A stretch of DNA of 62,274 nt, the filler included. It is 11 parts of 11 records of this genome, joined end to end, with 100 filler letters (N's around TTAATTAATTAA, not from the genome) between each part and the next. Parts side by side here need not be neighbours in the genome. Positions count along the whole stretch, not along the records: positions 28,278 to 36,817 come from SRR7504441_2455; 10 more parts are not named here. One strand, written 5' to 3'. The notes under the pieces were generated by a model, which did no database searches, had not been told where the DNA came from, and was given only the letters and a program-made list of their open reading frames with translations. A program made the translations under genes and the position numbers. The stretch's first letter is position 1. Every line of letters starts with the position of its first letter. This document shows positions 1 through 62,274 of the stretch, piece by piece.

Positions 1-39
1 GGTGAAAACGTGGGTGTGATTCAAGTGGCTGCGGCCACC

Positions 40-3000
40 ATGAACGGAGAGCTCGAGCCGAGTGCTCTGTACACCTGGGGCTGGGGAAAGGATGGCCAGC
101 TCGGGCACGGGCAGAAGTCGAGCCAGAAAGTCCCGCGCCAAGTCCAGTCAAACGGCCTGGGCCCGGGGCTGCTCGACGTGAGCTGCGGCGGCTGGCACAC
201 CTGCTGCCTCACGGCCGAGGGCAAGCTGCTCACCTGGGGGAGCGGCCGGTGCGGACAGCTCGGACTGGGCGACTGGACCGACCGCCGGCTGCCGCAGCCG
301 GTCCGGGCCCTCCAGGGGCACCAGATCACGGCGGTGGTTTGTGGGAGTTTCTTCACGGCGGCTATCAGCGAGGCGGGCGAGCTGTTCACCTGGGGCTGCG
401 GGCGGGACGGGCAATTGGGGCACGGCGACAAATCGAGCTGCAAGCTGCCCCGGCAGGTGGCCGGTTTGGAGGACTGCAGGGTGGTGGCGGTGGCGTGCGG
501 CGAGCGGCATTCGCTAGCGATCGCCGAAGGGGGGCACGTGTTCAGCTGGGGGGTGGGGCACGAGGGCCAGCTGGGGCACGGCGACTTTAAGGAGCAGCTG
601 CTCCCGCGGCACATCACCGCGCTCCACTCCAAGCGCTGCAGGCTGGTCGGATGTGGGGAGCACTTCTCTGTGGCGGTCTCTGCGGAGGGCAAGGCCTACA
701 GCTGGGGTCGCTCAGTCAATGGCCAGCTGGGGCTGTCAGACCTCAAGGAGACCAACGTCAAGACCCCGCACGGCGTCAGCGCGCTCCGTCAGTTTGAGGT
801 CGGCCGTGCCTCGGGCTATCTGATTGGCTGGCAGGTGGTAGATCTGGCGTGTGGCAGCGCGCACGCGGCGGCGCTGTGCTCCGATGGAGCCCTGTACACA
901 TGGGGGCGCGGGTCCAACGGACAGCTCGGGCACTCGGACCGGGCGGACAAGCGGGTGCCGACCAGGGTGGTCGGGTTGCCGGCAGTCACGAGGGTGGCCT
1001 GTGGCAGCCTGCACACGCTGGCTGTCACGTCCGATGGGCTGTTCAGTTGGGGGCACGGGGGCGAAGGCCGGCTAGGGCACGGTGACGATAAGCACTGCGC
1101 CCGGCCCAAGAGGGTAGTGCACGCGGACGGGATCCAAGTCTGGCAGGTGCGGTGTGGAGGCTTCCATACTGCTGTGCTCGCAGCAAACGTGTCAGACGCG
1201 CGGAGCCCCACACTCGAGCTAGCAAGCCCCGAGACCAGCCCGGAGCCCGACACCCGGGCCTGGAGCGTCTCGCCGCTGGACACGCCAGGCCCCAGTCCGG
1301 CAGGGAGTGAGCATCTTGGTATTCAGCCCGGGCTGCACAGTGCAGCTAGGAGAGCCAATAGAGTGATAGGCTCGTCCGAAAAGGTGGCCAAAGAGCGTTC
1401 GCGGCTACGGCAAGGAGATAGCCCGGCTGCTACCCCGCCGAGCTGGCCGACGGTGCCTGTGTTGGACTTGCCGAGTACGCCACGCGCTGGAAAGTGTGAG
1501 AAATGTGAGACGTTGAGGGCAAATATGCGGCAAATGCGGAGCCGACTTGAAGGATTTGAGAACGAGCGAAGTCAGCTAGTGGCGCAGTGGACCGGCCGGG
1601 TGCAGCAGGCCGAGATGGAAGTCAAGGGTGTGGCTGAGGAGACCGCGCACCAGGTGTGCAGTCTCGAGTAGGGCAGGCTAATGGGAGGCAGGTTCTCCAG
1701 TATGAGCAAGAGAAAGAGGAGCTGGCTCAGAAGCTGGCAGAGGGCGCCAAGCAGATCGGTCGGCTGGAGGAGCATAACCGGGAGCTGGCGAGCCAGCTGG
1801 ATGCGGCCGGGCCGGAGCTGGATCGATTCAAGGCCGAGATGCAGGCCAATGAGCATCAGCTGAGCCAGCATAAGGCGGTTGAGGATCAGTTGATGGTACA
1901 GGTGCAGCTGATGCAGAGCCAGAACAGCGCGCTCGAGAGCGAGTTGGCTGAGTTGCGAGGCGCGCAGGAGAAGGAGGCGGGCAGTGTGTTAAGGCGGAAG
2001 GAGGAGCTTGAAAACGAGCTCGAGCAGAGCCGGATGAAGCTGGATGAGCTGGAGGGAGCGCGGCAGCTGGAGGAGAGCGAGGCAGTGGCCGAGCTGCAGA
2101 GGCAGCTGGAGGAGATGGAAGAGCAGCTGCAGGGCGAGCATAGAGAGCAGCAGCAGTTGCTGCAGAGGGAGGGCCATTTGAACCAAAAGCTCCAGTTGCT
2201 GCAGAGCGAGTTTAGCGCTGTGGAAGCGGAGCTTGAGCTACTTAGAGGACAGCAGGGGCAGGAATTACAGAATAGCGAGCTGGAACATCAATTGCAACTG
2301 AGCCAGCGCCAGAATGCCACCCTGGAGGTTCAGCTGGGCGTGCTGCAAGCAGAGCACGACGAAGCTAGCGTGAAGGCACGAAGAAAGCACAGCGAGGAGC
2401 AGGCCGAGATGGCTCGGCAAGTCGAATTGCTGCACCGTCAGAACAGCGCCTTGTCGACTCAGTTGGAGATGCTTCAAGCAGATCACGAGGAAGCTGCTTC
2501 CAAGCTCAAGAAGGACTGCTCTGTCCAGCTCGAAAGCCTTCAGAGCACTAACACCGAGCTTGAGGAGCAGATAGCCGAGATGCAGGAGGAGCGCGATCGC
2601 ATGCCCCAACACGAGGGCGGCGATGCCGACAAGCTGGATGCAGTGGTGCATTTGCCTGCACAAGGTGGTGATGAGCCCGGTCTGTGACCAGGTGAGGCAG
2701 CTGGATGGAATGGGCCAAACGCTTGGGGCTCGAGTCGAGGAGCTAGCTTCTGAGGTGCCGACGCTACGCATGCATTCCAGGCAGGATGCTGGCGGGCAGG
2801 TGCAGACTGCGAATGCTGAAAACACAAGGCTGAGGCATCAGCTTGCGACGCAATCTGAGGTACTGGGCAAGCAGACAGGGCTGACTTGGCAGCAGGTACA
2901 TGAGCCGGCGCAGGACTCAGCCGAAGAACAAGTCGCCCTGTTGAGCGCGGAATGTGCGTTGCAACAAGCCCAACTGGACCAAAAGCGCGAGGAGGCCTGC

Positions 3001-3474
3001 GCATTGCGGGCTAAATGCAATACATTGAGTGAAGAGCTTGTGTCTCTTAAGGCTGAACAGAGTCAGAGGCGAACGAATAGCTCTAGCGAGGAGATTGCTG
3101 TTCTCCAGCTGCGAGAAGCCGAGGCAGTGATAACTGAGAGGTGGGAGCCGTTGATCTGTGTCGCGTAACACGCTGGGGGCTGCAGGACAGAGGCACTAGT
3201 GCAAGTCCAAGTGAAGAACGACCTTATCACCACGCAATGCAATGAGCTAGAGGACAGACTCGAGTTAGCTCAGAATGAAAAGGAGCGTACGGTTGGATTG
3301 CTGAAGGAGCAGCTCGAAGCATTGCGCTCTGAGTTAAAAGCTACAAAGATGTTTGAAATCAAAAGGAATGAAGATGCTGGCATTGCATCTTGCGATGAGG
3401 ATACAATTGCCTTGCTGTTGGCAGATCGGCATGCGCTTGCAGAAGAATTGTGCTTCTTAAAAGAAAGGTTATAA
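40..3474 (+). CDS. RCC1-repeat beta-propeller protein with long C-terminal coiled coil (6 exons)
   Basis: About 7 RCC1 repeats (xWGxGxxGQLGHG...VACGxxH) followed by E/Q/L heptads. ATG at 40 sits in a GCCACCATG context. ORFs 10-1671, 1656-2687, 2623-3168 and 3199-3474 join in frame via GT-AG introns 1654-1691, 2646-2691 and 3141-3185; probable in-frame introns at 799-834 and 2860-2895. Confidence 0.88.
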
Positions 3475-3677
3475 AATTTGTTGAAATTGTTTAGCTTCAC
3501 ATCGCAGGAGAGATTAAGCTATGAAATTATTTAATCTAACAACATGTAATGCTCTAGCTAGTAGATTTGGGTCTCCGACAATTGGGTATCCCACGGTACT
3601 CCTTCGTGTTGCTTCGAGAATGTGGTCACACAGCACTGCGTATATTGCCTTTTCAGCGTAGTATTGGCTACGCTCTT

Positions 3678-3777
3678 NNNNNNNNNNNNNNNNNNNNNNN
3701 NNNNNNNNNNNNNNNNNNNNNTTAATTAATTAANNNNNNNNNNNNNNNNNNNNNNNNNNNNNNNNNNNNNNNNNNNN
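3678..3777. other. Artificial contig linker
   Basis: N44-TTAATTAATTAA-N44, giving stops in all six frames. Confidence 0.99.
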
Positions 3778-6700
3778 CAGACCGGCTGCCAGCTGCTCCG
3801 GGCCGAGTGGCCGGCCGCGCCTCTCCCTGATCTCCGCGCTGCCGCGGCCAGCCTGGGGCTAGTGCTGGCAGGGCAGGCTGAGGCCCCCGAGCCGGCCGCG
3901 GATGATTCGGCGTGGCAGCTGGCCGGAGGAGGCTGGTTTGGGCAGCTGCACGCGGGGCTACTAGAGGAAGTGCTGGGCGGGGCCGACTGGGAGCGGATAG
4001 ACCGGCTGGCTGTCCTGTGGCGGGCGGGCCGGCTGCTCGTGCTGGATGGCGCAATCTCGTTGCTCCCGGGCGAGCTACTGTGGGTGCAGGCCGACCACCC
4101 GCTGGCCGGGGCGGTGGGCGGGTGGGGTCAACAGTCGGCCGACCTGGGTGCCGCTTGTGATGGGATACGAATAGAGACCGACAAGCGGCTGACGCTAGTC
4201 GCTCCGGATGTGACACTCTATCGCTCGCGAATGGCGCATGCTGATGTGCACAGAGCCGCTTTGGGCCGGTTGGCGAGGCTCAGCCGGGGCGAGGCAGCGC
4301 TCTGGCCGTGGAGTCGGCAAGCGATCGACGCGGAGTGGCCAGCAGCGCGGGTGCAGGCTGACAGCTTTGGAGCTGGGCAGCCAGGAGCAGCAGTGGACGA
4401 GCTTCAACATCTCGCCATTCAGACTGCCCTCAGCTCGCAATTGTCACTGGTGCAAGGGCCGCCGGGCACTGGCAAGAGCTTTGTGGCGGTCCAAACGATT
4501 CAGGCGCCTCTGGCACACGGCCTAGCTGAGTGGATGCAGGCGCTGCTCTCGAGCTCAACTCGGGCTGATGGCCCGGTGCTCGTGCTCAGTCAGACTAACG
4601 CAGCGCTCGACCACTTGTGCCTGGGCTGCCTGGCCCAGCTCGGTGAGTCGCATTCCCAGCGCAGACATTGTGCCAACGTGGGCAGGTGCCCAGAGCAAGC
4701 TAGTCCGGGTGGGCGGGCAGAGCTCAGAGCCCAAGCTGGATCGGCTGAATCTGGCCAGAGCCGTCGGCAGGTGGCTGGCACCGTGCGCTGTAGATCACCG
4801 CAGCTGGTAGGTCGGTGCTCAGTCGACAGGCGGCTGCACTTACAGCACAGTTAGAGGCCTGCAGGAGCTCCTGGAAGGTGGCCACTCGAGGCCGGCCACC
4901 CTGAATGTGGTGGCTGCAGGCGGAGCAGCAATCTGGCTTGCTGGAGACTGTAGCCAGTGTGCCCCTCGAGGAGGCTTTGTCCTGCGCAACTCCCGAAGAG
5001 CGGGCAGCGCTCGGAGCGAGTTGCGGGTCAGGATTAGCTACGATGCAGCAATGGCTGGGCACTAAGGCGGTGTCTGGTGGGCTGGTGGAATTAGCGAGTG
5101 CTATGGCAGGCAGTAGTAGGCGGCATCGGTCCACCGGCCCTGCACGACTGGCGGGCGCTACAGTTGCTATTTGAGGGCTTGCCTCTGGCGGGGAGACCAG
5201 AGGCGCAGTTAGGGGTAAGCCGCAGCGCTCTGGCAGGCGCGAGTGCGAGCGCAGGGCGCGGCGAAGGCGGCGGGTGGGCAGACGGTGGACGAGGCTCCGG
5301 ACGACTGGGACGTGGATAGCGAGTCAGAGGTGCTGCTTGGGCAACCTGCCATCACCTGCTGAACGCAGGGAGACGAGAGCCACGGCGCCGCAGCTGAGAC
5401 GCATTCGGTGCCTGGCTGAGGGGGTGTCTGGCGGAGTGTCTGTCTAGGAGGGAGTGAGCTGGCGGGATGTGGACGGACTCCCAGAGGAGCACGAGGTGGC
5501 TTACTTTTACTGAGCTGGGGTGACGCACACCCAGGCTGGGCCTGCAGCCTCCAGCTCAGAGAGGAGTAGCGTAGGGCGTCCGCAGTGGGGTGAGGTCGAC
5601 TGGTGCTACGACACACAAGCCGCACAACGCCAGTTTGCAAGCAGCGGTGGGCTGGTGCAGAAGTCGTGCACACCAGGTGCTATAGCCCCCCCTCCCGCGC
5701 TTTTGATTGGCTACCAGGGGCTAGAAAGGCGCTACTGTGGTTGTGGGCGTCCGCGGCTGTCGACAGGCGCTGGGCCAAGCAACTATCGCAGGAGGAAGAG
5801 CTTGTAGCACAGGTGCAGCAGCCCTGACAAGAGGTCACACAGTTTCATTCAGGTGAAAGAATTGCGCTTGTGCGCCCAGCTGCTTGCAATGCAGCAGGCG
5901 GATGTGGTGGCGCTCACCTGTTCAGGCGCCCTACTCAGGAGTGAGCTCCTCACTCAGTTGGTGGCTGGTTGCTCAGCCGGCGAATGACACTGTGCAGGCC
6001 CCTCGTGTTGCATTGGTGGAGGAGGCTGCTTTAATGCTGGAAGCTCACCTGCTGAGTGCATTACCGAGCTCGGTGGAGCACTTGATACTAATAGGTGACA
6101 GGCGCCAGGCTGAAGCTGAGGTCCTGCAGGGGATCACGAGCAGCTGCGGCCCCAGCTAGCCAATCAGCGACTGGCTGGGGCACCTGCTCATTTCGATATG
6201 AGCATGTTTGAGAGAATAGCCCTATCCGAGCCGAAAGCTGTTTGCACGCTAGAGCTGCAGTGGCGCAGCGTGGAGCCGCTGGCAGACCTGTTGCTTCCGA
6301 TATACCCTCGGCTTCGCACCACGCAGGGGCTCTCAACCGAGTTTGCCCCAGGAACGTGCACCGCTTTGCAATGCTGGCAGCACAATAGCCTCGAGGAGCT
6401 GTCAGGCATCAAAGCGTGGCGGCTGCGCGAGATTTGGATCGCAGGTCATAGTCTGAGAAACACAACCGAGGCGAAGCGTGCAGTGTCACTCGTGAGGCAT
6501 CTAATCAAGAGCGGGGTGCCAGCTGACCCATCCCCAAGCTCACTGGCCTGTGTACAGCTGGGTGCTGAGAGTGTGACGGTTCTGTGCTATTACACAGCAC
6601 AAGTTGAGCTCATCAAGTCGATGGTCAGCATTGAAGGGACAGGTGCGCTTGGTGCTGAAAGTAGTTGGCTCAGCGTTTTGGCAGTTGTGTGCTCTGTGGA

Positions 6701-6989
6701 TAGGTATCAAGGTAGTGAGAATGATGTTGTGATCCTGAGCACAGTACGCAGCAACCTGGCACACCGGGTCGGCTTTTTAAGGTCCCGGAGTCGAAGCTGC
6801 GTTGCTCTCTCCCGAGCTAGGCGCTGTTTGTTTGTGCTAGGAAACGCCGAACTGCTCGCTAAGGCAGGTGACCATTGGCGTGCCTCATTGGAGCGGATGT
6901 GCCCGTCGGATGTGGTAAAGCTTTTGTCTCCTAATGGGTATGAGGTTGAGTTATCGTCGGCTCAAGAGGTCGATTCACTTTGGGCTTGA
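3778..6989 (+). CDS. ZNFX1-like Upf1-family SF1 RNA helicase, 5'-truncated, many introns
   Basis: Spliced motifs: ALSSQLSLVQGPPGTGKS, PVLVLSQTNAALD, LVRVGGQS, PRVALVEEAALMLEAH, LILIGDHEQLRP, MSMFER, SVDRYQGSENDVVILSTVRSN, VALSRAR. The EEAAxxLEAH and IGDHxQLRP signatures match the ZNFX1 subfamily. Introns include 4504-4539 (GC-AG), 4643-4685, 4771-4810, 4878-4919 and 6406-6444 (GC-AG). Exons between 5100 and 5900 are not fully resolved. Confidence 0.82.
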
Positions 6990-7235
6990 GACTCATCCCT
7001 GGCCCATGACTGGTGTTGACATCGTTCATACGTACATTAGTTTAGGCCTTGTCACGGCATTGTTACTATTATCGAGATGGTGGGGTCTACATGATTGTAC
7101 ATGTAATGCATGCCACATAAGCGCATTTATTAATTTGAGCCTTTATCACCACTGCATCACTAGTTAGCTCAGTACTTATGCCTTGTATTCCTTGTTAAGC
7201 GTAACTATCACTAGGAGTTTGTCGTCAAAACTAGG

Positions 7236-8648
7236 TCAATATCCCAATCGGTATGTACAACCTAAAGATAACCTAAAGAGGTCCTTACGAGGGCGTCTTA
7301 GGGCTGTCAAAGTTGTCACTTGGACCGCAGCTAGGGCTATAGAAGCCGTCATCTCCCTCCCTGCCACGAGACTCATTAATTCATTCGAGAAATATAGGCA
7401 CATATCATCAGTCGGATCGCCCGCAGCTTCGGCGCCTGCTGGAGATAGCTCTTCGCTGCACAACAACAGCTTGAATCAACCTGGCACAAGGCGGCACCCG
7501 CTGATTGCCGCTGCCTGCGCCGCCTCAGCTTTCTTCAAGGCCTCGTTAGCCATTGCTGCAAACACGGCGACCAACCTGAGCTCAGACCGCGGGGGCAGCG
7601 CACCGAGCATCCGGCTCTCGTAAGCGCTCTGGCCCTCTCCTTGGGCTCCATCAGCTGTGTTGTTTGTAGCCACAGCAGCCTCGCCATCAAGCGAAGGCCA
7701 CAGCGACGGCAGCGCCCCCAACCCCTCATCCCACGGCGCTGCGACCAGCTCCGCGCCGCCGCCCAGTGTTTTGGGCAGCACCCCTCTATCTATATACTCA
7801 AAGAGCTCGTCCGGAGCTGGCGTGCCCCGCTTGTCATTCCCTGCAAGCAACACCACCTTCTGCTGGGTCTTGGAGTCCAGAAACAGCCTGACTGTCGCCC
7901 ACAGCATCCGCCCGATCCAGGGGACCGGATAGGCTATCAGCCGGTATAGCCGCTCCGGGTAGTTGTCCGAGAAGAATCCACAAAGCTCCTTCAGGAACCC
8001 AACATCGGGTGGCGCGTTCACCCCTCCCTCGGCCCCGCGCACGTCTACCACGATTGTGAGCTTCTGATTCGGCTTGCCGGCCGTGAGCAGTTCCACGCAG
8101 AACGCGCAGGCGAGTAAATAATCGGCCCGGCTGGGCGCGGCGGGGTTGTAGAACGCTCCGCGGTAGCAGAGCACAGGATTCCCGTTGCGGTCGGTGGCCG
8201 GCGGGCAGCTAAACACGCCCGTGCTCAGCGCCGGGGCCACTGCGGACCTGAAGCTGGCCCAGTCGCGCGGCAGGTGGCCCACCCGCCACGCCCAGTGCGC
8301 TTCGAACATCTTGGCCGCCTTCTTGGGCTTCATCCCGCGTGCCACCAGGAACCGCCACAGCGTCCGCCCGCCCACCGCCGGCCGCACTGCCCGCTGAAGC
8401 TCCTGCAGCTGCGCAAGCTGGCCCGCCGGCAGCGACGCCGCGAACGCAGTGTCGGCCGATGGGGCGACTGGCGGTGTCGGGGCGGCCAGCGGGCTCTCGG
8501 GTGGCTCGTCGCAACTCTCCCAGCCGTCGTCGTCATGCGGGGCGGGCTGGTGATGGCTCACTGGCAGGCCGGGCAGCTCGTCCGGCGGCGGTGGCTGGAT
8601 GTGCCGGTCATCCTGCCCCCGGCTCTGGCCTTTGCAGCAGGTTCCCAT
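7236..8648 (-). CDS. CRAL-TRIO (Sec14-like) lipid-binding protein, probably N-acylated
   Basis: LWRFLVAR...AAKMFEAHWAWR, DRNGNPV, NYPERLYRLIAYPVPW, LPKTLGG. The N-terminus MGTCCK fits myristoylation/palmitoylation. A probable last exon (7236-7455) follows a short GT-AG intron. Confidence 0.85.
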
Positions 8649-8692
8649 GTATCGTGCCGTTAACGGCCACGTTTGGGGAGATTGCCAAATGG

Positions 8693-9523
8693 ATGGCTTG
8701 TTTCAAGGGTCTCCAGAGGCGAGCCGCCAGGAGCGGGATCACGCGGCGCGACATCGCCATGGCGCTCGACACCAACGACCTGCTCGAGCTCATGGGCCTC
8801 CCCAACGGCCCCGTCGGCTTCGACTGGAAGTACGGCCGTTGGCGGGACGCCCCGTTGAACCTCCCGGCGGCTGAAAGAACGCTTGACCGGCTAATCGGCC
8901 ATGACTTGGCAGCACAGCACATGCTCATCGCAGTGGCGCGGCACCTCCCGTTTCATCCGCGGAGCCTGGCGCTGGCCAGCCTCTCCGGGTGCGCGATGAG
9001 CCTGGCGGTGGCCGCGATACGCGAGGATGTGGCATTCGAGGCCTGCGAGGCGCACGGGCTGGAGAGCGCCCGGGGCGAGGCGGCCGGCCAGCTGCTAATT
9101 GAGTTGGCCAGAGACGGCGCGGCTGGGCCGTTGCTCAGGCTGATGGTGGCCGGCGCGCCGCTGGACCTACTGGCGAAGGAACCGACTGAATCGTTCCTTC
9201 GCCACCGCGGAGCCACCCGTCACACCGCGCTGATCGAGGCGGCTGCTTGCGGGCGCGCGGAAATAACCAAGGCGCTGATCGAGGCGGGGGCGATGCTGGA
9301 CGTCCGGTCGGAGGGTATGGGCGGGAGCTGCACTGCGCTGATGAATGCAGCTCACGAGGGGCGGGCCGAGACAGTAGCGGCGCTGATTCAGGCCGGGGCT
9401 GGGTTAGACTTGCAGGAACAGTATTACGGGGAAGACCATGGTACAGCGCTAATGCTTGCTGCTGGCAATGGCCATGCCGAGACAGTGGCGCTGCTGATCG
9501 AAGCGGGGGCGGGGCTGGACTGA
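8693..9523 (+). CDS. Ankyrin-repeat protein
   Basis: Three to four ANK repeats (TALIEAAACGRAEITKALIEAGA, TALMNAAHEGRAETVAALIQAGA, TALMLAAGNGHAETVALLIEAGA). Start is ATG 8693 or 8759. Confidence 0.8.
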   Translation: MACFKGLQRRAARSGITRRDIAMALDTNDLLELMGLPNGPVGFDWKYGRWRDAPLNLPAAERTLDRLIGHDLAAQHMLIAVARHLPFHPRSLALASLSGCAMSLAVAAIREDVAFEACEAHGLESARGEAAGQLLIELARDGAAGPLLRLMVAGAPLDLLAKEPTESFLRHRGATRHTALIEAAACGRAEITKALIEAGAMLDVRSEGMGGSCTALMNAAHEGRAETVAALIQAGAGLDLQEQYYGEDHGTALMLAAGNGHAETVALLIEAGAGLD

Positions 9524-9569
9524 CGACATAGCTAACCAGCTATGGAGTGAATAAAGATAACTTGAAAAA

Positions 9570-9669
9570 NNNNNNNNNNNNNNNNNNNNNNNNNNNNNNN
9601 NNNNNNNNNNNNNTTAATTAATTAANNNNNNNNNNNNNNNNNNNNNNNNNNNNNNNNNNNNNNNNNNNN
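9570..9669. other. Artificial contig linker
   Basis: N44-TTAATTAATTAA-N44. Confidence 0.99.
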
Positions 9670-9701
9670 CCCTCGACGTTAATAAATGAATACCCCCCCC
9701 C

Positions 9702-10832
9702 TTAGTGATGAGCTGCTCCTCGGACCTTGACGCCCCATGTTGAAGGCAGCTCACACTCGTCGAAACTCTTCATTTGCACCATTTCCAAGACAGAAACGCC
9801 CACTGTATCCTCTTCCGCGTTTGCAGTCCTCAAATTAGCCTCCTCCTTGCGCGCCTCCTCAGCCTCTTTGTCCGCAACAGGCTCCACAATTGCCTCGCCC
9901 CTCTCCTGCAAACGATGCATGAACAGCCGCCTCGCTTCCCTCCTCGACGCCACAGCCTTCGCTGCGATCGATGCATGAACGGCCGGCTCCTCCACAGCAG
10001 TAACGGCAGACTCCTCTGCAGCCTCCACAGCGGCCTCTTCGACCGCCTCCATCGCGATCGGCTCACAAGGTGGCTCCTCAGGCTCCACAAGCTCAGCGAC
10101 CGCCCGCCTCCGCGCCTCCCTCGCAGGCCGCTCCAGCTCCAGTGCAGGCGGGCTCTCGTGCACCGGCTCGCGCCGGCTCGGCTCAGGGGTGTTGGTCAGA
10201 GAGCAAACCAAGGAGCTCAGCCTGGAGCTTGCCTTGGAAGAGCTGGCCGAGGCGCTGGCCGAGGTGCAGCACGCAACTGTCTCCTGAATGCGCAGCAGCC
10301 GGTCCCACTGGCCCTGCCTGTCGCCCAGCTGCGCCCCGCTGTCAGGCCAAACCGGCCGGGCACCCTACCGCCACCATCGGATGCAGCGTGGCCAAATTGT
10401 CGAGTACGAACGCCGCAGCCTCGGCGCTTGAGAGGCCCGTGCTCTGTAGTCGGTCGGTCAGGACCAAGCCGCGCGGTTCGCCCTCGATGGTTGGCAGTGG
10501 CCGGAGCCCGGGCGTGCTGCCGGCCGGCTGGTGATCGGGCCGAGGGGCAGGCACCTCGCTGTGCTCACAGGGGCACTCTGGGGCTCGGGCGTTACTATTC
10601 GCGACCCGGCACCCGAATTCGGCTCGGATCTGGTCAGCAGGTCCCACCCTTTGAGCGTAATGCGGGCCGGGGGCTTAATTCCGTGTCGCCTGTACTCGTG
10701 CTCTATGCTGCCCTGCCGGAGCTGCCGGAGTCCGGGCAGGTACGGCCGTCCGGCGAGCGGCCGGTCCATCGGAGCGAATCCGTGCTTTCGCTCGAAGCTA
10801 GCGTCGGCCTCCTCGGCGAGCCGGAGGTCCAT
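9702..10832 (-). CDS. Hypothetical multi-exon protein with E/A-rich C-terminal half
   Basis: Protein-like ORF segments 10458-10832, 10342-10647 and 9702-10211 separated by short intron-like gaps. No recognisable domain. Confidence 0.5.
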
Positions 10833-10973
10833 GGCTCTTCACCCGAGGAAAGGCCGCGCCGAATGGACGGCCACGAAGCGACGAAGAATTTCCCGCCAAT
10901 AATAATATTTGAAAACGGACACGGTAAAGTACACCTGTATACTCTTCATTTTACGTTGCATTGCATACACAAA

Positions 10974-12347
10974 TCACGTGGCATTCCGGATGAGCTGCGC
11001 GATGTTGACGCAGCTCCGCATCCGTTGACTCAACTCTTCGTATTCAGCCTCGTTCCGAAAGTTTTTCCGCCGCCGCTCGAAATCTTTGAAGCTGGCCTCC
11101 GCAACCTCGCTTGCCGACCGGTTCTTCACGTCACGACAGGTGAGGTCTGCCCTCGAGGACAAAAGCAGCCTGACGACGTCCTCCCGTCCATTAGCGCTAG
11201 CAAAGAACAATGCCGACCAATTGTTCTTGTCTTGCCACTCCAGCCCAACCCGCTGCCCCAGCAGCCACTCCACCACAACCGCCGAGCCGCTCCCGGCCGC
11301 GCTGCACAGCACCGATGCGGATCCGTTGGTGCTGTCCAGCCGGGCTCGAGCCTCCACCAGTGCCTGGATCACGCTGAGGTTGCCACGACCCGCAGCATAG
11401 TGCACGGCCTGCAGCCCCGCGTGGTTGACAGCGGACACATCTGCCCGCGCGGCCAGGCAGAGCCGCACGATCTCGAGGGAGCCGCCCAGCGCTGCGGCCA
11501 TCAGGGGTGAGTCACCCGATCTGGTCGGCAGGTTGGCGCTGGCTTTGGCAGTCAACAGTACCCTGACCACCGCAGGTTGGTGCACCAGGCTGGCCCGTAT
11601 CAGCGGCGTCTCGCCCTTGCCGTCCCGGCTCATTGTGTTTACACAGGCGCCTCGCTCTAACGCCTGCCGCACGGCCGCTGAATGACCTCGTTTGGAACTG
11701 GAGAGCAACAGGGTGTTTGCAGTCTCCCGCTCTTGAGCGCAGGCTAGGCACAGGTCGTACCGGCACTGGCCACAGTGCCACCCGCCCAGCCGCTCCAGTC
11801 CCACCCGCCGGCACCGATCGCAGGCAGGGCTGCCCCGATAGGTCTGCGGCCTGCCTTCGCCCAGGCTGGTCATTGGGTGTGCGCTCGGACACAGCGGCGC
11901 AACAGCAGTCGGCGAGGTTGCTGGCCCACGCGACTGCTCCAACGCCTTAGCCAGCGCGGCCCAGGGCGACTCGGGCTCCTCCATGCCCAGCGTGGCCGCC
12001 CCGCGCTGCCCAAAGTGCGCAGCCAGCGCCGGGCGCGACGGGTAGGCGTATTGGGCCTGCTGCCCAGCCGGAAGGCGCTGCCGCGCTGGAGGCTGCCACC
12101 GCTCTGATGCGCTGCTGCGACCGCTTGCCAGTCGCCTGGATGAACGGGATGGCTTCCGCGCCCGGCGCCACTGCACAAACGGTGTGAGCGCCCCAGGCCG
12201 CCCCTCCAGGGCAGGCCGCCTCTCGGGGGGTGCGCCGGGGGGCGGGTGGTCCCAAGGGCAGTGGCCGAGCTCCTCCCACCGACGGCAGCTCCCCCGCTTG
12301 AGATACGACGCGCAAACAGCAGCTCCCTGGTTGCGCGGCGGTACCAT
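10974..12347 (-). CDS. CCCH zinc finger + ZZ-type zinc finger + ankyrin-repeat protein
   Basis: CASYLKRGSCRRWEELGHCPWDH (CCCH), CDRC...WHCGQCRYDLCLAC (ZZ-like), and about 6 ANK repeats (GETPLIRAS, GDSPLMAAA, AVHYAAGRG, WSALFFASANG). Confidence 0.8.
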   Translation of the reverse strand: MVPPRNQGAAVCASYLKRGSCRRWEELGHCPWDHPPPGAPPERRPALEGRPGALTPFVQWRRARKPSRSSRRLASGRSSASERWQPPARQRLPAGQQAQYAYPSRPALAAHFGQRGAATLGMEEPESPWAALAKALEQSRGPATSPTAVAPLCPSAHPMTSLGEGRPQTYRGSPACDRCRRVGLERLGGWHCGQCRYDLCLACAQERETANTLLLSSSKRGHSAAVRQALERGACVNTMSRDGKGETPLIRASLVHQPAVVRVLLTAKASANLPTRSGDSPLMAAALGGSLEIVRLCLAARADVSAVNHAGLQAVHYAAGRGNLSVIQALVEARARLDSTNGSASVLCSAAGSGSAVVVEWLLGQRVGLEWQDKNNWSALFFASANGREDVVRLLLSSRADLTCRDVKNRSASEVAEASFKDFERRRKNFRNEAEYEELSQRMRSCVNIAQLIRNAT

Positions 12348-12569
12348 TGCGGCAACGGACTTATGCGGGCCAACACTCGGTTGATTGCGGATTGTCACTG
12401 CGCATACACTGCGCATTGCGCGCAGTGTACTAGTAACGAGTACTAAGCGAGTACCGGGCCGCCTAGCGCCCGGATGATTACGGTATAGATAGGATAAATC
12501 TAGGCTCAGTCTGTGTTTTGGAGTATAATTTTGGTTACGTTTGCGAGTAAAGAAAGAGAGAATACATCG

Positions 12570-14340
12570 CTACGCATACAAATGCGCCTGGCGGCCAATC
12601 GTCCTGCGCGTCGCCTCAAGAAGTGCAGGGTCGTCGTCGTGGTCAGTAGCATTCCGCACCAGCCGCTCCACGGCCGCCGCCCGGATCTTAGCCGGGACCA
12701 TCCGGAGCATCTCGAGATCCTCAAGCGCGTCCCGGATCTGCTCGAGCCTCGAGCTTGAGATCGGCCCATCGGGCCCCGGATACATGTAGTAACCTGCCAC
12801 CCGTGAGCACCAGTCCGGACGGGGCCGGGTAACCGTCGCCATTCACCCAGAAGTCGTAGAGCTTGTCGCTGCACCAGATGATCGAGGCCGGGTCGAAGTC
12901 GGTCAGGAAGCTCCCGTTGATCCGACGCATCACGCTCCTCGGCCGGCGCTGCCACTCATGCGGCGACTCCGGGCAGTTCTTCCAGAGATTGGTGGCCCAG
13001 TAAAGCCAGCCCTGCACGTTCTGCGTAGCAGCCAACCAAAAGAGCAGCCGAGCTTGTATCAGAGGCCTCTCTATGAATATGTTCAGATAGTCAGCCCCGC
13101 TAGGCTCAATGCAGTGGTAGAGGTACATCTTTCGGTCGCGCCCCATCACGGTTGAATTCACCCACGCGTCGGCGGTAGTATGGTTGTAGTACTGATACTG
13201 AAGCACCCAGCCAGTCAGTGGCATGTCCAGCGGCATTCCTCCATCGCTCGGGTGGCTCCCGGTGGACCCGTTGTTGCCCTTGGAGCCGGCCCAGTTGAGC
13301 GCGGCCATTGTGCCGCCCAGCTCGGGGTACTCGGCCACGGGGTACTGTTCCAGGAAAGCTCCGAACGCCTTCCGAATCGACTTTTCACAGGATCGCGGCC
13401 GCTCATCGAACCCATAACCAAACAGACTCGCGCCCGACACGTTCCGTGCCGCACGCACCGTGGCGGCCATGCCTGCAGCCGCGCTTTGGGCCGCCGAATC
13501 GGTGCAGCTGGAGCAGTTGCAGCCCTCCAGGTGGATGCCGGCTTCAAGCATGCCAGTCTTGCCACTGAGGAAGGAGCCCGAGCTGCCGGGCGCCCAGGCG
13601 GCGCTGTCGATGGGGGGCAGTCGGTGCTCCTCCATGAAGGTCCACCACTGGAGCGCGAGCCGGTCCATCGGGAGATCGGGGTAGTACGGCGCCAGCAGGG
13701 CAGACGAGAAGTGCCAGTCGTGCTGCACAGAGGCCTCGGCTGTAGTGGGCACTGTCACCGGCCAGACCTCCAGGACTACCGGCAGGCTGGCCGCCACCGC
13801 CCCATCCACGCTCACGTTCAGCACCCCTCGGTACTCTTGCCCCTCGGGCGCTGGCGCCGCGCCGCGTGGCACTTGGACAGTGAGCCAGATCGGCTGGCTC
13901 CAGCCGGGCTGGGTCGGGAGCGTGATGCTGCCGTCGGGCATCGGGTCGAGCAGCGGGTCCGGCCGCCAGCACGAGCCATCCTGGTTGGCCCCGGGGCATC
14001 CGGAGTCGGCATAGCGGCTGGTGTGTCTGGTGAACACGAAGCCTTGCTGCCGCCAGCGCAAAAGCCGGCTGGGAATCACCGCGCCGCTGGGGGCGACCAG
14101 GTCCCCGAACTGCAGCGCGAGCTTGCGTCCGAGGCCCGAGCTGGACGGCCGGACCAGGATCTGAGCTGATTCGAACTCGCCCCGCTGCGCGGCCCAACTG
14201 ACGCCTCGGGCGGGGGCTGGCTGGTCGGCGCAGCTGTGCGAGAAGTTGAGGTGCCGCGTGGCCGGCAGCACGCAGAGCTCCTGCAATGGAGAGCCCGACA
14301 CCGCGCCCAGCATCAGCAGCACGCCTGTTGAGAGCCTCAT
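12570..14340 (-). CDS. Secreted DUF4091 / GH123-like glycoside hydrolase
   Basis: Signal peptide MRLSTGVLLMLGAVSG; AQRGEFESAQI, WRPDPLL, QPIWLTVQVP, YGFDER, QARLLFW, GWLYWATNLW. A 40-nt intron restores NGDGYYMYPG-SSRLEQIRDALEDLE, the DUF4091 C-terminal signature. Confidence 0.82.
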
Positions 14341-14356
14341 CGATGCTTTTGATGAG

Positions 14357-14668
14357 ATGGCCTCTCTTCGTTCCGATTTTTTCGCGGAATCCGCGCGGCG
14401 GGATCGCCTGATGGGGTGCGACTTCTCCCGGGTCTGCGAGTCGCCGGAGGTCGAGTCCGTGCGGGTGACGTCGACAGACGCGACCGAGTGCGCACTGACC
14501 AGTCCACAGCCGGCCAGTGCGCACTCGGTCGCTACCTCGGCCGAACCCGCTGCTTCCGCTAGCACGGTTACGCCTCCTTCCAAGGCTCCCGCTGCCGAGG
14601 CTCCTGTGAAGGCAGCTGCGCCAAAGGCGTCCGTCGCGGCACCTGCTGCTCACACGCCGGCACCTGCC
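14357..14668 (+). CDS. Possible 5' fragment of an A/P/S/T-rich protein, cut by contig end
   Basis: Open frame from ATG 14357 to the linker; low complexity; divergent from the DUF4091 gene. Confidence 0.35.
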
Positions 14669-14768
14669 NNNNNNNNNNNNNNNNNNNNNNNNNNNNNNNN
14701 NNNNNNNNNNNNTTAATTAATTAANNNNNNNNNNNNNNNNNNNNNNNNNNNNNNNNNNNNNNNNNNNN
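14669..14768. other. Artificial contig linker
   Basis: N44-TTAATTAATTAA-N44. Confidence 0.99.
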
Positions 14769-15338
14769 AAGCGGAACAAGCAGCCTGCCCAGCCAAGCAA
14801 CGAGCCGGCCACTCCGCATCAGATCACGATGGGCAGCGTTGAAGCCGTCATGAACCCGATGCATGGCCAACACATGAAGATGCAGCAGTAGCTATCTCGC
14901 GTCTGGATGCAATCAGTTGACTCTCAAGCTACAGACACTGGCATACGATGACAAAGCACCGGTCTGTGATGACATACTTGATGTTTATCGATACTTGATG
15001 TTGTCGAGTGGAGTGCACCCTCAATGACGAACGAGCCAGATTAGAGCCAGATGATAGATGTACAGTAATCAAAAAGCCAATTGCATGAAGCTATATGAAT
15101 AATATTATGGTCCCTCGAAAGTAAGGATTTTGGAATTTACCGATTTACGATCGAGGCCTATTAACATTACATGTACATGTACATCATGAATTGACACGCG
15201 TACATTCAATTAAAATGAATTCAGTACAATTTACATCAAAGACTAATCAAAGACATTGAAGGACAGGAAATAATTGATTAGCGACCGCCGCCGCAGCCGC
15301 AGCTGTGGGCAACCCTGTAAAGTAATTAGTTCCTAGAT

Positions 15339-17958
15339 CTAGATTCGACTGGTGATTAGTCTCCGGTCCTCCATGTGACGGACGAGTGCTGCAAACAGAG
15401 CCGGTCAGGGGTACAGTCGACAGGAGGTGCGAAATGGGAGCAAGCACTTGACTAGCTGCCCAAGCATCAAGTAGGTGCAGAGCTAGGCTGCTAGTGGGGA
15501 GTTGCGGGTAATTCAGGCACCAGCAACATCCGAGTTCCGGTCAACAAGCATCGTATCCACAGAGCCCACCTGCAGCCGAATCTGAGCCGGGCTCCGGATC
15601 CGGATTTACCATCCAGAGCACTCGCTGGGCACGAGTAATGGCAACATTCAATCGGCGGAAATCGCGCAGGAAACCAATACTCCGCTCAGTCCGGACAAAA
15701 GAGATGATCACCACGTCGCTCTCGCCGCCCTGCACAGCCAGTGAGTGGGATGCGCTCGCAAGTGGGGTGCCTGGAATCCGTCGACAGTGCCAGTTTTGAC
15801 GTCATGGACGCCGTCCCTGGCAAGCGCGTCCCCAATCGCATCCACCTAACCACAACTGATACGGCCACACCCAAATGATCACCTGGCCAGAATAGAAAGT
15901 GATCACTGCCACAGCCCTGGCTCCCATCCGCTGGGCCCTGGCTGCAAGCCTGGCCACTGCTCGCGCCTCCTCGTGATTGGCAAATGAATGGCCTCGCGAT
16001 GTTTCGCGCCCCTCGCGCGAGGTGTCGTACCACAGGTAGCGGTCATCAGGCTCCCTCCACGGCTCGAGATCAAAGGCCGCGTCGATCAGCTCACCGTTAT
16101 AGAATCGGTTGGACGGGAATTCTGAGATGGCCGGATGCATCCTGTACTGCTCGCGCAGCATGATCCAGCCGGACCGGTCCATTGTGGCCATCAGCCGAGC
16201 CATCACGGAGCGCTCCAAGGCCGGAGCTGCGTGCTGGGACAGGATGGTGGCCGGCAGCTGATTTGGGTCGCCCACCAGCGCGATCATTTGCGGGTTGCTC
16301 GCCTGGACTGCAATCAGCACCTCGGGCTCGACTGCTTGGGCTGCTTCATCCACAATCAGCATGTCCGCAGAAAGCGATGCGGCCTGCTTGAAGCTGGCCC
16401 GGCCAGCTGTAGCCAGCGTGCAGAAGACCACGGATGAGTGCTTGATCAGCTCAAGCTCAATGGCACTTGCCGCTGATGCGCTGCTCACAGTCATGTCGAT
16501 CGCGCGGGCACAATCAACTGCAAGCTCAGTCACTGAAGCCACAGTGGCATCCAGCCATGCTCCCGAGTACTGCTGTTCGATCGCAGCCGCTACTGCGCCC
16601 TCCGCGTTGCTCCATAGCCCAGCGCATGCGGGTTTCCATAGAGCGAATGGGCAGCTCGTCTTAATCAGCTGCATCTGGGCAGCCAACGTCTGAAGGCCCT
16701 GCAGGCTCGGATGCCTTTGAAGCTCCGCGACAGTGTACCGGATTCCAGCGGCTTGCGAGGTGGCCCACTGCTGGCTCCACACTTGTTGAAGCTCCGGGCA
16801 TGCCTCCTCCATCGCAGCAGTATATGTTACGAGCACTGCGGCAGCCCACGGCTCCTTTTTAACAAAGCGCTCAGCCAGCTGCTGGATCGCCTGGTTTGAA
16901 GGGCTGCACACCAGCAGCCGCCGGCCGTTGGCGATTGCTGTCTGGATCATTGCCACCACGCAGTGCGTCTTGCCAGTCCCTGGAGGGCCTTGCACTAGCA
17001 CCAGTCCTGTGCCATCCCGCCCGGCGCAGCTCACTGCACGCCTCTGCTCCGTGTTTAGCTCCGCTCGTTCGACTGCCGGCCCGAGCTGCAGCCTGATTCG
17101 GCCGTCTCCGAACAGCTGGTCCACCGCCTGGGCGGGGGCGCGGCCGGCCTCTAGCAGCGCCTGGTACATCCTTCCATGCGAAGTCAGCGAGCCGAGCATC
17201 TCTAGTTGAATCCTGGCGCCCGGCCTGAGCGAATCAACAGGTATCACCGCTTCCACCACCGCTGAGCTCGGGTTCCGGTGCACGCACAGACCAACTACCG
17301 AGCCGTTGCCGTTCGGGCTGCGCAGCAGCACAGCAGTCCCAGTGTCGAGCCCGTTCACTACCGGAATCACAAGCTGGGCAGGCTCGTGCAGCCCAGCCCA
17401 CTTCCCCATCGCGGCCCCAGGAGTGGCCGAGATCAGCTCCACTGTGCTCTTCTGCCGGGCCTCCATCCCGGCCTGCAGCGCGGCTCTCGCCTCCTCGAGC
17501 ACCACCGGCCGCCACCAGGCCGAGTACCCAGCGGCGTCGGCGTAACTGAGCGGCGGCGTGGTGACCGGACAGGCTGGGTACTCCGCCTTGAGCTCGCGCA
17601 CAGTCCAGTGCAGCACTCGCAGCCTGAAGGGAGCCTCCTCGGCCGACATTGGGTTGAGGAGCATTGCAGCCGCCTGCACGTGCTCCCGCTCCAGCCGCTG
17701 CTTCATCTCCTGCCCACGGCTCAGTCCGCCCGAACCGGCCGCACCCGGCGAGTCTCATTGCTCCCGGCTGCCTTGCGCTTCTTGCAGGTCTCGATCTCCT
17801 GCTCGCCCAGAGCCATCGCCACGTTCTTCTTGTGCCTCAGGCCCTCCAGGTGCTTGTCGTGCTGTATGAGGTCGCGCGAGGTCACGTTGCACACGTTGCA
17901 CCGATAGAAAGGCTGCCGCCCCAGTCACAACCCCACCGCCCCCCACCGCCCGCACCAT
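15339..17958 (-). CDS. Sen1/senataxin-like SF1 helicase with N-terminal U1/matrin-type C2H2 zinc finger
   Basis: Spliced N-terminus MPFYRCNVCNVTSRDLIQHDKHLEGLRHKKN. Helicase motifs PVVLEEARA, LNTEQRRAV, LVQGPPGTGKT, CSPSNQA, IVDEAAQ, VGDPNQLP, QYRMHPAI, TVDGFQ|GGESD (GC-AG intron 15730-15770), RRLNVAITRA. Ends ...ALVRHMEDRRLITSRI* at 15339. Confidence 0.85.
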
Positions 17959-18427
17959 GATGCGACCCCGCCTGCTCTCCACACACCGCCCGGGGCACGA
18001 TTATTGCCCCGGCTTGCTCGGGAGTGGGCTGGGATCGGAGTTGCGGCAGTTGCCTGATGACCTGATCATGAACATGTGCCTGCAATACCATCAGTGGCGT
18101 CCAGCCATCCGCATCTTGCACGTCCAGCAGTGTCTCCGCCACCATCAGCGCATCAGCCCCAGCGCCCCCACGCATTCGCGCCATGGCCAGCTTAGCCAGC
18201 TTTTCGCTCGAGCTCGCCGCCTCGTCTCGCGCGCTCTCCGGCCGTGCTACTCCCTACCCACCGGAAGTTTGGCCGCCCTCCCGCGCGAGGGCGACGAGCC
18301 GCCCCAATGCAGCGGCACCGTGGCACTGTCCCAAGCCGCGAGAAATCATCGGGTCGTTGGGTGCTTCAAAGCCAGGCCGGCCGAGATTCAGTTGCCTAAT
18401 CTTGGAAACGCCGGCGAGACAGGTGGC

Positions 18428-19270
18428 ATGGCACCGCTAACCCTGCAGCGCCGGCCTTCGAATCTGGGGCTCAACCCGATGCTTTCCCGGACGGGCTCTG
18501 GGTTGCAGCTGGATGACCTGCTGTCCGATCTGACCCCGTCACAGCTGGTGCTCAGCCGGGCCGGTAGCCGCAGCGAGCAGCTCGGGCTGAGTGGAGGCCG
18601 CCTGGGCCCAAGCCTGAGTCGGGCCGGCAGCCGGCTCTCACTCAGCCGGGCGGGGAGCAAGTTTGAAGCTGGGGCGCTGCCGCTCAGCCGGGCGGGGAGT
18701 ACCGACCTGCTGAACATGTTCATCAGCGAGGAGCTTCTGTTCGGGCTAGAGCCCGCCGGCCCGCACACTCTCTCCAGGGTGAGCTCGCGCGACGCCGACC
18801 GGCTGCTTCCTCCTGTTCCCCAGGGAATCTTCAGCGAGGCGGCACTGGCCCAACTCGATCCGATCAGACAGGCAACCGACCAGGCTATCCTGGCCAACTG
18901 CCGCCCGGAGATCGAAGACAGCGCGCTCGGACAGCCTGAAGCCCAATGGAAGCTCGCGGGCAATAAACGTGCCCGCAGTTTCAGTCATGCAGCCGAGCTG
19001 GCACAGCGACCGGCCCAGGCTGTTTGCTGCGGCTACCCTGGTATCGATGACACCCCCGCATTTGGATTGCTCCCTGACCTATCCGACGAGCTCCCGAATG
19101 CATGCCAGGATGGCGATGAGTGGGAAGGCAAGAGGATAGTGATGAAGAAGGGCAAGTATGCCGGTCGGGGAGCATTTGTGAAGGAGCGAGTGAATAAGAA
19201 ATACCGCGTGGCCATCGATGGTGTGGCCATGAAATTAGAGTTCTATTCGTCTAGCTTCTTGCACATTTAA
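18428..19270 (+). CDS. Protein with tandem LSRAGS motifs and a C-terminal KOW/SH3-like motif
   Basis: Six LSR[A/T/V][G/S]S repeats; C-terminal GKRIVMKKGKYAGRGAFVKERVNKKYRVAIDG resembles KOW. Start uncertain (frame is open from 17957). Confidence 0.6.
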   Translation: MAPLTLQRRPSNLGLNPMLSRTGSGLQLDDLLSDLTPSQLVLSRAGSRSEQLGLSGGRLGPSLSRAGSRLSLSRAGSKFEAGALPLSRAGSTDLLNMFISEELLFGLEPAGPHTLSRVSSRDADRLLPPVPQGIFSEAALAQLDPIRQATDQAILANCRPEIEDSALGQPEAQWKLAGNKRARSFSHAAELAQRPAQAVCCGYPGIDDTPAFGLLPDLSDELPNACQDGDEWEGKRIVMKKGKYAGRGAFVKERVNKKYRVAIDGVAMKLEFYSSSFLHI

Positions 19271-19539
19271 TAATTATTGGTGGCATTGATTTTGCATAAA
19301 TTTTAAATAAATTCTTTTTCTATGTACTAGTTCTTCTGTGTAATAACGATCATATGTAGTCTTTTGAAATAAAAGATACTCCTCCGCACTTCTGTTTGAT
19401 CTCTCTTTTTTTCTCTCGAGCACTGCGTGTTTGTACAATAGCTCCGATTCGCTCAAGCCAAACTATGCCGATCAGGCGCTTGACGATCTTGGCTGGACCC
19501 GATTGATGATTGTTGCTGAATTTTGAACTCATTTCATCT

Positions 19540-21076
19540 TCAAAACAGTCGATATCTAGTTGTCCGTAGGTAACAAGCCGCAAGAATTAGAGCAAATGCA
19601 ACCAACAAGCAAACCAGCACTTCAGGGATGAGAGGCAAGCAAACTAGTAAGCCAAATACAACTAGTGTCCAAGTGCGGATCTGTGCCTCCAGTTCTCCTA
19701 TCTCGGTCAAAATATGCGCAATGCTGTGGACTAGCCATCGGTCCCACAGGTTTGGTAGCGCACAGGTCTGTGCAGAGACACTGAGCGCCGGTCTTGTGTT
19801 ATCGGCAGGAGCAAGATTAGGGTTGCTTGCAGCTTCAGCACTACCCTCTTCTCTTTCACTTGGATCGTCGACTTCCATGTCTATGCATGGCTCGTTCCAA
19901 CCCACATTGACTACAACACGTGGATGCTTTGTCCACCGCAAATATGCGGTGGTGAGCCAATGGCGGCGTAGATACTGCTGAGCCTGCCGCAGCGCATGGT
20001 CTTCAAGCTGGAACCGAATTTGATGGGCTCTCCAGTGATTTATGCTTGCCATCATAGTACCAAGAGCACGGTGTGCAATGCTGTCACGTACAGCCTGCCG
20101 CAGATCTACTGAACACCGATGACAAACAAGGAACGTAGACAAAGCAACATTGGTTGCCTGTCGGTTGTAGAATTGAGCAGCCATACGGGATTTCGTCAGC
20201 CAGGATGCTCGACTGCTGATTTCCCCTCTCCAACCTTTGAGACTTGTCATCATTGACGAAACATGGAAATGATGGTTTGCTTTCTGATTGTCGAGTGCCT
20301 GCTTAACCTGTTCTCCAGTCCCGCAGATCCACACCTGCCATGCTTTATATGCGCCGCCTTGCAAATTCCAATGCTCTCTGAGACGCATTGGCCCGACATT
20401 CTTGACCTGACTTTGATTTCCGCATGAGGCATTCTTGTGAACTGCGGACCACTTGCAAAAGGCTGCCTTTAGCTCACAAAAGGTTCGGCAAAATATTGCT
20501 CTGAGCATCATACTTTCCCTGTATGCCAAAGCTGCAGTACAGCCCAACAATGATAGGAGCGCACTTCGCAGAAGACGGCGATCAGCATGAAACGCACCAG
20601 ACCGGAGGGAAATATCCATCAAACAGCAGACCGGAGTTTGTTTTCTCCACAAGCAGAGGCAACTCCGCAGCCGCCATGAAAATATCGGACTCTGCGATGC
20701 TGGTAGCATCTTCTTCATATTTACATAGAACTCCCGCCACTGAATCCATCTCAGTTGAGTCTGAGCTGTCTCATAATGTTCCATTGTGTGATGCGTCTGT
20801 AAGACTGATAGCTTGCATTCTCTGTAGTGACGCTTCCAACTTAACCACGATCTCTTCCGCGCATCTGAAATCCCCCGACGAAGGTGTGAGGACGCCGTGC
20901 TAATCCGATCGCTTGTCAAGTCTTGCCATGTGGAGAAAGTCAATCTCAGATTGAGCGACGACCAGTTTATGACAGCAGACTTGAGCAACGCATTGAGGTA
21001 ATGGTTCACGAAGAGGAAACGCCGCCACCTGGCTAGGATTCCGCTGTACCAGTGAACCATTGCCAGTCCAAAAGCT
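19540..21076 (-). CDS. Sfi1-repeat-like (Trp-periodic helical) protein with C-terminal hydrophobic segment, 5'-truncated
   Basis: Recurring A..H/F.....L...F..W pattern (AMRWR-type units such as TFSTWQ, SWLSWK, AFCKWS, AYKAWQ, SINHWR, AYLRWT). C-terminal LVVFGLLVCLPLIPEVLVCLLVAFALILAAC. Confidence 0.55.
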
Positions 21077-21176
21077 NNNNNNNNNNNNNNNNNNNNNNNN
21101 NNNNNNNNNNNNNNNNNNNNTTAATTAATTAANNNNNNNNNNNNNNNNNNNNNNNNNNNNNNNNNNNNNNNNNNNN
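21077..21176. other. Artificial contig linker
   Basis: N44-TTAATTAATTAA-N44. Confidence 0.99.
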
Positions 21177-21377
21177 TGGGGCGTTCGTCTTAGATTTTAG
21201 GTCCGGTAGTCACGTACGAACGACTCCGAAATGTCCGAATTATTGCATAGTTACATGTATGATTGTAAGCTGCCATCTAACCCTCTTGCCAATTGGCCTC
21301 CCGTAGACTCCACCTGGGGGAGCTGAACACCGCGCACAGGAGGAGAGCGTGCAGTTCCGTTACGATTGGCCAGCGGC

Positions 21378-22886
21378 ATGCGTTTGTTAGCTGGGTTGCT
21401 GGTTTTGGCGACTGCGTCGGCGCAAGCCTGCGTGCCGTGGCCTGCGCCACCCAATGGGACGGCCTGCTGCCCAGGCACCGACCGGCCGCCACCGGCTGGC
21501 TGCAAATACCCTTGTGGGGCTGAGGGTTGCAAGTGCGTCAACGCCAGTGTAGGCTGGTGTGGGCACACCTCGAGCGGTGGCCGGTGCGCCTGCGCCCAGA
21601 CCGGCTGCACGGGGGACGGGGACTGCTGCGGGGCCGGGGAGGGGGCGGTCTGCTCGGCCGGCACCTGCTACTGTACCGACTTCCAGTCTTGTGCCCCCGA
21701 CAAATACCGCTGCCCCCGGCCGCTGGCAAATCGGTTTGGCTCGTCAGCCGGGCTCAAGCTGGAGCGACCGGGGCAGATGGGCCAGGGCTACGACATGGCC
21801 GGCTTCCAGGGCATCGGCTACCGGCTGGCGCTCGGGCAGACCGCCGGGCGATGGATCGGAAGCCACGACGGCGGCCGGAGCTGGCAGGCTGTGCTGCCCA
21901 GTGGTGGGGTGAGCGGGGGTGTGGCCGCCTCGGTGCTGAGCTCGCCCGATTCGCGTCACGATCTGGGGGCCATCACACAGGTGCCAGACAAGCGGCGGCC
22001 GTACAGGCAGTTCAACTCGAGCTCTTGCAGCTGGTTCAACCTCACCACCGACGGTCTAGTCCAGGCGGGCACCGAGCGCCGTCCGGTCGTGTTCGGGGGG
22101 ATCCCGCCCCCGGGCTTTTCGTGCGGCACCCCGCGGGCGCAGTTCGGATGCCCGTTCAGGACCGGCGGTCGAGGCTACGTTGAGATGCCGGACGGGACTC
22201 TAGTGATGTCGGTGATTGTGTGGTGGGGCGGCCCGCACGCCAACCCGAACCCGAAGCTGGCCGGAGTCTCAACCTCGGTGGTCGCCTTCCGCTCGGCCGA
22301 CAAGGGCTTCACCTGGCTGTACTCGGGGGTGGTGCTCGATGCCTCGGCCGCCCCTCATTCGGAGGAGGGCCCCAACGAGAACGACTTGGTGCTTCTGGCG
22401 GACGGCAGCACGATCATGGCCGTGATCAGGCTCGACGCCGGCGACGGGCCGCTCACTCGGCCGTACCTGCCGTACGTGCGGGTGCTCTCGTCGGATGGCG
22501 GCAGGAGTTGGTCCCGAGCAAGCAGCCTGCCGCCCAAAGTGGGCTCGGCGCGGCCGCGGCTGATGAGGACGGACGACGGGCAAATCGTGCTGTCAGGCGG
22601 CCGGAGTGGGCCCAAGAATCGAGACACGATGGTCTGGCTCAACAGCGGGCGCGACGGAGGCGCCGGCTGGCGGGCTTATTCAGTGACTTACTGGCACAAT
22701 ACGCTCGAGCCGAACAGCACTCTTCACTTTACGGCGGCGGTGAACGACTCGTCGTTCCGGCAGACCATGAGTTACACCAGTCTGGTCAAGACAGGCCCCC
22801 AGACCGGCTTGGTCACATACGCCCGAAGATTGGCCGGAACCCCCGATGTCGCCTTCTCGATGCCTTTCACGGTCGAGGCGATCTAG
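21378..22886 (+). CDS. Secreted BNR/Asp-box (sialidase-like) beta-propeller with Cys-rich N-terminal domain
   Basis: Signal peptide MRLLAGLLVLATASA; about 20 Cys in the first 100 aa; Asp-boxes SHDGGRSW, SADKGFTW, SSDGGRSW; GPNENDL, SARPRL, MSYTSL. Intronless. Confidence 0.8.
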   Translation: MRLLAGLLVLATASAQACVPWPAPPNGTACCPGTDRPPPAGCKYPCGAEGCKCVNASVGWCGHTSSGGRCACAQTGCTGDGDCCGAGEGAVCSAGTCYCTDFQSCAPDKYRCPRPLANRFGSSAGLKLERPGQMGQGYDMAGFQGIGYRLALGQTAGRWIGSHDGGRSWQAVLPSGGVSGGVAASVLSSPDSRHDLGAITQVPDKRRPYRQFNSSSCSWFNLTTDGLVQAGTERRPVVFGGIPPPGFSCGTPRAQFGCPFRTGGRGYVEMPDGTLVMSVIVWWGGPHANPNPKLAGVSTSVVAFRSADKGFTWLYSGVVLDASAAPHSEEGPNENDLVLLADGSTIMAVIRLDAGDGPLTRPYLPYVRVLSSDGGRSWSRASSLPPKVGSARPRLMRTDDGQIVLSGGRSGPKNRDTMVWLNSGRDGGAGWRAYSVTYWHNTLEPNSTLHFTAAVNDSSFRQTMSYTSLVKTGPQTGLVTYARRLAGTPDVAFSMPFTVEAI

Positions 22887-23031
22887 GCCATTTAGATCTC
22901 ATGATTCTCATCCGATCTCGATTCGAAGGTAAGTTGCGGTAGAGTGCCGTAAAATGCGGTCTAGCGAACTGTTTTACCATTTCAAGAACTAATAAACTTT
23001 ACAGTAGCTTTCAAGTACTTTCAAGAACTAG

Positions 23032-24678
23032 TTAGCGCGAGGTCTTGATGAACAGCGGGAACTGCACTTTGACAGACGGGAACTCGCCAACTTCCGTCTT
23101 CTGCAGGTGCTGCGGCAGCGTGAGCTGACTCGGGTCGGGCGCTGCCCGGAGCACATCCAGGTCAGGCTGCGGCCCCTTGCAGCCGTGCACCCGCCACTGT
23201 TGGACCAGAGCCAGCGTCCGGGCCTGCTCCTGGTGCTTCTTGATTAGGCCGGTCTTGACTTGTTCAAACTGCCGGACGATCTTGGAGAGCCGCTTCTTGG
23301 GCGGCTGGCCGGAGGGCGCCATCTCCTTTGGGGCCAGGCACTGGGTCGACTTGACGAACTGCATCACCGTCTGCCACGGCACCGACATCTCCTCATCAGG
23401 CTCAAAACCCTCGCGCGCACACGCCTCCTCAAACCATACCGCCACCCGCTCCACTTCCAGCCCAAACTGGCTCAGAAGCGCCTGCCGCTGTTGCTCCTGC
23501 TGGGTTAGCAGCTCTGGGTCCAGGTGCTCGAGTCCCTCGCTCGGCGCCGGCTCGGCCGGTTTTACTTCCATCTGCCCAGTGTCAGCGCGCCCCACCAGCG
23601 GCACACCCTGCCCAGCTCAGGCACCACACACTCCGCCCGAGCCCGCTCGTACAGCGCTTCCTTCTTTTCTATTTCCTGCGGCCCGAATCAGCCCGGCGCG
23701 CGGCCCAGCCCACCGCCAGCAGCAGCTTGGCCCGCTCCGCGATCTGCTCTCGAGACACCTTGGGGAGCAGTGCAGGCGCCTCCTCCGAGCGCACCCGCTT
23801 GAAGCTGGGGGTGCAGCTCTGGGCCGCGTTAGACCGGTCGAACCGCTCACTCCGCTCGCTCCGGCGTGCGGGCGGCGCAGTGGGCTGCGTGACGGCAGGC
23901 GTGCTAGGCTCCCGTGACCGCTTGTGAGACTGCGGCTCATACTCCTCGCGCTGCTGCGACTGCCTGGGCTCCGCTGCCACCCCCTGGTGAGCCGAGCCCG
24001 ACCGGCAGGTCACATGGCCGATTGCTGGCGCGGCTAGGGGTCTGGTGGCTCGGTGTGGCTGCAGGCTCTTGCTGCCCCCCCCTCGTGAGCCAGCCCTGTG
24101 CCGTCGGTGCCTTGATCAGCCCGCGATCGAGCAGCAGCTGCATGTACTCGGCGCACTGCTTCTCAGTCCGCCCGTGGATCTGGGCCACTATCGCCGGCCA
24201 CTGCCCTAGGGCCTCGCGCCCGGCCCGGCCGGGGGCGCACCTTGATCTCGCCGGCTGGTCGTTGGTCCACTAGCTGCACAAACAGGTCGTGCTCCCGCGG
24301 GGTCCACAGCCCCTCCTTGGCCCCGCCCTCCTCGCTCGCAAACTCGTCGTAAGCCGCGTTCACATTGGTCTCAGCTGCTCCCATCCGGTTAGCCCCGACG
24401 GGCAGACGGGCCGGACCTTTCTTGGCGCTGGGGACCGGTTTGGGCCAATGGCTCGCCGGCTCCGGCTCCCGGATCCGAGATCGGGGCGTCGACGGGGGCT
24501 TGCGCGGCTTGGGTGTCGGGGCCGCCTTGGGGCGCCGGCTTGCGGCCTCCTCCTCGCTCTGCTTGAGCAGGAGCGCGATCTGCTGCCGCTCGGTGAGCTT
24601 TGAGATGTCTATCTCCTCCTCTGTCCGGCCGTCAGAGCCAAACCACACCCGCCCGGCACCCTCCGAGTTTTCAACCAT
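23032..24678 (-). CDS. Myb/SANT-domain protein with UIM-like motif (multi-exon)
   Basis: Spliced GLWTPREHDLFVQLV...K|WPAIVAQIHGRTEKQCAEY is a SANT/Myb repeat; LTERQQIALLLKQSEEE is UIM-like. Last exon is ORF 23032-23604. Confidence 0.65.
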
Positions 24679-24824
24679 GGCGCCCGCCTGGGCTAGCTTG
24701 CCCTGCGCTGGGCACGCCCCGTCTGCCCGTGCAATAAAAAAAAAAAGAAACTCAAAAGGTAACGGCAGCTGCAGCCACTCAGCAGCCAGACTGTCTTCGA
24801 GACCGCACGACGTCGGCGGCACCC

Positions 24825-25928
24825 ATGGCTGCTGGCCCGGAGGCGGAGTCGGCACCCATGGCTGAGCCGGCTGCTGGCCCGGAGGCGGGATCGGCTGGTC
24901 TTGGGCGGGCGGCGCTTGGGGTGCTGGTGGTGCTCCTTCTGGTGTGCGGGAACGTGGCGTCCTCCGAACTCACCCAGAGTTTCGAGCTCTTCTTCCCCGA
25001 GCCGTTTGCGCTAATCTACATCAACCACGGCATGATGGTGCTGCTGCTCCCAGCCAGTGGATGGGCCACAGCCCGCAGGTTCGGCTCGATCGGCACGGGG
25101 CTCGGACGGCTCGGGCTCCGCGGCCCCTGGCACGGGACTGCAGTGGCTGTGCTGCTGGCGGTGCTCTTCATGTACAACGTCGCGTTCGCGTTGGCGCTGG
25201 AGCACACTGACGCCAACGTGTTTCTGGCCATCTCGCAGGCGTCACTGCCGATCACTCTGGTGCTGTCCGCAGTGGTGCTCAGCGAGCCAGTCGGTCTTGC
25301 CAAAGTGGGCTCAGTAGTGGTGTCGCTCGGTGGGGTGGCGCTCGTGTCGTTCGGCTCTCGGGCGGACCGGCCGACCGGACAGACCACCTGGCTCGGGGTG
25401 GCCTTCAGCCTGCTGTTTGCCGCGGGCCAATCCATATTTCAGGTAGCCTACAAGCGGCTGATCAGAGACGAAGAGCCATTGCTCGTGAGCCTGCTGATGG
25501 GGCTGATTGGGCTGGCCACGCTGCTAGTGCTCCTGCCGGTGCTGCCCGTGCTCGACGTGCTTGGCTGGGAGAAGTTTGTGTGGCCAGCAGCGCGACATAC
25601 AGGGATGATCCTGGCAGGGGCGCTGCTGGCTGTATTCAACAACTTCATGTTCTGCTATGCAACGACTGTCACCACGCCCGTATTCGTAGCCGTTGGCAGT
25701 TTGCTTCAGATCCCAATCGGGGCGGTGGCCGATCTCATTTTCCACCATACGATGCCTACTCTGATGATGGCCGCCGGCTGGCTGCTGATCGCTGCCTCGT
25801 TCTTGGCGTGCGTGTGGATAGAGGCGAATGCTGCTCCTAAGGTCAGTGAGCAGTCTTTAGAGCAGCCGGGGCCTCTAGATCCTCTCATAGTGGATAAGAG
25901 CCAGCTGGCTGCACCCAGCGCTAGCTGA
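24825..25928 (+). CDS. DMT superfamily (EamA/SLC35F-like) transporter
   Basis: About 10 hydrophobic helices; PFALIY, ALEHTD, VLSEPV..KV, FQVAYKR, TTPVFVAVGSLLQIPIGAVAD. Confidence 0.88.
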   Translation: MAAGPEAESAPMAEPAAGPEAGSAGLGRAALGVLVVLLLVCGNVASSELTQSFELFFPEPFALIYINHGMMVLLLPASGWATARRFGSIGTGLGRLGLRGPWHGTAVAVLLAVLFMYNVAFALALEHTDANVFLAISQASLPITLVLSAVVLSEPVGLAKVGSVVVSLGGVALVSFGSRADRPTGQTTWLGVAFSLLFAAGQSIFQVAYKRLIRDEEPLLVSLLMGLIGLATLLVLLPVLPVLDVLGWEKFVWPAARHTGMILAGALLAVFNNFMFCYATTVTTPVFVAVGSLLQIPIGAVADLIFHHTMPTLMMAAGWLLIAASFLACVWIEANAAPKVSEQSLEQPGPLDPLIVDKSQLAAPSAS

Positions 25929-26349
25929 TCAATTTTAAGCATTAATTAAGGTGAGCAAGAAACACCACCGGTACGTCCTGTGCACATTAAATTCCCATAA
26001 AATTGTACATGATTGTGTACACTAAACCCCGAAGGGCCGGCGAGGCCTTTCAATTGTACATACAGTCTGCGTATGACATTGTATGGGCACCGGTCGTGTT
26101 CTGGGTGCCCAAGCTTGCGGTAAGCTTGCGGTAGCTTGCGGCAGAACAAGTCATCTCAGGCTGAAATAATCGATTTAAGAAGTGAAAAAAAATGTGGATA
26201 AATAGTTTGATTATTAATAATCTTGGATTTCTTTGCAACATTTGATCTATGCAGTGCTCAATGCCTCAATCATCTTGTACGAGTAGGCTGAGCTATAGGC
26301 CGAGCCTTGAATACTTTGTAAGGACCTTAGAACTTCAGGATTCAGAAGC

Positions 26350-28122
26350 TCACTCGATCAAATTTTGCATAGTTGAGTCGGTCCTCCCAGGAGTGTGCTT
26401 ATGGTGGTCAGAAGCAACAATGGACTCCAGGTCTTTGCTTTCACCGACAGGTGAGCCCCGGCACCACGAGTAGAACCGGCACACATCCGAGTACACGAGC
26501 ATGCCCAGAAGAATCAGATAGGCCACAACAATCAGCAAAATAAGGACGATCAACCAAATTGCGATATCGAGCCCACTCACTGTCGAGTAAACAAGATAGA
26601 AGTTGACGCCGATCACCAACAGCGCCATGGTCCATGTGAGCGCCTGCACTGTCAGCGTGTTGATGAACGGACCCATCACGTCAGCCCTCGAGGTGAAGTG
26701 CAGCACTGGGATCAGCGCGAACGGCAGCTGGACCGACTGCAAGATGTTCAGCCACTGGTTGAGCGTGTCGCCCATGCTCGGATCGTCAGCCTGCATCAAG
26801 GCCACAGCGATCGCTGGCCCGAGCGCCAGAGACCGGGTGATTACCACACGCTGCCACCTCTTGACATCCAGCTTGAGGAACCCCTCCATCACGTACTGCC
26901 CCGCCCGGGTGCCCGTGACCGTAGACATGGCCCCGGCAGCCAGCAGTCCGATCCCCCACACCACCTCCGCGGTCATGTTGGGGAACGTGTCTTTGAGCGC
27001 CTGGCCTGCATTCTCGAGCCCAATACTAGAGCAGATCCAGGCCATTTGCTGGTCGTGCCCGCGCGAAGTGTACCCGGTGGTGCAGTACTGGCCCGAGTCC
27101 GGGTTGCCATAGTACGGCTCACCCTTGAGCAGCGCCGCGCCCGGGATGCAGGCAATGTTCCCTTGATCTGCCGAACTGATCTCAGGCCCGTTCGCACACG
27201 TGGACGAGTAGAAAGCAGCCGCGAACGAGACGACCACAAACAGGTTGATCACGAAACTGGCCGCCAGCGCCACTGCAGACTCGATCATGTTGTATTTGTT
27301 GGCTTCGGCCACGTCGCGGTATTGGGTCCGGTCGGCGCGGCGTGTCTCATCTGCGTTGACTAGCCCGGAATGGAGGTAGATATTGTGCGGCATGATCACC
27401 GCCCCGATGATCCCCACGGCCTGGAGCGCGGCGTATGACTCTACCTGCGGCACGAAGGTGCCCTTGAGCACTGCGCCCGCGTCCGGCTGAGCGTTGAGCA
27501 CATCCACAAAGAAGCACGCGGCCATCGCGCTGATCAGGCTGCAGAAGAAGAGTTCGACGTATCGCTGCCCGAAGTACTCGAGCAAGAAGAACCAGATCGC
27601 ATCGGCCGCGGTCACCAGGCAGCCGGCCCAGAGCGGCAGTCCGAAGAGAAGCTTGAAGGCGATGGCCGAGCCGATCACCTCCTGAATGTCAGACCCGATG
27701 ATCGCCAGCTCGGTCATCAACCAGAGCGGGTGCTTGAGGTAGCCCGGGTAGCGCTCGCCGCACACTTGAGCCAGGGTCTTGCCGGTGACCACCCCGAGCC
27801 GGGCGGCGAGCACCTGGAGCAGCAGTCCCATCACGGTGGCCACCAGCAGCACCCAGAGCAACTGGTACCCGGCGAACGCCCCGGCCTGCAGGTCAGCCTC
27901 CAGGTTGCCCGGGTCCAGATAGGCCAGCGACATCAGCCAGCCCGGGCCCATGAACCGCCAGAGGGTCTTGAACGAGAACGGCGGGGCCCGGTACTCTTGG
28001 GGCGGGTCGCGCATCCACTCCGGCTCGGCCGGCTCGTCCTCGGTCTGGCAGCTGGCGTAGTCCTCCAGGCAGGGCGTAGTAGGGCACTGCATGTTGATCA
28101 GTGGGCTGCTCTCCGACGCCAC
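26350..28122 (-). CDS. NRAMP: NRAMP-family divalent metal transporter
   Basis: GPGWLMSLAYLDPGNLEADLQAGA, DIQEVIGSAIA, GAVIMPHNIYLHS, GQYVMEGFL, QSVQLPFA; 12 predicted TM segments. First in-frame ATG is 28092; the 5' end is near the contig edge. Confidence 0.96.
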   Translation of the reverse strand: MASESSPLINMQCPTTPCLEDYASCQTEDEPAEPEWMRDPPQEYRAPPFSFKTLWRFMGPGWLMSLAYLDPGNLEADLQAGAFAGYQLLWVLLVATVMGLLLQVLAARLGVVTGKTLAQVCGERYPGYLKHPLWLMTELAIIGSDIQEVIGSAIAFKLLFGLPLWAGCLVTAADAIWFFLLEYFGQRYVELFFCSLISAMAACFFVDVLNAQPDAGAVLKGTFVPQVESYAALQAVGIIGAVIMPHNIYLHSGLVNADETRRADRTQYRDVAEANKYNMIESAVALAASFVINLFVVVSFAAAFYSSTCANGPEISSADQGNIACIPGAALLKGEPYYGNPDSGQYCTTGYTSRGHDQQMAWICSSIGLENAGQALKDTFPNMTAEVVWGIGLLAAGAMSTVTGTRAGQYVMEGFLKLDVKRWQRVVITRSLALGPAIAVALMQADDPSMGDTLNQWLNILQSVQLPFALIPVLHFTSRADVMGPFINTLTVQALTWTMALLVIGVNFYLVYSTVSGLDIAIWLIVLILLIVVAYLILLGMLVYSDVCRFYSWCRGSPVGESKDLESIVASDHHKHTPGRTDSTMQNLIE

Positions 28123-28177
28123 TCTACTCGTTCGAGCCCAATGTCCGAGGCTCCGGAGGGAAGCCCTCGTGTGTCCC

Positions 28178-28277
28178 NNNNNNNNNNNNNNNNNNNNNNN
28201 NNNNNNNNNNNNNNNNNNNNNTTAATTAATTAANNNNNNNNNNNNNNNNNNNNNNNNNNNNNNNNNNNNNNNNNNNN
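28178..28277. other. Artificial contig linker
   Basis: N44-TTAATTAATTAA-N44. Confidence 0.99.
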
Positions 28278-30505
28278 CTCTCGAACGTTGCTCAAGGCTG
28301 TGCTGCAGGAGGCTGATCAAGAAACAGACGACAGTACCAGCTCGTCTGCTCAAAGCGTTAACTCTTGTGCAGAATCACGTGTGGATAGCATGGCGTTGAT
28401 GAACCGAGTATCAGCAACACTAGCTGGGACTTCGCCATCATTTGGGATTCCAGCCGAGCAATCGCCACTACTCTCAATTCCTGAGTCAGAAACAACTCCT
28501 GCAGCCGCTTCCAAGCCAAACACTGGAGCACAACTCCGGCCACTGCTGATCAGCACACCGCTGCCAACACCCAGTCGGCAGCCACTCAGGACTGTATTGG
28601 TGGAGTCTCAGCTGCAATACATCAGCCCTGATGCAGTGCAAGGCGTGAAGCGTGGCTGCCATCCTCATTCCAATCTCTCGCAGATCGAAGTCTCGCTGTA
28701 TGGTGAGCCAATCTCTGGACTGCTCTCCAGCAATGCAATGGCCATCCCAGAAGTGCCTTCGCTTGAGATGCTAGGGGAGCTGCTTACGAGCCCTCCCCCA
28801 AGTGACGCTCGACCGCGCAAGCTGCCCCGAATCTCACTAACTAGCATTGTGCGCGAGGCTGAGCCTGCACCACAAGAAGAAGCTTTGCCTGAGCCGGGAA
28901 CACCCGTCGAGCAGGCAACAAACAATGACATTAAGCTAAAGCGGGTCTCACTATCGACAATAGTCGCTTCCCTGGCTGATGCCAGCCCCGAGTCGGAATG
29001 CGATGCCAGCCAAGCTCGAGAAGCCGACAAGGAGGCGGCGGCGGCGCTTGTTCAGGCAGCAGCAAGCGCGTGCATTGAGGAGAGTCCAGCGCCAATTCCT
29101 GCTGAGCCACTGCTTGTGGCTCATGAAGTGCCAGCGGATGCACGGATCTCGTTCAACGACTTCATGGTGGCTACTGAACCGCAGCTGGACATGGAAGGAT
29201 TCGCAGCCACCCTGGCCCAAGCCTATGTGCCTGCTCCATTGATTGGAAGCCTGCAATTGGCCGAGATGTTGGATGCGCGCTTCATGGAAGAGACCCAACT
29301 GCCAAAGCTACAGTGGGCTATCGAATCGCTGGTCCACAAAATTATCGAATCCAAGCAGAAGTTGGTCAGTGTTGAGACTGGCCTTGAAACTGAGCGACCA
29401 CCGCTGTTTGGGCTGACTGCTTCGCCCTGCTGCCACAGCGCTATAGCAGCTCTTTCTCTGGAGGCTCGCAACAGTGCTGGTGAGGCTATGTGTGTTTGGT
29501 GGCTAAAACACGAAGCTGCGCTCACAGAGGCACGCGGAGCGCTTGTCAATCGTCTTGAAAAGGATACACAGACAGTCAAAAAGTGCACGAGCAAGCTTGA
29601 AAGAAGCCTGGCGGCAGTGACCAAGGAGCTTGATGGCGCTGATCGCTATACAGAGGCGCTGCAAAACGAGCTCTCAGATAGAGTCCAGGTGATGCAAGCC
29701 AGAGTATTGGAATACGCTGCCAAGTCGGAAGCCAAAGCATCAGAGTGTCTGACTGCAAAGGAGACAGACGAGGAATTGCAGCAGCAGATTGAGAGCTACA
29801 CCCTCCAGTCTGAGCAAGTGGAGGCCAAAACAGAGAAACTGCTGGGCCAAGGCGTCGACATGGATCAGGCACGGCAGCTAGTGGATGTCTTGCACCAACT
29901 GGCCAACTGGGAGGCCAAAGTTGCGGAGGACAAGCAGTCCCTCGAGCTGAAGTGGAACCACAACGGAGCTATTTGCACGGTGATCGAAATCAAGCTAGAT
30001 GGAACGTCAGTCAGCAGCCTGAAGGTGCGCTGTTTCTGGCCTGCAATGATGTGAGTGTGTGCTGTGTCAGGTTGAGCATCCAGCTGTGGAAGAAAGTACG
30101 CTCCCACTCCGGTTGATGCAAACGGTCCCGTGTGAAGAGATTCTGAGTAGTGTCACCCAAATCAGCGAACTCCCACCGGCGCTTGCACACATCTCAGCCC
30201 TGATGGGGCGAGCGACAGAGCTGGAACGTGAGCTGAGCAGGCTGCGATGCCAACATGGGGTCGACGTGAATGTCGATAAGATGCAAGCCACTGTGTGGCA
30301 GTTTGATTGTAAACAGGGCTCGTTTGGACTCTGCTTCTCATTTCAGTATAGCTATCCATATGGCCAATTAGAGTGCACTCCGGTCACACTGGTTGGATGT
30401 GTGGATGATGACATGATTCAGAAACATGTCAATCAGAACCGAGGGTTCAACCGGATCACCAATATCTGCACCTGTGTACGCGAGTACTGCATGTGCAACG
30501 CATAG
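28278..30505 (+). CDS. KNL1/Spc105/Spc7-like kinetochore protein, C-terminal part (5'-truncated)
   Basis: Disordered S/P/E region, then an Spc7-like block (ISFNDFM...IESLVHKIIESK...E...RPPLF...ARNSA...WW...L...D), a coiled coil, and an RWD-like end (FSFQYSYPYGQL). One intron at about 30024-30070 joins ORFs 28288-30054 and 30059-30505. Confidence 0.62.
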
Positions 30506-30757
30506 TCTCGCTACCAAGCCTGCCTGTAGCTATGGTAGCAAGTCTCTCACAGTCATGCATTATCAATGTGAGAGGTCTTATTCACAGTCATCACGACATT
30601 GTTCACAACTAGAAACAATTATACCTACACAAATCATCACAGACGATTTCAATCATGATTGAATGTTGCATAGATCAGAATGTTCAAATCAATTGAAATA
30701 AACTGATTACTTACTCGTATACAATGTCAATGCACAATGATTGTAGTTATTATATCG

Positions 30758-30790
30758 AGTTATGTCGAGCTTTAAGTTATGTCGAGCTTT
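30758..30790. repeat. Short tandem duplication (AGTTATGTCGAGCTTT x2)
   Basis: Two exact 16-nt copies separated by one A, in the convergent intergenic spacer. Confidence 0.8.
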
Positions 30791-30953
30791 ATGATTGAGC
30801 TAGGGTTAACTACGAGTCTAGCTGGACCGTTGACTCCGGGGATCTAGAGGGCCTTCGAGCTGCCTTTGTGATCTTCTTTTCGACACTCAGGAAATCTCGA
30901 TTCAGGCCTGCAACCACACAGGCATTCAATCTTGTGCGGAATGCCTGTCATAA

Positions 30954-33900
30954 TTATGCAACCCGGGCGCACGCACCGAGGAAGAGCTGGGTTGCTGGGT
31001 TGGTCGAGTGGTTGGCTACTAATGAGGTCAGAAAGTAGTTCAGGCTCTCGGTCCGCTGTTGCAGTGCTGCCTGACTGACCACAACCTTCTTGGGCGGCAG
31101 CTCTGGCAGCCTCTTATCCACCCCAGTCTTGCCCAGCTCCTCGAGCAGGGCCACGAAGTGCGAATACCTCCTTAGCAGTACCCATTCCTCGCGGTTCATG
31201 TTCGGATAGTGCACTGTGACTGTGATTTCAAAAACAGTAGAAGTGGCCCGGCGCGAGGTGCAGAACAGCGACGAGATTAGACCTCGGGCAGGTTCAATCG
31301 GGATCTTCTGGATCACACTCGTGACTGCGAGCGGCCGGAGCTCAGGACTTTGCTCCAGGCAGCTCCCAGTGGTCTGGAACATTTTGCGACACAGCGCCTT
31401 GTAGTGGTCTCCGTAAATCATCGTATAATGGTTGCCACCCACCTCGATAACCCGCAGTGAGTTGCACACGTCAGACCACTTGCAGTCGTCTTCCATTGAG
31501 AGCTGCCACGGCTTGTCCTCGATCGGCCGGAGCAGCGTGATGTGCCCCGGGAAGAAACTGGGCTGATATGCTGCCTCCAACTTGTTGTGATGCGCCAGCA
31601 ACTCAAACATCCGCCCGGTCTTTGGGACTAGCATGAGCTGCCCCTGGTTCTGTTGCTGGGCCTGATTCAGCTGCCGGTCCATCAGCGAGCCAGAGCCTGA
31701 GCTCTCAAACCAGGACGATCCGCACGCCCGGCTGCTGTTTTGGTGAGTGCTCTTATGCTGCATCACAAAGCACGCGTTTCGGAACTGCTCCGCGTTCTGA
31801 GGGTGAAAGACATTGGCCCAGAAACACATCCGCTGGCCCATTCGCTGGGTGCCTGGGTCTGGGAACGCTGGGTCCAGCATCCAAAGTGAGGCCACCTGCC
31901 AGCAGGATCAGGCTCAACTGGGATGGAGCATGCCTGCGTGCCCTGCGCATGCAGCTGCTGAGCCATCTCGAAAGCAACTACAGCGCCGTACGACCAGCCA
32001 CAGAGGTGGTAAGGCCCTTCAGGCTGGATTGTGGTCATGTCGTGTAGCCAGCTGGCAGCCATTGCTTGCAAGGAGGCACCTAAAGGTCTTGAAGCCACAA
32101 GCGCCGGGTCTTGAAAGCAGTAGACTGCAAACCTTTGCCCAAGACCCTCTGCAATATAAAACTGCGGAAACGCCAGCCCACCAGCCGCTGGGCATATAAA
32201 AATGTTCTCTGAGCCGCCATCCTTGTGTGGCGGCTGCATCACTAGCACAGATTTGAATTCATCCGCTTTTTCTTTGCCTGACACCCAGTCAGCCGGTACA
32301 GGGCCGGCAGGCGCACCTTGTATCACATTGCTTACGTGTCGGATCGTCGGATGCTGGAAGACATCTGCCACTGACAGCGACACGCCAAACCGCTTCTCGA
32401 CCGCGCCGATCATTAGCATCGCAGTTATTGAGGTCCCCCCGAGTTGGAAGAAATTGCCAGTCACCTGTGCCAACCCTGATGAGTGATGCCGACCCGGGGC
32501 ATGCCGAAATGTTTGGCAGCCTGAGAATGTCTTGCCATATTGCCAGGATAGTGCCCTCACACTCGCCCTGCTTGGAACCTCAGCGGCAATAGCCGCGCCG
32601 GTCGCACCTCCGGAGGGACCATCCACGCCTTAGTTTGGCCGGCCGGCTGGGCCTCGGCCTCTAGGCACATTTGCTTGAGCTTCATCCGGTCAATCTGCCA
32701 CAGATCAGCTGCCAGCCAAGCCACGAGAAGGCACCTTCCCGTTAGGAGTCAGCGGCAGGGCCGCAAGAGCCTTTATCGACCCAGGCACCATGTATTGAGG
32801 CAGCGCCCCGGCCACAGAGGCCTTTAGCCGCGCCAGCCGACCCAACTGGGCTGTAGAGGATGGCTCAAGCTCCGGCTGGTGCAGCTCAGCAAACACCACA
32901 AAGCTGACCAGCAACCCGTCGCCATTCCGGTCCTGGCAGAGTATCACTGCTGCCTGGGCCACCCCAGGCTGCTCCAAAACTGCCTTCTCCACTTGTGAAA
33001 GCTCCACCCGATGCCCGTTCACCTTCACCTGACTGTCACACCGCCCCGCGAAATACAGCTGGCCATCCTCGCCGCGCCAGCCCAGGTCGCCAGTCCGGAA
33101 CGCCCGCCCGTGCCCGGGCAGCTCCAAGAACCGCTCAGCGGTCAGCTCCGGGGCGTTGTGGTAGCCCTGCGCTAGCTGGGCCCCAGTGCAATACAGCTCG
33201 CCTGTCTGCCCATCCGGCACTTGCTCCAGCTGCTCCCCTAACAGCAGCACGCCACACTCCGGCAGCGCCAGCCCTATCGGCATCAGCTCGTGCGCTGCCA
33301 GCTCGGCCGGCGGCCCCGCGTCCCCCAGACTCCGCTGAAGCACTGCGTACGTGATGTCGCCTGCAACTTCAGTCGATCCGTACAAGTTGATCAGCTGGCC
33401 AGGGTCGACCGCCTGCGCAAACTCGTGGACCAGCACGTTCGGCAGGGCCTCCCCCGAGCAGCTCCAGCTGGTGAGCCTCGGCAGCCGTTCGCCGAGGTCC
33501 GGGAAGCTTTGGAGCAGCGTGCGGAGCAGCGATGGCACTAGCACGATCCGAGCTACGTGTTGCTGAGCCAGCGCCATGAGCAGCTGCTGCGGCGACTGGA
33601 TCAAATCGTCCGGGAGCACCACCAACGGACATCCAGCCAGCAGCGGGCCAAACACCTCCCAGACCGAGTCTACAAAGTTCAGGCTGGTCTTGTGGCACAT
33701 CACACTCCGCCCAGGCACGAGCGGGAATTGCTTGTACATCCATTTGATCCGATTCAGCGCCCCGCGGTGGGTCCCACGCACGCCCTTGGGCCTACCGGTG
33801 GACCCCGAGGTGTACAGCACATATAGCAGCTGCCGTTATACCAGTGAGCGGCCACGCCTGCCTACGGGACGGCACCTCTGAAGGCTGGCCAGGGTCAGTT

Positions 33901-34479
33901 GGCACTCTATCGGCCGGCAGCGCGTTGTAGCACTCCATCAGCTCGGGCTCGCCCAGCTCGATCTTGGGGACGGCCACCCTCGGGTCTCCTATCAGCCAGC
34001 TGGCCTGCGGGTTTTGGTGCTGTGTGAGGATGCACGCCAGCCCGGCATTCTCGATTATATGAAGCAAGTAGGACTGCGGATACCGCGGGTCCAGCGCCAC
34101 GTACGCCGCCTGCGCCTTGATCACCGCGAGCATCGCCGCCACCGAGAACAGCCCCCTGCCCTCCGGCTGGCGCGGCCCGCGACGCCGGCACCTTGGTACA
34201 CAAATCCCGACCAGGGCGCCGGGCCCGACGCCGTTTAGCATGAGCAGCCGCTGGAGCTGGTTCACCCTAGCCTCCAGCTGGTCAAAGTCCACCTGCCCGC
34301 CCTGATCCCCTTCCCTCTGACTGGCCCACCGGGTCGGCTTGCTCGTCCGGGTGCGGGATGATCAGGGCGGCCAGGGCCGGGTTCTGGTCGGCCCGGGCCT
34401 CGAAGGCCTGGTGGACCGTCTGGAACTCGAACCGGTCGGCCGACGTGTCCTTCCGCAGCCGCCCATCCTCCAACCACAT
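30954..34479 (-). CDS. Monomodular NRPS-like enzyme: adenylation (Ebony-like) - thiolation - thioesterase - PX domain
   Basis: A-domain motifs YTSGSTGRPKG, FVDSVWE, SGEAL, NLYGSTE, GELY, FRTGDL, GRCDSQVKVNGHRVEL, LPQYMVP, NGK|ID. T domain NFFQLGGTS. TE GWSYG and GGNHYTM. PX domain EEWVLLRRYSHFVALLEEL...LPELPPKK...QRTESLNYFL. Seven short introns, two of them GC-AG (31896-31933, 32465-32504). Confidence 0.88.
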
Positions 34480-34689
34480 CGCGGCTGGCTCACCCGCCCT
34501 AGGTACTGGTTGGGATCCACAGCACTGAGTGCATGCACACTGCACTGGTGCGGGTGAGACTGTTGCTTCACCGATCTCTTCAACGGCCGCGGCCTGTGAC
34601 CCAAAACGGCACCGAAGCGTGTTGGCGGGAGCTGCTGCGGAGGGGTTCGGCGCAGCCCGCGAGCCGGGGGGTGCTTGGCTCCCGGAGAG

Positions 34690-36817
34690 ATGGTGTTCTA
34701 CACGCTTTCAGTCGAGTCCCCCGAGCACATCGCGGTCCGGCCAGCCAGCCGCGGCTTGCCAGCCCGGGGGCCAGGGCGACTATCAAGTGAAGCAGGCAGC
34801 CTTCGGGCCAGGCTGGCCCGAAGGGGTGCTCAGTAAGCTCCAGAACACCGGCACCGGGCGCTGACCGGCCGGCTCGGCAGCCTGTCCTGTCTTTGACTGC
34901 GGTGAAGACGAGCAACTCCGGAAGGTGGTGAGGCGGCAGGTTTATAAACATATTGCTTTGGTGGTGCCAGCTGCCCGCCCGGGCTGTGGCTGAACCGATC
35001 GCAGAAACGGTCGAAAGATCAGCCGGACTACATGCTTGTCAGGCATTTGGAAGGAAAGTTGGCGACTGCAGTAATCATGACGATGCGCGACCAGCGTGAG
35101 TGCGAAACTCTGGTCCTACCAAAGGTCTCTTTCGCCATGTCATTGCAACTGTTGTTTGGGGAGACCGGAGTATAGTGACAGTGTTGTTTGGTCAGGGAGC
35201 GCTGCAGGACGAATGCAACATTCCGGCATTCTGTATTGGCAAAGCAGACGGGCAAGCACTTTCGAGGGCAGCAGAGCAGGGCCCTGTTGTCCTCTCCCTT
35301 GTTGCTGCTGTGGTGGACATCTACAGCTTTGGGTTGGGGTGCAAGGGACAGATTGGGCTTTCAAATGGTGATCTCAATTGATTAGCAGACATTTTACCAG
35401 ATTTGTGTGGTGTTAGACTTGTCGTTTGTCACCTGCTGGAAGCCCACTTTGTGCTGCAAGGAGAAGAGCGTGTCGTCGCTGATTTGTGGTGAACAACACA
35501 CAGTGATCCAACCGCGTTGCTGCCTTGTATTAACAGGCTGCCAGGTGGTGCTACTAGACTCTGGCTGTGTTTTTGCATTTGGTGATAATGAAGTCGGACA
35601 GCTAGGATGTGGTGCGGTCCCTGCACGATAGAAAACTCTTATGGATGCTGGTGGGTTGGTAGGAGATTATCAGAGCCGCTCAAAACCAGAACGGGTACAC
35701 CTGGATGGTCTCAAGGTCACAGCGATTGGCGGAGGTAGCTTCCACACACTGGCAATCACCGGGGCTGAGGGCCTATGGTCTTGGGGTTGCAATGATTACG
35801 GACAGCTGGGGCACTCCAACAGGGATAAGCAGACCACACCACAGATGGTCGATGGGTTTGAAAGGCGGAAGGTGATTTCAGTGGATGGTGGTTACATGCA
35901 CACAATATGCCTAGTGCAAAATTGGTCGCGAACCGAGGCACAGGCTGCAGAGGAGGCTCGGCTGAAGAAGGAAGCTGAGAAATCTTCTAGGTTGAAGAAG
36001 AAGGGTGTGGGTAAGGTCAATAAATTTCGCGTGACGGTCAGCCCTGCACAGATTGAAAAGGACTTAACTGGATTGGTTTTGTAGGCTCTTTTGGAAAAAG
36101 CTGGATTAGCTGAGGTAGATGAGGGCAAACAAGAAAGACGGGATAAGAAACGAACGCTTAAGGACATCTTCGCGAAGAAAGAAGCACGGAAAAAGCTGGA
36201 ATCTGACCCAGAAGCTGAACGCAGGACAGTCTACACATTTGGTGATGGTGGACGTGGGCAGATGGGGCATGGGGACCTCTACACTGTTGCTTACTTTGCC
36301 GCCCATAACCCGAAGGACAATGCAGCGATTCAAGCTCGACAGAGGCACTTCACCGCAAACGGGGCGGCTCGAAAGATCGAAGAACTTCTAAAGTATCAGG
36401 AGGGCAAGCTGGTACCCCATTCGGAAAAGTTGACGCCTCATTCATTGGGCCGTTAGGTTAAAGTGCTGGCACGAGGGTCTCAGTCTGCAATCTTAACCAG
36501 CACCCACAGCATCTTCATGTTTGGTGCAAATGAATTTGGCCAACTAGGATTAGGAGATCGCAAGGACAGAAATACACCCTGCTTACTCGACAAGGTGACC
36601 AAAACGGTGTGTTCGTAGCCATGTTGATGCTGCTTGTTGTCAGAAATTCAACAAGGACGAGAGACTAGTGGATCTTTCCCTTGGACAGTCACACACACTC
36701 TTTCTCACCTCAGAAGGAAACGTGTTTGGTTGTGGACGGGGAATGGAGGGACAACTTGGACAGGGAGATGGCTCAAACTGACTAGATGGAGGGCAAGAGC
36801 CTTCTCCTCCGAGCTCT
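34690..36817 (+). CDS. PA-domain-like N-terminus + RCC1 repeats, multi-exon, 3'-truncated
   Basis: Spliced N-terminus MVFYTLSVESPEHIAGDYQVKQAAFGP...HIALVKR...ATAVIM...NIPAFCIGKADGQAL, then RCC1 repeats (IYSFGLGCKGQIG, FAFGDNEVGQLG, WSWGCNDYGQLG, YTFGDGGRGQMG, MFGANEFGQLG). Confidence 0.72.
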
Positions 36818-36917
36818 NNNNNNNNNNNNNNNNNNNNNNNNNNNNNNNNNNNNNNNNNNNNTTAATTAATTAANNNNNNNNNNNNNNNNNNNNNNNNNNN
36901 NNNNNNNNNNNNNNNNN
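36818..36917. other. Artificial contig linker
   Basis: N44-TTAATTAATTAA-N44. Confidence 0.99.
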
Positions 36918-38226
36918 CTGTCTTGCGCGGATCATCAGGCAACAGGTTGATATACTTAGCCTCATGCATCAGCATCGAATGCCTCAGGTGGGGCACCGGG
37001 GCCGAGCCCTGCCCAGCCTCAGACCAGCGCCAGACCCAGCCGACCTGCTCGGCCCTCCTCCGGCTATCTAACCGCCTCACGTTCGCTGTGCGCCTCAAGT
37101 GCTGAGTCTCATCTTGGCTCATGGTCGCATGCGCAGCCGACGCCTCATAAGCCGCCGCCCGGTCGATGTCGCCTTGCCGGCGCTCGGTCTCCAGCTGACG
37201 CAGCACGTGTGACACCTGGAACGGCTAGCAGCAGCCCCGAGCTCGCGCCACACCCCGTGCACTTGAGCCTGCTTTGTCAGTTCCAGTCGCTTGCCAACCG
37301 ACAGAATATCGCCAGAGTGCGCGCCCTGCTCGATCCGATTAGCTCCGGCGGCCGGGTGGCTGCCTGCGATCTGGGCTCGGCCATCCTGAGGGCTTGGACC
37401 CTCGAGGGCCCGAGCAGCGAGCCGGCCGCTGTCAAGATCCTGTGACCACTAGTTTAGCTTTGAGCGGCCAAGGCACATCGAGGGGTTATAACATAGTGTA
37501 GCGCGCTGTCTAAGCCCAACCGGTATTGAGGGCCAGTGGGGCCGTTGGTAGCAGCGGGCGGTGGTTTGGGCGGCTGAGAGCACCATGGAAGGCATGGTCG
37601 GCCAACCCGGAGACTCTAGATTCAGCCGCCGCCTAGCCAGGCAAGGGAAGCCTACCCGCGCTCCTCCAGAGTGGGCACACACGCCCCGTGCAGCCGCTCG
37701 TACCTGCCCGAGCCCTCACCCCGGGGCCCTGATAATAAACTGCTGTAACTAATAATAATACCGGCCACACAGCTGCTCCCCTTCCTCGATCGGTGAGTAG
37801 GCCTTGGACTCAAACGCGTCGCGCCAGGCCTGCCCCCAAGTTCCAGCCATCCCGCACCGGCCGCACCTTGAGTTCGGATAGCCCGTGCCGGCCGATTTCG
37901 CTCTGGCGGATCACGGCACCCGGCCGCTCCTGACCCAAACCCTGAGCGGCCGGGCAGCAAGTGCGGGGGGCACCTGTCGGCTCCGGCGGAGATGGTCGGC
38001 CATTTCGACTATCTTGAGCACCTTGTGGTCGTGGCTGAGTTGGCTCTCCGGCGCTGGCCCTGGCTCAGCCCTAGTCGCGGGCTCCACACCCGGGGGGGCG
38101 CATGAGAAGTCATCGAGCGAGATCGGGGGGACATAGTCAACCCTGGTGGCCGCTCGTCGGGGGCCGCCCGGGAGCGCACCCGTAGTACGCGGCGACCGTG
38201 GTTAGGAAGCCGCCTGAGGAGGCCAT
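36918..38226 (-). CDS. Hypothetical multi-exon protein, 3'-truncated
   Basis: MASSGGFLTTVAAYYG|VDYVPPISLDDF...HKVLKIVEMADHLRRSRQ| with short GT-AG introns, continuing towards ORF 36862-37215. No domain recognised. Confidence 0.45.
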
Positions 38227-38309
38227 GTCACACACGCGTTCCCGCCACCACCTGAAACGGTCGATATCGGCTGCGCTCCCAGTGCTGAGGAGGCGGCTGC
38301 GCTCCCAGA

Positions 38310-39386
38310 ATGCGGCGGGTGCACGCGGTGCTGGTGCACCGGCACGGGGACCGGACCCCGATCACCCGGATCGCCGGGCGGCCGCTCTGGCGCTCGCTCC
38401 TGCCTGACTCAGCCCGGCTTGCCCGGCTGCACCAGCGGCACCCGGCCACTGCGGGCAGCAGGCACCGCGCCGCCGGGGAGCCACCGTTCGGGCAGCTCAC
38501 GGCGCTCGGGCTGGACCAGCTCGGGCAGCTCGGCCGGAGGCTGCGGGCCCAAGGCGGCCCACCGGCCAGCGTGAGCTGCCACGCCACCCCGTTTGAGCGG
38601 ACAATTCAATCGACTCAGGCGCTGCTGGCCGGGCTGGAGGCGCCCCCGGGGGTGGAGGTGGATACCTCGCTCGGGGAGCTGCTTTTGCCAGACCCCGAGC
38701 CGCGGCACCCCCGGCAGGCCGAGCTGGAGGCCGCAGTGCGGCATGCCGACAGCCCGGAGCTGGATCGGCTGGCCGAGCGGTGCGTGGATCGGCTGGCGGC
38801 AGGCGGGGTGCTGGAAGCAAGAGCTCGGCTGTACCGGCCGGAAGGCGAGGTGAATTGGAACCGGCTGGCAGAGGTGAGCAAGTGTGTTGAAGTCCACTGG
38901 GAGAGGCCGCTGATTGATCCGGCTGACCGCGAGGCTGTGATGTGGCACGCGGCTAGCCGGTGGTTCGAGATGTTCCAGACTCGCGAGCTGACCAAGTATG
39001 CGATTGGAGGGATGCTCCAACGAATGCTGCGTGTGCTCCAGAGCCCCGATAGACCGGAGCTTCAGATCTACAGCGCGCACGACTCGACGTTGATTGCGTT
39101 GCTGTCGGCGCTGCAAGTGGAGAGCCTGGACGGAGTGCCAATGATGGAATGGCCGCCGTACGCCTCCTACTTGATGATCGAGCTCTTGGCTGAGCCCAGC
39201 GGCGAGTTGCGACTGGCGTGCTCATATAACGGCCAGCAAGTGCTGTTGGGCGGGGCTGCCTGCCGGGCGGTGCCAAGGGACGGAGCAGGGTACCCGCTGG
39301 AGGCGGTGCTAGCCGACGCTGAGGATGTTCTTGCCCCCGAGTCGCGGGATGAGGCGACAATCGACCGAGAATTAGCCCGGGTATAA
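38310..39386 (+). CDS. Histidine acid phosphatase (branch 2)
   Basis: RHGDRTP catalytic motif, GQLTALG, RTIQS, YSAHDSTL, WPPYAS. Intronless. Confidence 0.92.
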   Translation: MRRVHAVLVHRHGDRTPITRIAGRPLWRSLLPDSARLARLHQRHPATAGSRHRAAGEPPFGQLTALGLDQLGQLGRRLRAQGGPPASVSCHATPFERTIQSTQALLAGLEAPPGVEVDTSLGELLLPDPEPRHPRQAELEAAVRHADSPELDRLAERCVDRLAAGGVLEARARLYRPEGEVNWNRLAEVSKCVEVHWERPLIDPADREAVMWHAASRWFEMFQTRELTKYAIGGMLQRMLRVLQSPDRPELQIYSAHDSTLIALLSALQVESLDGVPMMEWPPYASYLMIELLAEPSGELRLACSYNGQQVLLGGAACRAVPRDGAGYPLEAVLADAEDVLAPESRDEATIDRELARV

Positions 39387-39523
39387 TGTCGAGCTTTTCA
39401 TATATTAAAGTATACACCGAATATTATTATTTGGAGGCATTTGAGCTCATTGAAGCTCTGATCTCGGCATCTTTCGCCACCTACACACAAGGCTCAATCG
39501 GCACATGGCTCGGCATTGCGTAG

Positions 39524-40170
39524 CTATAAAGGTTGCGAGCTTGCCTGGGCTTTCCTAGCGTCTAGCATGCGCTGCTCTAGCCTCTTGTTAAACTCTTCCT
39601 CCTCCTTCTTGGCCGCGGCCGCATCCTCTTTGGCCTTCTTGCTGGCCGCTCTCTTTTCGCTCTTGGCCCGTCCTTCTTTCACCCACTGATCTTCGTCCTT
39701 CTTGCCCCTCCTAACCTTCTTCTTCCTCTCCACCTTCTTGCGAGCCGCCCGCGCCCGATATCCGCCTGGCCAGCCCTCGCCGGCGCCCGACTCGCCCCTT
39801 ACTCTGGATCCTAGTGGCGGCCTTGCTCTTTTCGCTGTCCTCCGGCTGCTCCTTCGGGCCGGCACTGCTGTTCTGCATCAGGCCTAAGTAGCCTGCCCGC
39901 CGGCTCAGCCACCGCCACCACCCCCGCCCACCTTTCCACGCGTCCCCCACAATGTGCTGCCCCCGCTGGCTCGGCCGGGGTGGCACAGTGCGGTGCCTGC
40001 ATGTATTCGCCAAAGCTGATATCCCCGCTCGAATTAGTGTCAAACATCGTCATGCTGGCCGACACCTCCACCTCTGCCCCGCCCGCTCCCCGCCAGCCCC
40101 CAGCGCAGCCCACCCGACGGCGCCCGACCTAGCTGCACCCCGAGCAGCGCTGCCAGCTCAGATTTGTCTA
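39524..40170 (-). CDS. Small EF-hand + IQ-motif protein (multi-exon; start unresolved)
   Basis: FDTNSSGDISFGEY (EF-hand); spliced AATRIQSGYRARAARK (IQ motif); basic/acidic tail; GC-AG intron 39957-39996. Confidence 0.55.
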
Positions 40171-40434
40171 TGAGCGGCGTCTATGCTTATACTAGAAGTA
40201 ATTTTGATTTCTCTCTTGATCTTGGCCTGGACCTAGCTTCTTGGGAAAGTCCTTTGCGCCCGACCAAGTGTAGTTGATGACAGCGCACCATGGTCGTCAC
40301 GTCGAAGTGGCTGTATGCGCATCAATTGAGCCAAGAGAACGTGGCGGCTCAGTACTCGAGCCAGCACCCGAAGAGCTACGCCGAGCAGCAGCTGGAGAAG
40401 CAGCTGCAGTACATTGAGCAGCGCTCGGGCAGCA

Positions 40435-40534
40435 NNNNNNNNNNNNNNNNNNNNNNNNNNNNNNNNNNNNNNNNNNNNTTAATTAATTAANNNNNNNNNN
40501 NNNNNNNNNNNNNNNNNNNNNNNNNNNNNNNNNN
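40435..40534. other. Artificial contig linker
   Basis: N44-TTAATTAATTAA-N44. Confidence 0.99.
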
Positions 40535-43021
40535 CGCGTGAACGGGGCGAGGGTCGGGGCCCGGCGCAAGTATGACGTGGCGTGGACCGACTACTCGTCT
40601 CGCGTGAGCTACGTCGGATTCGAGATCGGGCCACACATGGTGCCGGGGGAGAACGTGGCCGCGGTCGAACTCGGGAACGGCTGGTATCAGCAGCAAGGAT
40701 GGTATCAGCAGCCTCCGTATATGGGCTGCCGCAACCCGGCCGGGCCCGGGAGCCACGGCCAGGGAGAGCACACATGCAACGGTGGCGGCTTCTCGTACCC
40801 TAATCTGAACCAGCTGCTGCTGAAGGCATCTATCCAGCTCGAGGCTGGCGGCGAGCTGCATCTGGCGTCTGGCCCGGGCTGGCAGGCCGGGCCGGGTCCT
40901 GTCGTGTTTGACTCAATCTACGACGGTGAGAAGCGCGACGCCCGGCGTGAGGAGCCTGGGTGGGATCGGCAAGGGTTTGTGCCTCCGGCGAACTGGACAA
41001 ATGCCACCGTCGTCCATCCGAGTGCCAACGTCGCAGCCAACGCTACGCTGAGAGTCCAGCCGTACGAGCCGATACGCGTGGTGGCGGAGGAGTCGGCAGT
41101 GGACACTTGGGTGTCACCTGGCGGGAGCACGGTGCTTGATTTCGGACGGAACATGGTAGGAGTGACCCGACTACGGATCCGACATCCTGTTGCGGGGCAC
41201 CAGGTGAGTCTGAGGCACGCCGAGGTGCTCACTCACCCACCGTACGGCCCAGCAGACGGCTCACTGTACTATGGATCCCTGCGGAACGCGCATGCGACTG
41301 ACGTCTACGTGATGTCTGGTCGAGGCGGCGCGGAAGTATTCGAGCCGAAATTCACCGCACATGGATTCCGTTATTTGGAAGTCATCGGGTGTCAGATCGC
41401 GCCAGGGGATGCGACGAGGCTGGTGGTGCATAACGACGTGTCCTCGAGGTCTTCAATCAAGTTCAACCACGGAGAGCCTGAATTTGTGCTGAATAAACTG
41501 ACCGCAGCGATTCGAAATACAATATCAGCCAACCTGCAGGGAGGCCCACAGTCGTGCGCATCGCGTGACGAGCGGCAGTTTTTCACCGGAGACACGGCGC
41601 TGGCGGCCGAGGCCTCGCTGCTGCATTATGACGTGGCTGCCGTCTACACACACTGGCTTTCGACCGTCACGGACCAGCAGCGTGCAGACGGGGCGGTGGG
41701 AGATTATTCTCCTGATACAGTTGGAGACACCCGGGACGGGCATTCAAATTGGGGGACCGGGTTCCCAACGGTGGCGTGGATGCTTTGGAAGCTGGGAGCG
41801 GACACGGCGGTCATTCAACGGAATTTGGGAGGGCTGAAGCGGTATGTGGCGTTTCTGGAGGAGCAGTACAGCCAGACTGCCCCTGGGCTTAGTCAGTTCT
41901 GGAAGTCGTGCATCAAAGGCTGGATCACCATCGGCGACACCCCTGATTGCTCGGCCATGGCCAGCTTCGGATACATTAACAGCCTCCGTATGGCTGCAGA
42001 CATGGCGCTAGCTGTGAACGATTCGGGAGCGGGAGAGTACAAGAGTCGGTTTGAATCTCGCCTGGCCGAGTTTCACCAGTCGTTCTACCACCCTGCGAAC
42101 AGCACCACGCCAGCACACTACGGGTTAAACACGCAGGCTGAGAATGCAATGGCGCTGTGGATTGGTGCCCCACCAACCAAAGAAATAAGGGGTGCAATTG
42201 CGAGTAATCTAGCCGCGCAGATTGAAGGCATGATCGCGATGACTGCGATGAGCAACTCCAGCGACCCCCCTGCTGGGCTGAACTTTGTCGGAGGGGTCGG
42301 CCAGCGGTTCCTGTGGGAAGCTCTCGCAGACAGCGGACACATGCGCACGGCGTTGGACTTGTTGTTAAAAGAGAGCTTTCCCGGGTATGGATACATGGTT
42401 TCGAACAAGTATGAGCCGGCCACGTCGCTGTGGGAGCTGTGGGATAGCGACAAGGGCAGCCCTACAATGGACAGCCGGAATCACATCTACTCGGCCTCGA
42501 TCTCCACTTTCATGTTCAAATACCTGGCTGGAGTCCAGGTAAGCTGCTTTAATTGATAATATTGATCATCAATTCTGACTTGTTTGGTTATGAACGCGCT
42601 GACCAGGCGGGTGTAGGCCACCCTCGCTGGGTATGACAGAGTTTTGATCAAGCCCTACATCTCAAATCAGAGCGCACTGCATACTGTGGAGGCCTCTGTG
42701 GGCACACCACACGGCGAGATCCTCAGCGCATGGACCACCAACCGATCCGCCGGTGATCTGGGCCGAGATTCCGCTGTGTATCAGCATAACCTGACTTTAC
42801 CGGTTGGAGTTGTTGCCGAGGTGGTGATTGGTTTGAGTGGGCTGGATGGCAACGCCGTGCTGATCAAAGAGAGAGAAGAGCTGATTTGGAGCAACGGAAA
42901 GTTTGTGCCGGGTGTCAAGGGTATTGCCAGCGGAGCGATCGGGCCCGAAGGCGTGACGTTTGAGGTCCAGCAGGGCCAGTACCGTTTTGAGTTGATTAGT
43001 TCTGCTCTTGCGGACACATAG
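40535..43021 (+). CDS. GH78 alpha-L-rhamnosidase, 5'-truncated
   Basis: ELGNGWY, SIYDGE, LDFGRNMVG, FTAHGFRY, RDERQFFTGD, ATSLWELW, SRNH, TPHGEILSAW. Intron 42539-42616 joins ORF 42644-43021 in frame. Confidence 0.92.
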
Positions 43022-43439
43022 TCACGGGTCTGTCTCGAGTTAATTAAAAGAGAGAGTCTTTTTTACTCAGAAATCAGTCTGTTCTGTAGGCTATACCTTG
43101 CGGGCGGGGTACTCTTACCTAACCAACGGAAGTGCAGTACGCGTATGTACCTAAGGACGACAGTTGCTTCCCCTCGCCGCGACTTGTGCTCCAACCGTCC
43201 AGTGCCCAAATCGCCCCAATGCCCAGTGTGGCCAACGTTTCGCCAGCCAAATTTCGCATGGTGTATGCGTCTCACGAGCCCGCACGTCGCAACAGCGCAT
43301 GCCAGCCTCTCCGCTGCGTTGGTCTCGCCCACACTCCTTGCCTCGGCGGTGGCCCTGAGACTCTGACGAGACTGCGCAGACGGACCTTTTATGCCAGCGT
43401 GCGGCTAGGAGCCAGGGCCTGCTGTCGGTTGGACTGGAT

Positions 43440-44009
43440 TCAAAGCTCGGGCTGCTCCTGCTGTTCGGGCACTGGCTGGGGCGGGATGGCGTGCCCAAAG
43501 TAATTCGGCTCGCTGAACGGCATCGCCCGGCCTGACAGCGGATCGAACAGCTGGCGGGCCGCCGCGCCGAGGTGGCCCAGGTACACGTGCAGCGCCTGGC
43601 TCCGCCCGCCCCCCTCGCTGCTGATCGCGTGCACAGCTTCCGGTGGCATCACAGTTAAATCGCCCGGCCGCAGCGCCTCCCTGGACACCGGAGCCGCCTC
43701 GATGACGTCCGGGCCGGCCCGGGTGAAGTAGTGGTTGACCTCGACCCCCTCGAAGACCCCGACTATGGCCACCATCTGATGGTCGTGCGGCGGGTAACGG
43801 ATCCCAGCCGGCACCCGGACTAGATAGACCGTGCACCCAGCGCTCTGGTGGAGAAGTTGCTCGTCCGGCCCGCTGTTGGGCACTGCGGCCTGCAGCGCGG
43901 CCGGGCGCAGGTGCTCCGCGTACACCGCCCTCAGCCGGGCCACCGAGCCCTCACGGTCCGCCGGGTCCGATGCAGTGACGCACGCCTCGACAAACTGGGC
44001 CAGTGCCAT
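43440..44009 (-). CDS. Cupin-fold, cysteine-dioxygenase-like protein (bacterial-type)
   Basis: YPPHDHQMVAIVGVFEGVEVN, L.PGD..V, AVHAIS, ALHVYLG: an HxH...H metal triad. Intronless; ATG 44009. Confidence 0.75.
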   Translation of the reverse strand: MALAQFVEACVTASDPADREGSVARLRAVYAEHLRPAALQAAVPNSGPDEQLLHQSAGCTVYLVRVPAGIRYPPHDHQMVAIVGVFEGVEVNHYFTRAGPDVIEAAPVSREALRPGDLTVMPPEAVHAISSEGGGRSQALHVYLGHLGAAARQLFDPLSGRAMPFSEPNYFGHAIPPQPVPEQQEQPEL

Positions 44010-44046
44010 TGCAGCGCGCTCCAACGGAACTGAAGATCGATGACCG

Positions 44047-46335
44047 ATGAGCGGACAGAGCGGTGAGCTGGAGGCTCCGGAGCGGTTTGTCCGGCCGGGC
44101 GACCTGGACCAGCTGGCCCGGTGCCGCTCGGCCAACCTGGTCGCTCGCCGCTGCGCCGTCGCCCTCTCGCCCCAGCCGGACCGGCGGCCGCCGCCTCTCG
44201 ATCTGCGGCGGCGGTCGAGCAGCTGCCGTGATTTGCTCCACGATAGTTTAGAGAGGGACTTGCTTAGGGTCTCGGGGGGGGACGAGCCGGCCAGCCCGCC
44301 CCCGGCCCGCCGCCGCGCCGCCAACCTGGGCGACCGCCTGGGCAGCCCAGGCGGCCCTGGGCTCGGCGAGGCGGCGGCGGGTTGGGGGCAGGCGCGCCAG
44401 AGCAGCTTGGAGCTGCGAAGCGAGTCGGGTTCGGCGCAGCGGCTGCTGGTAGGCACCTGGAGCTTTGTAGACGAGCAGAGCGGGTCGGACAGCCAGCAGC
44501 TCCGTGACCAGCTCAAGGCGGCCAGAGGCTGCTGCCAGGAGTTTGCAGCCTGCGCCTCCCACAGGCTCAGCCACGAGGAAAACGTGCGTTAAAATGCCGT
44601 TGGCGCGGCCAGCCTGGTTGGCAGGTACAGGCGGTGCTCCGGCCGTTGGTCTGCAATTACGCCCGCCGGCTGCTGTTCTCTGTCGGGAGGACCTGCGATG
44701 CGAATGTAGAGGCCGTGATCGATCAGCTGCTCTCCGAGTATCACTGCAGCGTGCTCAGCACCCCGTCAGTGCTCAGCACGCACTCGCAAAACGCCCAGCG
44801 GGTGCTCGAGCCGTTGGTGAGCTCGCTGCCCCAGCGGCTGCTCCAGGACCAGTGGCTCGGCGAGTCGCTTCACCAGTGCAAGGTAGACACAGAAGCGTTG
44901 ATCGAGCACACAGTGAGCGAGTACGCTGCCGCCTGTACCTGGCGGCTCTCCCACAACGAGCACGTCCGTTCGCTGCTGCTCCCGCGGCTGCACGGGTTGG
45001 TGCAGCAGTTAGCGCGCTGCTGCACCCCATCGTTGGGAGGCCAGCGCGTGATTCAGAGAGTCGTGCAAGACTTCTCGGAAGAAATGTCCAGTTTCCGAAG
45101 CCACGCGGCCAACGCCCAGAAGCTGCTGCCCGGTGGCCGGCCGGCTGTTCAGTTAACGGGGGGGCAGGGTTGCTCAGGGCTGCTGCCGTCGAGCTTCTAG
45201 AAGAGGAGAGCAGGGTCTCCTGGGACGGGTTTGCCCTCGAGCCTGTGCTTCTCGAGGCGGTCACCGAGCGGGTGGCGGAGGCATCCAGCCCGGGGGCGGC
45301 TGTGGCGGGGCTGCTCCCAGTTGTGGTGATGGGCAAGATCACGCTCGTCCAGATTGGGCACGAAAGCTGGGGGATGTGTGTTGATGAGTCTCAGGCCGAG
45401 AGGGATCTAAGTCGCGAGCCGGAGGTGGTTGTGTGCGACGCCGACAGTGTGCGGGTGCTGGCCCAGTCGGAGCAGGGCACTGTGCCGCTGATGCACGGAA
45501 TCGTCGAGTTTGCGCAGCACGCGTGGCGCGACGACTTTGGCAGCTGTGCAATCGACTGGCACAAGATCGCTCGGTGCCTCCCCGGCGGCTGGCTTTGGAG
45601 CGGCGGGGCAGGGCGGTGGCGCTGGCCTCTTGTCGGACGTTTGCGTCGGGGGCAGGTTTTGACCTTGTGATGCGGCTGTTTGGGAAAGTGGAGAACTTGC
45701 ACGTAACAGCGGCCAACACCAGGCACGAGCAGCCCGATGCCTCGCCCACTCGGATCACCTTTGGGCGAGGCGGCCGGGTGAGCACGGCGCTGCGAGACTG
45801 GTACAAAGTGATTAAAATGGCCGATGAGCTGGTCGAATGGGTGCTGCTGGCCGTGGACTCGACAGTAGAGATGATCGCTCACGAATGCTCCTCGGCTTCG
45901 GAGGACAGCGGGCTGGCGGATCTTACAGTCACAATCCTGCGCCGGACCATAGACATTAAGGCCGAATCGTTGTGTGAAGGCTGCAAGGCCGTGCGGCGGC
46001 AGGGCCAGGACCCGGGCTTGATGACCGCCGGGTTTGACGGCCGGAGCTCCTCGGCCCAGGCTGACTTGATGGTAAGTTCGCTTTGCCAAGCCTGCTGGGC
46101 GCCAAGTCCAATCGAGGAAGAGGTCCTTGATCTTAGCACTAGCGAGGATGACGAGCCGGGTCGGACCGAACAATTACCGGAGCCGATTTGCGTGATCAGG
46201 CTGGGCGAGGCGTTTGGTGATCGAGCGACTAGTTCGGATGATGAACTCGAAGCAGGCTCACCAACCGGCCGGATATCGACCCTGCCTCTCGGCTGGCAGC
46301 CCGCCCGGCCCTCGCTGACAATGAATGATGATTGA
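44047..46335 (+). CDS. Hypothetical multi-exon protein
   Basis: Successive protein-like ORF segments 44047-44592, 44634-45200, about 45200-45590 and about 45655-46335, with GT...CAG gaps. No domain recognised. Confidence 0.5.
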
Positions 46336-46449
46336 CCTCTAGACAGATCAGTTCATATAAATCAGTTACCTCAATACAAATCACGTTTGTACATGTGATT
46401 TAATACGAAGCTATAGCGACGAAAAGTATCGATGTGTGTTATTGACCAA

Positions 46450-46768
46450 TTAACCGGGCCTAGTTGCCATCTCACTGTCCCATCCATAGCACCATCCGGT
46501 GCACCCCCATAAGGCATCGGTACCCGGAGCCCGAGCCGGAATCATGGCTGGAACCCAAGCCGGATTTACAACCAAAGTCGCCACAGGCTCGGGAGGAACA
46601 ATGCGGCGAACCGGGTTGTTGTCCGGCCGCGGCTTCTTGGACTGTGCCGGCGGGCTGTCGGTTGGCTGATCCAGCATCTCGTCGGCCTTGCGCTTCCGGC
46701 CATCGCTCTGGCTGCACTCTCCCTTGCACTCCTTGCAATCCTTGCACACACTGCGCACCCGGCCGTGG
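46450..46768 (-). CDS. 3' fragment of a protein with an HGRxRSxCKxC zinc-binding repeat
   Basis: Begins at the contig edge with HGRVRSVCKDCKECKGEC, followed by the NLS-like RKRKA...KKPR. Confidence 0.5.
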
Positions 46769-46868
46769 NNNNNNNNNNNNNNNNNNNNNNNNNNNNNNNN
46801 NNNNNNNNNNNNTTAATTAATTAANNNNNNNNNNNNNNNNNNNNNNNNNNNNNNNNNNNNNNNNNNNN
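46769..46868. other. Artificial contig linker
   Basis: N44-TTAATTAATTAA-N44. Confidence 0.99.
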
Positions 46869-48883
46869 GCCTGCACTTTTGCGATCTCCCTGTCCAGTTC
46901 AGCCTTTCGCCTGCCGGCATCCTCCTCCGCCCTTACCCTAACGGCCTCCCTCTCCTGTGCTGCTCTGGCAACAGCCTCCTCCGCCGCCTGCATTCTGATG
47001 GCCTCTCTCTCTCGTGCCGCCTTCCGCCTGGCATCTTCGGCTTCCGCCTGATAAGTTTCTCCTGGTGTCGAATGTTGCTCTCTCTGTCCAATGCTGCGAG
47101 GGTAGGTCTCTATTGGCCCGGCCAGCTGCTCGGCCTCCCTTCTCCAGATCTGCATTCTACTCGGGCTGGACGGTCGTCTACTGGCTTGTTGTTTCCGTTT
47201 CTCGTGTATCAGTGTGTCGCCTTGGCTTTGCTGCTCGTCATGCAGCAGCGTAGGGCTCTCCGATAGAAGTCGCTGGCTGCTGCTAAGCGGTGACGACAGC
47301 TGCTCCCCAAGCATCCAAGCATGCTTCTCTGATCTGATCCGCGCTCTTCGTGCCGCTACGCCCCGACCGGGGTACAGGTCTTGCCCTTCGTCCGGGCTTT
47401 TCCTTGTGTCCTCACGATGGTGTGCGGGCGTTTCTGTATGAGGGCTGCGCACTTCCAGGGAGGGCAGAGGGCTGTGCCGCCCTCCACTGCTCGAAGGTTC
47501 GGCTCCAATGGCGCTTCTGTCCGCTACAAAGGCTGTGCCGAGCATGATTCTGCCCTTTTGGATGGCTCGGCTGAACTCTTGGGCGTCGATAACATCGTCG
47601 TTGTTAGTGTCGATTTCGTCAAACACCTCGTCCATTGTTCGACTCGAATGGGCCTCAGTTACACTCCCAACAGACCGGCTTCCCGGACTAGGGCTGGCGG
47701 CATCACGCTGCGGAGTAGAGTCGTGCAAACGACTGAAGCTGCTGGGCAGGCCAGGTGTTGGAGTCTGAGTTGCCTGATCATGGCTCGCTTCGGTCCACCC
47801 ATCCAGCCGATGCAGCTCACTATCAAACATCGAATCAATCCGCCCAGCAGCTTCCTCTTCTGCCCTAATTCTAGCTGCCTCCCTCTCTAAAGAGGCCTTC
47901 CACCTGGCAGCCTCAGCTTCCTCCTCCTCTGCCTTCAATCTGGCAGCCTCCTTCTCCAGAGCCTCTCTTGCCGCAGCTACTGCAGCCGCGGCCGACAAGG
48001 CCGCCTCTCTCTCCAGTGCCGCCTTCCGCTTGGCAGCTTCCTCCTCGGCTGCCCTGAACCTTGCGGTCTCTTTAGCCAGTGCTGCCTTCCATCTGGCAGC
48101 TTCGGCTTCCTCGGCCCTCCTGGCTTCTTCCTCCTCCATCCTCACCCGTTTCGCCTCACCCTCCAGTGCTGCCTTCCGCGTGGCCGCTTCCTCTTCCTCC
48201 AGCCTTCCTCTGGGGCTCATGGCTAGTAACCGCCTGCTGCTGTTCAGTTTAGATGACAGCGCCCGCAGTTGCGAACTCAGCCCCTCCAGCTCCGGGAGCC
48301 TCGCCCGAACGTCCTGGGCGGCCGGCTCTGGCTCCCAGACCAACTGCCGCCCGGCCACCGGCCGTACCGGGGAAGCCGACCGCGCGCGCCATCTGGCGCA
48401 TCGGGCGCTAATCTCACCGGTGCTTTGGGTCGGTCGGCGTGGGTCTGGAGTGAGATATCGCTGGGGCGCGCGACCAGCCGAGACCCGATCCCGCCCAATC
48501 ACTGCAAGAGCTTTCGTTTCGATGCGAGCAACTTCGTCCGCAGTCAGCAAGCTTGGGGTCGGGGCCCGAGTCGCTGACCGTGCGGCCTGGATCTGCCGCC
48601 TGGCGTCCTGGCTATTCTGGCTGATCCAGTTGGCCAACGGGCCGGCCGGCAAGTGCGTGAAGCTATCGTGCGCCGGAGCTTCCGCACGGGCGGGCGGGTC
48701 GGGCCTCGCCACTCTGTCGGGCGCATGGGGGTCCGTGGGCGCCAGCAGCGTGCCCTGTTGGACAGCGGCCGCGAACTCGCTGCGGTCGATCACCCCGTCC
48801 TTGTTGTCGTCCACCCGGTCGAACACGCCGGCCCCCCGCCTGGACCGTGCCTTGCTCTTGGCAAACAGCACCCGTTCAGCCAT
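46869..48883 (-). CDS. EF-hand protein with E/A/R-rich helical repeats, 3'-truncated
   Basis: FDRVDDNKDGVIDRSEF and FDEIDTNNDDVIDAQEF; repeated KAALEREAAR units; first in-frame ATG 48883. Confidence 0.75.
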
Positions 48884-48956
48884 TCTTCCCCACTGATCCC
48901 AACGGCCACTGCCGGCCGGAGGGGGCTGATCGACATCCACGGCCACTGCCGGAGCA

Positions 48957-51900
48957 ATGGTCGGAGCACTGGCCGGAGCGATATGCCTGGCCCTGCGCTG
49001 TGCACTGGCCCTGGGCGCCCGATCGGAACTGTTCGACTCGTTGTCCTCGCTCCAGTTCCGGAACCCGCCAGACGGCGCAGTCAGCCGAGCCGCCGACCAG
49101 GTGACTCACCGGGAGCAGTGCGTGCTCTACAGTGAGATCGACAATGTGAGCTCCATCAACAAGGGCTGGGACGTGGGCAGCGGCGTGGGCTGGAACCTGA
49201 GTTACCCCTACGCCGCCAATGGAACCGTCCCGCCCACAGGCATCCGCTCGGCAGTGCCGCTGGGCGGGATGGCGACGGGTAACTTTGAGGTGCGCGCTGA
49301 CGGCAGCTTCAGGCAATGGTGCATCGAGAGTCAGTCGCCGGGCGGTGGGGCCAAACTCGATATTGGGGCGCTGAATGAGGCCACGCTCGGTGTGCGGGTC
49401 AACAGCAAGGCCGCGCTGCTGCGCACGCATCCGCCTGCCGGCCTTCCTGGAGTGGCCGGGCTGCGCTACGAGGGGGCCGTTCCCGTTTCCAAGCTGACTG
49501 TAGAGGATAGCGATCTGCCTGCGGCGCTCGCCCTGTATGCGCACGGCGAGATTGTACCTTGGGAGCACGACCAAAGTCTCACGCCTGCCGTCAGCTTCAC
49601 GCTGACAGCCCACAATCCGACTCGTACGCCCATAGAGGTCGCGCTGCTGCTCTCTCTGCCACTCGCGAGCCAGCCCGAAACGGCCCGAGTGGTGGCGGAA
49701 GGATCCGAGCGTACGCGTGCGAATGCCTCCACTGTGCTGGCGTGCAAAGCTCTGTGCGACAGCTCAGTCAGCTGTGTCGGGTGGAGCTTGGAGGCCGCCG
49801 AGTGCTACCTGATCCGAGGCGGGGTGCCGCAGAACGTGTTTGCAGCTGGCGTCACCTCCGGAATCAAAGGTTCGTGGACGCACACCGCCGACACACTGGT
49901 CCACGACCGAGCCATTCCAGCTCCGCCAATTCCTCCACCTCCAGTCGCGTGCTCCAATTCCACGACTGTGCAGGGCTATGACATAGCCGGCACATTGGTC
50001 AAGCAGCCGTCTCCTGTGGGCGGAGCTGCAGTTGATGCATTGCCTGTGGCGGAGGGCCAGGCAGGCTACAACAGCTGTCGGCGCACATGCTGCAGCAACC
50101 CTCTCTGCAAAGCGTGGGTTGTCGCCTCTCCCTCTGCACCGCCGGGCGCTGCACCAGCCCCGTGCTCTCACGGAAAGCCGTGCTGCTGGCACAAAGGCGG
50201 CAAGGCATCGATTTCGTCCAAGTGTTCGTACTGCACCTCTTCTGTGTGGGACTCTTCTGGCTCTGACTCTACATCCGGCCTCAACGAACAAGTGGGGAAC
50301 TTTGCACTCCATGTGCCCAACACCAACCCAGACTCGAAAGTCTCGTTTATGACTGCCGACACTCTGCCGGGCATCTTCGAGCGCTTTAGCCAGGGGGGGT
50401 CCTCGAGTGTCAGCTCAGCTGCAGTTCACGGTGCAGTCTCGTCGAGCCTTGTGCTGCAGCCTGGTGAGAACAGAACGATCACTATTGTTTTTGGCTGGCA
50501 CTTTAGCACCCGGTACTTTACAGGGGCGTCGATTGGCAACTACTATACTCGTTTGCACAAGGATGCGGCCAGCGCCGCGCAGGGGATGGGGCAAAGGCTC
50601 GAACAGTTGGTGGAGACTTACCGTGGCTGGCACGCCGCCTTCTTTGAGGCTAGCTCTCTTCCTGCGTGGTTGCAAGACGTGCTCGTCAACTCGATGAGCC
50701 AGTGGAGATCGGCTTTCAAGACAGCAGATGGAAGATGGCGTCAGTGGGAGGCTTACGACTGTGTTGACGTGGACAGCGTTCACAACGATTACCAGAGGCA
50801 GATGCCTTATGCCCTATTCTTTCCAGAGTTCGTGAAAAACACGATGAGCACAGGCTGGAAGAAGCTACAGCAGTCAAATGGTATGATCACAGAGAGTCTC
50901 AGTGGCGGATGCATGGGACCGACTGGCACTCTCGATTCCGGCGGCGGCCGTGTGATGGGAGATGTGTCGACAATTTTTTTGATCGAAGTTCTGCAACTGT
51001 ATGAGTGGACAAACGATCCAGCTTTCCTTGATGAAATGGCCAGCGCCGCACTCAGAGCAGGGGAGTGGTTCATGAATATTGGGACTGCTGGAACACCGCT
51101 GCCGCATAAGCAATGCTGCACCTATGATATCATTGACTTTGCAAACTATGACCATACAGCATACAATTCGTTCCTCTATCTGGCTGCTCTGAGGGCGGGC
51201 GAACGTCTCGGTGCACACCTCAATAACCGCACCTTCAGCCTGGAGTGTGAGAGGAAGATAGCAACTGCGACCAAATTTATGGTTCAGGCGCTTTGGAACC
51301 AAACCCACCAGTATTTCCGGGCATGGCAAGACGCAGCCCTCGGTGCGCCGCCGTGGGTGATGGCAGATACTCTCTACGGACAAGTCCTGGCAAATACGCT
51401 CGGGCTCGAGTCCAATGCAACAACGTGGCTGGTGGATCCGAAGATGATCGAATCGCATCTGCATGTAGAAGCCACTTTTAATCCTTCGCCGTATGGTCTG
51501 ACCGTGGTGACAACCTCTGGTCAGCCTCCAATGCCACGACGACAGCTTGATGGGAAGCAAGCAACCTGCAGCGAAGCTACCAAATTGGCCAAGTATGACT
51601 CGGTCTGGATGGGAGGGGCGCCGGATTGGGCTGCCCTCCAAATTGCACTTGGAGAGCAAGGGGTTGGCTTGGCAGCTGCACTGGCGATGGCAGAAAAGGA
51701 GTTGGACCATTGGAGAACCGATCTTCGTGATCAGTGGAACATTCATGGCCTGACAGCTAATGACGGGTATGGAGTAGATGGGCAGCCATGGTGTACTGCT
51801 CATTATGGCTTCCACATGCCAATCTGGCACATTCCATTCGCTATGTCTGGGCAGCGGTTTTCTGCCCTGGCGAATGGAACCATCTCATTCGCACCCAAGC

Positions 51901-52103
51901 TAACGTGCCCATTCAAGCTGCCCTTCCTCACGCCCGGTGGTGTGGGTACGATTGGCTGCGGAAAGGATGCGTATGAGCTGACAGTGACTCTAGGCAAGCT
52001 GCGGGTGGAGAGGCTTTCTGTGCGAAGGGACGGTCGTGATGTCTTCTTTCCGACGAGTGCCGACGTTGCCACAGGCGAGAGCATTAGTTGGCCAATCGCG
52101 TAA
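48957..52103 (+). CDS. Secreted GH116 (GBA2-like) glycosidase with inserted PAN/apple-like modules
   Basis: Signal peptide; AVPLGGMATGNFEVRADGSFRQW (GH116 N domain); RQWEAYDC, CTYD, YNSFLYLAAL, LWNQ..YF, ADTLYGQ, AHYG. Cys modules CKALCDSSVSCVGWS...CYL and CRRTCCSNPLCKAWV...CWHK. Intronless. Confidence 0.85.
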   Translation: MVGALAGAICLALRCALALGARSELFDSLSSLQFRNPPDGAVSRAADQVTHREQCVLYSEIDNVSSINKGWDVGSGVGWNLSYPYAANGTVPPTGIRSAVPLGGMATGNFEVRADGSFRQWCIESQSPGGGAKLDIGALNEATLGVRVNSKAALLRTHPPAGLPGVAGLRYEGAVPVSKLTVEDSDLPAALALYAHGEIVPWEHDQSLTPAVSFTLTAHNPTRTPIEVALLLSLPLASQPETARVVAEGSERTRANASTVLACKALCDSSVSCVGWSLEAAECYLIRGGVPQNVFAAGVTSGIKGSWTHTADTLVHDRAIPAPPIPPPPVACSNSTTVQGYDIAGTLVKQPSPVGGAAVDALPVAEGQAGYNSCRRTCCSNPLCKAWVVASPSAPPGAAPAPCSHGKPCCWHKGGKASISSKCSYCTSSVWDSSGSDSTSGLNEQVGNFALHVPNTNPDSKVSFMTADTLPGIFERFSQGGSSSVSSAAVHGAVSSSLVLQPGENRTITIVFGWHFSTRYFTGASIGNYYTRLHKDAASAAQGMGQRLEQLVETYRGWHAAFFEASSLPAWLQDVLVNSMSQWRSAFKTADGRWRQWEAYDCVDVDSVHNDYQRQMPYALFFPEFVKNTMSTGWKKLQQSNGMITESLSGGCMGPTGTLDSGGGRVMGDVSTIFLIEVLQLYEWTNDPAFLDEMASAALRAGEWFMNIGTAGTPLPHKQCCTYDIIDFANYDHTAYNSFLYLAALRAGERLGAHLNNRTFSLECERKIATATKFMVQALWNQTHQYFRAWQDAALGAPPWVMADTLYGQVLANTLGLESNATTWLVDPKMIESHLHVEATFNPSPYGLTVVTTSGQPPMPRRQLDGKQATCSEATKLAKYDSVWMGGAPDWAALQIALGEQGVGLAAALAMAEKELDHWRTDLRDQWNIHGLTANDGYGVDGQPWCTAHYGFHMPIWHIPFAMSGQRFSALANGTISFAPKLTCPFKLPFLTPGGVGTIGCGKDAYELTVTLGKLRVERLSVRRDGRDVFFPTSADVATGESISWPIA

Positions 52104-52298
52104 AATAATGATTGACTTCATGTAACTAAGTTACATTGATGATTCACTAGTATTCAAGTACAGTATTCATACTAAGCACATTTGGACTGAAGCGGCTAAT
52201 TGTAAAATATGGCTAGCTCGGCTGGCTTTGCGCTTGCCGAAGCTGCATGACTCTCTTTCCGTGTACATTCTTGCGTGTTCCACTGAATCGCATCGAAA

Positions 52299-52505
52299 TC
52301 ACATCCGGAAGACACCGTACCTGTTGACCATCTTGGGCGCATTCAGTGAAATCGAAAGGGCCATGCCAAGCACGTCCCTTGTGTCCCGCGGATCGATCAC
52401 TCCGTCATCGTAAACGTGAGCCGTGGAGTGGTAAGCCGAGTTGGTGCTTTCGAACGCATCGATGATTGGCTCCTGCATTTGCTTGAGCTGTTCCGGGGAG
52501 AGTGG
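52299..52505 (-). CDS. MCCC2: Methylcrotonoyl-CoA carboxylase beta (carboxyltransferase) C-terminus, 5'-truncated
   Basis: My translation: ...SAYHSTAHVYDDGVIDPRDTRDVLGMALSISLNAPKMVNRYGVFRM*, the canonical DDGxIDPxDTR...GVFRM end. Absent from the ORF track. Confidence 0.85.
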   Translation of the reverse strand, partial: PLSPEQLKQMQEPIIDAFESTNSAYHSTAHVYDDGVIDPRDTRDVLGMALSISLNAPKMVNRYGVFRM

Positions 52506-52605
52506 NNNNNNNNNNNNNNNNNNNNNNNNNNNNNNNNNNNNNNNNNNNNTTAATTAATTAANNNNNNNNNNNNNNNNNNNNNNNNNNNNNNNNNNNNNNN
52601 NNNNN
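52506..52605. other. Artificial contig linker
   Basis: N44-TTAATTAATTAA-N44. Confidence 0.99.
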
Positions 52606-53125
52606 ACCGACACGACTGCGTATGACCGAAAAGACGAAATTTTGTTTTGAATGCTTAGCGTGGGGCTGTCCAAAGATGCCAGGATTTGGGTGGATATCAA
52701 TGCCACGAGCCGTATAAGCTCAACGCCTGGAACACTTTAGAGTTTGGTGGGCATGCGTGTGCAAGTAATCAAATGACTCGGGAGTACACTGCTGGGGCCT
52801 CTACTTTGGTGCACAACCTTGGGGTCTTGATGTCTACGCTGCTTTGCGTTTTGCTGCATTATCGTCATCACACATGAATTCGTATAGATCTGTTGCGTAC
52901 ATCTGATTCAAATAAAACAGTCTTATTTCCAACACAGTCGCTTGTCAGCGTAATACAAGTACTTATACTTAAGAATAATAATTATATGCATGTAATTTAC
53001 ATGTAATTAACGTGTACAGTAATAAGTACGTACATGCGATGTAATTGAATTAATTATTTCTAACAATAATTGCCACGATGCACATGAAAGCTTACCGGTA
53101 CTGACACAACAACAAGTTTGAACAT

Positions 53126-54918
53126 CTAATTCCCGATGCCCATCTCTGCCAAGAGCTTTTGCAACCGTTTGCAAATCACTGTCTCTCGCGCCTCTGCTGG
53201 GAACGAATTGACACAACCTAGCAAATGTTTCTTCGCTGCCTTCTCTTGGCTGGTGAGCAGCTGCTCATATTTCTTGTCCAAGATAAAACTAGAGCTCGAC
53301 AAGCCGTCGCTGGCAGCCAGAAAACCCATGTAATCAAGGAAGATGGCCTGCATCCGGGCCGCGGATGCAAAGTCGAATGTAGAGCCGTCCTCTGGAGGAG
53401 GGAGCATCCCAATCAGTTGCATCCGGTCCTGCCAGAGCTCCTTCATCATCATGTTCTCGTCCAGCATCAGGGCCGTTGCATGATCCCTCGTCCGGTCGCC
53501 CATGGTCTGGTGCACCTGGGACGCGTAATCAGCACAGCCACCGGCACAAAACCACCGCGTGGACGATCTTGTGGAAGTTGGCATCACTCAGAGAAAAGCC
53601 AAGAAACAGCACATGCTTGGTGATTAACATTGCCTGTCTCCAATCAACATAGCGCGGCTGCCGGCTAGACCTGCACAATCCCAGCCATGGCCTCACACTT
53701 ATTGTGATAGTCCATATAATCCTCGCGCGTGATCACGATGCTGAGCGGATCCGTGACACACCCATGCATCTTCAACAGCCACTTGTTGCAGCCCTCCACT
53801 GGCGAACAAGGCAGCACTGAGATGCTCTGCCGGTCATCCCCGGCGCCTGACATCACGGCCTGTTCAAAGAGCTGGTCGTAGTTTGTCGTGATTGCGTTGA
53901 GCTTTTTACCAAACATGGAAGCGAGCAGCGCATGCTTCAGAGAGAAGAATTTCGCCTGCGAGAGCATCTGTGAGATTTCATAGTTGAACGCCTCGTGCGA
54001 GTCCGTGTTGTGCTGCAGCCTATTCTTGAGCACAGTGGCCTGATCTAGCACGTCAAGCCTCTTGAGAGCCGCTCGCTCGTGCCCAGTGAGCTCGGCCTTA
54101 GTGGCCATAGCATCGAGCAACATCCTCCAGCTCGGCAGCCCACAGCCCATCGATATCCCAGCTCCTATGAATAGCACCAGCTGCTCTCTCACCAGCCAGC
54201 CCACCAGCCCCCGGGCCTGCTCCCTCAGCTCCGCTCCAAGCTCAGACCAGCTCCCCTCCGACCGTGCAAGCTGCACTGCCGAGTACAGCACATCGTCAGA
54301 GCCTGTCATAATCGCAATATCGTGCCCCGACCGGACGGCCCACGACTCCAGCAGCGGGAGCATGGCCGCCATCGCCCCGCCTATGTCTGTGGTCCGTGTG
54401 GCGCCGGCCACTACCATCCCGAGAAGGTGCCGGCTCCGGCCGAACAACGGCTCGCGGCGGCCAAAGTCCTCTTCTACCACCGTCAGCAGTTCATCGAGCA
54501 GCTCGGGCGGTGGATAGTCGTCCCCTATATTCACCAGATATGGCTGCGGCAGCTCGACCTCCTTGCCATGCCCCGCCGGCGGCCAGGGCTGAACCCGAAG
54601 CACCTTTGACCGACCGCTGCCAAAGCTCTCGGGCAGCTCACAGGCCAGGCTGAGCGGTCCGAGCCTCCGAGCCCCGGGCAGCTTATCATCCAGCTCCCAG
54701 CCGGGCTTGAGCCGCAGAGTCGAGTCCGGATTGATCCCGCAGGTGGCAATGTGTGCGTCGCAGGCCAGCTCGGCCACCGAGCCCTTGGCGATGAACAGCC
54801 GGCCCGGGGAGCGATCGTGGAGCGGGCCCGGCTCGGACAGGTCGCAGGACCTTCGGCCCCAGCCGTCGTGCATCCGGGCTAGGTCCTCTCCGAGCCCATC
54901 AAGCAGAGTGCGGCGCAT
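53126..54918 (-). CDS. Bacterial-type SIR2_2 (NADase-like sirtuin) protein with N-terminal macrodomain-like region (3 exons)
   Basis: LFIGAGISMGCGLPSW, ITTNYDQLFE, WLLKMHG, IVITREDY. Introns 53634-53670 and 53516-53555 restore AGIVQAMLITKHVLFLGFSLSDANFHKIVHAV. N-terminal LFIAKGSVAELACDA resembles the start of a macrodomain. Confidence 0.85.
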
Positions 54919-54977
54919 CGCTTAGGGGCGGGAAGCCGGTGAAGCTAGCCGTTACTCCGCCACGGGCAACTGGAAGG

Positions 54978-56132
54978 ATGATGAGCTGGCAGCCGGTGCT
55001 TCTCGGGCTGCTCGCCGCCGCGCTCCGGACGACGGCCTCGGCGCCCAGGATCACCGACCTGTTTGTGCCGTCGGATCGCTACCCCTGCTTTCGCCAACCG
55101 GTGCTGATCGCTGCCGGAAACACGCTGATCGCTTTCGCCGAGAACCGGAACGTTAGCGCCTGCTCGCCGGCGGCCGACCTCCAGGCCCCGCTGGAGGTGG
55201 GCAGCCTGCTCTACCGGCGGAGCACGGACGGGGGCGTGAGCTGGGGTGAGGTCACCAGCCTGTACTTCCACCCCGGACTTAACATCGACTTCCTCACGGC
55301 GGTCGCCGACCCGGTCCGGCGGACCGTTTGGCTCATGCTCCAGCAAGCCGGCACAGTGGTGGTGTTCCAGTCGGCCGATCTCGGGCGCAGCTGGACCGGC
55401 CCGCGCGATCTGTTTGAGCATTGGAACGTGGCCAGTCCATGGCCCGACCTGCCGACGACCAGCCTCAAGCCCGGATGCGCTCACGGGATTCGTATTCGGC
55501 CTGAGCTCTGCCGTGGAGGGCAGTGCGCTCAGGCCGGCCGGCTGGTGGTGCCGTTTGTGGCGACCAACACGAGCGTCTCAGGCAATCATAGCGACCAAGC
55601 GTGCAGCAGCTGTCTCGGGACTAATTTGTTTACAGATGACGGCGAGACCTGGCAGATGGGGGGGCTCGGCCCTCCTGGCAGCAGGGAAAGCTGGTTGGCT
55701 CAGCTGCCGAGCGACTCGCACGACGCCGAGCTGGCGGTAAACCTGCGCAACATGGGCGAGCACCCCGGGCGACGTTTGTCGGCCGTTTCCTCCGACGCTG
55801 GGACGAGTTACGGCCAGTATAGAGAGCTGGCAGAGCTGCGCGAGCCGGTGACGCCTCACTGGACCGGCGTGGTGGCTGGTGGCAACGCGATTGGACACCG
55901 GCTGCTCTTCAGTGGGCCAGCGGATCCGGCAGCGCGTGCGAATTTGACTGTGAGAGTGTCGGACGACGGAGTGACTTGGAGTGGTGGCAAGAGTTTGTGG
56001 GCTGGACCAGCTGGGTATAGCGATATGGCCGTACTCGAAGAGAGCGTGGCGGTAGTGTTTGAGAATGGCCGGAACCAGTTTGCCGAGAAAATCTCGGTGG
56101 CCGTGTTCAATCAAAGTTGGCTCAATGAATAA
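54978..56132 (+). CDS. Secreted GH33-like sialidase / BNR-repeat protein
   Basis: Signal peptide; FRQP (FRIP-like), AFAENR; five Asp-boxes (STDGGVSW, SADLGRSW, TDDGETW, SSDAGTSY, SDDGVTW); AGYSDM, VVFE. Confidence 0.88.
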   Translation: MMSWQPVLLGLLAAALRTTASAPRITDLFVPSDRYPCFRQPVLIAAGNTLIAFAENRNVSACSPAADLQAPLEVGSLLYRRSTDGGVSWGEVTSLYFHPGLNIDFLTAVADPVRRTVWLMLQQAGTVVVFQSADLGRSWTGPRDLFEHWNVASPWPDLPTTSLKPGCAHGIRIRPELCRGGQCAQAGRLVVPFVATNTSVSGNHSDQACSSCLGTNLFTDDGETWQMGGLGPPGSRESWLAQLPSDSHDAELAVNLRNMGEHPGRRLSAVSSDAGTSYGQYRELAELREPVTPHWTGVVAGGNAIGHRLLFSGPADPAARANLTVRVSDDGVTWSGGKSLWAGPAGYSDMAVLEESVAVVFENGRNQFAEKISVAVFNQSWLNE

Positions 56133-56292
56133 TAGATACGTAAATAATCTACTCGTACGGCAATGTTATGATAACAGTTATAAGCAGTTACGTATACGAC
56201 GTCCTCTTTGCCTCGTTTTTAAATGTACGGTAACCACAGATCGCACTACATCCTTCTCAGGTAATAATTAACTGAATTACTTGCAAGTTTAT

Positions 56293-58444
56293 CTACAAGT
56301 TTGCGATGTCAATCTCTTTGATGCTATCGGCGCACTTGAACCCGAAGACCTTCGCATAGAACAGCAGCTCGGCCTCAAGAGCTCTCTCGATGTTTTCGGC
56401 CTTGCGGAACCCGTGCTGCTCTCCTTCGAACATGATCATGCTGCATGGCACGCCCTGGCTGCGGACTGCCTCAAATATCATCTCAGACTGGTTCGGAGGC
56501 ACGATCTTATCCTCGTCGCCCTGCAAGATCAGGATCGGCGAGTTGAGCTTGTCCACGCTGTGGATCGGAGACCGCTCACGGTACACTTCACGCATGGCGG
56601 GATACGGTCCGATCAGGCAGTCAAGGTAACGACTCTCAAACTTGTGAGTCTCCTGAGCGAGCGCCTCCAGGTCGGACACCCCGTACTGCAACAGCATGAG
56701 CCTAGGCAAGCAGGCGGGAGGGGAGACCTTGGCACAGCCTGCTGCAAACACGTCCTTGAATGCGAGGCACGCCAGGGTGGTGAAACCGCCTGTTCGATGC
56801 TCAATCGCAGGCAGCTGCCCAGGACCTACCTGCGCTTCCACCGTCGATGCAAAGTCGGTTTGGATCGACCCAGCCCTTCTCGGCGCAAAAGGCAGCTCCG
56901 CAGCAGCAATCAGCCACATCCAGCACTCCCCAAAGCCCGTTGAGGCTCTTTCGGTACCGGCGGCCATATCCCTGCGACCCCCTGTAGTCGACATCCAGCA
57001 CCGCAATCCCCCGTGAGGTCCAGTACCCGATATCCAATCGGAACAGGGCGCTGGTGCCGGAGGTCGGGCCGCCATGGATTTTGACCAGACACGGCGGTTG
57101 CTCGCCTTGTAGGCCTTGGAACTCGGGGTTGCTCGGCTCATAGAAGAAAGCGTGCGCAGTGTCGCCCGGCTCACCATCCGAGGTCGGGAACTCGATAGCG
57201 CGCGGTGGCGGGGCCAGGAATCGCGGATCGAGCTCGGTGAAGAAGGACTCACGGACCACCGTCGCCTGTCCCGATTCCAACTCCAAAAGCCACACTGCTG
57301 GCGGCTGCTGCGTCGAGCCGCCGATCAGACCCACCACGCCTGGAGAGAGCACAGCGAACTCCGCCACGATTTGGGGCATCTGCGGGAGGTCAAGCTCTCG
57401 CCGCTCGCCTGAATCAATCGAGAGCTTGCTGAGCACCGATTGGCCGGCCCGGCACTCGAGGCACAACAGCGTGCCCGGCTCGAGCAGCTGGTAAGGCTGT
57501 GCCCCGAGCCGCCAGCCCTGACTAGGGGGGCAAAAGTCGTGCTCTGCTGCCAAGATGCACCGGGCGCTGCCAGGGGCGGCCAGCTCGGCGCAGTGCAAGT
57601 TGTAGAAGCCTGTGCTCAGATCTGAAAGATACACAATCTGGCTCGCGCTGCTCCAGGTTGGATGGAGAACACTCTCCGCCCCACCACTCGACATCAGCAC
57701 GGGCTCGCCCTCGGGCTGGCCAGCTGGGTCGATTTGCTGCACGTACACCGCTGTGTCGTCCCAGGGCATGCTCGGGTGGTTCCATCCGACGAAGCACACT
57801 GCTCGCCCATCCGGGGACACGCGAGGACTCGAATAGAAGTCCAGCCCAGACGCAATCACAGTCTGATCTCCCCCGGCCAGCGGCACCGCCACAACTTGGT
57901 TGACCACCAGCGCCGGCGACTGATGCTCCGTCTCCCTCACCATCACCAGCCGCCCCCGGTGCGAGTCCAGGCAGCCATCGGCATACCGGTACCCCGCATC
58001 GGCGGCGGTGAGCTCAGTGGCGATCTGCCCATCGGTCCGGCGCAGATGTTGCCCCACGAACTCCGAATAAACCACCTCTTTGTCCGACAGCGCCACATAT
58101 GCCGCCCCGCCGTACTCGTGCACTCTGGTCCGGCAGTTGGACGCCATGTCGGGGGTCAGCTCGGTAAGCCCGCCACTAGCCTGGTCGGGCAGAGCCACCA
58201 GCGCGTACCGGCCGGCCTCCTTGGGCCGGCCCTCGGTCCAGTACAGGGTGCCGTCCCGGCTCTGCAGCCCGCCCAGGGCGATCTTCCCGGCGGTCAGGTG
58301 GCTGGCTGACAGCTCAGAGCGCCAGCTGCCGTACGCCGCAGATGTGGGCGGCGCCTCAGTCGCTGCTGGTGACCCCCGGGCCTGGCGCAGCTGCTCGCGC
58401 AGCACTCGGCGCTCGGCGTCCGGCGAGAGAAGGTAGTTGGACAT
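56293..58444 (-). CDS. S9-family (acylaminoacyl/dipeptidyl aminopeptidase-like) serine peptidase
   Basis: [39 protein letters not shown], spliced GGSAGG nucleophile, [17 protein letters not shown]; two short introns. Confidence 0.93.
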
Positions 58445-58721
58445 GCTTCCTCGGGGGAGTCCACCAGGCGGTTGCGTTTGCCGTTAGACTCTGAAAGTGC
58501 CGTTGGAAGACTACGACCAGTGGTCCCCTGGAGAGTGGTACCCGGCCCGACTCATCTCACGGCTTCGACGGTGGACGTTCCCGGTCGGACCAGGCATCAG
58601 AGAGAGCGGGAGTTTGACCATGCCCCCGTCCACCGCGCACACCGAGCTCGAGCAACAGAGCGGCAAGGCGATGCCCAAGCTCCCACACTCGCCGAGTCAT
58701 CAATAGCTATTCCGCGTCCAC

Positions 58722-58849
58722 TGCATCGCTCCAGGTCCACCACCACAAACACCGGAATGTTGAATTCCACAGCACAGTCCCATTCGTACAGGCACCACTC
58801 GGAATGAAACGTCTCTCCATTCAGCAGCACCACCATGCTGGCGCACAGG
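58722..58849 (-). pseudogene. Isolated TIR (TIR_2-like) domain exon or fragment
   Basis: LCASMVVLLNGETFHSEWCLYEWDCAVEFNIPVFVVVDLE matches the TIR betaC-alphaC-betaD pattern (SxWCxxE...A...IP). It is preceded by a 37-nt GTAAG...GCAG intron (58850-58886). The rest of the domain was not found. Confidence 0.6.
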
Positions 58850-59121
58850 CTGCACAATATGACTATGTTGTGTGTCGGGTTCTTACTTGCAGCGACTTAA
58901 CATGTTATGTTTGCTATGTACTCCCAGTAGGCATTCCTCTCCTCACAATCATCATTGGCGTGTGTTTCGGGAACGTCATCTGTTGGTATGACTTATATGA
59001 GCAACTCCAATTCCAAGCACCCGTTGACTGGAATTGGCTCCCTCCATTCAATGATGTTAATTAAATGACCATTGCGCACTATTCTACGTCTTGCGTGCAA
59101 CAGCCGGTTTCGCTCAGGGAC

Positions 59122-59221
59122 NNNNNNNNNNNNNNNNNNNNNNNNNNNNNNNNNNNNNNNNNNNNTTAATTAATTAANNNNNNNNNNNNNNNNNNNNNNN
59201 NNNNNNNNNNNNNNNNNNNNN
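59122..59221. other. Artificial contig linker
   Basis: N44-TTAATTAATTAA-N44. Confidence 0.99.
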
Positions 59222-59301
59222 TCTAATCTAAATAAAGCTGAGATGAACGCCGCCTAGTACCATATGCTTGGTCACATATTTATTTTAATTAACATGCATC
59301 G

Positions 59302-60788
59302 CTAGGCAGCCATCAGCGCGTCTAGCACATTCCTCCTAATAGCTAGCGAGTCGCGCTGCTCCTCCGCCACCGCCCCCGACTGCAGCAACCGCTCGACCCG
59401 ATCGGCCTGCCCAGGATCCGCCCATCCCCCGAGTTAAGGCCACCTCCCTCTGTGGCCATTGGTTGCCGTTCGCCAAGGTGCGCCGAACTGCTTCAAGGTA
59501 GGTGGCCTCTACCGGTGGCGACATCTCCTGCAACGGAACAGTCTGATCATTGCAGCCGCTATCAGCCACTAAACGCGAACCAGCAATGATAATAGTACCA
59601 ATATAATAAACTCTATAATAAATGGTGCCACCTGGAGCGCTCGCAGCAGCTGCGCTTGCCTCCAGCCTTCGAGCTGTAGCATCCCTTTCACCAATAAATC
59701 AAGCTCAGGGTCTCGCCCGGCCTGTGCCCGTCCGGCCTCACCACCCGACCGCCGCCCCGGGCACACCATCCGCCCAAGCCGGCCCCCTAAGACACGGTGC
59801 AGCCCCGTCCTGTTGTTCAGCAGCTTCACCAACTCAGCAGCTGACCGCCCGCCCTCGTACGGCGCGCCCGGCTGTTGACCGGTGAGCACGCCCGGCCGTT
59901 CGAATTACCTGGGCGCCGTCCTCGAATAGAAGCAGGGTGGGGAAGGCGGTCACACCCTGCCGCTTGCACAATCCTGCAAGAGTAATCGAGCGTTTTGCAG
60001 ACAACTTCGGCGGGGTCACCGGAGGAGGCCTCGCAGTCAACTTCGGCCACTAGCACCTCGGGTTCCCTCCTGAAAGTCCGGGCGAGCTGTTGAGCTCAAT
60101 CAGGTTCGAATTCGAATTAATCTCACCAAATCGTAGTCAGCAGCCATCTTCTGACAATGCTCACACCACGGCGCAAAGAACTTCACAATACCAAACCGGC
60201 GACCCTCAAGCGCCTGCCCTCCATTAGACCCCCCCCCCGCCCCGCGCACCTGGTCCAGCCCTGCCCCGTCCAGCCGCGTCACCGCGCTCGCCGGCTGGAC
60301 CAGGTCCGTTAAATAAACTCAGTCGGGCGTGCGGCCGCACCTCGGGCAGCCGGCGGCTGAGCCCAGTTTTGCGGTTAACAAACTGGATGAAGTCAACGGC
60401 AGCCCGGCCCCCCACGTAGTCCTCGGCTGGCCGGCCGCCGCCCGGCAGCCACTTGATCGTTGGGAACCCGCGCACCTCGAACCTGCCGTTGGATCAACGG
60501 AATTCTATTTATATACAACTGCTCGCCCAGCTCCGGCTCAGCCTCCACGTCCACCACCCCGATCGTAACGGCCTCAGCCCCGGCGAAAGCGGTCGCCAGC
60601 TGCTTCCAGCCCGGCCGGAGCACAGCGCAGTGCCCGCACCTGCCGCGACGGTTACGGTTGGCCAACGGAAAGGGGCCGCGCCAGGGCGCCTCGAACAGCA
60701 CCAGGCCCGCCCGCCGGCCCTCGAGCACCGGCCCCAGGTCACCGGCCGCCGTCATCCCGAGCGCCAGCAGCCACCACCACGGATGCAT
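59302..60788 (-). CDS. Protein disulfide isomerase, a-a'-D (ERp38/ERp29-C type), about 10 exons
   Basis: Signal peptide; APW|CGHC (restored by GC-AG intron 60640-60681), VRGFPTIKW, YVGGR, FFAPWCEHC, FPTLLLF; D-domain end EADRVERLLQSG...IRRNVLDAL. Confidence 0.88.
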
Positions 60789-60839
60789 TGTTGCACAATA
60801 AAAAATAAAATAAAATAAATTCAAGTGCCACCTGGGCCC
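60789..60839. promoter_or_regulatory. Candidate 51-bp bidirectional promoter spacer with A-rich tract
   Basis: Lies between divergent ATGs 60788(-) and 60840(+); contains AATAAAAAATAAAATAAAATAAATT in otherwise GC-rich sequence. Confidence 0.55.
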
Positions 60840-61649
60840 ATGGAGCCAGTGGCAGCAGCGGAGGAGGAGGAGCTGTGCAACTGCGGGCCCCAGTGCGGTC
60901 CGTTGGGGTGTGAGTAACGGCACCGGCCAGGTGCTGCTGCTTCCACCTGCTCTGCTGCGAGTTCTCTGGCGGCTCGTTCAGCAGCGGACTCTGCTGTCCC
61001 GCCGCCACGGTCCGCCCAACTGCCGGCTCGGCGAGCCCAACGGCCGCAGTGTGACGCCCCGGGCTGCATCGACGCCTGCTGCTGCGCGTGCACCATGCTC
61101 AACCCCAACTGCACCTTCTGCACCGTCTTTCAACGGAAGAACGACTGGATGGCGATGCGGGAACCCGAACCGGTGGAGGAAGGTGAGGAGCCTGCCGGCA
61201 ACCGACGGGACGACCGGGACGGCTCGGACTGCGCGGTGCGCCCGTTGACGGCTGCCGTTGGAATAACGGACGCTCCCGGCGCAGGTGGAGCTGTTTTTGG
61301 CCTGGTGCGCGCTGCCGTGCTGCTTCTGCGCCCCCGCCCTGATCAACTTCACGCACGAGGTCCCAGCCCAACGGAATCCAACGGAAACCAACGGACAGGG
61401 CGACGACGATACGCTGCGTACGGCGTTCCGGGGGATGTTTGAGCCGCCGATTGTCGACGACGACTGGGACGGTGGGCGGCCGCTCCTGTGGCGCTGAGCC
61501 GGCGGGCAGCGTGCGCCGGGTGGCGGCGGCCGGTGCGCTATAAATAGAAAGGAACGGACAGGTGCTGCTGCTTCCCGTGCTGGCCGAGTCTGTTCTCGGC
61601 GCAGCTTCACAGGGAGCTCCGGGCGGCCGGCTGGTGTGAAATGTTATGA
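60840..61649 (+). CDS. PLAC8-like cysteine-rich protein (about 6 exons)
   Basis: Spliced model: MEP...CNCGPQCCCFHLLCCEFSGGSFSSGLCC...CIDACCCAC...WCALPCCFC...LRTAFR...ACAGCCCFPCWPSLFSAQLHRELR. The FSSGLC start and CC..C...Q..REL end are PLAC8 signatures. Alternative stop at 61674. Confidence 0.68.
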
Positions 61650-62274
61650 ATTGAATCGCAGGTGCACGGGCTAATTAAACACCCGGACTGGATGCTCTAC
61701 TGCGCCGAGATCGGGTGGAAAGCCGTTGGGGTAACGGAATTACCGTTGGGACAGCTGCTGCACCCGGCGGAGCGACGTGCTGTCGTTTGAGGCAGCGATG
61801 GTGGGTCGAGCGGGACAGAGGGAGGGTTAGTTACGGGCGTTGCAGGCTGAGTTTGAGGCCCGAGAGGCTGAGCTGGAGGGGAGCCAGATCAGGTGCACCA
61901 TCGGAGGTGTCACGCTATTATTATTAGTGTGACACTGTGACAGGCACGCCCGTCACTGTGCTGGACTCGTTCAGACTGGCCACGCTGCTTGCCCAGCTGC
62001 CGTACACTGAGGGCTCAACCCAGACGGCTCAGATACGTCTCGGCGAAGACTCGGTCGCTGTGGGGGAGCAGCGGGAATGCCAGCAGACGCTGAAGCAGCT
62101 GGCGGTGCGGGGCGGTCATCAACTGGCTGAGTTGATTATCAGGTGTGTAACGGGACACTTCTAGAGATCGATGGCGCCGCACTCGGCTGCGAACCGGTCA
62201 TGCTCAAACTAGACGCGCCGCAACGACCCAGCCAGGGTGGGCTATATTTAGACTTCCGTTGGGAGCGGCGGGGC

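Follow-up and report, generated by a model that had tools for sequence, protein, structure and literature searches.

Does this locus encode an adenylation (A), a carrier (T), a thioesterase (TE), and a phosphoinositide-binding PX domain on one polypeptide, as the original prediction proposed, and if so, what might such an enzyme do? The window analyzed, 62,274 nucleotides in length, consists of 11 unrelated contigs whose joints read N44-TTAATTAATTAA-N44, and only positions 28278–36817 form the true context of the gene. On a different contig lies a GH116 gene whose metagenome and EukProt relatives are 56–66% identical and whose best named match is 35% identical (limpet). An Rfam scan of the contig that carries the NRPS-type gene gave 0 matches. 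We conclude that this gene is genuine, intact, and conserved, and that it comes from an uncultured marine protist.

The gene model spans 30810..34479 on the minus strand, where all features described below also lie, and comprises nine exons and eight introns that yield a predicted protein of 1107 aa. It begins at the earliest ATG in the open frame (34479) and proceeds through exons 34479–34330, 34292–34192, 34155–33876, 33829–32735, 32694–32608, 32567–32505, 32464–31934, and 31895–30977 to a ninth and last exon (30907–30810), which begins LNRDFLSVEKKITKAARRPS and ends with the stop codon at 30810–30812. The introns are short (36–69 nt, n = 8), and the lengths of six of the eight are not divisible by 3, so their removal is obligatory for maintaining the reading frame. 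Exon junctions of the spliced model are gap-free relative to bacterial A-domain homologs and fit P0001, a related transcript from EukProt. Because P0001 is 5′-truncated, additional exons upstream of 34479 may exist; they could encode, for instance, a condensation (C) domain or a targeting peptide.

The 3′ end of the gene had originally been misplaced. The stop at 30954–30956 is intronic, lying within a 69-nt GT..AG intron (30976–30908) that is placed after LFLG and splits the last PX helix. A tblastn alignment with P0001 runs through the intron read-through into the last exon, where GLNRDFLSVEKK... pairs with the P0001 C terminus, GLNRQFLDVERV, and the gene reaches 30810. The claim that the TE-PX fusion holds without reliance on intron calls is borne out: the ORF at 30954..31907 (317 aa) carries the TE Asp, the TE His, and the PX motifs, and the link between the two domains is independent of splicing predictions because the TE His and the PX domain share this single frame. 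Pfam finds all four domains on the minus strand, and in the gene model they sit on one polypeptide.

Pfam was run on the raw, unspliced ORFs of the gene, and four of the five gave matches. The A domain (aa 21–548, 32677..34419) matches AMP-binding (PF00501) at 2.9e-13 and 2.3e-41 and AMP-binding_C (PF13193) at 6.9e-09, and it aligns with NRPS A domains in the PDB with E values down to 1.4e-82. The best NCBIfam model for the largest exon alone is TIGR01733, amino acid adenylation domain (2.6e-75), with a score below the cut-off set for the full-length model, since the query comprised just 365 aa. Its core motifs are intact, with YTSGSTGRPKG at 33814–33782, FVDSVWE at 33676–33656, NLYGSTE at 33388–33368, FRTGD at 33100–33086, and NGKIDR at 32743–32686, and A3, A5, A7, A8, and A10 are present together with the catalytic Lys; the last Lys of the query lies opposite residue 517 of 1amu. 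Four introns fall within or at the end of this domain (34329–34293, 37 nt; 34191–34156, 36 nt; 33875–33830, 46 nt; 32734–32695, 40 nt). Homology to bacterial A domains starts at approximately residue 10–21, and Pfam found no Condensation domain in the five gene ORFs or in a 152-aa upstream ORF. Judged by its domain content, the module is of the stand-alone NRPS termination type (A-T-TE, with no C domain seen).

The ten-residue specificity code of the A domain is VDWLSSLGDK, in which the substrate-binding Asp occupies code position 236, not 235; Val sits opposite Asp235 of the PDB A domains in HMMER alignments. An Asp236-for-Asp235 pattern is associated with beta-alanine and other beta-amino acids, and VDWLSSLGDK is a candidate beta-alanine signature in view of its V-D beginning, its Asp at 236, and its S-L-x-D-K ending. 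The serine code is similar save that the first two positions are swapped. All 22 of the most similar sequences among 233 bacterial A-domain alignments (41.5–39.0% identity) likewise carry x-D at 235–236, and their codes are mostly VDWLVSLADK or VDWLVSLGDK. One review identifies Asp235 as the contact for the alpha-amino group (PMC11355689). Because the Asp is shifted in every one of the 22 nearest A domains, we argue that the amino-group contact is conserved in a different register. These features would fit one small amino-acid-like substrate, perhaps of the beta-amino class.

The alternative to be taken most seriously is that the A domain accepts an ordinary alpha-amino acid such as serine, or a non-amino acid, rather than a beta-amino acid. 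We regard this as a real possibility, though not the probable one. The assignment of this code to beta-alanine is tentative, and a full-text search of main articles found no source for a beta-alanine code like VDWLSSLGDK. In addition, codes of the DVWF.SL.DK type occur in the same bacterial proteins (68 of the 233 alignments begin DV), and loss of Asp235 is also reported for domains that activate hydroxy or carboxy acids (PMC11356792). However, the Asp in the 22 nearest relatives is moved by one residue and not lost, and the best NCBIfam model is one for amino acid adenylation.

The domains that follow are equally intact. The carrier domain (T/PCP, aa 572–640, 32321..32567) matches Pfam PP-binding (PF00550, 1.2e-12) and places the phosphopantetheine Ser604 within LGGTS (32431–32429). 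It contains a 40-nt GC..AG intron (32504–32465), whose splice junction, RLPNIS|VTGNFF, agrees with P0001 RLGQISVTGNFF. The type-I TE (aa 664–945, 31368..32251), interrupted by a 38-nt GC..AG intron (31933–31896), matches Pfam Thioesterase (PF00975) in its N-terminal half (2.8e-15). It retains Ser750 in GWSYG (31993–31991), Asp777 in WMLDP (31874–31872), and His925 in GGNH (31430–31428). The TE core has pLDDT values of 88–97 in a model of the ortholog P0001, not of the window protein, and the lid is long, of low complexity, and poorly predicted. In P0001 the TE shows the alpha/beta-hydrolase fold, and the T-TE region matches the termination modules AB3403, EntF, and SrfA-C as well as the T-TE di-domain of EntF and the TEs of FAS and Pks13. 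NCBIfam gave no match for the TE-PX ORF.

Between TE and PX lies a linker of ~40 aa (aa 946–983, 31254..31367) that shares its exon with the TE His motif and with PX. It can be aligned among the relatives P0001, P0002, and P0005, and its pLDDT is low in both models (residues 190–209 of the PX-containing model and 485–508 of the P0001 model); TE and PX of P0001 are modeled as separate folded units with disordered linker between them. A distinct downstream PX gene was considered and ruled out, since no stop codon interrupts the frame from the TE His to PX and the relatives show the same co-linear order.

The C-terminal domain (aa 984–1085, 30879..31253) is identified as PX by Pfam, AF2, Foldseek, and phmmer. 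The original assignment passes both an HMM check (PF00787, E 7.4e-10, 39.7 bits compared to a cut-off of 21.6) and a fold check: of the 33 Foldseek matches to the PDB at E≤1e-3, all those listed are PX domains, with E values of ~1e-4 and TM (target) values of 0.41–0.69 against single-domain PX entries. The AF2 model (pLDDT 78–91 across the domain) has PX topology, with three strands (213–220, 225–233, 239–247), helix 1 (248–260), the PELPPKK loop, and helices 2 and 3 (279–300, 304–309). PX domains of the PI3P-binding class are recognized by an Arg and a Tyr within R(R/K)(Y/F)S.F, a Lys after PxxP, and an Arg in helix 2. All four residues of this Arg-Tyr/Lys/Arg set are present here, in RRYSHF (31172–31155), PELPPKK (31106–31086), and Arg1050 (31055–31053), which makes PI3P a predicted ligand. 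The domain would probably place small-molecule chemistry on endosome-like membranes. The originally suggested links to food vacuoles, prey killing, or detoxification gain no support from these results and are conjecture.

It is unlikely, in our judgment, that the PX domain instead has a different lipid or a protein partner as its ligand, or serves in regulation or dimerization, leaving the enzyme cytosolic. Some PX domains do have other phosphoinositides, lipids, or proteins as ligands, and the phmmer matches (SGK3-PX, Nischarin, Mvp1, and SNX16) have modest E values, the best being 9e-05. Moreover, the distant relative P0005 has at this position a diverged C-terminal domain with no Pfam PX match and without the Arg-Tyr, PxxPxK, and helix-Arg motifs, so lipid binding is perhaps dispensable in the family. 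However, RRYSHF, LPELPPKK, and the helix Arg are retained in the window protein, P0001, and P0002, and these residues align with those of the PI3P-binding proteins SGK3, Mvp1, and SNX16.

A search for the same domain order elsewhere recovered the TE-linker-PX arrangement in two relatives. P0001 is 52% identical over query residues 4–312 in one unbroken alignment and has Pfam matches to PP-binding, Thioesterase, and PX (34.5 bits). The P0002 cluster, with four members from metagenome assemblies, is 67% identical, covers the region from the TE His to PX, and matches Pfam PX at 9.9e-10 (39.3 bits). Columns invariant among the three proteins include R246, R247, and Y248, K273 and K274, and R285. 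Only three representatives of 1.84 billion proteins were found at E≤1e-10, and because P0001 and P0002 alone span both TE and PX, the family is rare. Scans with the TE-PX alignment produced pattern matches that tblastn did not confirm in contigs from metagenomes (0 of 143), viruses (0 of 71), or prokaryote genomes (0 of 38), and the ESM Atlas held no TE-PX cluster, only weak (0.77) bacterial thioesterase-like clusters. The suggestion that the architecture had not been described also agrees with our findings: no report of an A-T-TE-PX protein was found in the full-text literature, and to the extent of that search the domain order is new to print.

Such rarity, together with the lack of visible partner genes on the 8.5-kb contig, could suggest that a bacterial NRPS module was acquired horizontally and is now a decaying, non-functional remnant. 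We consider this very improbable. Every catalytic motif of A, T, and TE is intact, and the eight introns are spliced in frame in the gene model. The TE-PX region is 52–67% identical across lineages with its catalytic and lipid-binding residues invariant, and the relative P0001 is transcribed.

Near-identical contigs of the gene, 151–394 nt in length, occur in four runs from four studies. One DNA contig of 394 nt covers 31011–31404, and its run may be the source sample; another, from run X2, covers 30816–31011 with 0 differences. RNA matches comprise two 151-nt contigs from one oligo-dT metatranscriptome, both within exon 8 and ending at the PX edge. RNA libraries can contain DNA. No splice joints were seen in the short read contigs (151–394 nt on the gene), and stretches that these contigs leave uncovered count neither for nor against the model. 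A candidate joint from 32666 to 34363 (side of 21 nt, run X1) was rejected: its ends are AC..AT and not intron-like, and the 2277-nt contig is mostly unlike the window, so it presumably derives from another organism or a repeat. A chimeric assembly or wrong gene model that fused an NRPS gene with an adjoining PX gene might be imagined from the short metagenome-type contigs that make up the window, from a GC content that goes from 0.70 at the 5′ end of the gene to 0.55 at its 3′ end, and from the failure of any listed read piece to span the whole stretch, but we give this almost no credence, because the TE His and PX lie within one 317-codon ORF, the GC shift is gradual and without a break, near-identical pieces occur in runs from four studies, and the identical TE-linker-PX order in a transcript from another species (P0001) and in four metagenome proteins (the P0002 cluster) shows that the fusion is no assembly artifact.

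The explanation we favor overall, and hold with more confidence than doubt, is that this genuine protist protein, built of A-T-TE, a linker, and PX, is an aminoacyl loading and transfer enzyme docked on PI3P membranes. The A domain would adenylate one small amino-acid-like substrate, using Asp236 in place of Asp235, and a thioester of this substrate would form on the phosphopantetheine of Ser604. The acyl group would then be moved to Ser750 of the TE and released by transfer to a nucleophile, for which candidates are an amine, a lipid or metabolite hydroxyl, a further aminoacyl unit, or water. If PX anchors the enzyme on a PI3P-rich endosomal, phagosomal, or vacuolar membrane, then the product would be formed at or on that same membrane.

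Comparison with known systems clarifies which parts of this protein are familiar. EntF, AB3403, and SrfA-C (PDB 5ja1, 4zxh, and 2vsq) have the same A-T-TE order and core motifs, a carrier Ser, and a Ser-Asp-His TE; the P0001 T-TE region finds its best fold matches among them, and the window A domain matches them in sequence. These proteins carry an N-terminal condensation domain and belong to multi-module lines; the window protein shows no C domain, has an added PX domain, and is encoded by an intron-bearing eukaryotic gene. Among the best 120 long homologs, every named match is a bacterial NRPS. The closest A domains (38–41% identity) belong to bacterial modules with Val/Ala-Asp at 235–236 followed by T-TE (P0089, P0032, and P0087, from Ktedonobacteraceae and metagenomes). 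They share with the window A domain the string KTSLNFVDSVWE.FGPLL and near-identical codes, and the T-TE regions following VD-type A domains are co-linear with that of the window protein at 25–33% identity. However, these bacterial proteins are without PX and are mostly two-module C-A-T-C-A-T-TE enzymes.

Fungal NRPS-like A-T-TE enzymes of the TdiA and atromentin synthetase type, which are quinone/furanone synthetases, are also stand-alone, lack a C domain, and have Val235, but they activate aryl alpha-keto acids and are not known to carry Asp236 or PX. Compared to that general description, the window protein has Asp236, and its nearest relatives are bacterial A domains of the amino-acid type. 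Drosophila Ebony is a beta-alanyl-amine synthase whose single A-T module activates beta-alanine and, though it has no classical C domain, hands it on to an amine; its C terminus is an amine-selecting domain, and it is not known to carry a TE or PX. Ebony is a possible functional analog of the window protein. For the PX domain, SGK3 kinase, PI3K-C2, and KIF16B (PDB 1xte/6edx, 2ar5, and 2v14) offer the same fold and motif set, and the docking of an enzyme on phosphoinositide membranes by PX follows the same logic as proposed here. In those cases the partner of PX is a kinase or a motor; no PX on an NRPS-type module was found in our full-text literature searches.

We speculate further that capture of a bacterial beta-alanine-type module, with introns and a PI3P-binding PX domain, created a new class of organelle-anchored aminoacyl-transferase, whose TE would transfer a beta-aminoacyl group onto a membrane lipid or a luminal or vesicular amine at the endosome or phagosome. 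This more specific proposal is doubtful at present; if true, aminoacylation driven by ATP and independent of tRNA would take place at one defined membrane of a eukaryotic cell.

NRPS-type enzymes are usually viewed as soluble assembly lines. Where eukaryotes compartmentalize such enzymes, the signal can be indirect: in Aspergillus fumigatus, secondary metabolism by melanin enzymes is placed on endosomes via palmitoylation (PMC5120144), an endosomal placement like that proposed here but achieved without PX by unrelated enzymes in an unrelated organism. The window protein has a predicted membrane address inside the polypeptide itself, kept in at least three diverged lineages, and with this label both the site and the target of a single-module synthetase become directly testable. 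The gene would represent a clear case in which a bacterial-type secondary-metabolism module was domesticated by an uncultured marine protist, gaining introns and becoming fused with a domain specific to eukaryotes. Should the enzyme indeed use a beta-amino acid, it would also point to a new beta-alanyl (or related) conjugate at the endomembranes of marine plankton.

The defining feature of the minus-strand gene studied here, which encodes an NRPS-type module of adenylation (A), carrier (T), and thioesterase (TE) domains, is a C-terminal PX domain, and this TE-PX fusion is genuine and conserved. As the original prediction held, the second half of the TE and the PX domain lie in a single uninterrupted ORF (stop to stop, about 30954-31907). 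Its 317 amino acids hold the TE Asp (WMLDP), the TE His (GGNH), and PX, and therefore the link between the two domains is independent of splice calls. Pfam, applied to minus-strand stop-to-stop ORFs, matched all four anticipated domains in order: the N-terminal part of AMP-binding (33795-34361; E = 2.9e-13), the AMP-binding core with AMP-binding_C (32708-33835; E = 2.3e-41 and 6.9e-09), PP-binding with the first half of Thioesterase (31766-32629; E = 1.2e-12 and 2.8e-15), and PX (30957-31907; E = 7.4e-10, 39.7 bits versus a cut-off of 21.6).

The assignment of the C-terminal region as PX is upheld by its fold as well as by this above-cut-off match. AlphaFold2, run on the TE-PX ORF with a 23-row alignment, yields at residues ~211-312 (pLDDT 78-91) the topology strand-strand-strand-helix-loop-helix-helix. 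Foldseek returned 33 PDB matches at E<=1e-3, and all matches listed are PX domains, including those of SNX25, SGK3/CISK, SNX16, SNX7, SNX24, PI3K-C2alpha, p40phox, and SNX3, with about 105-111 aligned columns and TM scores (target) up to 0.69. When phmmer was used against PDB sequences, RRYSHF, PELPPKK, and the helix-2 Arg aligned to their equivalents in SGK3-PX, Nischarin, Mvp1, and SNX16. A four-residue set within the PX motifs marks PI3P binders.

A search for longer homologues in a set of 5.8 billion proteins gave one match among 1,370 candidates. This protein, P0001, is a 628-aa ORF from a EukProt Trinity transcript with 51% identity over 97% of the TE-PX ORF. Pfam detects PP-binding, Thioesterase, and PX in P0001, and AMP-binding_C at 24.3 bits, slightly below the cut-off of 24.5. 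Its first residues resemble sequencing adapter in translation, so P0001 is taken to be truncated at the 5′ end. When 1.84 billion representative proteins were searched exhaustively with HMMER, 20 matched at E<=1e-3, of which three reached E<=1e-10 and two E<=1e-30. Just two of the matched proteins span the region from the TE His motif through PX: P0001 (52% identity, query 4-312) and P0002, a cluster of four metagenome-assembly proteins (67% identity, query 126-313; Pfam PX 9.9e-10). The TE-linker-PX order is thus found elsewhere, and the RRYSHF, PELPPKK, and helix-2 Arg residues are invariant across the window protein, P0001, and P0002. Apart from P0005, the other matched proteins align through the C-terminal half of the TE alone or PX alone. 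The distant relative P0005 (a JGI metagenome protein of 455 aa) carries a full TE, and the linker that follows is co-linear with ours. Where PX would be expected, its C-terminal domain has diverged: this domain gives no Pfam PX match and lacks the RRY, PxxPxK, and helix-Arg motifs, and may represent a PX that has lost lipid binding. No related loci turned up when contigs from viruses, prokaryote genomes, and JGI metagenomes were scanned.

Near-identical short contigs of the gene occur in four runs from four studies, and the runs with pieces of the gene carry marine or aquatic metagenome labels. A 394-nt DNA contig covers the linker and PX (31011-31404), and its run is possibly the source sample. 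Two 151-nt contigs from an oligo-dT marine metatranscriptome (31279-31429 and 31628-31778) both fall within exon 8, and no splice joints were seen in the read-derived contigs of the four runs. Evidence for transcription in the source organism is only partial.

Our homologue-guided model runs from an ATG at 34479 to a stop at 30810-30812, with nine exons encoding 1107 aa. The eight introns (30908-34329) are unusually small: seven are of 36-46 nt (37, 36, 46, 40, 40, 40, and 38 nt) and one is of 69 nt. Only their removal preserves the frame, since six of the eight lengths cannot be divided by three. Their 5′ ends are GTG in six cases (GTGC in five) and GCATGC, of the GC-AG type, in the other two; all eight end in AG, seven of them in CAG. 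Such tiny introns with GTG or GCATGC starts, seen here in one gene, may be a lineage signature. Where exons join behind residues 50, 83/84, and 177, the spliced protein aligns gap-free with bacterial A domains. It also fits transcript-derived P0001 at three places: the T-domain junction (RLPNIS|VTGNFF), the TE junction (AQGTQ|VASLWMLDP), and the C-terminus. The original 3′ end at 30954 was wrong: this stop lies within the 69-nt intron (30976-30908), and coding resumes in a last exon (30907-30810) that encodes GLNRDFLSVEKK, matching GLNRQFLDVERV of P0001.

The core motifs of the catalytic module are intact. A-domain homology starts near residue 10-21 of the spliced protein, and the core motifs YTSGSTGRPKG, NLYGSTE, FRTGD, GRCDSQVKVNGHRVEL, and NGKIDR are all present, as are the T motif LGGTS and the TE motifs GWSYG, WMLDP, and GGNH. 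Pfam found no condensation domain in the ORFs of the gene or in the 152-aa upstream ORF. The TE fold is indicated indirectly, by a model of the orthologue P0001 (mean pLDDT 75.9), in which confidence is high for the T domain and the core of the TE. The TE lid is disordered, as are residues 485-508, which link the TE to an independent PX. The best PDB fold matches of this model comprise NRPS termination modules (AB3403, EntF, ObiF1, and SrfA-C), the T-TE di-domain of EntF, and the thioesterases of FAS, NocB, Pks13, and Vlm2.

According to a review, Asp235 of A domains holds the alpha-amino group and the C-terminal Lys the carboxylate group of the substrate (PMC11355689), and a second paper describes Asp235 substitutions as a mark of hydroxy/carboxy-acid activation (PMC11356792). 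HMMER alignment with solved A domains places a Val of the window protein opposite Asp235 and an Asp one residue on (FVDSVWE versus FDVSVWE and FDISVAE). The ten specificity positions, in GrsA numbering, were placed by motif landmarks, with the terminal Lys aligning with residue 517 of 1amu as a check, and read VDWLSSLGDK. Among 6,670 long homologues (E<=1e-3, 8,000 candidates scored), the best 120 are bacterial NRPSs wherever named. They supplied 233 A-domain alignments, of which 69 have codes starting VD. The closest 22 (41.5-39.0% identity) all have x-Asp at positions 235-236, with codes including VDWLVSLADK, VDWLVSLGDK, and ADWLSSLADK. The string KTSLNFVDSVWE.FGPLL is common to the window protein and these bacterial A domains, several of which precede a T-TE aligning with that of the window protein at 25-33%. 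The published signature of beta-alanine modules probably opens with Val-Asp and closes with S-L-x-D-K; a search of full-text articles found no source for a beta-alanine code. Because of the Asp at 236, the VDWLSSLGDK pattern, and this probable signature, we tentatively give beta-alanine or another beta/omega-amino acid slightly less than an even chance of being the substrate.

Ten identical 100-nt linkers (N44-TTAATTAATTAA-N44; 3678-3777, 9570-9669, 14669-14768, 21077-21176, 28178-28277, 36818-36917, 40435-40534, 46769-46868, 52506-52605, and 59122-59221) divide the 62,274-base window into 11 contigs of 3.0-8.5 kb (GC 0.566-0.65), and thus gene neighbourhood across linkers carries no meaning. 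The true genomic context of the gene is contig 28278-36817 only (8,540 bp, GC 0.566), in which an Rfam scan gave no match. Across 30810-34877, GC declines gradually from ~0.70 at the 5′ end of the gene to ~0.55 at its 3′ end with no break. The same contig carries a coiled-coil ORF (28279-30051, plus strand; its Spc7 match is weak and under cut-off) and, adjoining the gene, an RCC1-repeat gene (~35386-36817, plus strand) that is interrupted by short introns with in-frame stops and truncated by the contig end. A second RCC1-repeat gene lies on a different contig (1-1668, plus strand). The convergent intergenic spacer 3′ of the gene is AT-rich (GC 0.35 at 30528-30827); in this spacer, common to two convergent genes, a 17-nt unit, AGTTATGTCGAGCTTTA, is duplicated exactly in tandem right after the stop codon (30758-30791).

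Other contigs carry a GH116 (GBA2-like glucosylceramidase) gene as a single 1057-aa ORF (48930-52100, plus strand), S9 peptidase and Upf1-like helicase genes, and long ORFs with GH123 (12724-14649, minus strand), BNR-repeat (sialidase-like; 21327-22883, plus strand), and SIR2_2 (53668-54921, minus strand) domains. This glycan-degrading gene set fits a heterotroph. Relatives of the GH116 ORF at 56-66% identity come only from metagenomes and a EukProt transcriptome, and a PAN/Apple-type domain (PF14295) is present in relatives. The best named match, from a limpet, is merely 35% identical, which indicates that the lineage is poorly sampled.

These sequence features fit an origin in which a protist lineage would have acquired a bacterial A-T-TE termination cassette, followed by gain of introns and fusion to PX. 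A bacterial source is suggested by the closest relatives of both the A domain and the T-TE, which come from bacteria, and a protist recipient by the eukaryote-type PX together with eight introns of spliceosomal type. In the most likely mode of action, the A domain would adenylate the substrate and load it onto the carrier phosphopantetheine Ser604, and the acyl group would then pass to the TE catalytic Ser750 and on to a nucleophile, while PX would hold the enzyme at a PI3P membrane. Without a condensation domain, the TE would be the sole bond-forming or releasing catalyst, and the product would thus be a simple conjugate, an oligomer, or a free acid. Given the putative membrane anchor, an acceptor that is membrane-resident or compartment-specific is an attractive possibility. 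The original prediction knew of no A-T-TE-PX architecture, and our full-text literature search likewise found no description of PX joined to an NRPS or to adenylation plus thioesterase domains. The domains and their catalytic logic are known; what appears to be new is the conserved fusion to a putative targeting domain, in a lineage that has been little sampled.
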